Source: Lophium mytilinum | Lineage: Eukaryota | DNA: 64,000 nt | Reading direction: 5' to 3' | Assembly: GCA_010093605.1 (NCBI GenBank) | Contig: MU004183.1 | Coordinates: forward strand, 1,612,001-1,676,000 | In this document: in pieces, positions 1-64,000 of the stretch | How the letters are laid out: every line of letters starts with the position of its first letter | How positions within the stretch are numbered: position 1 is the stretch's first letter | Made by a program: the position numbers and the translations under genes | Notes under the pieces: generated by a model | Seen by the model: only the letters and a program-made list of their open reading frames with translations | Told to the model about the DNA's origin: nothing | The model's database searches: none

Positions 1-1486
1 AATACGCTTCCGAGCGTCCCGTGGAGCACTACTGCTCCGCAGGCTAGCACTCAAGGGGCGCATGAGGCAAGTGTTGCGGACGTCAGCCGCGGAGCATCAG
101 CAATACCGTCAAATAGACGACTAATCATCGTATGTAATCCTCACTCTGGGCATTAGCTTTGGGCAATATAGAGGTAGTCTGCAAGACCGTCTCGCTGTAA
201 ATCTATGTACACTGGTCCACCGCTGTCTGAGATACCTCGATATATTTTGGTAATATGAACCAGACGTATATCGGTCAGTTCAAACCGTCCGTAGCCTTGC
301 CAGGCCGCCTCTATCCTGTGTTATGGATGTGACTTGGCGTCATACCAAGCGTAGTCGGTTCCGAGCTCCCAGATTAGTTAGCACATTGAAGCTCCCTAGG
401 AGTTCGGCGTGTTTAGAATCGCGAATGCGAGGTCCAGGAGTGCGGAATCTGAAGTGCGGTAGTATTTAGGAGTCTCTGCCTGCGTAGAGCATCAAGTTCA
501 TGTTGTCTGAAGTGCTCCAATGTATCATGCGAAGCCTACGTAGGATCCAATGTTTGAAACGCTGTAAGTCATGCTTGCTATCTAGGCCCAATTTCTCATT
601 GCTTGACACTGGTTGAAGCGCTCCAAGACATCATGTCATGTAGGATGAGGAATGGATATGAAGGTTACAATGCCGTGATTTAGACTACGCCCTATTCGTG
701 AGCTTTCCTAACAGTGCTTGCCAGTTGTTACACTGGAAACTCATGAGTGACCTTTTGCAGGCCGAAGAGTCAGCAATACCCCACACTGATCAAATCAACG
801 ACTAATCACGTATCGAACGATATTATTTCCTTCCTAGGGCATTGAATCGGTGGTCGGCCGAGAGTCGTCTTGCCCCCACCTGTGGTACGACGACTGGACG
901 CGTTAATCGACACCCCAGTCGTGTCAGGCATCTCGCGCCATCTTCTCCTTCTGTCGGCTGCATGTTGAGCGGCACGGTGGAGGACTGTGCATTCCCACAC
1001 CGTGCATTCCCGCTGGACCAGGAACCCCGAGGTCCCACGGTGCACACCCTGACCCGTGTCGTCACTGAACAACCTCGCGTGGAGCAATCCCCTCCAACCT
1101 CTATCACCAAGGATGAGTGACCGGTGAAGATGATATGTATGAACGAATAGTCGCATAGACCGCGTCTCAAGTCCTCGCAATGGCCATGCAGTATTTGCGG
1201 CCGTCCCTGGTAGTTAGGTAGGACTATTCCACAGAGATATTAGAACAGTTTCGCTTCTTTCCCCAGTCATACACAATACACAAGATTCCCTTGGTGATCT
1301 TGTCAGAACTCTGTCTAACTCTCTTATCACCCCAGCAGATGTCAGATCCTCTGCCGCGCTGGCACTTCGCTCGCAGTGTCTCGCGCCATCAACCTGCATC
1401 TACGGCGTCCAGTCTCCACCTGCGGCACCTCACTCCGCCCTATTACTCGCTCTAATATTCACTCTAATCCTCGAAGTACTACCGCC

Positions 1487-1876
1487 ATGACAAGCGCCGA
1501 TCCTACCTTATCCCCGAGCGCCTCCATAACCCCGATCTTCTCCCCTTCCCAGCCCGCGGACCTCCCCGCGCGCGCAACCTCGCTCTTGCGAACCTCGTCC
1601 TGGACGCTGACGCCTTCGCGCATCGCCATCACGCGCGTCTACCGCTTCAAGACGTTCAAGGCCGCGTGGGCGTTCATGAACAAGGTCGCTGACGAGTGTA
1701 AGCGGCAGCGGCATCACCCGTCGTGGCATAATCTGTACAACGAAGTTACGATTGAGTGGACGACGCATCGGCCGGAGGGGTTGAGTATCAAGGATGTGGA
1801 GATGGCCGAGTTTTGCGATAGGGTTGCGGAGGAGGGTGGGGCTGTGGAGGGGGAGGAGGGAAAGAAGTGCTGTTAG
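1487..1876 (+). CDS. Pterin-4-alpha-carbinolamine dehydratase (PCD/PhhB family)
   Basis: Family motifs 'YRFKTFKAAWAFMNKVA', 'HHPSWHNLYNEVTIEWTTH' and 'GLSIKDVEMA'. First ATG at 1487 in good context (accgccATG). A longer N-terminus is possible (see findings). Confidence 0.9.
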   Translation: MTSADPTLSPSASITPIFSPSQPADLPARATSLLRTSSWTLTPSRIAITRVYRFKTFKAAWAFMNKVADECKRQRHHPSWHNLYNEVTIEWTTHRPEGLSIKDVEMAEFCDRVAEEGGAVEGEEGKKCC

Positions 1877-4269
1877 GGATGTCACTCGTTCTGAGTGTAT
1901 GCCACGACCGCTTTGGGGTTGAAGACGGGGATGATGAGTTTTGAGTCTGTAGCGCGCATAGGTGCAACAGCTGGGTATGTTACGATCATCACAAGGATAG
2001 TATCGTTGGACTGTTGAATCATTAAGGTAAACTCTCGAGGACTACCAGCAAGTCAACCACTCAATCATATACTTCTCAAAATAAGGCCTTGACCGCACTC
2101 CTCACACATCAAATCTACCTCCTGTCCTCGCATCCACTTCATTAGTCCTACAGAAATAGTCATCTTGCCTAACCCTCGAACCCGCACGCCCAAAGCCGAG
2201 TCAACTGGGGGCGGAGTTTCGTAACTTTCATCCCAAACTCCACTCCTGGACATCTCTATAACGCTTTGATACTCTGAGCAACGAACTGAAGTCCCTTATT
2301 TCCTATTCAAGCATTTCCGCGCCTGCTGACATGCTACACTCCTCCGTAATTCTTACGCGCGAAACCTGCTGACGCCTTGCAAACCCTCATGCCGATCGCG
2401 GAGGGTGACGCCATGTCGCTCTGTCATACTCTTCTCAGACGAAATCGTATAGTAAAGCGCATCTCAGATTATGGTGAAGAAGTGAACTCGTGGGTAAGGG
2501 GCTGACTACAAATATAGCTGACCTCAGCAGCAAGTCAGCAGCCCAGGAAGCCAACACGTAAGCCAGTCGGCTAAGCACGATGAGTGGAAATATCAACGCT
2601 CCGATGGCGTCTAACCTCGCTCTTCACTCTTGCCCGACGCGTTCCCTAGCTTAAAGAGCCGGACATTGATCTCCCCCGAAACCCGAGCTTTCAGATATGC
2701 GGACAGTGATTAGCCATAGTCCCCAAAATCCTTAATCTCGCTCTCTATATGACACCGACACAACACAGAGCTCCGGGCTCGGGTCTTCCCTGAAAACGAG
2801 CTTTGAAAGCACGGCAGACTATGATGTCGGCAACTTTTTCACTGTAGTTACAAGATCTAAGCTCGTTCCCCCGAAGCCGATATCGAGCTGAATTCGGGCC
2901 TCGGTCTCTCCGACGACAAACGATGCGTGACATGCGTAGACAGTGAATAGCTATACCGCCAATACCCACCTAACCTACCGAAATCTCAGCCAGTCTAACG
3001 CTGGGACTCCGGATCTCGGTCTCTCTTTCTCCAACAACACACGATATGCGCAAATAGTGAACAGCCACACGACCGAGTCCCATCTAACCAACCCATATCG
3101 TAGCTAATCTCGCACTAACCAAATGTGCCACTGATGTCTAACAGACTCGGGCTCTCGGTATACCGCCCATGACCTCTGCGAGCTCTACTTGCCTCGAACC
3201 CCGTCAAATTGAGAGAAGTACGACTGTCCACAGCTCTCATTTCGCGGCCTCACGCAATCCCGTGTATCTGAACTTCGCTCCTCACATGGCTCCGAGCCTC
3301 CCACCCCGCTCTTCACGCAGCTCCGCGTACACACCCTCGCTCTTCATACCTTCCTGAGCGTACCGTCCCGCTCTTCACGAACGCCCGAGAACTGCTTACC
3401 ACCGACCCTTTCGGTACATGCGTAACTCCCGAGACACAGAACACCATAAAAGGGATAGGATCTCGCGTACAACGCATATTGCAACGCGTCTCGTCGGGCC
3501 GGGCCAACGCCCTCCCCGACACTCGAGGGGCGATATACAGTAAGCTCAGAGAACCGCACGAGTCGATTTCAGCAGTTCGTTCGAAGCAGCTGGGGCTGAG
3601 CCGGACGACGAAAGACGTAGGATAACTATCTGAATCGAGTGTTGCCGGCGCGGGAAGGCACACGATAGTGAAAGGCAGCAGTGGAGTGGTTGGTAGCATC
3701 AGCGGTTGGTGCAAGGCGGCCGCGGCGGAAGCCGGCGGGTTGAAATGGACTGAGATGTGTAGTACGTAGCTATGAGCTTGGACTTGTGGGATATCTATCA
3801 TGTTTCAGACCCGTGTGTCGCGTCTTCACCGTTCGCTTTCGTTCCATGTTCACTTCGCGAAATCGGGGACGGATAAGAGCGAGAGCGTCACAGCTTACCA
3901 AAGACATCACAAGCTCTGGCAAACGAACAGCACATAGGAATACTCTTTTATTACTAGGATTGATTTCCCCACCTCGACGCCAAATCTGGCGCCTTCTACC
4001 ACCATATACATTAACATCCACCACACTCCAATGATCCAAAACCGCCGTCCAGAAGTTCGCACTCCTAAAATTCTAGCAAATCCCCAAACCGGAGCTTTAC
4101 TGCCCCCAAACAAAACGCCGCTGCGATGCACGCTCGCCTCCGATCGGCCGTTTTCATGAAAGACAAAAGGCCGCCGGGCCCATGACCGCCGATGCTCGAC
4201 TCGGATCGACTAGAGATATGCACAACGCACCTCTTTTTGTATCCCGAGCCCCTTTTGTAGTAGGTCTAT

Positions 4270-5333
4270 TTACACAGCCTTCTTCGCCTTCGCAATCTTT
4301 TTCTCACGCCTGCGTTTCGACGCCTCAGGTCCGGCCTCGGTGTCAAGACAAAAGTCCCACCAGCGGAAGCTGGACGCGTAGTTGCCGATGAAGCGCTCGT
4401 GGTGGACATCGTGGTGCTCGGCGCCCGCCCAGAACGGGAGGAAGTGGTGCAGGCTCCACGGGAATTCGTAGCCGGAGTGGGCGTCGATGGCCTGGAACAG
4501 GCGGAACACGATCCACAGGTACATTGTCAGGATGTGCAGGTCCTTGGTGATGGCGCACCAGAGGAAGGGCACGCCGACGGTGCCGAAGCCGAGGACCATG
4601 ACTTCGATGGGCGAGGCGTATTCGGCGGCTAGTCCGAAGGGAGCTGAGTATTGGTGGTGGATTTTGTGGATGCCGCGGTAGAGGGGGCCCCAATGCATGG
4701 CGCGGTGGGTCCAGTAGTGCCAGGCGTCTTCGAGGACGAAGAAGACGGAGATCTGAAAGGCCATTGTAAAGAGAGAGGGGAAGGGGACGCTGGTAGAGAG
4801 GCCGACATATTGGCACATGGGGTGGAAGAGCCTGGGAATGTTAGGAAAGAGGGCGACATAGATGAGGAAACGGACTCACCAGATCTGGGGAAGCTCAACA
4901 GTGAAGTGGCTGAAGAGGACGAGTGCCGCGCATTGCCATTGCTCATAGGCAGTTGGTTTTTTGTCCTGTTATGGCTGTCAGCGGGTGAAGCAAGATAGCT
5001 GGAAGAGGTAAACGTACCTGCTGGATCTTGTATCTGTTGAACCAGGGTATCATATCTATTATGACCCAGGGCAGCGAGCGGCCGAAGTAGACCAGCTCGT
5101 GCATGGCGAAGGACATAATGCCGGTGGCAAGAATGTCGTTCTGCATGTAGGCGTACCAGGCCATCCATAGGCGCTCGAAGTAATTGAGCTGGACATTGTA
5201 CTTGGATATCTCCTCGAAGCCGCCCCAGTAGCTGGCCGGCGGGGTGGCGAAGGGGTCGTAGACGGTGCTGTTCCTGCAATCGGGGGTGGTTAGCGGTGAA
5301 GAGGATGCGATAGGAGGCCGGGGGCGCGTACAT
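4270..5333 (-). CDS. ERG25: C-4 methylsterol oxidase (sterol desaturase/fatty acid hydroxylase family), 4 exons
   Basis: His boxes HYWTHR, HKIHH and HHDVHH, plus '[16 protein letters not shown]' and '[11 protein letters not shown]'. Introns at about 5274-5331, 4966-5017 and 4832-4879 have GT..CTRAC-like..AG signals. The spliced product starts MNSTVYDPF. Confidence 0.95.
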
Positions 5334-5536
5334 GGCGACAAACTCGGGCTGCGGCCAGTCGACAAAGCCAATCTAATGGAGGGTCGCGCTGAGGAAGAGG
5401 AGCCGGGAGAGTTGCTGCGCAAGATGCGTTTTGTGGTGGGTGATGAAGGAGGATATAGGGAATAATTGTTGAGAACCACACCACTTTCAGGAGCCAGGAA
5501 CAATCGATTCCGAGACGCTAACATGTCTTTAGCGCT

Positions 5537-5546
5537 ATCACGTGAT
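5537..5546. promoter_or_regulatory. Palindromic ATCACGTGAT E-box/SRE-like site upstream of ERG25 (candidate SREBP/SrbA site)
   Basis: Perfect 10-bp palindrome about 200 bp upstream of the ERG25 start. SREBP-family bHLH factors bind ATCACGTGA-type sites, and erg25 is a known SREBP target in fungi. Confidence 0.5.
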
Positions 5547-6091
5547 CCCTACCATCTCGCCGCGGTCTCTTCCGAGATCGACGACGACGAGAGATGCCAG
5601 CACCGCCCGTACTGTGCCAGCGCTGATTGGCTACATTTTCTGCTCCTGTCCCATGCGTGGATCGACTATTTGCCCTCCGGATCCCGTCCTGCCGTGGACC
5701 CCTTGAGCTGCACACGACGACGGCCGTGCTGCGCCATTTGCCCACCAGCAGTCAGGTCATGGTGGTTCAGGAAACTCGGTGTGCCAGATATTATGACCCT
5801 TGAGACTCCATGTCGCCCTGAAAAGCCTCAACGATTTTGAGACTTGGGCTGTTGCACATTCACATCTAAGTACGTATCTTGATGATGTTTGGTCAGAAAG
5901 TGGTACGAATTTACCTCGCAGCAAGTCAGACTTAGTGTCTTCACAATCGACTAGGCCATATATGAGGTGGCATCCTGGTATCAAAGACTTCCGTAGCCTA
6001 AGTCTATCTATGAGATTGTCTTGGTCCTTCTAACCTCACCAATGCCATAGCAACATACCCCATCACTGATACTTCTCGGTATTGGAAACAC

Positions 6092-7201
6092 CTAATCCTG
6101 GCCTCCCGCCTGGCCCTCCATCTGCACAGGATCCGAATAGTATTCAGCATCCATTCCGCGAAGACCCTTGAACTCATGTGCCAAAGCCTCCAGTGCTTTG
6201 GGTCCAACATGCATGTCCTCATGCAAGCAAGCTTCGATTTCCCGGGTTGAGTTCATGAAGTCAATCCACGATTTATCTTGCTTCTCCTCCTCAGTCAAGC
6301 CCCATCGAACGTGCTCCACGCTCGTGGGAATAGACGAGATGAGTCTTCGCATCAAGTCTCGCATAACAGGTGGTGCCCGTCCAGTGCCCTGGAAGAACGC
6401 CAAAAGAACCGGCAGGATGTTGTCACCGTGCATGAACGCAATTCTCAGTTCGCGTAGATTCGGCATGACCTGAAGCCCGGAGAAGGCGAGCGCTTGGAGG
6501 ATAGGATATACTCGCTGTTCTCGATTCTCCCACGAGCCCTCTCGGATGGGTCCGTCGAGATTATCGAGGACGAAGTCGGCTAGAAGGATGTTCAGATGCA
6601 GCCGACGAATTGAGGACAGGTCCCATCCAGATGACGCAGCTTGGCCACCCTTCGCCCACTCGGATCGGGAATACTGCTCGTACTTCGCGTCCATGCGTGC
6701 GCTCCTACTGGCCTCGTCTTCATTGGGAGGAGCGGGAAGGTCGAATCGCCAATGAATTGAGGACATGTGGACTTGGAAGATGTGCGAGTTGTACAAGACT
6801 TGTTTCGCTTCTTCGTAAACCTGAGACAGTGAGCTATACGCTATGAGAAGAAAAGGGCTATAGGGATATACCTGTTTGGATGTCTGGAGTATAGCAACCC
6901 GCTTAGTTGTCCTAGGACGGTTCAGCCAACCCGACGAACAGCAGGGTCTATCAAGAGCTAATGTGTTGGTTACGTCGCTTGGGTCCCCCGGTGGGTAAGC
7001 CTCTATCATGGGCGTTGAGGACATATAGTAATGTGACTTTGGTCTCGGTTCTGGATCGTGTTCGCAGCCAGAATACCATTGCACCTCCAGTGGCACCAGA
7101 AGATGGCCATAAACCATATCCCGGAGCTCTCTAGGCAGATTTAGGAATTGGAAGGGTCCCTTAGGCTTCCATTGTGCTATGTCGGGCAGAAGTGGCTGCA
7201 T
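6092..7201 (-). CDS. Hypothetical protein with N-terminal F-box-like 'FLNLPRELRDMVYGHLL' motif
   Basis: 369-aa ORF containing a probable in-frame 51-nt intron at 6821-6871 (GTATAT...CAG). The motif is typical of expanded fungal F-box-like families. Confidence 0.7.
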   Translation of the reverse strand: MQPLLPDIAQWKPKGPFQFLNLPRELRDMVYGHLLVPLEVQWYSGCEHDPEPRPKSHYYMSSTPMIEAYPPGDPSDVTNTLALDRPCCSSGWLNRPRTTKRVAILQTSKQVYPYSPFLLIAYSSLSQVYEEAKQVLYNSHIFQVHMSSIHWRFDLPAPPNEDEASRSARMDAKYEQYSRSEWAKGGQAASSGWDLSSIRRLHLNILLADFVLDNLDGPIREGSWENREQRVYPILQALAFSGLQVMPNLRELRIAFMHGDNILPVLLAFFQGTGRAPPVMRDLMRRLISSIPTSVEHVRWGLTEEEKQDKSWIDFMNSTREIEACLHEDMHVGPKALEALAHEFKGLRGMDAEYYSDPVQMEGQAGGQD

Positions 7202-8019
7202 GATGACTGTGTGTGGTGTAGCGGATGATGAGTGTGGTTGTGTGTGGTGTGAGAGGTGTGGTGGGTGAGAGCGGTGAGGTAAATATCCTGCAAGTTTCCG
7301 TACTTATAGCTCTGTAGGAAAGACTGCGTCCACGTCTACGTCGTGACCAGGTTAGTGAATGGGTTACATGATTCTTCTGAGCTAGTGAATTCATTCAGTT
7401 GCAATTTAGCAGCTGCTAAGGAGGACGTCGAGGTTAGTGTCTCGTGTAAGCTTTGCATCATACCGACGCTGCGTTCGTACTAATATGGCTTACAAGGCGC
7501 TTGCCCCGTTCTCTCACTACGGTTTGTCCTATGGTTTATCTCGAAGACTGTTCCATCTCGTGCGGGCAGCATTTGTAGCTCAGCCCTCGGGAATCTCAAC
7601 CTTTTCGACGTTGTAAGAACTCACAAGTCGTACTTGGTGTGTGACTAACAGTTTCCGCGATGTATTCTACATTAGTGAAGATGGAACATAAAAAGACTTC
7701 CATGTTAGTGGTGACAATGATGAAGGGAATTGAAGGAGAGGAGTCCGGCGAGAGAAGTAGAAATAAAACGGCGAAGCCTTTCTGAAGATCTAAGTACCAT
7801 TGGAGGAAACAGTTTCGTAACTTTCCTAACATTTTTAAGATGTATCACTCCCAACACCTCGAGGTACCCCTCTATTAGTTTGAAATTTGTTTGATTTCAT
7901 TACCAATCTATGATCTTTCCAGTCTAACCGCCTGTCTAAAGGGTATCAAACTGACTATAGTCCACTAGATAGCTTGATCTCATGCAGCCTCATGTGCTCC
8001 ATCAAGGCCACTCATCCCA

Positions 8020-10392
8020 TCACCTCACCTCCTCCCTCTGGGGCGCCCAACTCTTCAACCAACCCCTCGCCTTATCCAAATCCCCGCCCTCCGCTTCAAG
8101 CGCAGCCACACACCACGCCATACCAAACCCACCCTTCCCCTCCACCCCCTTCTCCGCCGCCAACATCTCCGCCAACGCCCTCCTCCTCTGACTCGCTTCA
8201 TCGACACAGAAATGCAATGGCGTGGCGTAGTTCCCTCCCGCCATACCCTCTAGATATGGCTTAATCAGCGGCAGCGCGTCCTTCGTCCCGACCGCCTTCC
8301 CCTCACCATCGCCTATACTTGCTCGGCCGGTGCGGCAGAAAGGGTTCCTACACCACTTCTTCCCGCAGCCTGTGAGGAGCTGTGAGAGATAGCGGCGCTC
8401 CACCCGCCTCCGCAGGGCTTTCCCTTCTGGATCGTAGAGACTGACGTATAGCGGGCCGAAGCAAACGCTGCAGAGACCGATATCGTTCCCGGGGCCTTGT
8501 CCCATGCGAGTACCGGCGCGGGTGTCGCCGTTCTTCCCTACACCGTCCTGTGTGCGGCCGCAGTTGATGTTGCGGCAGAGGCGAGGTGCGGGTCGGGAGA
8601 GACGCTCGAAATTGTGGTGTTTGAGGTGAGTTGGCATGTCTCGAAGACGGATGATGGCGTTGCAGAGATGGCATTCTGTTGTGCGGGCGCCATCGGCAAG
8701 TTCATGGGGGGTGAGGCCCGAGAGGAGCAGTTCTGGGGTCGGGTTGAGGGGGTCGCCTTCTTGGGGAACTTGAAGGTGACAGAAGCGGCAGAGGATGAGT
8801 TTACCCGGGCATGTCGTGGTGCGGTGTTGAGCGAGAGTTGGGATTGAGGGGAATTCTAGGGAGCAGGATGAGCACGTCTGCGGCGTGTGGAAGATAGAGT
8901 CGTGTTTGGTATGACTTAGAGGTGTATTGCCGTGGTAAGTATCGTGAGGGCAATGCCAATGATTCTCAAATTCTGCAGAGCGTTTCTGGAACACGGTACC
9001 GCAGCCTTGTGGGCAGAGTATGTTGTTCCGTAGACAGAAATTCTCGTGCAGAAAGAGGGTCCGCTGTGGTACCCATTGGTTGCAATTCTTGCATTGAACC
9101 TCGTCCGCATTATGTGTGGGTTCTGACTGTGAGGTGCCATTTGTCATAAGCTGTTCTTTTGGATCCAAGGGCGCCGCACGGATGTGATAACGCCTTGGTG
9201 TGGGATTCGGGTCTTCTTGCTGTTCATTTGTGTACGATCGGACCGAGATCCACACGGCCTCAGCGTCTTCCAACTCGACATTCGTAGGCTGTAGCTTTAT
9301 ACGCTTAGGGTATCTGCTCGAGACCTCTGCAAAGACGTAATCGTCTTCTCTTGGTCGAACTCGTTGTTGGGCAGAAAATGGGCTGACGAAAAGGTCGACC
9401 TCCTCGTCATCTTCTACGCCGCTAATCTCAACCTCGAGTCCTTGAGATCGATCCCACGATGAGATATCATAGTCGACATATTCCCCATCTAGTACCTGGC
9501 CATCTTGCCCTTTGAGCAGTTGTAGGTTTCCGCCAGCGGAACTTCCTTCTGTTGTCCCTGGTGCTCGGTGAGCTTTGGCCGCTATTTTCTTCAGCGTTTC
9601 CCGCGCTTGTTCCTCGTTCAGAGCCTCAATATCAACCTCCAGGTCCGTGTCTACCACGCATATCCCATCACCCTCAGGCTTGAAGCCATCGATCAAGAAG
9701 CGGAACTCCTCATTTTTGCCACCGAACCCTCTGCCACCTTGCACCACCAGCACCTCGCCGTTAGTCAGTGTGGTAAAGTTCTGGCGCATATGCTGTTCCA
9801 AAAGTGACTTCCAGTCTTCTGGATCGTATCCCGCTTCTAGTGGCCGTAGCTTGACATAGGTTCCTTTTGGTAGTTGTTTAGCATGGATGGTGAGTTTAGG
9901 CAGACTTGTGCCATTTACGGCAAGTTCTTCCAGATCATTTGCCATCACTTCGTCATGGTCTCCGTTTGTGCCATTGTCCTTGGCCGCAACCCCAGTAGCC
10001 TCAGAGTCTAGGCCGAGCGTTTCCCGCAAGAACTTGCTCAGCACAACTTCGCCGTCGTCTGCGGAAAACTCGCGAATGCCCGCATATACCACGCGCCCAT
10101 TCTCCGGATTTACTAATCGGAAGGTAAGAGGATGGGGAAGCTGTTGCTGCCTGTCCTGGAACTGGGCGCGTGCCTGTCGCTCGGCGGCGTAGGTGTAGGG
10201 ATTGTAGGGATCGAAGGCGGTCGTGTGGGTGCCGGAGGACTCGGTAGTAATGACGGGGGCGGCGGCGAGGAGCTGTTCGAGCGCAGAAGGTGGTAGGAGT
10301 ATCTTGTCGCCGGGCAGGGTGGTTGTCCGCGATTTGGGCGTGACGGCGAACTGTGCGGACCAGGTGAGCGATATGGGGTCCGGCGAGGACAT
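8020..10392 (-). CDS. UFD1-domain protein with TRAF-like zinc fingers, AZUL-like Zn domain and C-terminal UBA-like domain
   Basis: 790-aa intronless ORF. UFD1 motifs 'GDKILLPPSALEQL', 'GIREFSA' and 'LPKGTYVKLRP'. Repeated CxxC...HxxxC fingers. 'YLSQLLTGCGKKWCRNPFC' is AZUL-like and 'AALEAEGGDLDKARGWL' is UBA-like. Confidence 0.88.
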   Translation of the reverse strand: MSSPDPISLTWSAQFAVTPKSRTTTLPGDKILLPPSALEQLLAAAPVITTESSGTHTTAFDPYNPYTYAAERQARAQFQDRQQQLPHPLTFRLVNPENGRVVYAGIREFSADDGEVVLSKFLRETLGLDSEATGVAAKDNGTNGDHDEVMANDLEELAVNGTSLPKLTIHAKQLPKGTYVKLRPLEAGYDPEDWKSLLEQHMRQNFTTLTNGEVLVVQGGRGFGGKNEEFRFLIDGFKPEGDGICVVDTDLEVDIEALNEEQARETLKKIAAKAHRAPGTTEGSSAGGNLQLLKGQDGQVLDGEYVDYDISSWDRSQGLEVEISGVEDDEEVDLFVSPFSAQQRVRPREDDYVFAEVSSRYPKRIKLQPTNVELEDAEAVWISVRSYTNEQQEDPNPTPRRYHIRAAPLDPKEQLMTNGTSQSEPTHNADEVQCKNCNQWVPQRTLFLHENFCLRNNILCPQGCGTVFQKRSAEFENHWHCPHDTYHGNTPLSHTKHDSIFHTPQTCSSCSLEFPSIPTLAQHRTTTCPGKLILCRFCHLQVPQEGDPLNPTPELLLSGLTPHELADGARTTECHLCNAIIRLRDMPTHLKHHNFERLSRPAPRLCRNINCGRTQDGVGKNGDTRAGTRMGQGPGNDIGLCSVCFGPLYVSLYDPEGKALRRRVERRYLSQLLTGCGKKWCRNPFCRTGRASIGDGEGKAVGTKDALPLIKPYLEGMAGGNYATPLHFCVDEASQRRRALAEMLAAEKGVEGKGGFGMAWCVAALEAEGGDLDKARGWLKSWAPQREEVR

Positions 10393-11149
10393 GTTGCAGC
10401 TTTATAGACAAACGGAAGAAATGGGTATCACAGAACAGGAACGAGAGAAGAGCAAAGTGTCGTGAATATAACGTCGTGGTGGGAGAGGCGTGGTGATGCT
10501 ACCTAAGCGGCTCTTCTGGCAGCTTCGGCCAGCCATGTCATCGGTGCGCCTCATTGGCGGGGCGGCTTTCAGGGTCTATCCGAAATGCTGAGTGGAACTG
10601 AAGTTGGTAATTCCATTTGAACTAACTATCTGGAAGCTCGCTGGGACATGTCCGACAGCGGTGTTTTGATACATAGAGTCTGAAGTAACATGTACAAGTT
10701 TCTATGCTAAATTCCCCCACCAGCAGTGACAAAGAGTGTACTGTACGTACGCAAATCTAATGGTAAAGTGTCCCCAGCGGCCCCACGCGGGACCCAAGAT
10801 CTCGCCTCTCACGCCTTACCCGGACCAGGAAGCCGGCGGAGGACCGCCATGCTGGCGCTGCTCAGGGTCGACTCATCGAGCCTGCATCCTTGCACCAACT
10901 GGGCATCGTCATCCAACAGAAAGGCGTAGCGGCCAACACGGCATTCACTCAACACTACACCCACAACACCTACGACACCTTTCTTTTTGCCCGCATCTCC
11001 AACCCCCGCTGAGACCCCCGCAATACTGCACGTGTCCTTCTGGTGGTCAACCTCACTCAGCCTAAAACCCCGACAAGCCCGGCCCGTGTGGCCTCCGTCG
11101 CAAGTGCTCTCGTATGACCTGTGGAGTTGCCCCCCCAGTGAAGTCTGAA

Positions 11150-12986
11150 ATGCCATCTTCTCTCCCTCTCGACACCCCCATGGCCGCAACTACCACACTG
11201 GTGGATCTGCTGTCCAACACCCTGGTCTTGCGCCAGACGGCGCCCTATCTGCCCGCGTCCGGGCTGCTTGCCCTAGCAGCCACCTCCAAGGCCTTCCGCA
11301 GCCTCGTGCAACAGTCTCCCGACGTCTTCCGCTATCTCGAGCTCTCCGACGTCAAGTCCACATGGCCCAACTACGTGCCGCTAGACTCTGGTGGGATCAC
11401 ATGGCGCAACCAGCGCATGGATGAATCCCTAACCGAAGACGAATTCTACTCTGGCCCCATCCGTGGCGTCTTTGCACACCTCCAGCGCGCCAACTTCCTC
11501 AAGAACGTGCACACATTGGTCTTGGATGGCCTGTCCGTACCTGCAGATCTCGTGCAGGAGATCATAGCAGAGGATCGCTTCAATGTCCGCATTCTCTCTA
11601 TTAGAGAGGTTGTGAACCTGAACGAACGAAAGCTCATGGACGTCTTGAAGTATGCTGTCCGCCCAACTAGACCAGAGGGTACCCCCAAGCTCAAGGGTCT
11701 CTATGTCTTTGGGACCCGAAAGCTCGACTACGACCTGGTTGATCACTCCCCGAAGAAAAAGAAACCTCCGCCTGGCGCCGAGTGGAACCATCGCTCAGCG
11801 GATGCCCTCAACGCCTCCCTTGCCCGCACCAAAGATCAATGGTATCAAAGCCATGGCAACATGATACATAGGCGTGTTCCTCACGAATGGGGCCCTACGC
11901 TCCAGGCTTGCGAAGGCATCATTTTCTTTGACGCTGTTCTCTGTCGAGGACCTCGTCACGATGCTTCAAAAGCTTACATCCAGGAGGGACAAAGCAGCGG
12001 CGAGCCGCATCCCTTTGGGTACCTTCCCCCGGCCATTGCCACCGTCGCTTTGGGACCATCAGGTTGCGCTAGTTGCCACTCGACCCCGGAAGGACCAGCA
12101 ATATTTGGACAATCTCCAGCGTCCCATCTTCCCCTTTTGAGCCCTCCACCTCGCCAATCAGCTACGATACGTGCAGCTCAAGAACCCATCACCACGGACG
12201 GCTCTGGACCACCGCCTCTGATCGTCCGATGTGTAGACTGCCTCAAAGGACGCTGGTGTGAGCGTTGCCACAAGTGGTGGGACGAGAACTGCTATGCAGG
12301 CTCGTCAGTGACAGGTCGCACCGAACTCCAACAGACCGAATACTTCGAGGAGAAGATCGATATCGATATTGCGGTTGAACAAGAAATCAAGGTACTTGCA
12401 AACCTTTGCTTTCCTCACTGCTTCGCCAGCGTCATCGTGCCCAAGTGCAAGGCGCTGGCAGCAAGGATCACCGCTACCTTGGCGCACGAACGGGGAGAGA
12501 CGGCCGAAGCAAGCAGCAGTTCTGCGAGCTAGTTGGATCCGGATCACAACCATTCTTTGGTTGAACCTGCGAACCGACTATGTGCAAACAGCCTTGACAT
12601 CCGGTCGTGGCGCGCCAAAGTATGCTCGCTCCATCGTCAAGGGGAAAAGGCTAACCTGCTGTGATTCAGATGATTGGCGTCAAGCGGGACTGTTTTGGGT
12701 GCGGATTCACTGTATGCACCCTTTTCTTACTTCGATCAATCAAAGTTCGTTCATCCAAATAACCTGGGATAGTGCTTCGAATGCAAGGAAACATACATCC
12801 GCAAGTGCGGCAAGTGCGGCAACGAATTCTGTCCTGTGGACAACGAGAATTCCTCAGCCACTACCGTGGGTTTATTTTCTCCTCTAGTATCGCCCTCTCC
12901 TTTCCCAATTGATTAGTCATAAAACTAATAACCCGCAGTGCGACTGGTGCAGATACACCGGACGACGAACGAGGGAACCTTACTAG
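11150..12986 (+). CDS. Conserved fungal protein with F-box-like N-terminus and Cys-rich C-terminus, 4 exons
   Basis: Exons 11150-12391, 12670-12711, 12773-12865 and 12939-12986 join in frame, ending ...CFECKETYIRKCGKCGNEFC...CDWCRYTGRRTREPY*. N-terminal 'LLSNTLVLRQTAPYLPASGLLALAATSKAFR'. Confidence 0.75.
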
Positions 12987-13726
12987 ATTATGCATTAGCG
13001 ACGGCGAAGAAAAGCGAGCGGGCATTTTGACTTTCCTGCTCTTATACTTGGGTTTGATTCTTGAATAGCGAACGGAGGACGGCGAGACTGGTTGGGAAGG
13101 TGAATATCCCATCTCCATTTTTACGACGCGGCGGCCGTCTGGCATGACGAAGATACCCCACTCTATTGCAATAAAAAACGGTTTGATGTTCTAGCTGAAG
13201 GTCTTTGCTAAAGCGTGCGTGTTGGTGAATGCGCTGTCTGCTCTTTCGTCTAAGTCCACGCGATGTTGTTTTCACTGAATTGATCGTGAGCGAGGGCACG
13301 TGAGTAAGTTGACGGCTCTGGTATAGGCCCTCATCTCCTCTATACAGTACATTGAGAACATCGCCGCTGGGCTGACCAGAGCTACTGAGCGCTTCTACGC
13401 CGTCTCTTAGATATATTCATCGCCGTTGACTAGCTCATCTCTCCTTAGATGCCTTTAGCAGTGTCCAATACCACTGATGTCGATAAAGCAGAAGCAGGAG
13501 TGAATGATAACGAGAGTGAAGGCATGAAATAATAACGGCTGTCCCTCACGGATGATGATGGTTTGAAGACATTCGCGCGGCCATATTCTGTGCCTGCAAA
13601 TGATGCTGGGTGCTGGCCATCGCGCCTTCTATTTTGGCATTCTTCCCTTCCCAGGCCGCCACGCTCGACAGCTCCTCAACCTCCCCATGAAGGTAATGAC
13701 GCCGCCCAATTCTCGTTCCCAGAGCC

Positions 13727-15716
13727 ATGCTAAGACAGCCCAACAGTAGACAGAGATTCGAAGCAATTCTAGCCCACTGGGAAGCCCTCCAGGCCACCGA
13801 CTGCACCCCGCCAGCACCCAAGATGGGAGGCCGCAAGGCGAAACCTCACGATGGTACCAATCTCCCGGACAGCGGCAGTGAGAGCCAGCATCGCAAGCTT
13901 TATCGATTCAGCTCCATCACATCCTTCATGTCGCCGCAGACCTCCTTCATGTCCAAAACGTTTCTCCGCAAGAAGCAGGCACGCAACTCTGCTGCCAACG
14001 TCTCCACGACCACGCTCTTGGGTGCCGCCGAATCCGAAGCACTACTGGGCCCAAACAATCAGTCGCCCGACGCTATGCGCGTCTCGAATCTGATCTCTCC
14101 TATGAGGTTCTCGCCCGTGGGCTACACGCCGCCGGCGTCGGATGACGAGTGGCCGTCCACCACGCTCCCGCGAAGCAAGACGATGAGCAACATACCTGTG
14201 CCTGCTAGCAGGAGTCGCGCCTCCTCAAACGCTCAGTCGACCACTTCGATTGTCTCTCGCACTTCTACTGCTTTTCGTCGTACTCGTATTCCTACACCAG
14301 CCAAAAACATCGACCAACGAAATTCAAAGTACGTTGCAGCCGGCAACGCCTTCGCGCAAACCGAGTCCACACGAATCAAAGCTACTCGGTCACATACTAC
14401 ACCGAACCTTCTTGCAGGCATCAACAAACCCCACAATGCGTTCATGATACAGCGGAAGTCTCTATATGAGACGAAGCCCGTGACGCCGGTCGTGACCAGG
14501 AAATCGAACAAGGAGAATATCAGACGGACTAGCAAAGATGGAGGCTACTCACAGCTAGAGGACAGAACAACGAGGAGAGATAGTAGATTCCTCGAGAGAC
14601 TCGATTACCAGCAGCAGACGGCGTTCAAAGGCAAGGGGAAACAAGCTGCACGGAACACATCTTTCTTGAGCAACACTCCTCCGAGGAATTCGAACGATAG
14701 AGTACGAACACCACCGACTGTGAAGCGTTACCGACCTACAGCTGCTTCGCAGTCTATGAGCAAGCTCCCACGTCTTTCCTCCTCCCATGAGATTACGCAG
14801 GTCAAACTGATGGGCCCTCGCAATCCGCCCACTCCACCAACACCCAGGACTCCCGGTGTGCCTCGCATACCATCTTTCGAGAACTTCGCAGCAACTCGCA
14901 ACGCTAAGCACGGCCCTACTGCTGCCATACGTAGGAAACCACCAACCACCTCCCTAGGAAATCGGAGGGTATCCTCGCAGTCTTCTGTGAGACTGGGCCG
15001 GGAGGTGCGTTCCAAATCAATGGGCATGCTGGGAGAATCCATACCCCCTGTCCCACCCATTCCCGTCAAGTATCTTACACCACCTGGCCGTATCCTGCCC
15101 TTACCCAGACCACGACCAAGACCACTACCAAACCGTCTCGAACACCTGCTTGAAGAGGCAGTGGCTGACAGCAAGCCCGAGTCCTTCATTAGCTTTGCTG
15201 ACTTTGTTGGATTGCGGCAGATCAGCCAGTCGATGCCCATGGCGTACTGGTGCGGCCGCTTCACGACGCTCTCGGACCAGTTCCGCACCGCCGAGTTTGA
15301 TCGCGCGCTGCGACCGATTGACGACACGGACGACAGCGATGCCGCGGACGTCTCTGCCGAGCGGAGGTATAAGATGGTGTTTAAGGAGCTGCAGAGCCTG
15401 TGCGTGACCACCGAGGCTAAAGAGAGTCTGAGGGTAAGCATCTCATTCATTATTTAATCTGGGGAAGAAACTTACACGAACATCCTACCCGCAGTCTTTC
15501 CAGATGAAGTTCGCAATGGACCACAAAATCATCTCGCTCATTCCTGGACCTGTCGAGCCTATCATGACTGCCTTTCGAACCCGTATCTTGACGGATGCGT
15601 CGTCGACTACTTTATCCTCGGCCGGTTCTTCTTCGCGCAAGTCGTCCTTCATCGAGCGGCTTATGGGCAGGAGTCGGAAATCGAGTAGCTCGTCGGCGGC
15701 GGAGAAGGAGTCGTAG
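13727..15716 (+). CDS. Hypothetical Ser/Thr/Pro/Arg-rich protein with a small C-terminal domain
   Basis: 576-aa ORF, an intron at about 15433-15494 (GTAAGC...GCAG) and a terminal exon to 15716. Globular-looking motif 'MPMAYWCGRFTTLSDQF...FKELQSLCVTTEAKESL'. Confidence 0.7.
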
Positions 15717-16315
15717 GGCGAGGGGGAACATGGGGTGATGTGAGGATGAGATGACGCGAGGGTGAACTACGAGCGTTGAGTGTAAGATATGATGTTTGAG
15801 CCTTTTCTTCCCTTTTGCGGTGCTTGCGAGCGCGATGTAGGCAGTGGAGCGACGTTATTGGTGTTGCAGTTCTTGAGGAGAGGTAACGTTTTGAGCGCCG
15901 AGTCACAAAAAAATACGAGAAGGGATTACGGGAGTCGATTGAGATTTTCGTAAGAAAAGCAGATGGGAGAAGTCGAGCGATCAGTTCGAGTGTCTAGTTT
16001 GGCGCAGGCTGGGTTTCGGAGGGCGGAAAAGGGTGTTGCTTCAGCTGAGACGTTACGCTGACGGATAGGAAGCTTCTTGGAGGAAATACACTGCACTACT
16101 GAAAAATCTTGCCTTGTCATGATGATGAAAATAGATTGAACGCCGCACCTACTCATGGCTAGAGAAATACCCTTGGTGTCCATCCAAGGCCTCTGGACAC
16201 CAGAAAACGCCTTGCAATGCTTCTCCCAACCCAGAGTCTAAACAGACCATACGCACCGCACCCTACCTACCCAAAGAATCTCACCTCAATAATGAACCTC
16301 AACCACACAACCCTC

Positions 16316-17911
16316 TTACCTCTTCTCCTTCTTACTCACCAAATACGCCGAAATCTGCTCAAGCCGATCCACGAAAAACACCCTCTTCTGATCACTTTTC
16401 CACGTCAGCACGCCCAAACTCTCCGCATAGCCCAGCGTATCCTGGTACTCCTTCTCACTGCTAAAATCCTTCATGAGATGGCCGTGCGTCGCCTCGATGC
16501 GCTCGCCTTCGTACTCCCACAGCCGGATCTGGTCCATGACGGTGGGCGGCAGCACGGGGTTATTCTTCTGCATCTGTGGGTGGGCATGGGCGGTGAGGTA
16601 GTCGATGATCTGGCGGGCCTCGATGCCGAGCTTGATGGCGCGCTGGATGCTGTCCTTTGTGAGTTTTCCGGACACAAGGTTGGGGAAGCGGGAGGAGAGG
16701 CGGGCGAAGAGGGAGAGGACGGCGATTTGGAGATGCGAGGAGGTGTAGGCGTAGATGCGGTAGTTGGTTTCGACGATGATGTAGCCTTTGCCCGGGGCGG
16801 TGGAGGGGCGCAGGGCGTTGGAGAAGGTGGTGGAGGTGGTTTGGAGCGCGCCGGCGTCCGAGGTCAGGGTCGTGGCGAGGCGGGTGGGGTAGAAGCGGGA
16901 GGAGGTTTTGGAGCTGCGGTAGACGATGCCGAAGTCGTTGAGGTCTTCGAGCATTTGGAGCTGGGTGGGGGAGAGGGTGGCGGTGCTGTAGTCTTGGCCG
17001 AGGGAGAGGCTGCCGAGCATGAAGATGAAGGAGAGGACGTCGACTTCGTTCATGCCGAGCTTTGGAATTGTTAGGGACACCCTAGCGCGAAAATGACAAA
17101 GGAGATCAGATGGGAGCAGTGGAAGTAAATGTTGGCTTACCTCTGGCGCTTGCTTCAGGTAGACGATTAGTAGACTCCAGACTTGGGCATTGGCCTCTTG
17201 GAGCAGGAATGTGAAGCCGGTCTTCGTGATTGTTCCGTGATTTGCACGCGTCACAAAGTCTCCAATCTCGAGGAGCTTTCTTGTCCCATTCCCCACAGTT
17301 TCCCCAAGGCCGGTGCTGTCTCTCAGCCCGCTCGTAGATCCGACCATGAAGTATAGAATCGCCTCCCATTGCTTCCGCGCAAACTGGTCCAGAAAAGCAA
17401 TGTCGACATCGTTCTTGTCCGGAGTACTGCTCGGAACACCGAAAGACTTGTGGTTGCCTCCGCCGGTAAGAGCTTGTCGGAGGGAGTTCGCGAACCCGCT
17501 TTCGAGTCGATACGATAGCGACTTTGAGGACTCCTGGCTGTGAGTTATGATGTGGAGGGATTGGAGAACCGAGATCGCCTTTTCTCTCTCCCTGTAATGG
17601 ATTTAGCTTTGCTTCGTGACTTTCATATAGTCTCGTACCCTTTTGAGTTCGCGCGAATCCAGTGATCTAGGTCGCCGATGGTGAATGCACGCGGCATGTA
17701 CAGCATGGCCATAACGATGGTCTTGGCTGCAGTATGGCAGACAGTCAGTGAAATGATTCAAGCATTCGAAACTGCTGGGCTACTGACCCAAGTGAGGCAA
17801 CATGCATCGGAACACAGCCAGAGCCGTGGATGGCTGCTCATAGAGCTTCTGGTGAGTTATCTGCGTCTGTCCCTCGAGGTAGTCGAGTGCTTGGGAGGTG
17901 GACGCCGACAT
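16316..17911 (-). CDS. TFB2: RNA polymerase II transcription factor TFIIH subunit p52, 4 exons
   Basis: 'LYEQPSTALAVFR', 'ITKTGFTFLLQEANAQVW', 'IIVETNYRIYAYTSS' and 'LPPTVMDQIRLWEYE'. One in-frame 81-nt intron at 17060-17140 (GTAAGC...CTAAC...AAG) and two 5' introns. Confidence 0.95.
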
Positions 17912-18174
17912 CGTGGGTGATGCTGGGTCGTTGGTTGCAAGTGTGTTACCTGAGTATCATCGTCTGCTGGAATTTAAGCTGAACAAGGCGCGTCCAGGCG
18001 CTCAAGTTCATGAAAGCAGTGACGTTGTAGCTTTCTTCTCGGTGAACTTCATTGTTGCGGGCGGAGATCAACCGAGCTCGTTCCACCCCCCTCCCAGCGG
18101 AGGCTCGGCATTGATCTCTCCCAACCTGGAGACAATCCACCTCTGTCCAATCGAGCGAACAGAGTGTTGAAGCA

Positions 18175-19214
18175 ATGCCTGCCCTTAAATTCGTTCGTTC
18201 CGTGAGTTGTCAGTGCTGCTAATCTCTCTGGGCTGATTTCACTGACCAATCTAGGTCTGGGAGTCCTTCCGGGCCTCCTCGGGTCTTGAGCCAAGGTAAT
18301 TCACCATACAGCCTATCATTTCTTTCATTTCGACTGATCAGTGATCTTTCGTAAGGCTGCTGGATGGCGTGAGTGATCAAGCTTTGTGATAACACAAGAT
18401 TGCTATTTATCTAAGCACCATTATCTAGCTTCGAGTAACCCACGCCGTACCCGGCAAAGTCAAATTCGAGCTAGACATTGAGAAGCAGCATACAGTAAGC
18501 AATTTCATTCATACCTCTAATACACTTCAAGTTTCTTTGCACAGGGAAACCGCTCATATATTCATAACATTTGACCAAAGCCGTTTCCTAACGGCGTCAT
18601 GTAGAACAGACTCAGCATCCTCCACGGCGGTACAATAGCAAGCATGGGTACCTTCCCCTTCCTAATATCATCATCCCCCTAGACTAAAGTACTCCTAGTG
18701 GACCTCGGTGGCTCTCTAGCAGTAGCATCCCGCGGCCTTTATGCAACCGGTGTCTCCACGGATCTGAACGGTACCTTGCCATACCCAACCTACGCTATAC
18801 CAATGAATGCTAATAACCCAAAGTAACCTACCTCTCCTCCGGTGGCAAAACAGGCGACTTGATCAAAGCCGTACGAGCCCTTCCTTTTCTCTATTTCTCT
18901 CTTCCTTTCCCTACTAACACACCCTAGGAAGCCTCCTGCGATAAATGTAAGCAACCCCCATCTCCACGCCGAGATCCAGCAAACCCAATCCCCACTAACA
19001 CAGCACAGTTGGCAAAACGTTAGCATTCACGTCCATCAAATTCATGAATCAGAAGGACGAGGTATTCGCGCGGGGGAGTCATACGAAGTGAGTTTGGGTA
19101 TATGAAACGAGTAGATTGAAGCAAGCTGACATGCGTAGGTATGTGGCGTTAGCGTGGAAGGATCCGAAGAACATTGTGGACGAGCTGAGTCCGAAGGTGG
19201 CCAAAGGGTCGTGA
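18175..19214 (+). CDS. Hot-dog-fold acyl-CoA thioesterase (PaaI/ACOT13-THEM2 family), 10 exons; absent from ORF track
   Basis: Manual splicing gives MPALKFVRSVWESFRASSGLEPRLLDGLRVTHAVPGKVKFELDIEKQHTNRLSILHGGTIASMVDLGGSLAVASRGLYATGVSTDLNVTYLSSGGKTGDLIKAEASCDKFGKTLAFTSIKFMNQKDEVFARGSHTKYVALAWKDPKNIVDELSPKVAKGS*, with the NxxxxLHGG motif. Confidence 0.9.
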
Positions 19215-19750
19215 GAGTAGATCGGGAGATTTATGTGCATATTTCGCCGAGGGAGGAGTCGCTCTGATCTCGATGAGTTCGGTAGAGCGTGCTACATTGA
19301 CTTGGGGTGGTTTGTAGCATAGAACATGACGTCCAACCTGCTGTTGAAGACCAGAATGATCTCGTGAAGCTTGCATTCCAAGACAGTAACTACCACCAAC
19401 CTACGCATGCCGAAGTGTCGATGAAGACAGATACTAAACCAGCCAAGTTGTTGTGAGTATTATTTTGGATTTGATGGTCGGAAAGGAGCTTGCCCGTCTC
19501 CTCCGTTTTCGACGAGAGAACAGTATTTCCGCGAGGGTCTGCAGCTACTGCAACCTCCGGACGCCGTTCCCTAACTATCAGCCAGTTCCACGCTGTCTAG
19601 CCATTTGATAACCCCAGGAACTCGCTTATTGAATCCTAGAGAGGATAATCAGCACAAGTCGAATGAAGAGCCTATCCAACGCCCGATAGAATCGCTTTCA
19701 TCCGACTTGCAATGCGCCCGGTTCCCGAAATGTAGGTGTCGTTAATATGA

Positions 19751-20833
19751 CTAACCCCTATAAGCACCGCGACCTCTCCGGAAGTTTTGTCTCGGTTGTG
19801 TAGGTGGAGCTGGTGCGCCGTTTTCGTTGAAGCCGTATCGGCCGTCCGAGTAGTCCTCGTCGCGCGCATTGTTCTGACTGTCGTACCGCAACCGTCCCCT
19901 ATCCTGCTCATCCACATCCATAGCATCCCTATCCGGCCTCTGAGCCTGCGCGCTGGGTCCTGTGGGTGTCCGGGTGGTCGGTTGTGACGGCGGTCCGTAC
20001 TTCATGTACACGTAGAGGAGTCGTCCGTCCGCCTGGAGAGAGAGTTAGAGAACTGCAGCGCACTCGATAATCTGACTTTGCAATCACCTTCTTGTTGTTG
20101 AACGTGTCAATGACATTGTCGGCCCCTTCTCGATTTACGAACACCATTTCGGCGATTACAGTGGGTTCCTTGCTTGCCAGCTTGCACCCAAGCATTTCGC
20201 CCCCAATCGGCGCCATAACAGCCTCGATATCCGCGGCAGTCGTTCCAGGCGCAAAATTGCTCGCTATGACGGTGTACGGGCCTGCCATGCCCCGAATTGA
20301 GATGCCGCTCGCGCCGTTGGTTGCGTTCCCCCAGATATTGGCCTGCGCACTCAACGGACTCGGCTCGTCTGATCGTAGGTCGTTCACGAAGCGGTTGCTA
20401 CGTTGCTCGATGCGCGACGTAGATGCGGTCCTCGAGAGTTGGGCGACGCGAGCGCGCGGGTTGTTCTGAGCGTGTAGGTCGTGGCCCCATTTGCCGTTGA
20501 CGTTGGGTTTGGGAGCTGCGGAGGCCGAGCGCTATAATACAAGGCGGTTATACCTCTGATCTTTGATTCTGGGCGAGGTGGTTTTGTTACCTTCGTGATG
20601 CCCACTCTGCTTGCAAGGCTGGGGGTTTGCGACGGGTTCTTGCGCGCCCCGATTCCAGCTCCACTCCCCTTCTTTCCACGGCCGAAGATTTCACTTGCTA
20701 GGGCCTCGTTCTTCTTGCGCTTGCGAGCTGTAACGAATACCCATTAGCTTCCGCGACGAGCTCCTGTGGGTTCATGCGACTGACATTCTTGGATTATGGC
20801 GTCGAAGGACGCAGACTCTTTTCCAGCGGACAT
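19751..20833 (-). CDS. RRM-domain RNA-binding protein with WGHDLH motif and RG-rich tail, 4 exons
   Basis: Spliced MSAGKESASFDAIIQE...RKRKKNEALASEIFG...KWGHDLH..., followed by the RRM 'VIASNFAPGTTAADIE...FNNKKADGRLLYVYM' and ending RRGRGAYRG*. Confidence 0.8.
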
Positions 20834-21625
20834 AGCCTGAGATAGTATTAGGTAGAATATAAACCGAAAGAGGAATATTACTGAATGAGTGGCGCGAGAT
20901 TGTATGTGTTGTTGAACGGAAGGTTGGTGGGTTGAGAGCTTTCACGGAGGATGTGGTTGCGCCTGCCTCGTGGGACTTGTAAACGGAGCTCACGCCTTTT
21001 CGCGTTCTCTTGGCGGGGCGAGTCTTCTGCATAAATCCATGAAAGGGTCAACAGGGTCGCCTGCCCGCATTTATCGAACATGCAGCCCAAACAATACGCG
21101 CTTGTCAATGTGTATATCAAGAGATAGTTTAATTACTTTAAAATTTCTCTACGGGGTGTGATCCGCTTTCATATTACGGTCGTAACGCGGCGTCAAGCCT
21201 ACTAATTCCTTCACATATCCCTCCAAACTCTCTGTTGTAGAACAGTCGCGCTTCAGCCAACAGTTCATTCATCGCTGAACGCTCAAGCTCGCGCGCCTGC
21301 AAATCGCCCATTTTAATTACCACCGCAATAGCTCCATCCTCCTCCCAGCCCAACCCAATTGCGCCAGACGACAACTTCCAATAGTTGAACATATCCGAAA
21401 AACAGATTCAACGCCGTGCCCATGAGTGCTGGACAAATCTTGACAACTAAATGCAATGTAATGAGGTAGGGACCGAATATGGCACAGTAGAAGTGAAGTT
21501 TTCTGTCATGTTTTGATGAAAGCAAAGTGGTCGAATACGCCGATTTATGCATGATAATAGTCTTCTGTTAAGACAAATAGGTTCTAGGAGAGGTGGTGAG
21601 GTAGTCGGAAGAGATTGGTTGATGT

Positions 21626-22622
21626 TTAAAATACACCGAAGCTGCCGGCGAACCATCCGAAGGAAAGAACAGTAATCGCGCCCATGCCGAGGAGGAAGCT
21701 GAGTGTCTGTTGTTCGCTTCTTGAAAGAGCAGCGTTGCAAGTTGAGCAATGCCATGCTATAAATAGGATTAGCCATTGTGCGCAACCGAGAACTGGGAAG
21801 AAGTAAAACGTACCAGGGAATGATTCGTAAGGCTGCGGGGTGTACATTCCAAAGGTGTACTGGTTGTATACAGCTAGATATCCTGCCTTCGGTGTCGCAC
21901 TAACGCTGCTGTCCGCATCGTAGATCATGAGAGTGTAAGTTTCGGTCAGGAGTGGTAGAGTGCCGGTCGCTTGGTATGCGCCAGTATCCCATAGTACTTC
22001 ACCAGTCTCGTGGACAGTCTGGTTGACAGCAAGCGTGTATGTTCCTTGGTTGGCGGTGCAAGTGGCGAGGATGTCGATGGCCGTGGGTGTGACAGACAAG
22101 CTGGTGTAGTTCCAGGCAAAAGTGACCCAGTCGCCGACTTTGTAGTATTGTTGGCCAGCAATCGCAGCTGGGGTCACCATCTGGATACCCCCAGCCGGCA
22201 ATCGAGGATCGAAGTCGCTGATGGTTGCGTGTTTGGTGGCTTTGGTGCCGGTCGCTGAGCTCACTTTTCCAGTGACCTTTCCTGTGCTCTTTCCTGTACT
22301 CTCACTCTTCCCTGTGGACTTTGCATCTTTGTCTGTTGTTGCGGCGGCGCTTTCCCCGCTAGATGCTGCTGCGGAGTCGGTTGGCTGTGACGAGTCGGCC
22401 GTCGCGGAGGCTGTGGGTTCTGGTGAGGCCGAAGCTAGAAAAATGGTCAGAATGTGGCAATCTAATAGTTGATTGAGAGAACGCACATTTGTCTGCCCGG
22501 CCATAGATCAGTCCATCAACGTCGGCCATAGCCTTGACATTTTCGAATGCGTCGGGCCACGAGATGGCGCTGGAAAGGGATGAGAAGGTAAGGAGGGTTG
22601 CGAGGAGCTGCGAAGTTCGCAT
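21626..22622 (-). CDS. Conserved fungal secreted/membrane protein (signal peptide, Ser/Thr-rich stalk, C-terminal TM), 3 exons
   Basis: Signal peptide MRTSQLLATLLTFSSLSSA. Conserved-looking core 'DPRLPAGGIQMVTP...YYKVGDWVTFAWNYTSL...FGMYTPQPY'. Hydrophobic C-terminus. Confidence 0.8.
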
Positions 22623-23900
22623 TTTGGCGATGTGAGGAGGCTAGCAGAAGCTGCTATAGCGGAAGGTGTAGACACAAAGAGGCGGGTGGTTGTAGGCGAG
22701 GCGTTGAGGCTGTGGTACACGCAGGAGAGTCGTTCTCGGGTTGTTTTGAGGGGCCGAAGGAGGAACGTTGAGGTGCAGGAGAGTCTGACGCGTACACAAA
22801 GCTGATCTCCTCCGCCTAAACGAGTGACTGATGAAGAAGATTAGTAGGACGAACGAGAGAATAGAGAGATGTTTGTTCGGAGCACGAGTGAATTGCAGAT
22901 GGGAGGTGGTGACGGCGAGAGCGAAGGTGCTGGTGGAGAGAGTTGCTCGACAGGGGCGTGGCATGCATTTCTGTCCTAGTGCTGGCTAGGGAACGAGGGA
23001 ACGCCACCGACTATTTTTACATTTTGAGCCCATCCTCGGATCTCATCCCCAGCTCGAGGCCGTCACCACCTGGCCACCACCTGGCCACGAGCCATGTGAG
23101 CGGGCGGTCGATACCACGCTGACCGAGGCCACCACCCGTTGCTCTGCAACAGAGACGCTCCTCCGCAAGCCAGCTCCTGTGCCATCACTGCGCCGCCCGG
23201 AACTCCACCGTGCGCCCCCTTAAAGACTCCAGGGCCAGTACGAGGCTGCTTATTAGTTGAGCACGGTCACTGCGTATTCTGTGTTATCAACTCAAGTTTT
23301 GATGAAACCTTTTCGTCTCGTTTGATATCAGATTCTTAAGCTTTTCAATTCATCTAGTCTATTTTGTTCACTGCTTGTTTTAAATGTTTAGGAGGTTCTA
23401 GATCCGGTTCCTGCGCCTCCGATCTGGGCCGACCCTGGGTGCCTAATGCGGCTGGCAGGGCTCGTTTGGGCATCCTTCTCTGCTGACGCGCGAGACGCAG
23501 CTTGCCTAAGCTGTATGTACAGCACGTAGCTGAACATCCTCAAGGTTACTCCCAATGAACGAATTAACAGACCTCACGCTCTCGAAATACAGTACCCATA
23601 GCATGCGCCCGAAGACAATAAGCCATACTTTAACCTGCAGATACTTTTGCGTTTACAAATCAGCGTAAAGTACGACGATCAGATCATTGCGGCCGTTCGC
23701 CAACTTCAAGTCCACACAACTGATAGCTCAAAACCAATTGACAATTCTAAATTCCGCGAGAGTGGCTATCGACAAACAAGTATCTCTAAAGTTGAGTCTA
23801 GAGTACACAAAAGTACAAAATAACAACGTCAATAGCAAAACGGGTAAACAGAATACCCAGAGATGGTATCACACAGAATTTGCAAAGCCCGGCTCTCCCT

Positions 23901-25695
<1,795 letters not shown>

Positions 25696-26354
25696 CTACA
25701 GACCACTCCCGGTGACGTGTTAGTAAACTATCCGCTTACATTCTTATCCATTGCCCGTTGCACTAGGGAAATGGAGTCCAGTTTGCTCACATTTAGCGAA
25801 AATTGGGAGATCCAGAAACGTGGCTGTACCTTGATGCACAAGTGCAGGCGGTGCGTTCCACTCTAACGGGACGTTTGAAAAATGTTTAGGGTAAAACGGT
25901 CTGTAGGTTACTGCCCGTCAGTACGCTTCAAGGTGGTGTGAGTGGTGACGCATTAGATAGGTAACAGTGATGCAAACGCGATGCCATGGAGAGCTCCTAA
26001 ATTTCTTACCTCGTCACTTGTGTACTGAGCGATGAAGGAGGGAAATGCTTAGTGCCTCCGAGTCGGCGTGTGACTAGGGCAGACGGTCTATTATGAATAA
26101 GACGTCTTCCCACACTAATGATGCATAACGGGCCCTGATCGGTTGGCCGACCTTGGCCGGGCAGTGGAGTTTAGCAGCTCGGTGATTCATACTGGCTTCT
26201 CAGGAGAGAATGGAACGACTTTCAGCATGAAAACTGCCTAGTACAGAAACGCGCTGCAGCGGCTCGGTGAGAGCTGCGCAGTGAGCAGCATCCCAGGCTG
26301 TGATGCGAGGGGTGAGGGCGACGACGACGTCAGGGATCAGCATCTAATCTCGGC

Positions 26355-26614
26355 ATCAGATAATGAAACGGAGCTTGAGCGGGGTTGGGCTCGCAATGGT
26401 CAGCGTGGAGGAAAATTTGCAGCGGCGTGTGGCGGCTTCGCGAAAGTTGCAAAGGTGGAGAGAAAAAGTAACTTGGGGTGCAGCCAAGCCGCGGCCATTT
26501 CCCAACACCGTTAGCACGGCATGTCAACCGGCATGTCCATCCTTAGGAGCGGATCTGATAACCTTCTTTTGAATCCTAAGCCCCGAGTTTCGGAGCCGTG
26601 AGGCATTATCAGAT
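26355..26614. promoter_or_regulatory. Cluster of three ATCWGATAA iron-repressor (SreA/Sre1/Urbs1-type GATA factor) sites
   Basis: ATCAGATAA at 26355-26363, ATCTGATAA at 26553-26561 and TTATCAGAT (reverse complement) at 26606-26614, in the sidA/NRPS divergent promoter. Confidence 0.8.
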
Positions 26615-28846
26615 CAAACCAAGCATTGCCCCTTGGCCCCAGACCCTGATGACGGATGACTGCATGTTGGCTCTGGTCTGCTAGCCCAATTGTTCCTTGT
26701 GTGATACTGCAGCAGGCGTGATGAGCTGCGTCGAGTGAAACCGCTGCTTCCGAGTTCCTCCTGCCGACATCCTCAAAAGAGTAGACGCCCGATGCATGTT
26801 TGTCAATATCGGCTTGCTCTTCCCTTGGAAGATGGATGTATCTCCGAGCTGCCGAAGGATGGCATCTTGAAGTCAATGCATATTTGAGTCTTCGCGCCAA
26901 ACCTCAAAATGCAAAGCGAGTAGACCCACGCGTGGATGGAATGTAGAGCGTTTGTGGAGTTTCCATTACACACGAAGCGATAATGCGGTGGTACATTGCT
27001 TGTACGCGAAAATAGGTGGTAATTCTACCAATGACACCACAGACCAGCTTAACAATCGTGCCAGGTTCCTTGACGCTAAACCCCACAATCAACTCTTCGA
27101 TTCATTTGATAGGATTTTTAGCCCCCTCCCCCGGCCAAGCCATAAAAGGTCTGGGTCTAAAGTAGTTACATCAGACAGCTCCCAAGTTTCGTTGTTGGTA
27201 ACATGTAGAGAAAATACAAGAGTCAAAAGGTTTTGCCGGACGTTAACGATGATAGCAGAACTTGGGGCGACAGTACGTAGTTGTCGAATGCGAGTCTGTA
27301 TGAGACATCTAGAATAGAAACGAGCTGAATTGACAGAAAAGGAAAGGGAGAAGCAAGGCTTGACATTCTGAAAAACGAGCGCATACTGCTATCCAGCACA
27401 CGTCAGCTTGAGACCCGCAATACTCCTTCCTTGGGAATGCAGGGCCTTCCCTTTGGACAGTTTCGTTCATGGATGGAAAGGAAGCTCGACTTGATGAATA
27501 TGAAACTTGCGGGATACAGTTCGTCTCAATATGGGGCATTTCTAAAATGTTTCCTAGATGGCCACTCGTAACACTTGATACCAAGCCATCGCTAGTCATT
27601 CAATGCTCGCACAAACCTTTGTGGTTGAAATGCCGCGCCCCTCACGCTGTGGAGGCTTGAGACCGTTGGAAATGCAAGTTCGATCTGCAAGTCACACGTT
27701 GCCAAGCTGCAGGCTCCACATACAGTCAACCGCGTAAGCTATCTGATTTGCCATCGTTAGGGCTGGAGATGCAGCTCTGACAACGTTGGTGGGGATTAAC
27801 CAAGGAGGAAGGTTGAAGTTGGAGAACTCCACGGACGCGGTTGATGCCAAGCATGATCGCAACTATGTTTTTTTATGTCTGTAATCTGATCATCAGATTC
27901 TTAGTTAGCAACTATCCCATTCATCCTGGCGATGGCCCCATATCGGTATGTCCGGCTATATGATAAGGTTTGAGGTGTCCACAAGCTGACAGGACAGCAG
28001 TTCAATACGCGTTTATCTCCAGATCAACTCGACAGTGTCGTGAGAAAGCCCGAGATCGGAGTCCCGAATGAGCCTTGGAAGCGGTGCGGTCATGTGGTGG
28101 GCTTCAGCGTCGAAGTGCTACGGAACTGCCACTTTGGACGTTCCCATCAGAGAGTGGGTGGCCTGGTGGTGATGGATGGTGAGAGGGAGTGGCGGCTAGA
28201 AAAGGATGGCATTATTCGCTGAATGGCGACAACCTAGGAACCGCACCGACGATTCACCGCTAGCGGGAAGTCTCTCTCCATCGTGACGCGATCAGGAGAA
28301 CACTAGTCTCGCCTCGTTTGCTGCCCAAAGCGCGTCTGCCGTCGCAAATACCTCCCACCTATCACACAGCCACGTATTAGCTGATACCTCTGTCTCCACG
28401 GTCCCTTCGCCAATGTCTCCAGCGTGAACTCGTCGCTAAAATCAGCCCCATCTTCGAAATCACCAGTCTAAGCCTAGTAATATCCCCCACGCGTTTGGAA
28501 GTGACTTCGGAAGACCGGGGCGAAAAAGCTAAAGAAGAACATCCATACATCCCGGCTTCCAATCACCAACCCTCAATTACCAATACTCAATGACTTGGTG
28601 TTGCCCGATTGGTATCCCATTATTTTTGGGGCCAGTCGACAGTTTGCAACTCTCAAGCAAGCTCGTACGCCCTATTTCTAGTCGTTCAAGTCGAAATCGT
28701 TAAAGAAAAGCTGGCAAGGGGACGTTCCGCGTGGTCCTTCTCCACGTATCCTATTCCATTCTTGCAGAAGACGATTGTGCCCCTTTCATTAATCTCTCTC
28801 GCCAATCTCCACATCTCAAAGTCAAGACTGCTTGAAAACGATCGCA

Positions 28847-31800
28847 ATGAACCAAGAGAGCTCCAACTTGTCAATCATAAACCCGAACCCCTCTCATCTG
28901 GATGGACCCAAGCTTCTACACCAGCTTCTCGATGGCAGTCGCGGGCTGCAACATTTCGCGATTGACTTTCTTGACAATGGCACGACCAAGAGGCAAATCT
29001 CGTATCAGTCATTGCATACCTTGAGTGATGCGCTAGCAAAAAGGCTTCGTCGCTCTCTTTCCCGTCTGAATCAGGACCGCCCCGTAATACCAGTGCTATT
29101 GCCACAGTCACCAGAGCTTTATATAACGCTATTGGCAATACTCAAGGCTGGCGCAGCATTCTGTCCGTTAGGCTTGGATGCCCCCGAAGAGCGACTACGC
29201 TTCATTCTTGAAGACGTTTCAGCACGTATTGTGGTAACGACGCCTGACCTGGAGAACCATCTGCCTCGTGGCCCTCAATTGGAAGTTCTGATCGTGGAGC
29301 ACGAAATATATCAGAGCCATGGGGACGAAACACTCTCCAACGACACAATCCGTCCAACCGATTTGGCCTACTTGATGTACACATCAGGCTCAACCGGAAC
29401 ACCAAAAGCCGTGGCAGTATCACATTTCGCAGTGACCCAAAGCCTTCTGGCTCATGACAAACACATTCCGCGCTTTTCTCGGTTCCTACAATTCGCAGCC
29501 CCTACGTTCGATGTATCTGTCTTCGAGATATTCTTTCCTCTCTTCAGGAGAGGCACTCTCGTTGGCTGTACTCGAGCCGACATGCTCAACGACTTACCTA
29601 GGGTCATCAAAGATATGAATGTGGATGCAGCTGAGCTCACACCTACTGTCGTTTCTAGCCTGCTCCGAGGCCGACAGAGTGTTCCAAGTCTGAATCTTCT
29701 TCTCACCATAGGAGAAATGTTGACCCGCCCAATTGTGGACGAGTATGGCGGTACCAAAGCTCGAACGAGCATTCTCTGGGGAATGTACGGTCCGACCGAA
29801 GCTGCAATTCACTGCACGCTTCAGACAGCATTCTCGTCTAGCTCTAGTGTGGGGAATATTGGAGTACCCCTAGAGACGGTGTCTGTTCTCATAGCAACTC
29901 CGCTCGATGAGTCTTCAGCCGTGTCCTCGGACGTGCATTTGGTTCCGCTCGGCAAAGCAGGGGAATTGATTGTCGGTGGGCCCCAGCTAGCCATGGAATA
30001 TCTCAACCGGCCCGATATCACTACTTCAGCCTTCATAGACCATCCGCAATATGGCCGCTTGTACCGCACTGGAGATAAGGCAAAAATTATGCCGGACGGT
30101 GCCATCGAATGCTTAGGACGACTTGTTTCTGGGCAAGTGAAATTGCGAGGGCAACGATTGGAGCTTGGTGAGGTCGAGCAGGTTATTGCTGGATTGGAGG
30201 GCTTTCGAAACGTTGCCGCTCAGATCATCGACGAAACTCTCGTAGCCTTTTGCCTGGTCGACTCTTCAAGTGTTTCGTCGCAGGACGTGCTTCAAGTCTG
30301 CAATCGTTGGTTACCATCATTCATGGTCCCTGGAGATGTCGTCTTACTTTCCACTTTCCCACAGCTTCCTTCTGGAAAGGTCGATAAGCGGAAGCTCGAG
30401 GCGGACTACTGTCTCAGAGATGCCGGTCTAGCGTCTAGAGATCATAGCGGTATAATGGCCGACCAATGCGAAGACACGGTATCAAGTGTTGTACAGGACG
30501 TACTTCACCAGAGATTGGATTCTTTGACTCCTTTCGCTACCATTGGCCTGGACTCTTTACGATCGATTCAAATAGCGTCCCGACTGCGAAGAGCTGGATA
30601 CGATGTCGATGCTACAGATGTCCTCTCCGCATCAGATATCAAGGCTCTAGAAACACGTGCTACGGAGAAACGACGATTTGAGCAATCAACACCATTCAGT
30701 CATTGCAGTAACATGTTTAAAGACATAAAAGATCTCGCATTGGAAAACTTAGAGCTGCAGTCACATCGAGCATTGATTGCCGATATCATCCCGTGTACGC
30801 CTCTACAAGACGCCATGCTTGCCGAGACCATCCTTCACTCGGACGCTTATTGCAACTGGATTGAAGTTGAGATGTTAGAAATGCATACCTTTGCGGAAGT
30901 CAAACAGTTTCTGGTAATTCTTGCGGCAAAGAATGAGATTCTCCGATCTGGTTTCTGCGGTGTCCCCCTCTCCGCAGCCCCATACGCACAAGTCATCTGG
31001 AGGAGCTTGGACGATGCCCAAATTGAAGAATCTGAACACTTTACTCGACATTTTGCTCTTGATAGTTCCGGCTCACTTCTGCGACCACTAAAGGTGCAAG
31101 TGAATACGAAGGGGAAGAAACCGCGACTTCTATTCCAGATTCCACACTATCTGTATGATGGCTGGTCATTTGACTTGATCTTGAAAGACTTGAGTGATCT
31201 CTCTTTGCGCAGAGGGAGTCATAGTCGGCCTCAATTCCGAGAAGTGGTTCAGTACTATTCGTCACTTCACGACTCTCAACAAAACAACGAATCTAGAAAA
31301 TATTGGAGGGATCAGCTAGCTGGATACCAACCCACGCCTTTCCCGAATCTCAATAGCAAGAGCATCACAGCTGGTTCACCACAGTCTTTCTCTCGCAGGT
31401 CAATTGTAGACCTAAAACTACTCAAAGACGAAGCAGATGAGCTGCAGATGAATCCCCAAGTGTTCTTCCAGGCTGGGTTGGCCTTCATCCTCAGCTCTTA
31501 TCTAGCCTCCACTGATGTGGTCTTTGGTACAGTGACATCTGGTCGAACTCTTGCCATTACCGGCATTGAGGACATTCTTGGGCCTTGTATTGCGACTCTC
31601 CCGCTGCGGATATCTTTATCAGATTACGCCACCGCAAGAGATGTCTTGGAGAGCATTCATCAGTCGAATAGAGCAGCAATCAACCATTGCACCACACCAC
31701 TCAGGGATATCAAAAGATCTTGTGGAATCAACCCAGGAATCTCACTATTCGACGTTCTCTTCGTATGGCAGGAGTCCTTAGAAAGTCATAATCTCGAGAA

Positions 31801-34800
31801 TTTAGCAGTCAAAACTATTGATAGTCTTGACAGGCTAGAGTTCAAGCTCACACTAGAGATAACTCCGACTACAAACGGCGTTCTCTACCGTGCAAATTAC
31901 GATCCTTGTGTCGTACCTGAATCCCAAGTTCGGATTTTGCTTTCACAGCTCGACGATCTGGTCATTCATCTAAGTCAGCACCGACAGGCAAATCCACTTC
32001 GGCTTGACAGCATCCTTCGCAACTCAAACCTCTCTATCGCAAACCCACGGCCTATTCGACAGAAAATTGATTACGGACCAGCTCACTCGGTGGAAACATG
32101 GGCTAAGCATGCGCCGGATAGGCCTGCCGTGTCATTTGGCTCGAGGAGCTCTGGTCCCTCGATGACGCTACAGACTGTCTCATACATGGATCTGAATTCA
32201 CGGGCCAACAAGCTTGCGAGACTACTTCAAGCTAGCGGATTTGGGAACGAAGAACTCATCTGCATCTATATGGAGAAGTCCATTGACCTGTACGTCTCCG
32301 TTCTTGCCGTATCGAAGCTCGGCCTCGGATATGCTCCCATCACTCCAGACACACCCGTAGAACGGACCCTGTGGATACTCCGTGAAGCGGGAGTCAAAGC
32401 ATGCATCAGTCACTCATCATGCTCCGGACGTATCGAAGCGAAAGATCACCATACTGTCCTAAACGTGGATACTCTTAACTTTTCCGCTCACTCCGACCAG
32501 AACATAGACATACCATACAAGGGTGGCAACCTAGCATATGCAATCTTCACCTCCGGTAGCACCGGGACGCCCAAAGGCGTTCTAGTTACCCAAGACAACC
32601 TTGCTAGCAATCTCAAAGTGCTGTCCCAGATCTATCCGGTACACGATGGCTCGAGACTCTTACAATCATGCTCGCAAGCATTTGACGTGTCTGTTTTTGA
32701 AATATTCTTCACGTGGTACACCGGCATGTGTCTGTGCTCCGCCACGAAAGATGATCTATTCCACGACTTTGAAGGCTCCATTAGACAGTTCAGGATTACG
32801 CATTTGAGCCTTACTCCCACTGTTGCCGCTCTTGTTGATCCTGAAAACGTACCCGAGGTGGTGTTCCTTGTAACTGCTGGAGAAGCAGTCACTGAGCAAG
32901 TGAGGAGGAAGTGGGCTGGCAAAGGCCTATATCAAGGTAAGTTTAATTCTCAACTTTCTTCCTTCGAAGCCATTCTAACTTTCATGTGTCAAAGGATACG
33001 GGCCATCTGAAACTACCAATATTTGTACGGTCAATCCGAATGTCGACTCGCATGACGTGATATCTAACATCGGTCCTCCTTTCTGCAACACTTCAGCCTT
33101 TGTTCTGGATGCTACCGGAGATGCGCTAGTCCCGCGAGGAGGTGTAGGCGAATTATGTTTCGGCGGCGATCAAGTTTTTCGTGGCTATCTCAACCTGCCA
33201 GAAGTAACGGCTGCCAAAATATTCGAGCATCCTGAATATGGCCGACTGTATCGGAGTGGAGACCTTGGTCGGCTGTTACCTAGCGACGTGATACTGTTTG
33301 TTGGAAGGTCTGACGACCAGGTTAAGATCAGGGGCCAACGGGTCGAGCTTGGAGAGATAAGCTCAAGCATACTGGATTCGGAGTCCATTCACGATACAGT
33401 GAGTATCGTGTTCGAGAACGAATATCGAGTACAGACCCTTGTCGCGTTCTGGGTACCTACAGGACTGGCATCTCAAGATTTCTCTACGCTTCCAGATCCC
33501 TCTGATGAACAATTTGCTTCGGTCATCTCTGGTACTTTCGAACGATTGGAATCTAGACTACCGTCGTACATGATTCCAGCGCACTTGATACCAGTTACGA
33601 GAATTCCAATGACCCAGCAATCGAAAGTCGATAAACGCAGACTTGTTGCGGCGTTTCAAAGTCTGGATTCACAGTATCTGGATCAAGTCGGGCAACACGC
33701 TTCCACGACAACCGCCAGCGGAGAGTGGTCTAGCCTCGAGCGTCAGCTAGTAAACTTGCTTAGTTCGGTGGCTAAGGTAGGTGTCTCTCGAATAGGACGT
33801 AATACATCGTTCTTCAGTCTCGGATTGGACTCCATCTCCGCAATTTCACTTTCTCGCCAGATTGGAGAGGCTAGGCTCGCAAACGTATCGGTTTCTCGTA
33901 TTCTTCAAAATCCAAGCATATCACGCCTAGCTAGTAGCATTTCTGCGGACGGAGCCGAAAGCAAGACCAGTCAACGAATTGCAACTCGAAAATTGCATAC
34001 CATATTCGACGAGGAGTTCAAGTCTGATATTTGCACTGAGTTCCAAAAACACGGAGAGCACGTCGAGAGAATCCTACCGTGTACGCCTCTGCAGCAAGCA
34101 ATGCTATCAACCCTCGATTCGTCAGATCCATCTACATATTTCAATAGGATGGTGTTTGAAATTACTGGTGAAGAGGCTGTCTTGCGCAACTGCTGGCAGA
34201 CTATGACTGAAAGACACGAAATTCTACGAACGTGCTTTGTAGCGACCGAAGAACCGGAATATGCTTATGCCCAAATCGTTCTCTCGCCCAAAGAGCTCCC
34301 ATGGGATGTTGTCGATGTGCAATCCGAGAATTTGCAGCAACGCATAGAGCAATACATAGCGGATATTTCTCCTTCCCTAGTATCGCGATACAGGCCTCCT
34401 ATACGCTGGGCTTTTATCAAATCTGGGTCGGCCCGTCATTTACTATTCTACTGTCACCATGCCATGTATGATGGAGCGGCAGTATCATACCTCTTAAATG
34501 AGATCGAACAGCTCTATCGCGGCTCGAAATTACCGGCACCGGTATCATACGAACCCTACCTAGAGGAGCTAGTCTCGCTTGATGACAAGACTGCAGAACT
34601 CTTCTGGTCTGATAGATTGCGGAATTACGAACCCTCGGCGTTCCCTAACCTCACTGTGAAACCAACGTCATCGATGGACGTATCGAGCCGTGGAGGAAGC
34701 GTCTCGAGAGATCTGACAGTCAATCTCGACGCTGTCCATGAAGAATGTCAGCGAATGTCGCTCTCTCTCCTCTCAATAATGCAATCAGTGTGGACAAAGC

Positions 34801-37800
34801 TTCTGCATTATTACCTTGGAGAGACCGATATCTGTTTTGGCAATGTTGTCAGTGGGCGCACGCTTCTAGTGCCTGGGTTGGAACGGCTCGTAGCACCGTG
34901 TTTCAATACGATACCCGTCCGGGTTGACCTGACGTCTTTAAAATCAAATGAAGAGCTAGCACAGACTCTCCAAGACTTCAACGTAGGCTCTCTGCCGTTT
35001 CAACTGACCGCCCTTCGAAAAATCCAGTCAAAGGCTTGCCACGATGGCGGCAGACTCTTCGATAGTCTTTTCATATTGCAGCCTACACGACAAAACCTCG
35101 ACCATAACTTGTGGACTCTGGAAGAAGATGTCAGTCAGATGGACATACCCTTAGTCTGTGAAGTCACACCTACTCCGGACCGAAATACCATCGAATTGAC
35201 AGTTCACTATCATCAAGAAATCGCTGGAAAGCCTGAGGCTGAGGCGATTGCCGAAGTATTCGACCACGTTTTGCGCTCATGCGTGACCTCTCCTTCGGGT
35301 TCACCCATTCAGACCAGTGGAATTCCTCCGCGATTACTTTCCGTCTGCAATGAGGATTACATAACCCTACAGCCTTCCAATGGACCTTTGCTCATTTCAG
35401 CTTTTCAACAAAATGCTGTGCTCCAACCCCATAAAGTTGCGCTAGATTTCCTGCACGGAAGTGGTGAGAGAACAAAATGGTCGTTCAGAAGGCTTGATGA
35501 AATCTCCAACCGGATTTCGCATGCGCTGTTGTTTCGAGGAGTCCAAGTTGAAGACGTCATTCCTATACATCTACCCAAGAGTCCGGAATTCTATGCTGGC
35601 ATTCTTGGCATCCTGAAAGCAGGAGCGGCCTTTGCACCTTTTGATCCAAAGCTACCAGAGGAGCGTAAAAGATTCATGTTTTCAGAACTAGGTTCATCAG
35701 TCGTATTGGGCACAGAAGACACGGCCTCCAGCTGGTGTAAAGGAGCACAAGTCGTAGATGCGACAGAGGTGTTTCGATTCAGTAACCGTACTCCTCGGGT
35801 ACCGGGTATCAAATCGTCCAGTCTAGCTTACTGTCTTTACACATCTGGGTCTACTGGCCTACCTAAGGCAGTAGCTGTCGAGCATCGCAATCCCACTCAG
35901 ACCATTGAGAGCTCTAGGCGACTCATCCCTTGGAACTCGCATTCAAGACTTCTCCAATATGCAGCCACGACCTTCGATATGTGCTATTACGATTGTTTCC
36001 TGGCATGGTCGTTTGGGTTCTGTCTCTGCGCCGCAGACCAGTCTGCTATGCTGAATGATCTTTCGAAGGTCATCAACACGATGAACATCTCGCTACTAGA
36101 CCTCACTCCAACCGTTGCTGCGACTATTTCAAGGAGTCACGTACCTTCCATCGACTTCTTGTATTGCATTGGTGAGGCAATGCTACCTAGTATCATCAAT
36201 CAGTGGGATAGCCAGTGTGTCAATTCATACGGTCCAACGGAAGCAGCGTTTTGCTGCACCATCTTTCCCACTACGCAGGGAATCAAGCCCAATATCATCG
36301 GAAGACCATTTACAACAACATCTTTCACGGTTATCTCTAAGGATGGCGAAACCGTAGTGCCCGTACTGGGCGTTGGAGAACTTCACATCGGCGGTTCCCA
36401 AGTTGCCCGAGGATACTTCGCGAACGAAGAACTCACATCATCAAGATTCATTGAATTCGATGGACAGCGTCTTTATAAGACTGGTGACATGGTTCGAATG
36501 CTGGCGGACGGCAACTTTGAATTCCTTGGGCGATCCGATGATCAAATCAAGATAAGAGGGCTTCGCGTCGAGCTTAGTGAGATCAGTCAGGTCATCAAGA
36601 ACTCACACGAGGATATACAAGCTGTCAATACGCAAATACTACGCAAGTCAAAGGATGCCAAAGATCAACTGGTTGTGTTCATGGTCACAAAGAGACCAAA
36701 GGACCATTCAGATAGCGCCGTCAAACAAGCTGCACGTTCCGCAGCGACTGCAAAACTGCCGGCTTACATGGTCCCAAACTTCTTGATACCAGTTTCCGAT
36801 ATTCCACTATCTTCAGCTGGGAAAGTTGACAAGAGAGCGCTTACAGATATTTTCCGATGTGATGCGGATGCGGATTCGGAACTATTGGGCGACGAAGTGG
36901 ACAACGAAGCTGACTGGACTTCATTACAGAAGGAGGTCAGAAGCGTATTATCCTTCCTTTCTCGCACTCCCGAAAGCACCATTAGACTTCGCACGACAAT
37001 ATATCAACTCGGACTGGACAGTATCAGTGCCGTACAAGTTGCAGCGAGATTAAGAAAGAAAGAATTCCAAGTATCTGCTAGCGACGTTCTCGAGAATCCA
37101 ACTTGTGTCGACCTGGCAAGCAAACTCGAAAGATCGGCTGGAGCTCCAAGGTTGGACCTCGAACCTAATGGATTCTTTGACACTCTGGAACAGACTCTTC
37201 GACCTCTTGTCTGTAATTCATATGGTCTACGATCGGAGACCATTGAATCAGTTCGCCCTTGCACCCCTCTCCAGCAAGGCATGATTTCCAAGCTCATTCA
37301 GTCGGGCGGTACTAGGTATTTTAACTACCTACAGCTCCAACTTGATAAAGGGTTGGATATCTCTCGGCTTCATTCCGCCTGGTCCGCAACAATGCAGAAG
37401 CATGTCATGCTACGCACAGGATTTGCTACCATTAACCTTAAGCGTCACCCTTTCGCCATGGTCCATTACCTCGGAGCTGAAGTGAGTATTCCATGGGATG
37501 CAAATGAGCACTATTCGGATGATTTACATGAGATTGACCAATGGCTACATCAATCCTCAATTCAAGTGCTGGAAAATCTCCACAAGCTTCCGTGGCGTTT
37601 GAGAATTGCATCTAGCAGCGATCGGGTTACCATGGACTTAGCCATGTTCCATGCTCTGTACGATGCCCACAGCCTCAATCTCATTCTTGGAGATGTTTCT
37701 GCCGCTTATCGTGGTCTTTCCACTGCTCCGGCAAGCTCTCTGGATACAGTACTAGGATCTATTGTTCGCGATAGGGATGAAAAAACCTCTCTATTCTGGG

Positions 37801-40800
37801 AGAAAAGAACTAAAGAAGTGAATCCGTCGCGTTTCCCGAATCTTTCTCCCCTCAGGGTAGAAACTGCCCCGTCTCAAGTCCTGTCGAAGATCAGCTCTAG
37901 AAGTATGAGCGACCTTGAGAGAGGTTGTCGTGCTAGAGGCATCACTATGCAAGCCGCTGGACAAGCTGCCTGGGCTTTGGTTTTGGCCGCATACACAGGC
38001 GACCCCAAAGTTACATTTGGTACTGTTCTCTCAGGTCGTACATTCGAAGACTCCGAGACCGTTGCTTTCCCAACTATCACAACCGTGCCAGTGACCTATC
38101 GCACCGACCAAGACAACGATGCACTTCTGAAGGACATAATGGAGCTCAGTTCTTCGGTCCAGAAGCACCAGTTCACCCCTCTAAGCGAGATACAGCGCAT
38201 TGCCGGGTTTCCTGACCAGCCACTATTCGATACCATCTTCGCCTTTCAGAAGGTTTCTACTCAGGACACTACATCTCGGCCCTGGAGAATCAGTCTGGAA
38301 AAGGCCTCTGATGATGTAAGTACAATTCTAGAATCTTCAGTTGCAGTTCTAACGAAATAGTACTCGTTATCTATCGAGGTCGAGCCTGCCGCCACGACAC
38401 TCGAACTGCGCATCACGTTCTCTCCTCACGTGGTCCCGGTAGAGCAAGCCTCTCTGATTCTGAGGCAGCTAGACGCGTTCCTCGTCAATCTAATTATGCC
38501 TCCAAGTATGGTGTCCCTGCAAACCGCCCCGCATGATGCAGTATTGTTTTCTATTACACCTGCAAGGGAGCCTTGTATTCCATCGAAGATCAAACTGCTT
38601 CATGAATTCGTTGAGGTCAATGCGAGGAAGCAGCCTCAGAAGATAGCCTTGGAATTCGTTCAGGCCTTCCAATCCGGAGAAGCTGTGGGCCAGTGTTGGA
38701 CTTATGCGGAACTCGACACGGAGGGAGACAAGATTGCCAGCTTACTCCAGAGTTATGGCGTAAAGCCCGGCGGCATGATCGCTACATGTTTCGATAAATG
38801 TCCCGAAGCGTCCTTTGCAATGCTTGGTGTCCTCAAAGCAGGATGCGCATTCGTGGCACTCGATCCGAGCGCGCCTACAGCACGAAAAGAGTTCATACTC
38901 AAGGACTCTGGAGCAGACTTATTGCTTACCATGAGTTCCCAATCAGCGGATCTTGAAAGTCAAGTCACTGTCCCCGTTGTGAACCTCGACGATCAGAACA
39001 CCAGACGTACGTTGAAATCAAGGCTCAAACTGGAACGTCCGATCACTGGTCAAGATACCAGCTACTGCCTATACACGTCGGGTACAACTGGTACACCAAA
39101 AGGCTGCGAGATAACGCACGAAAACGCTGTTCAAGCTATGCTCGCATTCCAGCGCCTTTTCGCAGGTCACTGGGACTCAGCGTCCCGCTGGCTCCAATTT
39201 GCATCTTTCCACTTCGATGTCTCAGTATTGGAGCAGTACTGGAGCTGGTCTGTTGGTATCCGCGTCGTCTCTGCACCACGTGATCTCATCTTCGAAGACA
39301 TTGGTGCTGCCATCAAAGTTCTCAATATCACACACATCGACCTCACTCCGAGCCTTGCTAGCATTCTCCATCCTGACGATGTTCCAAGCCTCTGCAAAGG
39401 GGTCTTCATCACCGGCGGAGAACAGCTAAAACAAGAAATACTCGACGTTTGGGGCCCTAAAGGTGTCATATACAACGGATATGGACCGACAGAAGCCACT
39501 ATCGGTGTTACCATGTATCCTAGGGTCCCCGAAAACGGAAAAACTTCCAATATTGGCCCTCAATTCGACAATGTTGGGTCGTATGTCCTCAAACCCAATA
39601 CTGAAATTCCCGTTCTTCGTGGAGCCATTGGGGAGTTGTGTGTGTCTGGAAAATTGGTGGGCAAAGGATATCTAAATCGAGATGATCTCACCAAAGAGCG
39701 CTTCCCGTGGCTCAAAACATTCGAAGAACGCGTTTATCGGACTGGAGATCTAGTCCGTATTCTGCACGACAACTCGTTCTCTTTCTGCGGCCGAGCTGAT
39801 GATCAAGTGAAGCTACGCGGGCAGAGACTGGAAATTGGAGAGATCAATTCGGTCATCAAGCAGGCTTCAGAAACAATAGTAGATGTAGCAACCTTGGTTT
39901 TGAAACGTCCGAACCAGCAGAAAGAACAGCTAGTTACCTTCGTGGCCACGAAAACTTTGTCCAAGTCGCGAAAAGAGCCGGCAATCCTTATTGGCAGCTG
40001 TGCGGAGTTGGTGCCGGCCAAAGAGGCTTGCGTGGAGAAGCTACCTGGATATATGGTCCCCACTCACTTCGTTCCAATCACCTCGATCCCATTATCAGCG
40101 ACCAATAAAGCGGACGGGAAGAAGCTTCGTGAGCTTTATAATGCCCTTGCTACGGAAGACCTTCAGCATCTCTCGAGCTTATCACGGGATCAAGACGACA
40201 AGTGGTCAACCACTGAGCGTCGCATTAGAGATGTTGTGAAGGACTTCACCAACAGTGATCCAGACGCGATACGTAAATCATCAAGCATCTTTGAGCTTGG
40301 CCTTGACTCGATCTCAGTAATCGGCTTCGCTAAGAAGCTAAAGGAAGTTGGGTTCACAAACGCACAAGCATCTTTAGTGATGAAAAGTAAGTATGTCCAA
40401 GTCCATGGCCGTAACATCCGCTGACCAGAATACTAGATGCATCCATCAGTCGCCTTGCAAAAGCCGTGACAAGTAGGGATGATGCTGGTCTGAGTGAACG
40501 CGCTGCAACCATCGAAGCCCGTCAGAAAACTGCAGCGATCCAACACCGACAACGTGGAACCATCCTCGATGCACTTCAGATCAACTCAAGCGATATCGAA
40601 TGCATTTCTCCATGTACGCCACTACAAGAAGGCATGATCGCGAGGTCGCTCGAAAGTGAGCAGCCATTATACTTTGTGTGTTTCCAGCTTCACTTGTCCA
40701 GCGCGGTTGACGAAACAAAACTGCGCTCCGCTTTTGAAAAAGTCTTTGCATCGACACAAATCTTACGCACCTGCTTCGTCAATACCGAGGATGGATTCTT

Positions 40801-43800
40801 GCAGGTGGCTCTCCGAAAACCAGCCTTTCCCTGGAAACAGATCGCAATCCCCAATTCCAGTGAAGTTGACCATCATCTTACTTGTGAGAAGGAGATGTGG
40901 TGGAAAGAGAACAAAGTGAGTCTCCAAAGGCCATTCGAATTAGTGTTGGTAAAGTTACCTGGTCGGGCAGTCCTCGCTCTGCACATCTTCCACGCGCTCT
41001 ACGATGGGGGCAGCTTGCCCATGCTTCTAGCCGCCCTCCTGAAAGAGTATTCAAATCTCGGAAGCGCTTCTTACGGGCCACCGTTTCAATCTGTTCTTCC
41101 CTTTGGGCCCCTTAGGAAATCTGAAGGTGCACAAAGCTTCTGGTCCAAGATTCTCTCAGCAGCTCAACACAGGCCATTCCCGTCCCTAGCTGCATCGTCA
41201 CAGATAGAAGATGTTGTAGTTACTAGAAACCTAGAGGGGCTTGACCGCTTCGAGGCCATCAGGCGGAAGCTTCAAGTTACTCACCAAGCAATTGCGCAAG
41301 CTTGTTGGGCAACGGTGATGCAAGCTCATGTCAAAGGTGCGGTCACGCTGGGCATAGTTGTTTCTGGAAGATCAATCGACTATGAGGGGGCAGAAAACAC
41401 GATCGGTCCATTATTCAACACTATCCCGTTCTACATTCAAGTCGAAAGGCCAGACACATGGGCGACTTTAGTCACGAGGTGTCATGACTTCAACACCGCG
41501 GCTGTACCATTTCAGCATACTCCATTGAGAGACGTTATGAAATGGAACAAAAGAACGTCGAAAGAGCCGCTCTTTGATACGCTATTCGTGTATCAGCGAG
41601 CTGATGGGGATAGTAGTACTTGGGCTCATAACCACCTTTGGGATGTGGTTGATGACGGTTCTACTGCTGACTATCCGCTTGCATTTGAAGTGGAGCAGAG
41701 TCAAGACGGGGCTTTGAAGCTTACAATAGTTGCCCAAGGGCATGTCCTCGACTATTCGAGTGCCTCCAGGTTGCTCGATGAGTTCGAAGCTACTTTGAAC
41801 TCGCTACTCACGAATGCGGAGTCCTTGATAGCAGATGCCCGCGGCGACATCTTCGATTCTTCCGATGCTGCTCTTCACCCATTCCAAGCTGATAGGCTTC
41901 CGGGGATACCTTCAGATCCAGATACAGCTTATGAGTGGGGACTACAAGCGTCCGCAATTCGAGACGAGATAGCAACACTGGCTGGCGTCGACACGGTCGA
42001 AATCAACGAGAGAACTTCGATTTTCGAGCTGGGTCTTGATAGTATTGATGCCATCAAGCTATCTTCTAGGCTGAGAAGACGTCAAATCGAGATTCCAGTC
42101 AGCTCGATCATGCGAAATCTGACTGTGTCGAGAATTGCACAACATATCCTAAGCGAACCGAGCAATAAGGCACCGTTGCATTCGGATGGAATGCAGCTTC
42201 AACTGCGAACATTGGAAGAAATCTTCCGGAAGAGCAGCCCCGGCAAACAAGCGGTCGATCATGTGCTTCCAGTAACTCCATTGCAAGAAGGTATGGTAGC
42301 GGAAATGCTGTCTTCCGACTTTACTAGGTATTTTAATCACGACACTCTCAAACTGGGCAGCAATGTCGACATCACGAAACTCAGAGACGCTTGGGACACC
42401 GTCTTTCAACAATCTCCAATTCTTCGAACCTCGTTGATGGAGATAGATGACCCAACTTTGGACTTCTCTTTTGCTCAGATCGCCTCACGATCTCCCGCGT
42501 TGCCTTGGGATGAGACTGAACTTGGGAACGAAAACCAAATAACGCAGCTCATCAATGACATCAGGAAAACAGCTGCGCGCTCGAAGTCTCCTACGAATCT
42601 TTTTCGGATCCATTTCGTGAAGTGCCCAGGGGCCTCTTACCTCGTGTTATCTCTCGCGCACGCATTATACGATGGATGGTCGCTCACCCTCTTGCATGAA
42701 GACGTTCGAAGGGCGTACTATGGCCAATACAAATCTCGACCCTCATATCGCAAGGTTCTAGAACAAACTTTGAACGCGTCGGGTCCAGAGGCGAATGGTT
42801 TTTGGCAAAGCTACCTCTCCGGCGCTGAATCGGTAACGTTCCCTCGAAAGGGGCCCTCGGAAAGTCAACCAGACCAGCAGCACCGACTAGAACGCACGAG
42901 CAAGATTCCACTTTCTCAGTTGATCTCCTTCAGCAAGAAATATGGGATCACTCTCCAGACAATCGGACAAGCCGTCTGGTCGTTAGTCCTTGCCTCATAC
43001 CTACACACACTCGAAGTCGTTTTCGGCTCCATCTTATCCGGAAGGGATAGTGAGCTAACGACGGATGTGCTGTTCCCAACGATGAATACCGTCGCCGTTC
43101 GTGTGTTTCTCCACGGAACTCGACTTGAGCTGCTTCGGGATGTGCAACACAACTTTGCGAGTATTCGACAATACCAACATTTTCCGTTACGTATCGCTCA
43201 AAGATTCGCTGCTTCGCCAGGGAAAGCTCTTTTGGACACTCTCTTTGTTTACCAAAAGAGCCCTGAAGCCACCCTAGACACACAGAAGCCGCTGTATGAG
43301 TCCATTGGTGGGTTGTCTGATGTCGAATATCCGGTGTGTACCGAGATGGAGATCGTGGGGAATGATCTGATTTGGCGCTGCGCTACGCACAACTCAGCTC
43401 TTGACGATGAAGGTGCTGCGGAGTTGCTAGACCGGCTCGATCTGGTATTGAGGAATGTTATGGAACATCCTAACCAGCCAGTTATCGACATTACGAGTAA
43501 CGAGACTAGCATCTGCGGGTTAGCACCGTACAAAACCCAAGACACATCGGCCCTCATGCCTGATCATGCCGAAGACGAAGAACCATCAAACACCACGTCT
43601 TCCGCATGGTCTGCTACCGAGTTGACTATTCGCGAAGTGCTCTCAGCCGTGTCGAATATACCCGAAGACGAGGTGTCGAAATCCATAACCATGTTCCATC
43701 TCGGTCTCGATTCAATCAGTGCCATTAAAGTGTCTTCTCTTCTTCGGAAACGATCGGTCAATCTGAGTGTAGGCGACATGCTTCGGGCAGCCACAGTGGA

Positions 43801-45304
43801 GAAAATGGCAAAGTTAGCCGATCAAAGGAAGCCAGATGCACCATTTTCCACCTCCGACACGGATGCTTTAATCTCTGCGGCCCTAGAACATCAAAACGTA
43901 CCTGCAGTACTCTCTCGAGCTGGCCTCTCCACCGATAGCTTCGAAAATATCCTTCCTGCTTCGGCTGGCCAGGTTTACATGCTTTGTAACTGGACGAACA
44001 CCCGCGGCACGCTGTTTTATCCGGGCTTTCAATATCGCGCCTTGGAATCTCTTACCGTAGCAATTCTGCATCGAGCATGGGACGAATTGGTCGCTCGAAA
44101 TCCACTGCTCCGGACCTCCTTCTTCGCCACACGAGATGTAGAGACTCCATTTCTACAGGGCGTCCTCCGAAACGCAACTTCTTCATTCCACGACATCTCC
44201 GACATTGAAGAAGCCAAAAGATCTCGCTACATTGAAGAGAACAGCACTTGCCAACCTTACGTTTTCCTCTTCGCTCAGCGGTCTGCGAATCACTGGCTTC
44301 TAACTCTCAAAATCCACCATGCTCTGTACGACGGCGTGAGCCTACCGATATTGATACACCAGCTTCAAGACCTCTGCAATGGCTCTGTAGCGCAGGCCCA
44401 CCAGAATTATGCATTCAAACGAGCACTGGCTATCAACTCTACCGAGGACGCTCGCAAAAAACGTCGATCCTTTTGGACTTCGTATCTGGAAGGCGCCTCA
44501 CTTAGACATCTCGCGCAACCTAGTAACGCGGCCTCGTCTCGGGTAGAAGTCTTCAAGCCCCGCCTGATCGAGAATGTCGGAAGCTTAGAGAGCCTGTCCA
44601 GGCAAGGTGGACTCAGCATCCAATCGCTTTTCTTGGCGGCATATGGCAAGATGTATTCCGCGCTGCTCCCTGGTACTCTGGACCCCAAGGACGAAGACCT
44701 TGTAATCGGGCTGTATCTCGCGAATCGCTCTCATGCAATTGAAGGCCTCCCCGATGGCGCCGCGCCGACAGTGAATTTGGTCCCTCTGCGGATCAAGACG
44801 CCGCAATTAACAAGCCTTTCAGACTCTGCCTTGCAGATACAGCATGATATACGGGAGATTGGCACCTTAGAGAACTCGGCGGTGGGGCTGTGGGAGATCT
44901 CGAAGTGGACTGGAGTTAGGATTGATACCTTTGTGAATTTTCTAAAGCTGCCTGCCGCGGACACCGAAGCTGCCAAACAACCTCTGGAAATTCAAGAAGC
45001 CAATGGAGGGGAGGAAGCGTGGAGTAGAACGGTGGACCACGCGGAGAAGGTGGAAGGCTTCGTTCTTGCGAAGGAGCTTCTAGACAACGTGGTCAGGGAA
45101 TCGTATTTGGTGAGTCTTGGATCTGCGCGAGAATACATCCATATGCTAACATTAGATTTCTAGCACACAATTGACGTGGAAGCCACTATCAGAAATGGCG
45201 CTTTGGATGTGGGCGTGTTTTGTCCGGTAGAGCTGTTGGGTATGGAGGGCGCAGGGAAAGTGATTGAAGATCTAAAGAGAGAGCTCATGAGTTTGCTTTC
45301 GTAG
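28847..45304 (+). CDS. NPS2: Ferrichrome-family (probably ferricrocin) siderophore NRPS, A-T-C x4 + T-C x2, ~5,416 aa, 5 exons
   Basis: Exons 28847-32936, 32995-38315, 38361-40386, 40437-45109 and 45164-45304 sum to 16,251 nt in frame. Four A domains (Y/FTSG(S/T)TG, YGP(T/S)E, Y(R/K)(T/S)GD, VK(L/I)RG), six GLDS thiolation motifs and six H(A/Y)(L/M)YD(G/A) condensation motifs. Divergent from sidA. Confidence 0.95.
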
Positions 45305-45572
45305 ATTCTTTCGTGGCGTTTGTATGTGGATAGACCATGCTTGTAATAGAGCGAGCGCTTGTTGTTTTTTGTAGATTTCCTAGATCGCCTTGACTTGTTC
45401 CGTTAGTAGAAACTTTTCCTTCGCCGACGATATGCTCGGATAGTAGTATAAGACCCTGTATTTGTGACCTTGACCTGTGTAAATGCTCATCTCAACGCAC
45501 CCCGCAGTCCTCATGTTCCGTCGTTTTGCCCTGAACGAGTCGCTCGCCGATAACTTCGCTCTTCATCATCGC

Positions 45573-46724
45573 CTAAGCCTTCAATCGCGTCCCTTGTAAA
45601 TCCTCGTGCGCGTCCTTGAGTAGAAAGCTAAAGCATGTCAGACTTTTGCCATGTACTCTGAAGAAGTATTTACTTACTTGTACCACCATATCGTAGGGCC
45701 AACAGTCCCTAGATGCCACAGACTATGCGCATCGACCATGCCCCACCAAGGTGGAAAGTCCAACAACTCCAAACTCATCGCCATAATTATCCACGCGACG
45801 ATCAGACCCGGCCACATCGCCCAAGTCCTATTCAACTTCTTGTACTGATTGTAACTGAACCAACTCCACATCAAGTTCTGCACGATTCCCACGGCCACAT
45901 TCGCCGCCATATTGTACGTGTAGTCCCAGCTCCAGAGCGAGAGATATAAGACATGCGCGGAGTAAAGCGAGAGACACAGCAGCGTCCACGCCCTCAACAC
46001 GCTCTGTTTAACGGGGTCACGCTTATCCAGGCGGAAGATGCGGATAGGCGCGTAGTACAGCCCATACATAACGCTAGCGCCCGCACCGAAGTAGTCCATC
46101 TTCTCCGTGAACGCAAAATCGCGTGTGTGGAAAAGCATGCTGAAGGTCCAGCTCGCCAGCCCGAAGTATCCGAACAGCAGGTAGTATTTACGCAGGGCGT
46201 AGGAGGCGGGCACTTCGCTCCGGAGCCGCGAAATGCCGTAATCGTGGGCGAGGTAGTTGAAGAGGGAGAAGATGACGCTGAAGGGTTCCTGCATGCCTAG
46301 GAAGCGGTAGAAGGGCCATTTACCGTGGAATTGGTAGATCGGCTGCATGTAGGGTGGGTCGCGCGCGAGCCGTGTGTCGGTCACGACGTGCTGGCATGTG
46401 TAGTCGCATTCGGACGGGCAGTCCCAGAGGAGGAGCCGGTGGTGGAGAGCTAGGAGGTTGTCGTATCAGCGCCAAATCGATCACTATGATACAGCAGCTG
46501 GAAACTCACATATAGGCGTCGGGTTATCTCCGCAGTTGGCTTCTTTGCAGACCTGTAGAACCAAGGTGAGCGCGTGCTATGCTTGGTGGATGTTGATGTC
46601 TCACCTTCACACATTCTTTGAATTCCGGCAGCCTGTCACCGAGAGAGGCTTGAGAGAGGCCAACAAATGAACACGCGGCGGTGAGAGCAATTAAATGCCA
46701 TCTTTGGTGCGATCGTAGCCTCAT
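45573..46724 (-). CDS. PER1: Per1-like GPI-anchor lipid remodelling protein, 4 exons
   Basis: Signal peptide followed by 'ASLGDRLPEFKECV', 'WDCPSECDYTCQH', 'QFHGKWPFYRFLGMQEPFS', 'FHTRD' and 'DFPPWWGMVDAHSLWH'. Confidence 0.95.
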
Positions 46725-47310
46725 CTTCGTGGCTAGAGTATCTCCATGAAGCTGGGGGATGGTGTGTTGTTTCAGGGCCCTGAGTCTCTCCCGCTTCCGC
46801 TCCGCAATTTCTTGGCACTCCCCAAAATGGGCACCTCAGATATAAGTTTCCGGTCGCAAGGGGTTTGTTGGTACTCAACTTTGCTGATTTTGTTTGACGG
46901 CCTGTAGTTGTTTTTTCGATCGTTCATGTTGAGATTTCGTCGGTTGCGAATAGTTCTGGCCTTGTCTTGTACCACCCAGCGGTCACTGATAGAAAGTTTT
47001 CATTCGCGAGCCTCAAAGAGCTCGGCTTCTGTGATCTTAGTGCTCCTTGAGATGGTCCTCAATAAGAAATTGCTGTGACTTGACCCTGGATTCCCCGTAA
47101 TGCCTGATGTACTACGGTGATGGCTCGTGCCCCGCTGAATTGCACTAATAATCAAAAAGAATATTACCAAACCGCCCCAAACGCAAAGCTGATGTTCTGG
47201 TATGATCTCTTAACGTAGAAATGCCAAATATACGCAAAAAAATTGGTGTTCCTCTCGCAAACCGAGCCGCGGTGGTTCACTGACGCTGGAGACCCTCCCA
47301 ACCCACCACC

Positions 47311-47316
47311 AAAAAA
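47311..47316 (-). terminator. RNA polymerase III oligo-T terminator of tRNA-Ala
   Basis: TTTTTT on the minus strand, 12 nt after the discriminator base. Confidence 0.75.
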
Positions 47317-47328
47317 TCAATCCTACTC

Positions 47329-47460
47329 TGGAGATATGGGGGATCGAACCCCAGACCTCCCGCAAGCTATATGCAAAGCGGGCGCTCTACCACTGAGCCT
47401 TGGCGCTTACGTCAGCTATTATATATGAAGATAGGCCACGGAGCCACTTACTATATCCCC
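47329..47460 (-). tRNA. tRNA-Ala(UGC) interrupted by a 53-nt spliceosomal-type intron (nt 9/10) and a 7-nt canonical intron (37/38)
   Basis: Spliced sequence GGGGATA-TA-GCTC-AGTGGTA-GAGC-G-CCCGC-TTTGCAT-GCGGG-AGGTC-TGGGG-TTCGATC-CCCCA-TATCTCC-A. All four stems pair, with G3:U70 and A73. B box GGTTCGATCC, T6 terminator downstream. Confidence 0.88.
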
Positions 47461-48284
47461 GAATTTCGATGGTTGCAAAAATTATTCAATATATATACCG
47501 TAAAAAAAGAACAGATCAAAACTCTGGGGTGGCGGTGAAAGCTCTCCTACACGTCATTGGCTATAGATCATTGAAACCGCCGCAGAAATTGCTTACAGGT
47601 ATAGTATAGGTTCCATGGGACCCACTCTCCAATGCGGGGTCTACAACGCCTTTTACAGCTTCCAACCCCACAAGGTAGGATACATAATCCGAAAAATCTA
47701 GTGCATTCTCTTTGAATGTACGCACATAACTCTACTCCATTAGAGCAGAATTGCTAAATGCTGTGGCATATGAAAATTCATGTTGGTTGCGGTTCGGACT
47801 ACTAAGCGAATGTCCCCCAACACCTCCCCGCTCCATCCCACGCCTCCGAACCGCCAGTTTCCCTCACCATAAGCACCCGATCATAAGGCAATAGGCCTTT
47901 CAAAAAGGCCGCGCTATTATGATTTCTGCTCGAATAGGACAAATCAATCACTGATTCGCTCACATTGTCCTTATCAACTCGCCCGCCCCCTTTTGCAATT
48001 AACTAGGATGTGCCGCCCAGCTGCAACATTTTTATATTCATCGTCTTCACCGGATACGAAGCTGACGGCCTCTACTCATCTAACAACCATGGTGATATTG
48101 GCCTTAGTATGACTTGCCCACGCAGCTACCATAAGCTTCAATTTGAGGGTTCCAAATTGCTTTTTTGCACATATTTTGCTGCCCGCGAAAGCCTCCTAGG
48201 CTTAAAGTGTTCTCAAAGCGGCGATGTCGTTGTGTACACTCTATAGATGAACCATGAGGACTTGACCTAGTTTTGAGCTTTGGA

Positions 48285-48700
48285 GAGCCTCCTGGCCGTT
48301 TGACCTAGAGATTGTGAGGGATATAGTTCGTCCGGCGCTCTAAGCTAGCCGCGTGGCGTTCGAATCAAGTTTACACCTTCAAGAGCCTCCTGGACGTATT
48401 GATATTGAAAAGCGAGTAATGTAAGTCTTTGCAAGTTTCAAATTTGCATCACAGAACTCGTTATTGTTTACGGTTTTTAGGGCCTCCCGGACGTATTAGA
48501 ACTAACTTTACGGAGGAATAATGTACAAGTTCCGCGTTTTAATATAGGACTTAGAAGCTGGTAGCTGCTCATAAAAGGTATAATCTTGTTAAGATCATGT
48601 AAATAACTTAGGAGTCAGGACTCGGAAATTGGTAGCTTCTTCATGCCCTTGAGAGGCTCCTGGGCGCATATCCTTCAATGGGCGAGCAACGAAATTGCGA
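48285..48700. repeat. Highly degenerate ~97-bp tandem repeat
   Basis: Core G(A/G)GCCTCC(T/C)GG(A/C)CGT(A/T)TT recurs at 48285, 48383 and 48480, with a weaker copy at 48653. Confidence 0.45.
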
Positions 48701-49507
48701 TCAAGGTGCAAGCAGACGATTTCTTACAGAATAGCGATACGAAAGGCCCGGCCTAGTCTGATATATTGCTGAGGCGTCCCTAGCAGCGTCTTTTTGCGGC
48801 ATCTTCATTGCAGCTGTGCAAACTCTACGGAGGCGTCAATCTGTGGGCTCAGCGCAGTGGTATTCAGCTTATATACTACTAGAGAACATGCTAACATTCT
48901 GCAATAGGTTCGTGATTCATAGCCATTCTCGCATTGTGATCTAGGCTGCTCCTTGAGCTGTTTCATTCACTCCTATTTGGCAAAGTTTGAAGTCCTCCAG
49001 GAGGATATGTGCCTGGAAAGTCATATCGAGATTCCAGCCAACACCGTAGCAAGCCAAACTTCGACGTTCTAGGTATAGGCACCGAAATTGAGATTCGTAA
49101 TTGTCAATGCCTTTGTACTCTCAGCCCGCATTTCCTTGCTCCATACCTGCTATAAGCGGCCAAAGCTTTTATCAACACAGGTCTATACAGGATCATGACA
49201 CAGAATCGTACACACCTCGAGATCAGAGTCATTTTAATCATGGTTTCATTAGTCTGAGTACAACTGCATTCATAATCAAGGTTATCCATTTCTCTCATCC
49301 TAGTCTTTAAAAATAGTCTTCCATAACAGAGCCGACGCATGATGTAAGATTACTACATGCAAGATCTAGGCCGAATGTTCAAAATGCTCATAAATACGAT
49401 GCGCCTTAATGCCCAAACTGAACTGGGGCCACCCTAAAGGAGTTCTAAAGTCTTTCAAGACGATACTCCACTTTGCAAATGCTCGCAAAAGAAAGAAAAT
49501 CTGAAAT

Positions 49508-51114
49508 CTACGCAATCTCGTACTTGCGCCTGAACATGCCGTCAACGTCAGTGAGGTAGTATGTACCAGGGAACAGGGTATCAGTGGCGCCCTTGGGCTT
49601 GTAGTCTTTTTGAAGGTGGGCCTTGCCGCGGAGGTTGCACATCTGTGGGTGGTGTTAGTCATGTGATGCTGGGAACAATAGTAAGAGTTTCAAAGAAAGA
49701 GAGCTTACCTCATCGTACACCTCCGGAGCGACAACACGTCGCGAGTCCAGGCGGCTCTGGATGTCAAGCGCCTTCGAGATTTCCTCTGTAGAGCCATTGA
49801 CCTTGAATGAAAACAAGGAGCTGGCAAGACCGCTGCCGTAGCTGAACATGCCAATGCGCTTGCCCTGGATGTCCTCGCTGCTGACATTGCTGATCAGGCT
49901 GCACAAGCTGCCGTACACGCTACCGCAGTACATGTTGCCGCACTGAGTGGGGACCTGGATGCTGGGCTGGACGCGGGCGGCGTACTTCTTCTTTGCGAGA
50001 CCCATAAAGACCTTCTCGACGGCCTTGTCAGTCACAGAGGCTGCGTAATCGAGACCAGACAGCTCCTTGGGAACCTCGGCGAAGATGGGGTCGGAGGGGT
50101 TGGTGAGATAGTCGTTGTACAACAGACGCGCGTAAGACTTATTCACCAGCTTGCAGTTTGGCGCATGGAAGCACATGTAGTCGAAACGATCGAGAGGAGT
50201 ACCGGCTGCGGAGTCACCGTTCGCATGACCGTTGGCTTGGCCCTTGACAACTGCTTCGCGGGCGTTGTACGCCTTGTAGCATGCGTCAACAGCCTCGATG
50301 TAGCAGCGGATGGAGAATTGCCCATCAACAATGGGGTACTCGCTCGTGAAGTCGGGCTTGTAGAAGTCGTAGACGTGGGTAATGTAGCTGCCACGGATGC
50401 CAGCATCCACTACAATGGGGGCGTCTGGGCCAACGAGCATAGCCACACAGCCAGCACCGCCAGTCGGGCGAGCATTGCCCTTCTTATACAGCGCAATGTC
50501 GCCAGTAACGACAATTGCGTTCCGGCCGTCCCAAGCAGACGACTCGAGCCAGTTCACAGTGTTGAAGAGGGCGTTGGTGCCGCCGTAGCAGGCATTCACG
50601 GTGTCCACACCCTCGACGTTGAAGTTTCCAGATTCCTCGAAAAGCTGCATCAACACCGACTTGACGGATTTTGACTTGTCGAGCAGGGTCTCGGTGCCGA
50701 CCTCGAGGCGGCCAATGGTCTTCAGGTCGATATTGTACTTCTTTATGAGAGAAGAGAGCGCGGTGAGGGCTAGCGAGTAGATGTCTGTGCAGAAGAGGCC
50801 CGTTAGCACGCATTCTCCCCACTGCGGCCCTGGCTCGCAGCGAACACTGGGTAGGAGCTCTCACCTTCCCGGTCGTCGCAGAAGCTCATCTTCGTCTGGC
50901 CCAGGCCAATGGTGTACTTTCCGGTGCTAACGCCATCGAACTTCTCGAGCTCGGCTTGGTCGACGCACTGCAACCGCGGTTAGAGTCGTCGTTGCCAGAG
51001 GGGCGCAGCACTCGTGCTCGTGCGTCTAGGAGGGGCAGGGGACGGCACACGTACCTGGCTGGGAAAGTAGAGCTCGAGGGCCTTGATGCCGATGTTGGAG
51101 GGTCGCGCGGCCAT
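49508..51114 (-). CDS. ERG13: Hydroxymethylglutaryl-CoA synthase, 4 exons
   Basis: [20 protein letters not shown], '[19 protein letters not shown]', catalytic 'NACYGGT', '[10 protein letters not shown]' and '[10 protein letters not shown]'. Confidence 0.96.
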
Positions 51115-54100
51115 GGTGGAAGTGCTTGGAGGCAGAGAGTTCGTGAGAGAGACGGGTGTGGAGGAGGTGAGGGCGCTGGTTCACCGCTGGTTTTGTAGGG
51201 AGAACAATAGCGTGATAGACAATGGGGTTAAGTTGCGGTCTGGGCGGCGGCGGCGATCGGACAGAAAGTTTGGCGAGACGTGAACTAGATTGGGTGCAAC
51301 GGTGAGCAGTGAGAGCTAATTGATGAGCGGAAGGGAGGTCGCTGGGCGTGTGTTATGAAGGACCTGAGTTCTCGGAGTCCGCAGGCTGCTCTTATAGTGT
51401 CAGACTCCGTGGTGGGCAGCTACTGTATCGCGTCCGGACCCTCAACAAATCGACTCGCCGTGGTGGGATTGACGCTCGAGCCGTCGGCCATCGTCGAAAA
51501 ATCCAACGCCTGCAGGGGCCCTTTGAAGCCCGTTCCCCGCAACGGTCAAGCGCCAGGAACGATTGGTGAATGCAGCCGACAATCGCCCACGGCACTGCCC
51601 TGCAGCATGCGCAACTGATGTGATTTGGACTGCATGTCACACTCGAGCAGGTGGAGTCGCACTCGTGGCACAGTGGCCTTTTCTCACTCCAAATCAACCC
51701 GGATATCGGGCCAAGGCTGCTCGTCGCAAGAAAAGCACCACCAAACGGTGCTCTCGGACCATGTCGTCACCTGCATGCTCCTCGCCAACCACAGCCTGAC
51801 GGACCTGCAGTCGCGCTGCTCCACTGGACGAACCCTCGAGCCGCGGGAATGCTTCAGACGTTCCGACCTGGTACCCATTCACCCCGCTGATTAACATGTC
51901 TAGAGTCCGACGGACTTTTGATACACTAGTTTGCTTCACGCTTTGGCCGTATCTCTGTGCTTTTATGATGTGAAAAGAAGCAGTCACGTTTAGTTTGTCT
52001 CTTGAGTGGGATATTTGATGTGGGATGTGAGCCTATTCCCTCAAGTCTGGTCAAGCTGAAACAGATCCCCCGGTGGCGTCCAGAGCTGAGGTTCTGCGGA
52101 TGATGTTTTTGTTGACTGTTCGTCTGATATCAGGACTGCTCGTTATAAGATCTCGGGCCCTCGTAGTTTCACAACTAGTCAATCAATCCTTCATCATGCA
52201 CTTCATCACAATCACAGCCATTCTCACTGGTCTTTTACCACAACCTAGACTTGTATTCACCACTAGATACATCGTTTCAGAGCATTTTTAGGGAGATATC
52301 AGTTTGTATGACATTGTCCCTTCTGACGATTGTCTAGCTGGCACCACGCCTCGAACAATAGTTTGAAACCGAGCTTGATATCGACTGCATGAGTCTACGT
52401 ATATTCTAGAATACAAAGCGTCTGGGATTGAAATGTATGTTTATTGCCAAGCAGCGAAGTACCCGGACATGAGTTCGCACACTCTTTTTCGCCACGGATT
52501 TTGATCTCCCTTCCTGAACTCGAATAAACTGCCGCACACCTAAACCGCTCAATTTGCGCCGTTCAGGCTTTTGGTCCCAGATATCGCACCGAAATACCTC
52601 AGGTGTATGCAAACTTCTGTCCAGGTAGAGCGCAACGAAGGCCACAAGTCGTTTGCTTGATCGAGTGTAGGTTCTTCTGATTGCGACTACAAGTCCGTCC
52701 TACAACAAATCGCTCGCTCAGGAGGACGTAGTGAGTCGAGCACATGGCCTTCGACTACTACTCAGTTGACGACCACACCCGTGCTGTGTTCGACATCATC
52801 ATTCCAGGAACTCGTTTCCCGCGTAAGATTTCATCTAACTGCCACTCACCACATCTGCCGAGCTCATCAAAACGACTGATCTGGTATGTGGAGCGCCACC
52901 CGGCCCAGTATTGTTGAAGGACCGGCAATACATCCTACAATGTCTTAAGGAAGCGCTCGACTGTGCTGGGAAAGGAATTTGACATGTAAGGAGCCCTAAT
53001 AACTCCGTACGATCATGCTAAACGGACGCGACAAACTGACGACTTCAAATCGCGGAAGACACACCACTACTCTATTCTCTGCTGGCCCGCTTGACTCTGA
53101 CGCTGTCGAACGCGGCATTAAGAGTCTGTTCTACCTACAGCGTGGTTGGTGGAATTTCGAATCGCGAGCACACGGCATGAATGATCTCATGCCGCCATAA
53201 GCAAACAACGCAGGACTGAAGGTTAATGAGGCATAAGAGTGTCGATATACGGCATATCTGGCTATAGGTGTCCATGATGAAACGGGCTTGATCAGTCTTT
53301 CATCAGCATCTAGCCCAAAGAGGAGTCGAAGCAGACGACGGGGAAGCTTGTATTGTTCCGTGGCTAAAGCCCGGGTGGGACGCAGATCTGTCAAACATTC
53401 ATCACTTTCCAGAGGCTTTTGGACATGGAAGGCGGGGCGACCACCCGCAGCGGGAAGGTCGCCAATAGTGGTCTGGATAGGGCAGACCCGCAACGAGTGA
53501 AGGGTAGAGTGCGAGGCCCACGACGGTCGGAGGCTGGGACTGGATGGCTGAACCTGCGCAGTGTTTCATGGCGTTTCAGCGTGCAGACCACCCACCTGCC
53601 TCACGCCGAGTAGATAGTGGCAGGCGAGGCAGCAAGCAGTCTTACCACAAGGTTTTCTGTGGCGAGTCGGCCTGCAGAATCTCCTTAGCCTACCGTGTCT
53701 GCTTTGCGAATGGCGCGCTGCACTGGGCTAGCTATATTGGAGTCGGTCCTGTCTAACGGGGCCCTGCGCGATCACCAGGGCCAAATCAAGGTTATCCGCA
53801 CCTGGGCATCGGCAAATTGAACCGAGTCAGCGTGAAAGAGCATGAGAATTGGTGGAGAGGAGGGGCCGAGAGACAGCGGAGGGTGCATTTGACAGTGTGA
53901 CAGTTTTAGAAATTGAGAGCAGAGGAGCAGAGGCGCGAGAGCACTGACTGTGAGTGACTGATGATGAGCACGGTGGTGATGAAGTGAAACGGAGCTTGCC
54001 GTAGAATATCGTTTGGAGAGCGCCCAGCCAAGCCCTCTCTCAACTCTGAAGCGCCGTCCATAGCACCACGACCCAAACACCCTCACCACCACCCTCGCTG

Positions 54101-54256
54101 GCTCGATCCCAATAACAAACACCTCAATCGCTTCCGGTCGCTGAGCCCTTCGATCGCTTTCTTCGCTGCCTCCGCCCTCGCGTCCCAGGGCCCGCACCGC
54201 GCCCATTATTGCCTCTAAGGGGGGAACGAGCCCGCTGAGGGCTGCCAGACGCTGCC

Positions 54257-56511
54257 ATGGCCGGGCGTGATCGCGACGAGGACTCTACGCCTCGCCAATC
54301 TATCAATCCAAATGTCTTCGACGACGAGTTTGCCATCGATGCCGACGACCTCGACTTTGGGATGGGTGTCGCCGATGGCTTCAGGCCGGGACACCCGTCT
54401 GGTGCGACACGAGATGACCAGGGACTGCAGAGAGCGCCGTCACGACAATCCAACTCAGAAACAACAGAAAATGGTGTGCGCAGGATGCCATCGCGAAACA
54501 GCACCGCTAAACCGCCTGCCACTGGAGACTCCTTTGCTATCGCGAATGATGGCGCCACCCCTGCTGTCCCGAACCGCAACGCCAACATCCACGGTCGAGC
54601 AGGCAGTTCACGCGCCAACGCCCTAATGCACCGCTCGTCTATCAGTTCCGAGTCCTCCTTCGCGACCATGGCTCGATCCGACAGTCCCTACGGCGTAGGC
54701 CCCAGCCATCCGTATGGCATGTATCCCCAAAACACCATCGCCCGCTCCTCAAGCGTGACGACATCCTCGACCATACGCCAACCTCACCGCTCCTTCTCAG
54801 CAAACCGTCCGACACATCCGTACGGCATGTACACCCAAAACGTGGCCGAAGACCAGGACGAGGAAATCGTCACACCAGCGCCAATAATACCGGTCGGGTT
54901 CCCAGGGCGAGATACAGGCTACCATAGGCAAATAGGACCGGACGGCGAGGAACAGGACATCATCGGTCCGGATGGGCACACAGAGCAGCTTCCGCCCTAC
55001 ACGAGATTCCCAGAAGAAGGCCCCACGAAGCACTCGCTCGCAGCGGAGCCATCCCCGAGTCCAGTAGCAACAGTCCCCCCTCGCTCAGGATCATCCCAGG
55101 ACGCTCTAGTGTCGCCGACCACTCCGTCAGAGCGGCAACATCGCGCAGACCCCTACGTTCTTCCTATGTCAGAGTCGTCTGGCTCGTCCCATAATGCTGA
55201 ATCCGGAATCACAGAGAAGTCATGGAGAGGCAGGACCTGGAAGGATATCAGGAGGAAAAGAGTACTGTGGGGCAAGATCCCGCTATGGGTGCTATTACTG
55301 TTCCTAGGTCTTGTCTTGATATTTGCCGTCATTCTAGGTGCTGCAATTGGGTCTTTCCTGGCTCGAGAGAAGATGCAAGCACACCAGCCCCCTCCGTAAG
55401 TGTCCTTTCGCCCTGTCCTAATTATGACTAACACTAGTGCAGTGAAAGCGTCGTGACTGTTGTCACAACCGCATCTATGTTTGATGCGTCACTTATTCCC
55501 ACGCCCTCTGGTCTTTCGCCTCTTCCCATGGGTACATTTGCTCTGCCAATAAGCGTGCCCCAAGAAGCGAGTGCAAATTGCCTCACGGTATCCAACCAAA
55601 CCGCTGCCTGGTCTTGCACCCTATCCTGGCCTGCTCTTCAACTCGTTGTGGCTCCGTATCCTTCCGAGAACTTGCCTTACGCCTCGTTAGTACCCATGGA
55701 TGAAGATGACCCCAAACTTCAATATGGGGTCCAGCCGCCGTCTATTCAAATGCAGACTCTCAGCCTCGTCAGTGATCAGGACTTCCCTAAATACGGCCCG
55801 GCTTTCCATTTCCAGGGTTTGTACGACAAGGTCGTCATCTTGAAGCCTGACCAATTCAGTACAGAAGCAGCGTTGCAAGCTCGAGATGACGATGAACCTG
55901 ACTTCCACCACCGTTTCCAGGTAGTGCCAGGAGACCAGCCGTGGGCCTGCTATTTTAATCAGACATTCATTGAGGGATACCTCTACGTCACGGACAACTC
56001 TTCGGCTGCAACTTGGACACAGTCGCTATCGTCTTCGACTTGCACCACGACGCCCTCAGCGCAAACACCATTACCATCCACAGATGCAGAGGCGGTCACT
56101 TCCGTATCAACTCCTTCATCTGCCACTACGCCAGCCACGCCTTCGTGGTCAGGGCCCTGGCCAAGTCAGTTCACGACGTATCCGACATCGATACCCCCCT
56201 TCCGGCCTCGAGATGACGGGCCCCATCTATTACCCTATCCTCGAGTTGTGAAGATAGAGGAGCGCCGCATTCCCGGCTCGCCCCAGCCAGTGTGCCAGCA
56301 GATGCGGCTTCTTGACAGCGGCCTCCTAGTCCCAGCTGTCAACAGCACTGGACAATGGATACTGATACCTCTTCAAGAAACAGACCCGACGATGCAGCAA
56401 TTCAGCCAGGCGGGCGCGAGTGCACCGGGCGCGAGTAGCTCGCCGTCGCCGGGCGTAAAGAAGAGGGATGACCCGTCCGGCGCGTGTCACTGCCAATGGA
56501 TGTTCCAATGA
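54257..56511 (+). CDS. Single-pass type II-like membrane protein of unknown function, 2 exons
   Basis: Disordered N-terminus with two 'P(S/T)HPYGMY' repeats and 'QDIIGPDGHTEQLPPY', a TM helix and a Cys-containing C-terminal domain ending 'CHCQWMFQ'. The intron at 55396-55442 restores frame. Confidence 0.8.
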
Positions 56512-57685
56512 TAAGCAATCCTGGAGTTTGCTCGATTCTACGTTCTATCTGTCAATATTAGAACGTAGTTCTGCGGTAAGAGCACATCATTGGGCTAGCG
56601 GTCATCAGCGATTCATTCTGGCGGCGTTAAACAAAGGCAAGGGCGTTGGTGACGAGCATTCATACCGAATGCTGTTATTTTTCCTTTCTTATGAAATCTA
56701 TTGAGCATTTGGGTTGCGGATACGGGAGTTAACGATACGGACATCGCGGCGTTTTTGTGTTCCCTTCCTTTATTATTGAAGACTGTCTCCATTGGGGGGA
56801 GAAACACCGGTCCTGCGACTTTTTCCATGTTTTTACTGGAACGCTTGCTGTTGGTCGTCTTGTGTATAATGCCAGCAGCAGGGTGTCTCATTCTTGGCTT
56901 TGTTTCCTTGTATTTGTTCCGCGGCGCAGACTACGAGGCGCTGTGGGTTCTACTTTGCTACGAGTACATTCCTGTCTGTAGGTGGACATGAGGATGGATG
57001 GATGGAAGGATGGATTGGGACGGAAATGGAATCCTAGGTGCTAGCTGGGTGGGAACGATATCCAGCTTGTATGGATAAGTAGCAATCAATAGACGATATC
57101 TTTAAATACTTGACGGCTGTGACGCCTTATTGCGAGCGTATGTCGTTGGTCTTATCGATCCTCATTCACTACCCAGTTGATTGGCTGGAGCATCCGGGTC
57201 CGACTGCTCCGGATGGCCTCATTCGTGTATCAGAACAGCTCATGTACAACTGCACACCTAATCAGAGTCTACTGCCTATAGTGGGCCTCAAACGTAGGCT
57301 CGATGAGATAATTTAGTACTGAACCACTCCCGCCATGTTAAGGTTAGGTTAGAAACGTTACCGACAGATACCGTTCGCCCCGGCTCGGTTGCGGAGGCAT
57401 GCCGATGCAACACACTCGGACAGTCTCTCTCTCCTCCCGGACCATCTCCCGCCCCGCATCTGCGATTGGTAATAGATGCTTGTACATGGCGCGTAATAGA
57501 TGACATAAATGCCCTTTAGGCCTGTCAATCGCTCTTTGAGACCCGAGTATCAAACCTAGGAGATTTATGATAGAGTACACTTCCCATTATCAAATCACAT
57601 CCGAATCATTAAACCTCGCTTTGACTCCCTCATTCCACCTTTCCGTATATTCAACTCTCAATATCTGTTCATCAATTGAATAATC

Positions 57686-58647
57686 ATGGCCCCCAAAACC
57701 GCCCTCATCATCGGTGCAGGCAAGAACATCGGCGCGGCCGTCGCGAAGTCGCTTAAAGACCAGGGCTACAGCGTCGCGCTGGTGAGCCGGAAGCCGGACC
57801 CCAAGGCCGCAGAGGCAAGCGGGTATACTGCATTTTCGGCGGACGTAGCGAAGCCCGAGAGTGTGCGGGCGGCGTTCAAGGAGGTTGGGGAGAAGCTGGG
57901 GGCGCCGAGTGTGGTTGTTTATAACGGTAATGCTTCTCTATAGTCCTCACTTCCTGTCACGGCTGGCTTAGGAAGAATTTGGAAAGTGAGATATGATATT
58001 AGTGAAGAGGAGATAAGTTGCGTGCTTGTGGACATGGCTGATATATGTTTTGTAGCTGCCGCATTCACCTTCCCAACGGACCCTTCAGACCCGTTCAGCG
58101 CCGGCGCAGAGGCTTTCGCGGCGGATGTAGCGGTGAATTCCGTTGGTGGCTTTGTTGCGCTCCAGGAGGCTGTGGCGGCGTTTAAGACGGTGGACGACGC
58201 ATCCACGCCGAAGGTGTTTATTGCGACGGGGAATGTGCTGCCGTTCAAGCCAGTTGTGTTTGCCGGGACGCTGGGAGCTGGTAAGGCGGCGCTTGCGCAT
58301 CTAGTGGATGTTTCGATTCAGGCGTTTGGAGGCAAGGGATACAGGTGAGTCTTCCGTCACAATTTTTGGTGGGATAGAGGGTGGAGCTGGTGTCTTTGGC
58401 CGATGGTGGGCCGGGTTGATGTTGGATTGCAGCGGCTGACAGTATGGCGAACAGGTTTTATTTCGCTTCGCAGGTCAATAAGGATGGGAACCCGGTGGAT
58501 TACCCGGAGCTGAGTGGAGAGGCGCATGCGAAGGTTTACGCGCAGTTGCTGGCGGAGAAAGAGCAGGGACCGTGGGAGGTGCGGTTCACGGGCGATACGC
58601 TGAGGTTTAAGGAAGATGAGGCTAAGGCTGCTATGAAGAACTTCTGA
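57686..58647 (+). CDS. Short-chain dehydrogenase/reductase (atypical fungal type), 3 exons, 240 aa
   Basis: Rossmann motif 'ALIIGAGKNIG', 'VVVYNAA' and 'FIATGN'. Exons 57686-57926, 58056-58344 and 58455-58647 are in frame. 'LGAGK' replaces YxxxK. Confidence 0.88.
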
Positions 58648-58839
58648 GGGAAAAAAACGTCGACAGATTATCCCTAGAGGAAAAGATTATACGGACAGGG
58701 CTGGGAACTACGAAAGAGGAAAGAGATACGATGTGTTCAACACTGAGCGGCAAAACTGTACAATGGAAAAGAACAACGCGGCTAGAGCCGGCTGCTAGTG
58801 ATTGATACTATATGAGGCAAGAATTTCTCCGGTACCTCT

Positions 58840-59460
58840 GTCTTTCGGGACCCCTAAACATTGCACTTTGGTGTGGTGGTAAAGCGTCTATGACGAAATA
58901 GTCAGGGTAAAAAAACCTTTCTTTGTAGGACGGGTTTTCTAGTAGGACTTTGGTCCGAGTTTTTTTGCCGGTCCAAGGTTCGATCCGCGCGTGAGTAGTA
59001 AAGGGCCTCTTTTTAGTATATTTTATAATTCCTTAGACATGAGATATAAATTAAAGATAGAAGGAAGCGCTCTATGTACCCTGATCTATTTTGCTTCCCG
59101 CTTATTCCTAAAGTAAAGAGAGTGGGTTATTAATATCACCTTAGGCGTCCACAGCTATATACGGCTTGCCATTCTTTCTCACATCCGTCCTTCGGGACCG
59201 CTACACTGCGAAGGTGGTGCAGTGACAACTGACGCACCGCCGTCTAGTACAAAAAAATCCTTCCTCGTAAGAAGGATTTTTTTAGTAGGACTTCGGTCCG
59301 AGTTTTTGTTTGACGATTCGGGATTCGATCCTCGCGTGCGGTAGTGAAGGGCTGCAACTTTTTGATACGAATTGCGATCACCTAGGCACGAAATATAAGA
59401 TGAAGAAAAGAGGAGCGGTCTATCTACCCATGTTTCGTTCACTTTCCATTCATGTGTTGA
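58840..59460 (+). repeat. Diverged tandem duplication (~347-bp period) of a structured, B-box-containing element
   Basis: Copies start at 58840 and 59187 (GTCYTTCGGGACC). They share TAGTAGGACTTYGGTCCGAGTTTTT, TTCGATCC and AAGGGC plus a T-run, and their downstream flanks also align. Confidence 0.7.
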
Positions 59461-59811
59461 GTACAGAGTGGAAGATTCACAAAAGGCGATCTTGGTATCA
59501 TTTCTAGGATATGACCCTCCGATATGCTGTGGTTTGATGAAATGCCTTACAAAACGACTACTGATCATCGAATCCACGGCGCAAAAACCTCGTGGGAATG
59601 TGCCTAGGATTTGCGATATTCGGACTTTCAACCTAATATATCAATGCTGCCTACGTAGGGTTCTTGTGAAGATGTATGTCAGAAATCTGATCGACACCGA
59701 ATTGGTCTTTTCATCATCCATTCTTAGTATACATAGAATACATTCCCTAAACAGACAGTGGTCCGGGGTCTATTTACCACATCAACGCGCGGATATAGTA
59801 CAATGAACATC

Positions 59812-60474
59812 TCAAAAGTTTTTTGACTCGAGATATTTAACGATCTGGTTCTTATACCAGCCCTAGAAGCAAGAATGTTAGCAAATTACGCCTGCCGACA
59901 TGTATTTAGCCCTCACCTTTACAACAACGTGCCCCGTGACCGGGTTTATGAAAGCGTGCCCCTTCGGTAGAGCCAACAGCTCACTAAGCTCGTCCCTTAG
60001 TTGTGTCGCATCACCGGTAATCTTCCTCACTGTCGTCAGATGCTTGTTCCCACCGGCTTTTGCGTCCTTATACACCGGGAGAAAGTTCGATGGCGTCCGC
60101 GCGACATGGAATTTGAGCTCTTTCTGTAGTTGAGATGCTGGGCTAGGGACTCTTTGTGAAGGGAGTGCCTTTAAAGAAGGTATAGGGGATGTGGGATTAT
60201 CCGCGTCTGTTGCTGCTTCTGCTGCTGCTATGTCGGCATCGCGAGATTGTGGAGGCGAGGGAGTTGAGGAAGTTGAGGCAGCGCTAGCTGAAGCCGACGG
60301 AGGTGATGCAGATGCTAGAAGAGTCAGAAGTTATGCGCAGGTCCGAAGTAATGAATGTATACCTTCAAGGCTTAGTCGCGAGGCGGTGGAAAAGCGGAGG
60401 AGATGTCGAAAGGAAGACGGCCTAGGGGGTCCCAAGGGTCTCAGAAACGATAGAACAGGCTGCGAAAGAGCCAT
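59812..60474 (-). CDS. IMG2: Mitochondrial large ribosomal subunit protein mL49, 3 exons
   Basis: Arg-rich presequence. Core 'FHVARTPSNFLPVYKDAKAGGNKHLTTVRKITGD...INPVTGHVVVK|GWYKNQIVKYLESKNF*'. Confidence 0.88.
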
Positions 60475-60750
60475 GATGGAATATGCAGCGTAAGACTCGG
60501 TCTCCTGGATCAATTGGATATGCGCCTAGCTGGTTGCGCGCGTTGTTGAGGGCGAAGCGTGGAGGGAGGTCTTCAACGAGGTGCTGTCGCTCCGAAGCTG
60601 CTGCTGCTCGTCGGCGCCCCAAATCAGATTTTAGCGAGCCGCACTTTAACTTCATTGTTTCCACGCCCCTCCACCGACAAGTCGCCCGCATCTCCCGACC
60701 GCCTCTTGAGCCTCTAACATTCGAGATCGAGTCGCCAGAATACGCCCAGC

Positions 60751-62175
60751 ATGGCAGACACCACCACCGACAGCGGGGAAGACATCGCGACCCAATACGA
60801 CCTTCTGCCGAAGCTGATCCAGAACCTGGACCGCCACCTAATCTACCCGCTGTTCAACTTCACCTATGGCGCCAACGAGGATGGAGAGCAGTCCCAGGAG
60901 AGCAAGGAGATATTCCTGCATCTGCTCAAGCCGACCAACATGATCGACTACGTGAGCCAGCTGGAAAAGGACGTGAAGGGCCTTGACGAAGTCCCCGCCG
61001 AGTACAGCACAAAGAGGGAGAGCACGCTAAAGACGCGGGACCGGTTGGAGCAAGAGACGGCCAGGATAATAGAGCTGTTGACCGATGAAACGGTCATCAA
61101 CGCGCTCAGGAGCGACAAGGTGGCCAACATGAACTACCTGAAGGAGAATTTCCAAGTCACAGACGAGATGGTCAACCAGCTCTGGGAATTTGGAAACTTC
61201 CAGTACAGCTGCGGCGTGTACGACCAAGCCGCTGAGCTCCTATACAGGTTCAGAGTCTTGGTACATTAACCCATATTCAACAAGTTCACAACTCCGGCTA
61301 ATTTAGAGGGCAGTCCACCGACAACGACAAGGTCGCCGAAGCCACCTGGGGCAAGCTAGCCTGCGAAATCCTCAGCGCGAACTGGGAGGCCGCCATGGAG
61401 GAGATCACAAAAGTGAAGGAGTCCATCGACACACGGCTCTTCAACAACCCTCTCGCCCAGCTCCACCACCGCACCTGGTTGATCCACTGGTCTCTGTTCC
61501 CTTTCTTCAACCACGACGCTGCGAAGGAAATCCTTACCGAGATGTTCTTCTCGCCCGCCTACATTAACACTATCCAGACAAACTGTCCCTGGATCCTCCG
61601 CTACCTCGCCGTCGCCGTCATCACGAACCGCAACCGCAACCGCAACTCGAATCAATATCAAAAGCAGCTCAAGGACCTCGTGAGAATTGTGCGACAAGAA
61701 GGCTACGAATACCGCGACCCTGCCACAGACTTCATCAAGGCGCTCTACATTGACTTTGACTTCGAGGAGGCACAAAAGAAGCTCTCGGAGACCGAAATCC
61801 TCCTCAACAATGACTTTTTCCTCGCCAACTCCGCCGCTCCTTTCGTGGATGCCGCACGCCATCTCATCTCGGAGACATACTGCAAAATTCACCAGAGGAT
61901 AGACATCAAGTAAGGCACAATCTAGCACTGATTTTCATTCCACTTAACTAACACTCTTCAGGGACCTCTCCACCCGCCTCGGCCTCACCCAAGACGAAGG
62001 CGAGAAATGGATCGTCAACCTGATCCGCGACACCCGCGTCGATGCAAAGATCGACTACCAAGCCGGCACCGTCGTCATGAACCACCCGCCCCAGTCCGTC
62101 TACCAGCAAGTGATAGAGCGCACCAAGGGCGGCTTCTTCCGGACCCAAGTCCTCAGCGCCGCTGTTGCGAAATGA
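60751..62175 (+). CDS. INT6: Eukaryotic translation initiation factor 3 subunit E (Int6), 3 exons, 439 aa
   Basis: '[19 protein letters not shown]', 'WGKLACEIL', '[13 protein letters not shown]' and PCI-domain '[16 protein letters not shown]'. Exons 60751-61260, 61314-61909 and 61962-62175. Confidence 0.96.
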
Positions 62176-64000
62176 AAATGAATATCCTTTCATCTTGCTT
62201 TCACTCTTGGTTTCTCGGGCATGTTTTTTCCTCGGCTTTGGGACGGCTCGCTGTGCTGTGACTCTTGCTTGCAGGGAGCAGAGCGGCGTAATGGTCCTTT
62301 TCACGCTTTGCTTGGGTTAGGGCTGGGTCTGCATGCATTGCGCGGGTGGATTGAAACCGTGTGTGTGCTTTGGAGGGCGGGGGAGCTGGGGGGCTGGGCT
62401 GGGCGAGAAAGAGAAAAGTGGGCAACACATGCTCACCTGAAGAGTATGAATGGACGATGAATGGCGGGAACGAATGGCTGATGAACATGGCCCTCAAGGG
62501 CCAGTCTCAAAAAGATGCCAAGCCTATGAGGGGGGCTCGGAGCTGGCAAAAAGCCTCCCTATCTAGAACTAGCAAATGAGGAAAGTAGATCTCGTATCTC
62601 TCCATAGCCGTACTATGAATCAACCGCGAACGTGATCCGCATTGCAGGTGGGGTGAACCACTGTTAGGTAGGTAGAGAAAATGAAGGAGGTGACGCCAAC
62701 CGGCTTCCCCGTTCTCGTGGCCCCCGCCCATCGCCTCATTCCTGTCTGCCGCAGATCTGACGCTTTGAGCATCGGTTCCGATGGCATGCTGTTGTCACCT
62801 AACCCTCTCCCTGTGGCCGCGTTCCATCTGAAGGGCTTGTGCCTCTCGGCGCGCAAGCCGGGCGATCAGATTGGCGATGTCGAAGATGAGATCGGCTGGG
62901 TATCCTGGAAGCGGCTTGCTCTTTCCGCTTCCGCGCGAGATGCGGCGGACAGGTTCGAGGGCGTGCTATGCGGACTTCGGGAGTTTGGGGCAGGGGGTGA
63001 GGAAGAGCCGGACGGTTGGGGCGCGCGCAGGTGAATGCGGGAAACGGGTAGGTGCTCCGTATGGGGTTCGATGATATATGGGTTGGTAGTTGGAAGGGAT
63101 TGGGGGATGCGCGTGGGGAACTGGGGTTCGCGGCGGCGGGTGGCGGGTGTTGTGTAAGGGATGCAGGGAGTTGTGGTCTGGGATACGGAGAGTGGGTTGA
63201 TGGAGTTCTTGTTGTTGGCATGGGGATAGGATCATTGGGTGAGAGTTTGAAGGGTGGAAGCGTGATCACCCGACGGGTTTTAGGATCTGATTGATAGGTC
63301 TGCGTACCTCAATTGGGCTTGATCGATAGTTGGGAGACGGAGTTCGATCCGCAGAGTGCGGGGCTTTGGGGGATCAAGGCTCATGTTTCACAGCAGTGCA
63401 AGCAAGAGACGCGTACCATACTGAAGATCGCAGCAAGACGAGGCGACTTCGTGGTGAGTGAGTCTTGTTGATCACTGCAGACGCCTGCCTGGTGCAAACC
63501 TTTGCTACACCATGCGGACCCTTCCGACTGCCGAACACAGATTGGCCTCTAGAATATGGGGAAGCACTTGCCTTCGAGACATCACGCGTGTTGCGGTGTC
63601 TTTTTGTTGCCACGACGGACAATCATGCCACTTTAAAGCCGACATTCACGACAGCACTGGGCTATGGTCACGACGCCTGAGCGGTCAAAGATCTTTTGCT
63701 TTGTGTTGAACACGTGGCTTGGTGCTTCCAGGTTGTTCACGTCGAGGGGGTGGCTTGCGGCAGGTAGCCGTGGGGACTGGTACCTGTGTACTTGGTACGA
63801 CGATGTGCGACGAGATGGCTGCCGGGATACCGAGTCTCTGGATAACGAAGGCCTGCGACGTTGAGTGGAGATTGTTCATGCAATGCGATAGTGTAAAGGT
63901 GATCCTCGCACCCGCATAGCCTGAGAGTCCTTTGTATGAGCATCCTATAATTGCTGCGAGCACGGTTGAAAAGGATTTAGAAGAAGCTTGATTGGAATAT

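Follow-up and report, generated by a model that had tools for sequence, protein, structure and literature searches.

Spliceosomal introns in genes for non-coding RNAs have been described for U6 of Schizosaccharomyces pombe and other fungi and for U1, U2 and U5 of Rhodotorula (PMC5855946, in part). According to the same excerpts, many of the snRNA introns represent lineage-specific insertions, their splicing is mostly predicted rather than shown, and U6 is a Pol III gene. The excerpts list snRNA genes (U6, U1, U2, U5) and rRNA genes as hosts of spliceosomal introns, and tRNA genes are not part of this list. In a view published in 2025, the intron classes of eukaryotes are unrelated, with spliceosomal introns occurring only in Pol II transcripts and tRNA introns being a matter of TSEN (PMC12530127, in part). 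The first-pass annotation of the locus considered here was not aware of spliceosomal introns in tRNAs, in agreement with the available parts of PMC5855946 and PMC12530127, which describe none; moreover, no report of spliceosomal introns in tRNA genes was found in the literature searched, which comprised main texts of freely accessible papers. Interruptions of tRNA genes outside position 37/38 are represented by introns of nucleomorphs, of Cyanidioschyzon merolae and of archaea, which are cut by an endonuclease at BHB-like motifs, are 3-74 nt in length and are devoid of GT..AG or branch signals (PMC4090602 and PMC3978253, both in part). The default view of an insertion in the D arm of one of several synonymous eukaryotic tRNA genes is that it marks a pseudogene (PMC4090602, in part).

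The 64-kb stretch of Lophium mytilinum DNA that was analysed (the window) contains a tRNA-Ala(UGC) gene on the minus strand, in which nt 1-9 (GGGGATATA) and nt 10-73 (beginning with GCTCAGTGGTAGAGC) are separated by 53 nt (Table 1), the minus strand reading exactly as quoted in the first-pass annotation. The anticodon TGC corresponds to 47375..47373 and A73 to 47329, and an anticodon-loop intron of 7 nt is located at 47371..47365 by 37/38 numbering (written as 47370..47364 by ARAGORN). This short intron occupies the 37/38 position of TSEN tRNA introns, and the 53-nt insert is located at position 9/10. When the insert was removed in silico, ARAGORN reported a tRNA-Ala(tgc) of 72 nt in which all stems are paired and the 7-nt anticodon-loop intron is present, and the cloverleaf structure of this spliced form contains both G3:U70 and A73, which are identity elements of alanine tRNAs. 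The earlier claim that exact GT-AG removal restores tRNA-Ala(UGC) was thereby corroborated. The 7/4/5/5-bp stems, the D and T loops and the UGC anticodon of a cytosolic tRNA-Ala(UGC) were obtained only with the insert removed in silico. The 72 nt contain zero disabling changes, and every pair of the acceptor helix is formed between the two sides of the insert.

Table 1. Features of the interrupted tRNA-Ala(UGC) gene and its surroundings, with positions given in the window.
Feature	Coordinates	Strand	Basis or remark
tRNA-Ala(UGC) nt 1-9, GGGGATATA (5' acceptor strand, U8 and A9)	47452..47460	-	ARAGORN cloverleaf after in-silico removal of the insert
tRNA-Ala(UGC) nt 10-73	47329..47398	-	Rfam tRNA model, ARAGORN
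Spliceosomal-type insert, 53 nt	47399..47451	-	splice signals, size, shuffle test
TATA-like run TATATATATT	47488..47497	-	at -37 to -28 from tRNA nt 1
T6 run, Pol III terminator-like, 13 nt past the tRNA 3' end	47311..47316	-	sequence
Intron of 50 nt, GTAAGC...GTGTAG	47547..47596	-	removed in X3 contig; 86 nt upstream of the tRNA
Upstream exon of host transcript, at least this extent	47597..47759	-	X3 record 2; no ORF with Pfam match
Internal exon, 95 nt; last 9 nt are tRNA nt 1-9	47546..47452	-	predicted middle exon of the host transcript
Contig-covered stretch: tRNA nt 10-73 and 184 nt of trailer	47145..47398	.	X3 record 1, 254 nt, 0 differences
PER1 (Per1-like family)	45674..46724	-	Pfam PF04080, E 8e-104; in-frame model
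PER1 introns	46604..46553 (52 nt); 46509..46450 (60 nt)	-	in-frame model

The prediction that standard tRNA finders would miss the gene was borne out. ARAGORN detected 0 tRNAs in the intact window and returned only a spurious Ser(aga) call for the unspliced tRNA sequence, and the output of Infernal was a low-scoring, apparently 5'-damaged match, in which the Rfam tRNA model extends over 47407..47329 at 37.4 bits, bases of the insert are forced into the acceptor stem and four of the seven acceptor pairs are flagged as non-standard. No other tRNA-like match was present in the window at E values up to 1. The split arrangement of the tRNA is more than chance. When the 200 nt upstream of G10 were shuffled 200,000 times, a 9-mer that completes the acceptor stem and supplies U8/R9 occurred in 1,677 shuffles, and the same 9-mer with GT directly after it and AG before G10 occurred in five, with neither GTAAGT nor a branch site being required; GTAAGT has four occurrences on the minus strand of the whole window. 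A random insertion or an assembly mis-join that resembles an intron is very improbable in view of the rarity of this minimal version, to which GTAAGT and the branch site come in addition, and of two runs of the source sample (X1 and X2), in which 100% of the sampled words across the stretch are present. Such an error would be compatible with the fact that a single assembly is known and that X1 and X2, with their complete set of sampled words, may themselves represent the source.

The insert begins with GTAAGT (47451..47446) and ends with AAG (47401..47399), and a branch-like GCTGAC (47416..47411) places the branch A at 47412, 13 nt from the end of the insert. These elements correspond to the signals of U2-type introns, i.e. 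GTRNGT, a CTRAC-type branch 10-30 nt from the 3' end and a terminal AG. The length of 53 nt compares with 50, 50, 52, 58 and 60 nt for local introns, which comprise the two PER1 introns, two NRPS introns of 58 nt (GTAAGT..AAG) and 50 nt (GTAAGT..TAG) and the RNA-supported 50-nt intron, in line with the earlier statement that the insert has the size of mRNA introns in this region. The remark that AAG serves as an acceptor elsewhere in the window was confirmed for the NRPS intron at 32937..32994, the removal of which joins the YGPSE motif of the adenylation domain in frame. Judged by its nucleotide sequence, the insert carries every hallmark of the U2-type introns of this genome, and it is placed exactly between nt 9 and nt 10 of a tRNA. 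The 3' AAG is a weak acceptor, and another AG is found just 6 nt past the branch A.

The insert resembles the fungal snRNA introns in combining canonical GT, branch and AG signals with the size of an mRNA intron in the gene for a small, highly structured non-coding RNA (PMC5855946, in part). Unlike the snRNAs, the tRNA host is no component of the spliceosome, and the rationale of reverse splicing next to the active site is inapplicable to it; furthermore, tRNA-Ala(UGC) has a second, TSEN-type intron, and the RNA-like data suggest a Pol II host. Spliceosomal introns are also said to occur in nuclear rRNA genes of lichen-forming fungi, as reportedly described by Bhattacharya et al. in 2000 (cited in PMC5855946). 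The common feature is that an ascomycete gene for a structural RNA outside the realm of Pol II carries a spliceosomal-type intron, whereas the lichen-fungal rRNA genes are transcribed by Pol I and have many introns per gene and tRNA-Ala(UGC) has one such intron in a tRNA of 72 nt.

With respect to the origin of the insert, no second copy was found within the 64-kb window, the best other match being 10 nt, and the window likewise yielded no introner-type repeat. A derivation from tRNA duplication was rejected, since the local alignment score of 14 was reached in 408 of 2,000 shuffles. No terminal inverted repeat was seen in the insert on inspection by eye, and the fold of the insert is weak (-8.1 kcal/mol). 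A BHB motif at the junctions was likewise rejected, as the exon ends ..GATATA and GCTCAG.. do not pair and form no exon-exon outer helix, and the sole 4-bp helix near both junctions (TGGC/GCCA) leaves gaps of 5 nt and 2 nt and not two 3-nt bulges. These results bear on the explanation that the tRNA splicing endonuclease excises the insert as a non-canonical tRNA intron, a situation known from nucleomorphs and Cyanidioschyzon. Some tRNAs of algae and nucleomorphs carry such introns in their D arms (PMC4090602, in part), and the locus shares with nucleomorph and C. merolae tRNAs, as far as the excerpts extend, the interruption outside 37/38, the additional presence of a canonical intron and the failure of standard tRNA finders to detect the gene. 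It differs from the nucleomorph, C. merolae and archaeal introns in that the BHB test failed and the signals are spliceosomal. With exon ends that cannot pair, a short helix with the wrong gaps and splice signals of the mRNA-intron type, the endonuclease route is scarcely credible.

Contigs covering the surroundings of the tRNA were obtained from run X3, which originates from one study and is probably RNA according to the guess of the run-search tool, none of the runs with matching sequence being recorded as RNA; such contigs do not show the strand or the absence of a junction. One X3 contig joins 47597 to 47546 with 0 differences (joint listed as 47545/47596; skip 50, depth 13, side 88), and the ends of the 50-nt skip read GT..AG on the minus strand; in principle, this joint could be a deletion allele. 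The spliced contig passes a T7 tract (47508..47502) and extends 3 nt into the tRNA, its end being at 47458, and X3 record 1 runs through the T6 run and through another T7 tract (47242..47236). Pol III stops at such T tracts, and since the X3 contigs cross them, they look like Pol II products. Provided that X3 is RNA, as is probable, a spliced transcript reaches the tRNA, and RNA-like cover extends across Pol III stop tracts. The tRNA is probably located inside a spliced minus-strand Pol II transcript; that both X3 contigs stem from a single molecule is not proven. A coding host gene was rejected, as the longest ORF of the spliced host transcript does not exceed 76 aa and its small ORFs have no Pfam match. 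The host is apparently a short, spliced, non-coding transcript upstream of PER1.

The stretch 47399..47457 has no contig cover, and no joint across the insert was seen, which is evidence neither way. Of the ends of the X3 contigs, one (47398) coincides exactly with the predicted 3' splice site, and another is located at 47458. These ends may reflect a fork between spliced and unspliced forms, a paralogue fork, RNA ends or roadblock termination and do not amount even to a weak hint; they may also reflect a repeat at 47487..47369, as both are situated 30 nt (k-1) inside it.

The Pol III signals named in the first-pass annotation were found in place, comprising the upstream TATA-like run, the B box (47350..47340, intact) and the T6 run, and the insert is indeed free of T4 runs. 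In some fungi and plants, TATA elements upstream of tRNA genes are of importance for transcription (PMC3978253, in part). The A box (47400..47390) reads AGGCTCAGTGG, with its first two bases belonging to the insert, by which it is moved to a distance of about 60 nt from the upstream TATA/start region. TFIIIC would place TFIIIB nearer the A box, i.e. inside the insert. A route similar to that of U6 would require that Pol III transcribes from the upstream TATA through the insert to the T6 run and that the spliceosome acts on the Pol III transcript. The intact TATA, B box and T6 run and the T4-free insert are consistent with this route, as are the TATA-dependent tRNA transcription of some fungi and the TFIIIC-independent transcription reported in vitro (PMC3978253, in part), and U6 of S. 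pombe, which is transcribed by Pol III, contains a spliceosomal intron (PMC5855946, in part). A short RNA of the Pol III type was not seen in the available data. Because RNA-like contigs cross the T tracts and the insert separates the A box from the start site, a Pol II host is the likelier route, and we consider a U6-like Pol III transcript improbable.

The preferred reading is that of a genuine spliceosomal-type intron that is removed from a Pol II host transcript and leaves a pre-tRNA that can be finished by RNase P, RNase Z and TSEN, a reading to which we assign about an even chance. An old tRNA-Ala(UGC) would have gained a 53-nt U2-type GT-AG intron at nt 9/10 and would have kept its 7-nt anticodon-loop intron. 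The spliceosome would remove the insert and the 50-nt intron located 95 nt upstream from the Pol II transcript, the ligated exons would hold the complete pre-tRNA, and RNase P, RNase Z, TSEN/ligase and the CCA-adding enzyme would process it, such that at least some mature tRNA-Ala would be made via two unrelated splicing systems. We infer removal of the insert, release, charging and use of the tRNA, and any selective value. The first-pass annotation had proposed a functional tRNA in need of the spliceosome; the intron hallmarks, the perfect tRNA and the lack of a BHB motif speak for this proposal, whereas its assumption of a Pol III pre-tRNA had to be revised, as the RNA-like X3 contigs point to a spliced minus-strand transcript of the Pol II type. 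Formation of tRNA-like RNAs from Pol II transcripts is known for mascRNA (MALAT1), trypanosome tRNA-Sec and engineered tRNA-guide RNA arrays, and the proposed cleavage of a longer Pol II transcript by RNase P and RNase Z, with release of an RNA of tRNA shape, is of the same kind. To our knowledge, none of these three needs spliceosomal exon ligation to form the tRNA fold. The Rfam mascRNA model gave only a sub-threshold match of 13.5 bits.

The evolutionary state of the insert was deduced from related loci. PER1 has the same orientation as the tRNA and follows it downstream at a distance of 604 nt, and a metagenome scan with a 28-nt exon-2 word yielded 29 loci with 31 matches, representing 23 distinct genes. 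An insert-like interruption is present in 0 of the 31 matches, all 5' ends being uninterrupted. At eight of the 29 metagenomic fungal loci, an uninterrupted tRNA-Ala(UGC) is situated beside a PER1 orthologue with 74-85% identity (five of these are 74-80% identical over 250 aa, and three are partial with 81-85%); the two genes are arranged in tandem as in the window in four cases and head-to-head in the other four. The suggested check of the loci next to PER1 in relatives accordingly revealed a tRNA-Ala(UGC) that is conserved and uninterrupted. Since the PER1-linked orthologues lack the interruption, the tRNA gene is old or ancestral and the insert is derived; it represents a lineage-specific gain relative to the syntenic orthologues. 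Apart from the 7-nt intron, which they lack, three intact genes (L010, L024 and L027) have the same sequence from nt 10 to the end of the T stem. At four pairs of the acceptor helix both strands deviate from the syntenic orthologues, yet the helix is fully paired. Anticodon-loop introns occur in 18 of the 31 related genes, and introns of 7 nt in 4 of the 31 matches; the 7-nt TSEN intron is regarded as normal since related genes often have introns in the anticodon loop. In a comparison of the flanks with the syntenic loci, only the tRNA aligns. A structured pattern for an Ala tRNA with a GT..AG insert at 9/10 gave 0 matches in genome and viral contig collections with almost no fungal DNA.

As the insert is found in 0 of 31 related tRNA-Ala(UGC) genes, the interruption is a rare and possibly young event. 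Young events are often neutral. tRNA families are usually multi-copy, for which reason the tRNA-Ala(UGC) locus may be dispensable. If the insertion is recent, the intact tRNA body proves little. The main rival explanation, which we take seriously although we hold it to be somewhat unlikely, assumes a real intron of a Pol II non-coding or PER1 upstream transcript that was gained by chance in an overlapped tRNA gene and yields no meaningful tRNA; the Pol III gene would be disabled, other tRNA-Ala(UGC) copies would supply the cell, and the intact look would be due to a recent event. The missing insert in the related genes and the intact syntenic orthologues, which make the insert derived and possibly young, conform to this explanation, as does one relative's metagenome contig with two tRNA-Ala(UGC) genes 700 nt apart. 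The locus is also like insertion-inactivated tRNA pseudogenes in that the insertion is near the D arm, probably of one of several synonymous genes, and such insertions are treated as pseudogene marks (PMC4090602, in part). Displacement of the A box from the TATA/start region, the TATATAAT run inside the insert (47425..47418), which could start a 5'-truncated transcript, and the passage of RNA-like contigs through Pol III stop tracts fit a disabled Pol III gene. Unlike tRNA pseudogenes, the locus has full and correctly placed splice signals, and the remainder of the gene is intact, with no disabling change in the 72 nt, an acceptor helix paired across the insert and a retained T6 tract and upstream TATA. 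Splicing of the insert would yield an RNA with a perfect pre-tRNA, and as tRNAs embedded in Pol II transcripts are excised by RNase P and RNase Z, the formation of at least some tRNA would be difficult to prevent.

Within the preferred reading of a spliceosomal intron in a Pol II-hosted tRNA, the more far-reaching claim is that maturation of the tRNA requires the spliceosome for ligation of nt 9 to nt 10 in the Pol II transcript, followed by RNase P, RNase Z and TSEN, and that the product is charged and used in translation. This claim is tentative, and we would put its chances below even. If it is true, a tRNA joins the non-coding hosts of spliceosomal introns, and the locus is a naturally occurring instance of tRNA production from a Pol II transcript. 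In case that no other tRNA-Ala(UGC) with the same acceptor stem exists, decoding of GCA/GCG would partly depend on mRNA-type splicing. Even as a relic, the locus would cleanly illustrate the arrival of an intron in the gene for a structured RNA. The intact syntenic orthologues let the insertion be bracketed on a phylogeny, making a dated intron gain possible, and the gene marks a blind spot of tRNA finders, for which ARAGORN gives nothing and Infernal a low-scoring match resembling 5' damage. In addition to the first-pass annotation, the analysis yielded the derived state of the insert in comparison with uninterrupted PER1-linked orthologues and a probable spliced Pol II-type transcript that reaches the tRNA.

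Two minor observations were made on X4. In metagenome contig X4 (record 4), which is about 97% identical, a T precedes the T6 run and would give T7. A 105-nt X4 contig of another fungus hints at an interruption like that of tRNA-Ala(UGC), but at nt 4/5.

The 53-nt insert that splits the tRNA-Ala(UGC) gene between nt 9 and nt 10 can be read, with roughly even confidence, as a true spliceosomal intron that is removed from a Pol II host transcript, the ligated exons yielding a pre-tRNA that can be finished. The minus strand quoted in the first-pass annotation was confirmed by sequence readout, and the relevant features are compiled in the following table.

Features of the split tRNA gene and of neighbouring genes in the window
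Feature	Position	Strand	Basis
tRNA nt 1-9, GGGGATATA	47460..47452	minus	sequence
53-nt insert, starts GTAAGT, ends AAG	47451..47399	minus	sequence
Branch motif GCTGAC within insert	47416..47411	minus	sequence
tRNA nt 10 to A73, starts GCTCAGTGGTAGAGC	47398..47329	minus	sequence
T6 run	47316..47311	minus	sequence
A box	47400..47390	minus	sequence
Upstream TATA	47497..47488	minus	sequence
NRPS gene, very large, four long ORFs joined by short introns	28793..45163	plus	
NRPS intron, 58 nt, AAG acceptor	32937..32994	plus	
NRPS intron	about 38316..38360	plus	
NRPS intron, 50 nt	40387..40436	plus	
HMG-CoA synthase gene	49655..50860	minus	

The intact 64-kb window yielded no tRNA with ARAGORN, and the sole RNA-family match in it, 37.4 bits to the Rfam tRNA model at 47407..47329, places insert bases into the acceptor stem, with four of the seven acceptor pairs flagged as non-standard; the expectation that standard finders would miss the gene was thus borne out. 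After in-silico deletion of the insert, ARAGORN reported a 72-nt tRNA-Ala(tgc) as a full cloverleaf with all stems paired, G3:U70, A73 and a 7-nt intron in the anticodon loop, in agreement with the earlier claim that exact removal restores the gene, and the unspliced tRNA sequence gave a spurious Ser(aga) call and nothing else. The upstream TATA, the B box and the T6 run are all intact and the insert is free of T4 runs, each as previously described. These features, together with the upstream TATA elements that drive tRNA transcription in some fungi (PMC3978253), favour a U6-like route, with Pol III making the precursor from which the spliceosome then takes out the intron; overall, this route is considered improbable.

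The size and signals of the insert were compared with those of mRNA introns in the window. The reading frame of the Per1-like gene PER1, located just downstream of the tRNA and with a large exon that matches Pfam Per1 (E 8e-104), needs two introns of 52 nt (GTGAGA..ACAG) and 60 nt (GTGAGT..CTAG). At the first break in the NRPS reading frame, just one sensible intron is available; it comprises 58 nt (GTAAGT..AAG) and restores the adenylation-domain YGPSE motif in frame. A further NRPS intron comprises 50 nt (GTAAGT..TAG). These data indicate that the length of 53 nt, the GTAAGT donor and even the uncommon AAG acceptor correspond to local usage, as had been claimed for intron size and for the NRPS acceptor. 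Another AG in the insert is located 6 nt past the branch A, which is too near for use as a 3' splice site, and the AAG at 13 nt therefore remains as acceptor. The minus strand of the 64-kb window contains just four GTAAGT sites. When the 200 nt upstream of G10 were shuffled 200,000 times, a 9-mer completing the acceptor stem together with U8/R9 was found in 1,677 shuffles; only five of the shuffles had such a 9-mer with a GT after it and an AG immediately preceding G10. Beyond these shuffle criteria, the insert contains the full GTAAGT and a CTRAC-type branch site, the A of which is 13 nt away from the insert's 3' end. The arrangement of tRNA parts and insert signals is not accidental, and chance or an artefact is a highly unlikely explanation.

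No second copy of the insert is present in the window, the longest other match being 10 nt, and the insert folds weakly (-8.1 kcal/mol). Derivation of the insert from the tRNA was rejected, the likeness being insignificant (observed score reached in 408 of 2,000 shuffles). A bulge-helix-bulge for the tRNA endonuclease was likewise rejected, as the exon ends are unpaired and the sole 4-bp helix near both junctions leaves gaps of 5 nt and 2 nt; cleavage of the insert by TSEN is most unlikely.

A scan of metagenome contigs with a 28-nt word (tRNA nt 10-37) resulted in 31 matches at 29 fungal loci, representing 23 distinct genes. All 31 are complete tRNAs according to ARAGORN, with uninterrupted 5' ends, and none of these related tRNA-Ala(UGC) matches carries an insert at position 9/10. 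Anticodon-loop introns of 7-34 nt are present in 18 matches, four of them with 7 nt, so that the small anticodon-loop intron of the window is ordinary. The 34-nt intron of L012, L018 and L019 leads to the ARAGORN miscall Leu(taa), with the UGC anticodon context present, and L004/L005 represent one contig with two tRNA-Ala(UGC) genes 700 nt apart, which differ in their anticodon-loop intron (12 versus 7 nt).

A PER1 orthologue adjoins the tRNA in eight of the 29 loci, with identities over 250 aa of 80% (L013, L020), 78% (L009) and 74% (L010, L027) and partial matches at contig ends of 85% (L011), 83% (L028) and 81% (L008). In L009, L010, L013 and L027 both genes share a strand and the tRNA lies 5' of PER1, like in the window (45674..47460), and in L008, L011, L020 and L028 the two are arranged head-to-head. 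The pairing of both genes is therefore old. With an old linkage and uninterrupted orthologues, the sequence comparison indicates that the gene was ancestrally a normal tRNA and that the 53-nt insert is a derived gain in the lineage of the window. The PER1-adjacent orthologues had been suggested as a source of conserved splice signals; all eight loci hold an intact tRNA and lack the insert. The linkage is long-lived and survived inversion, the intergenic DNA is unalignable, and flanks outside the tRNA gave no alignment between the window and the syntenic loci. The window tRNA matches L010, L024 and L027 without any difference between nt 10 and the end of the T stem, and its fully paired acceptor helix differs from the orthologues at four pairs with both strands changed (4:69, 5:68, 6:67, 7:66). 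The acceptor strands (47460..47454 / 47336..47330) are GGGGATA-type in the window versus GGGCGTG-type in L009, L010 and L013; such a change at four consecutive pairs, the rest being identical or nearly so, may stem from gene conversion with a paralogue as donor or else from compensatory substitutions.

The main rival interpretation accepts the intron as real and regards the tRNA as a redundant relic. It is favoured by the uniqueness of the insert among the 31 related genes, by the multi-copy state of tRNA-Ala(UGC) in at least one relative's contig, by the separation of the A box from the upstream TATA through an insert that itself carries TATATAAT, and by the convention in reviews of regarding an insertion in the D arm as the mark of a pseudogene when the gene is one of several synonymous copies (PMC4090602). 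This interpretation deserves serious weight while falling short of probable.

Four sequencing runs share part of the stretch: X1 and X2, with all sampled words present, are probably the source sample, X3 has another organism label and a word share of 0.59, and the corresponding share in the air metagenome X4 is 0.13. Contigs of X3 and X4 were placed on 46300..47800. The first X3 contig (depth 13, no differences) covers 47759..47596 and 47545..47458 with a joint skipping 50 nt, and this gap (47596..47547) has minus-strand GT..AG ends (GTAAGC...GTGTAG). The joint looks like that expected for a spliced minus-strand transcript, and because of this joint X3, a single study whose RNA kind is a guess, was accepted as RNA. 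The second contig (depth 5.74, no differences), of which the strand is not readable, covers 47398..47145; the two contigs need not be one molecule. No contig covers 47399..47457 or bridges it with a joint, a gap that speaks neither for nor against splicing there. A T7 tract (47508..47502) is crossed by the first contig, and the second runs through the T6 behind the tRNA and another T7 (47242..47236). Since Pol III is expected to terminate at tracts of this type, the X3 contigs look like Pol II products. In the host transcript, the internal exon between the 50-nt intron and the insert is 95 nt long (47546..47452) and ends in tRNA nt 1-9, and the spliced sequence contains no ORF of more than 76 aa, the small ORFs being without Pfam match. 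PER1 itself has no X3 cover, and the short spliced transcript upstream of it (47145..47759, minus) may be a non-coding RNA in its own right or a PER1 isoform with a long 5' UTR. The X3 contigs lack loose ends; 47398 is exactly the predicted 3' splice site and 47458 lies 3 nt into tRNA exon 1. Measured from the borders of the segment 47487..47369, both ends are exactly 30 nt (k-1) inward, the pattern that a de Bruijn assembler gives where a segment is common to a second sequence.

According to the preferred interpretation, the spliceosome would remove the insert from the Pol II host transcript along with the neighbouring 50-nt intron, exon ligation would create a complete pre-tRNA within this transcript, and RNase P, RNase Z, TSEN plus ligase and the CCA-adding enzyme would finish it. 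The DNA anatomy, the derived state of the insert and the splicing of the host transcript support in part the functional, spliceosome-dependent tRNA proposed by the first-pass annotation; that the insert is removed and the tRNA is released and used are steps that we infer. The nearest precedents are mRNA-type introns in fungal U6 (Pol III), U1, U2 and U5 genes and in lichen-fungus rRNA genes, which the U6 review lists without mention of tRNA among the hosts (PMC5855946). In nucleomorphs, Cyanidioschyzon and archaea, non-canonical tRNA introns share the odd position but differ in mechanism (PMC4090602, PMC3978253). A 2025 paper still places spliceosomal, tRNA and XBP1 introns in three classes unrelated to one another and assigns the spliceosomal class to Pol II transcripts (PMC12530127). 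Full-text searches of open-access main texts turned up no tRNA gene described as carrying a spliceosomal intron. Spliceosomal introns in non-coding RNA genes are already known, and the new aspects would be tRNA as a host class and a maturation route involving two machineries.

A single 105-nt contig of the air metagenome (X4 record 5, depth 3.2), placed at 47366..47398, represents a tRNA-Ala(UGC)-like gene of another fungus that departs from the window at two of 33 nt, in a longer anticodon-loop intron and in its T arm. Its 25 loose letters past 47398 read TACATCTGGTGGAATTGTTAGTTAA on the plus strand and, on the tRNA strand, present tRNA nt 5-9 after CAG, and 12 nt earlier there is a perfect ACTAAC branch motif. 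With the 5' exon and the acceptor 3' strand outside the contig, the loose letters appear to contain the 3' end of a candidate spliceosomal intron at tRNA position 4/5.

Follow-up and report, generated by a model that had tools for sequence, protein, structure and literature searches.

Gene content and layout of the locus

The window, that is, the whole 64-kb stretch of Lophium mytilinum DNA analysed here, harbours NRPS modules, Per1 (PGAP3) and an HMG-CoA synthase gene, an ascomycete-like gene content; the nearest Atlas cluster to its Per1 is mostly Ascomycota. On the minus strand, at 47460..47329, the sequence reads as a tRNA-Ala(UGC) gene (G1 = 47460, A9 = 47452, G10 = 47398 and N73 = 47329) that is divided into three exons by a 53-nt insert and a 7-nt intron. 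Its parts are as follows.

47452..47460, minus strand: exon 1, nucleotides 1–9 (GGGGATATA), from sequence reading; pairs with the 3′ acceptor strand after in-silico removal of the insert
47399..47451, minus strand: 53-nt insert between nucleotides 9 and 10, with a GTAAGT donor, a GCTGAC branch site and an AAG acceptor
47372..47398, minus strand: exon 2, nucleotides 10–37, from an Rfam match, in-silico joining and stem pairing
47365..47371, minus strand: 7-nt intron at the canonical 37/38 position, boundary shiftable by 1 base, from an Rfam match, in-silico joining and stem pairing
47329..47364, minus strand: exon 3, nucleotides 38–73, with U70 opposite G3 and with A73, from in-silico joining and stem pairing
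47350..47341, minus strand: B box GGTTCGATCC within exon 3, from sequence reading

Once the insert is deleted in silico, ARAGORN recovers a tRNA-Ala(tgc) of 72 nt whose 37/38 position carries a 7-nt intron, and all 21 of the 21 stem pairs, G3:U70, A73 and the UGC anticodon are then present. The 7-nt intron satisfies the position rule of the tRNA endonuclease. With the insert in place, ARAGORN at default settings detects no tRNA in the 64-kb window, and the Rfam match is confined to 47407–47329, with a mispaired acceptor stem and a score of 37.4 bits. Another in-silico excision (GTGGCC...GTGGTAG) was considered and rejected for its poor donor and the bad D stem it leaves.

The 53-nt insert as a spliceosome-type intron

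The donor of the insert, GTAAGT at 47451..47446, starts exactly at the exon 1 boundary and fits the 5′ splice site GTRNGT, and the branch site GCTGAC, with its A at 47412, lies 13 nt ahead of the insert end and fits CTRAY followed by a 3′ AG. The length of 53 nt falls inside the range of seven RNA-verified introns nearby (50–87 nt), whose donors read GTAAGT, GTGAGT, GTGAGA, GTAAGC or GTACGT and whose branch sites are mostly of the CTRAC type. The acceptor of the insert is AAG, whereas that of the verified local introns is YAG in all seven, and a second AAG is located 6 nt past the branch A of the insert. Judged from these signals, it appears very unlikely that GTAAGT at the exact boundary, CTGAC at the right distance and a terminal AG came together by chance. 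The insertion site is 9/10 and not 37/38, and no bulge-helix-bulge was found in the fold of the gene, because of which the insert is not an ectopic intron of the endonuclease type. By our own estimate, the tRNA-Ala gene in the window is likely to be functional and spliced.

Flanking signals and transcription

The surroundings of the gene hold sequences of the kind that RNA polymerase III (Pol III) uses and also an upstream transcript with an intron of its own.

47311..47316, minus strand: T6 run of the Pol III terminator type, 12 nt past A73, from sequence reading
47236–47242, minus strand: second, downstream T7 run, from sequence reading
47490..47497, minus strand: TATATATA, a TATA element at −37..−30 from G1, from sequence reading
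47502..47508, minus strand: T7 run upstream of the gene, traversed by an RNA contig, from sequence and RNA contigs
47547..47596, minus strand: 50-nt GT..AG intron of the upstream minus-strand transcript, spliced in RNA contigs (depth 13, one contig)

Terminator-like T runs and AT-rich upstream stretches recur among the relatives of this gene described below. In six of six interrupted genes (window included), N73 is followed within 25 nt on its 3′ side by a T run of at least 5, compared with 542 of 32400 random 25-nt windows that contain one (1.67%), and the region at −42..−21 is more AT-rich than that at −70..−43 in 20 of the 23 genes compared. A TATA tetramer is present at −41..−33 in 8 of these 23, both A-box-split genes among them. 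The position of TATATATA suggests that initiation could be positioned by this element, with no need of an A box in the intron. At tRNA genes of Schizosaccharomyces pombe, TBP is recruited by TATA elements upstream, some fungi can transcribe tRNA genes under the direction of such elements, and in Cyanidioschyzon merolae they occur together with A and B boxes that are split (PMC3978253, PMC4600332). The avoidance of T runs inside the inserts was considered as a signature of Pol III and rejected: the longest T run within the insert in the window is 2 and T runs reach at most 3 in nine of nine inserts, but this does not discriminate, because T runs of 4 or more are missing from all seven mRNA-type introns nearby as well.

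RNA data were available from one public run in the form of contigs (depth 5–13), from which neither RNA level nor RNA ends are readable; the run was judged to be RNA-derived because seven introns are missing from its contigs, in Per1, in the HMG-CoA synthase gene and in the upstream transcript. The last of these is a spliced transcript on the minus strand, with the joint 47545->47596 (CT..AC, cut +1) present in an RNA contig, and its downstream exon crosses the T7 run and the TATA element to reach about 47458, as placed by bin depths and an 88-letter contig side. Another RNA contig spans 47145–47398, which takes in the tRNA from G10 to its 3′ end as well as the T6 run and the T7 run that follows it, and one contig terminates precisely at 47398 (G10). 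No joint 47398/47452 is listed among the RNA contigs of this run; the same bin depths and contig side suggest a gap in cover at about 47399–47457, which says nothing either way on splicing of the insert. The transcript that enters the gene looks like a Pol II-type transcript. An earlier note on this DNA had proposed a promoter role for a motif in the insert and counted transcription of the locus by Pol II against it; a spliced Pol II-type transcript does enter the gene, but its presence is compatible with transcription by Pol III too.

The same gene in related fungi

Using the large exon of Per1 as bait, we collected 80 fungal loci with an amino-acid identity of 66–89%. In many of these 80 loci, a tRNA-Ala(UGC) gene is located upstream of Per1 at a distance of a few hundred bases, and ARAGORN identifies it as an ordinary tRNA gene in 26; two of the 26 were labelled tRNA-Thr, which we read as a mis-parse of a long 37/38 intron. 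tRNAs of any other kind were not found in the 496 kb of loci. Interrupted genes were found by a profile of mature sequences followed by reading. Counting the window as one row, the 81 rows comprise 9 interrupted genes (8 loci and the window), 26 ordinary and 2 decayed ones, 28 rows in which no tRNA was found within the flank and 16 in which the flank is too short to tell. The eight loci represent five distinct interrupted genes, three of them with two inserts each, so that there are eight GT..AG inserts of 47–60 nt besides the one in the window.

L003: insert at 58/59, 50 nt
L005 (= L006): inserts at 25/26 and 57/58, 52 and 52 nt
L039 (= L040): inserts at 15/16 and 24/25, 49 and 47 nt
L060 (= L061): inserts at 21/22 and 56/57, 49 and 54 nt
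L063: insert at 51/52, 60 nt

The eight inserts of the relatives begin with GTAAGT, GTAAGA, GTTAGT, GTAAAA or GTGAGT, and brute-force removal of each GT..AG candidate followed by ARAGORN recovered exactly the same insert solutions. After in-silico removal, 121 of the 126 stem cells pair across the six interrupted genes (window included), G3:U70 and A73 are retained in all six, and 15 of the 21 pairs display compensatory changes among them. These compensatory changes may be older than the interruptions. Both default ARAGORN and Rfam missed or mis-scored the interrupted genes here. Two wider searches were negative: a pattern for interrupted tRNA-Ala genes (exon 1, GTNNGT, 30–60 nt, AG, exon 2) had 0 matches in metagenome contigs, and a scan with acceptor stems for hidden interrupted genes returned noise only in those loci where no tRNA had been detected.

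On the Per1 tree, the genes with inserts do not group together but are scattered. L005/L006, for example, adjoin L019/L022 and L025, which carry ordinary genes at the same syntenic place. The closest relatives of the window (L001 and L002, with Per1 88–89% identical) hold decayed tRNA pieces only at the syntenic place, and these remains indicate that the locus can die. The gene is oriented away from Per1 in L005/L006, L039/L040 and L060/L061. An intron at 9/10 was found in none of the 80 Per1-linked loci.

The A-box-like motif in the insert

The insert cuts the internal A box, and the split falls between nucleotides 9 and 10, as the earlier note had described. The note went on to propose that an 11-mer just inside the donor, TGGCTCCGTGG, replaces the broken box. 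Its description of this motif holds: TGGCTCCGTGG matches the native A box formed by in-silico joining, TAGCTCAGTGG, at 9 of 11 positions and is located 7 nt downstream of the normal site, with its first T at gene position 15 compared with T8. The note also called the exon 1/intron junction, TAGTAAGTGG, A-box-like, which is the case only with one base dropped, and the AGT of the junction is shared with the GTAAGT donor and adds little. The sequences that bear on the proposal are listed below.

47436..47446, minus strand: A-box-like TGGCTCCGTGG, insert bases 6–16, 1 mismatch to the consensus that we assume for the A box (p=0.0052, 5000 shuffles)
47390..47400, minus strand: AGGCTCAGTGG, the leftover native A box together with the AG of the intron, 1 mismatch to the same consensus
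47426..47433, minus strand: TATCTTCA within the insert, a 7/8 match of weak significance to the tRNA 3′ end (TATCTCCA), complementary to exon 1
47418..47425, minus strand: TATATAAT within the insert, starting about 28 nt ahead of exon 2, from sequence reading

The motif was scored against TRGCNNAGTGG, which we take to be the A-box consensus. At no more than 1 mismatch, this consensus occurs at 38 sites on both strands of the 64-kb window, compared with 24.5 +/- 4.9 expected, a density of about 3 per 10,000 positions, and 0.52% of the 5000 shuffled insert interiors reach the same level. The real significance is weaker than 0.52%, since the motif was spotted post hoc. The motif is nonetheless real and modestly non-random, and pure chance is unlikely. 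What the earlier note overlooked is that G10–G19, i.e. 9 of the 11 A-box bases, remain contiguous in exon 2, where they form AGGCTCAGTGG with the preceding AG. Two A boxes close to the consensus are thus present in the gene at a distance of 46 nt from each other; the copy in exon 2 is 39 nt away from the B box, which is the normal spacing, and the intronic motif 85 nt. The insert holds further stretches that resemble its own tRNA, namely 8-mers with at most 1 mismatch to nucleotides 10–18, 65–72 and 7–14 (p=0.068), and exon 1 is paired with TATCTTCA in the minimum-free-energy fold. A promoter use of TATATAAT would be speculation.

As a substitute for conservation, we searched the inserts that split a box for a copy of that same box and compared the matches with shuffles. 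Four other inserts split an A or B box, two of them with weak copies and two with none.

Window, 9/10: splits the A box; 1 mismatch; p=0.0052
L039, 15/16: splits the A box; 5 mismatches; p=0.99
L003, 58/59: splits the B box; 3 mismatches to the 11-nt consensus (p=0.07), with GTTCAATCA 1 mismatch from the 9-nt core of the B box (p=0.12)
L005, 57/58: splits the B box; AGTTCGAGCAC; p=0.09
L060, 56/57: splits the B box; no box-like match; p=1.0

The B-box-like sequences of L003 (GTTCAATCA) and L005/L006 (GTTCGAGCA) both show G at position 53, in contrast to the T of the tRNA (p 0.07–0.12). Of the five box-splitting inserts, three contain something box-like and two contain nothing. These genes do not generally require a replacement box, and the putative A-box role of the intronic motif is not general among the relatives. 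The intronic motif is probably a leftover D-arm-like fragment or a product of chance, which may at most help and would not be a required replacement; these are origins that we lean towards, not established ones.

Weighing the explanations

The reading that we favour, which we consider quite possible though short of probable, is that of a spliced Pol III unit with TATA-guided initiation and a dispensable intronic motif, and here we infer the splicing, the polymerase and the role of the motif alike. The gene would be a nuclear tRNA-Ala(UGC) gene that lies upstream of Per1 and still functions, split by a spliceosome-type GT..AG intron and retained as a Pol III unit through its upstream TATA element, intact B box and T6 terminator. 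The start site would be set mainly by the TATA element at −37..−30 together with TFIIIC on the B box. The spliceosome would then remove the 53-nt intron from the precursor, as it does in S. pombe U6 RNA and ascomycete rRNA introns, and RNase P, RNase Z and the tRNA endonuclease would complete the maturation, removal of the 7-nt 37/38 intron included. The earlier note assigned the positioning to the intron instead: TGGCTCCGTGG would be a working A box that is bound by TFIIIC along with the B box, places TFIIIB and is kept by selection, so that Pol III initiation stays upstream of exon 1 and does not move into the intron. The close match of TGGCTCCGTGG to the consensus argues for this, as does its start at position 15, from which the usual distance between A box and start site would predict a start few bases before G1, downstream of the TATA element. 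The idea also predicts box copies in other box-splitting inserts, and the weak B-box-like copies in the B-splitting inserts of L003 and L005/L006 (two of the four others) agree with it. The exon-2 copy AGGCTCAGTGG, however, is equally close to the consensus and has the usual B-box spacing, the remaining two of the four inserts have no copy, an orthologous 9/10 intron is absent from the 80 related loci, and many members of this gene family have a TATA element upstream. The insert also matches tRNA nucleotides 65–72 and 7–14 besides the A box, which a tRNA-derived remnant fits better than a selected promoter box. Considering both sides, we regard a selected replacement A box as unlikely.

The intronic motif would be irrelevant if the tRNA came from a Pol II host transcript, i.e. 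from a spliced minus-strand non-coding transcript with a start at about 47,800–48,100, from which the spliceosome would remove the 47596..47547 and 9/10 introns co-transcriptionally and RNase P and RNase Z would free the tRNA. The spliceosome normally acts on Pol II transcripts, and the spliced contig (depth 13) extends to about 47458, past the upstream T7 run and the TATA element, with the second contig (47145–47398) spanning the 3′ end of the tRNA and both downstream T runs (T6 and T7); a split B box without a replacement, as in L060, would moreover cripple TFIIIC binding. A precedent exists in Arabidopsis, where a Pol II lncRNA yields a tRNA-like RNA (PMC6152437). The T runs of at least 5 retained 3′ of the tRNA in six of six interrupted genes, and the AT-rich or TATA sequences common at about −30, count against this route, because a gene transcribed by Pol II only would not need them. 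The orientation of the genes in L005/L006, L039/L040 and L060/L061 points the same way, since no shared host transcript is evident for genes that face away from Per1, and the contigs supporting the route come from a single run at depth 5–13. We therefore give a Pol II origin of the tRNA little weight as well. It is rather doubtful, too, that the insert recently inactivated the tRNA and that the gene is dead, with exons not yet decayed and with a motif and splice-like signals that are functionless. Such a fate would agree with the decay of L001 and L002 at the syntenic place, with the atypical AAG acceptor and with the RNA contigs, among which no spliced junction occurs; a tRNA-Ala(UGC) may also be dispensable if other alanine tRNAs read its codons. 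But splice signals of this quality are jointly very unlikely by chance, the 21 stem pairs, G3:U70 and A73 are intact, and five other lineages are interrupted alike with their cloverleaves intact. Three of these lineages have two inserts each, and function must have persisted between successive gains.

Comparison with known systems

Small-RNA and rRNA genes offer close counterparts of a gene split in this way. According to the title of a 1990 paper by Frendewey et al., cited in PMC5855946, the intron of the S. pombe U6 gene matches the B-box consensus, and this would be a precedent for a replacement box. Like the gene in the window, the U6 gene is a small-RNA gene with Pol III-type features that is split by a GT..AG intron with a promoter-box-like sequence inside; unlike it, U6 RNA is a component of the spliceosome and the box is of the B type, not the A type. 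The intron of the S. pombe U6 gene is spliceosomal and its removal by the spliceosome is documented (PMC5855946), whereas both splicing and promoter use are putative for the gene in the window. Since a tRNA is no part of the spliceosome, there is no obvious counterpart here to the origin by reverse splicing that has been proposed in the case of the U6 intron. Ectopic spliceosomal introns are also present in the nuclear rDNA of ascomycetes (Bhattacharya et al. 2000, cited in PMC8527467), and yeast excised one such rDNA intron from Pol I transcripts (PMC8527467). Those introns share with ours their short GT..AG form, their scattered positions, a host gene that is not transcribed by Pol II and their occurrence in Ascomycota, but their host is a Pol I rRNA gene and not a tRNA gene of about 72 nt with an internal promoter cut by the intron.

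Among nuclear tRNA genes, those of C. merolae are similar in architecture, as their introns lie outside 37/38 and break up the A and B boxes, and permuted tRNA genes also exist in this organism (PMC3978253). The two systems share an upstream TATA-like element, a downstream T stretch and split boxes (PMC3978253); the introns of C. merolae are, however, bulge-helix-bulge substrates of the tRNA endonuclease, unlike the GT..AG inserts with CTRAC branch sites seen here. The GUT15 gene of Arabidopsis resembles our locus in that a spliced Pol II transcript contains an RNA shaped like a tRNA, and here a spliced transcript enters the tRNA. It differs in that the tRNA-like molecule is derived from an intron there, whereas a true tRNA-Ala is itself split by an intron here.

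Implications

We consider the recurrence of spliceosome-type introns in nuclear tRNA genes to be more important than the A-box-like motif. On balance, we lean towards the view that ascomycete nuclear tRNA genes repeatedly gain true spliceosomal introns at non-canonical sites, often through the A or B box, and remain functional. As read from the sequences, this view would cover a single syntenic tRNA-Ala gene with nine insertion sites spread over six lineages, with a perfect cloverleaf kept by the gene in the window. If it is correct, a tRNA-Ala would need both the spliceosome and the tRNA endonuclease, on a Pol III or a Pol II host transcript, and some of the introns may carry substitute promoter boxes. 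Eukaryotic tRNA genes are usually said to have introns of the endonuclease type, located at 37/38. We came across no description of a tRNA gene with a spliceosomal intron in the literature searched, which is incomplete in coverage and excludes most subscription journals, and the accessible part of a 2023 review of tRNA processing mentions the spliceosome only as a contrast (PMC10275265). Should the inserts be spliced, the making of a tRNA would hinge on the spliceosome, genes of this kind would escape standard tRNA finders, and the internal Pol III promoter would either tolerate being cut or be replaced. These genes could then serve as a natural system for the action of the spliceosome on Pol III transcripts outside U6, and the replacement-box idea would become testable over several independent introns.

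Origin of the inserts

The inserts resemble one another at the splice signals alone and do not form a repeat family. A mobile intron family was rejected within 560 kb, as each insert matches its own locus or the identical sister contig only. Semi-global alignment of each insert to flanks of equal length yielded p >=0.09 in every case (0.26 for the window), and the 8-mer self-similarity described above for the window has p values of 0.13–1.0 in the other inserts. In local alignments of the inserts to their own tRNA, the window scored p=0.25, the other seven inserts p >=0.11 and L003 p=0.005. Local duplication is therefore supported for the L003 insert only, and the tests for it are weak in the window; the L003 insert copies the tRNA 3′ end together with its trailer.

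Conservation of the Per1-linked tRNA-Ala(UGC)

The tRNA-Ala(UGC) gene adjacent to Per1 is conserved in fungal lineages whose Per1 is merely 66-81% identical to that of the window (loci L003-L079 of the fungal Per1 set), and its orientation relative to Per1 varies by clade. Within the 496 kb of Per1 loci, no tRNA kinds other than tRNA-Ala(UGC) were found.

Window 45674-47460: tRNA-Ala(UGC) and Per1 neighbourhood
L001:3340-3560: decayed tRNA-Ala remains
L002:3340-3560: decayed tRNA-Ala remains
L047:3338-3467: tRNA gene with long 37/38 intron
L049:3336-3462: tRNA gene with long 37/38 intron

Upstream of Per1 in L001 and L002, the closest relatives of the window, the tRNA-Ala is present as decayed remains, which in L002 include two pieces in tandem and which still have a T5 run on their 3' side. 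The heptamer TCCGTGG is common to L001 and the window's A-box-like intronic motif, with uncertain homology.

Variation among the tRNA-Ala genes of relatives

G53:C61 is a nearly universal pair in tRNAs. T53:A61 replaces it in many tRNA-Ala genes of Per1 loci (L019, L022, L025, L038, L050-L056, L074 and L078, and also L003, L005 and L039), with the T loop TTTCGATCA, and their B box therefore departs from consensus. Several of these genes also have an acceptor-stem mismatch, either T6-C67 or T6-T67.

At the canonical 37/38 site, the introns of L047 and L049, whose tRNA-Ala genes are mislabelled tRNA-Thr by ARAGORN, are 55-58 nt long, contain CTGAC-like motifs and have no GT start. The 15/16 inserts of L039 and L040 differ by one A (A7 versus A6) in a run directly 3' of the GTAAAA donor, the contigs being otherwise identical.

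Other features of the window

An unannotated spliced transcript, seen in contigs of the RNA-derived public run X1 (depth ~13), runs towards the tRNA-Ala. It holds no ORF of at least 100 aa, and its cover fades at ~48,000-48,100.

47547-47596 and ~47600-48100, minus strand: unannotated spliced transcript
38361-40424, plus strand: NRPS-domain open frame
40415-45163, plus strand: NRPS-domain open frame

The two large NRPS frames (38361-45163, plus strand) hold AMP-binding, PP-binding and three Condensation stretches. X1 depth is very high, ~3000-7700, over the HMG-CoA synthase gene (49387-51338, minus strand).
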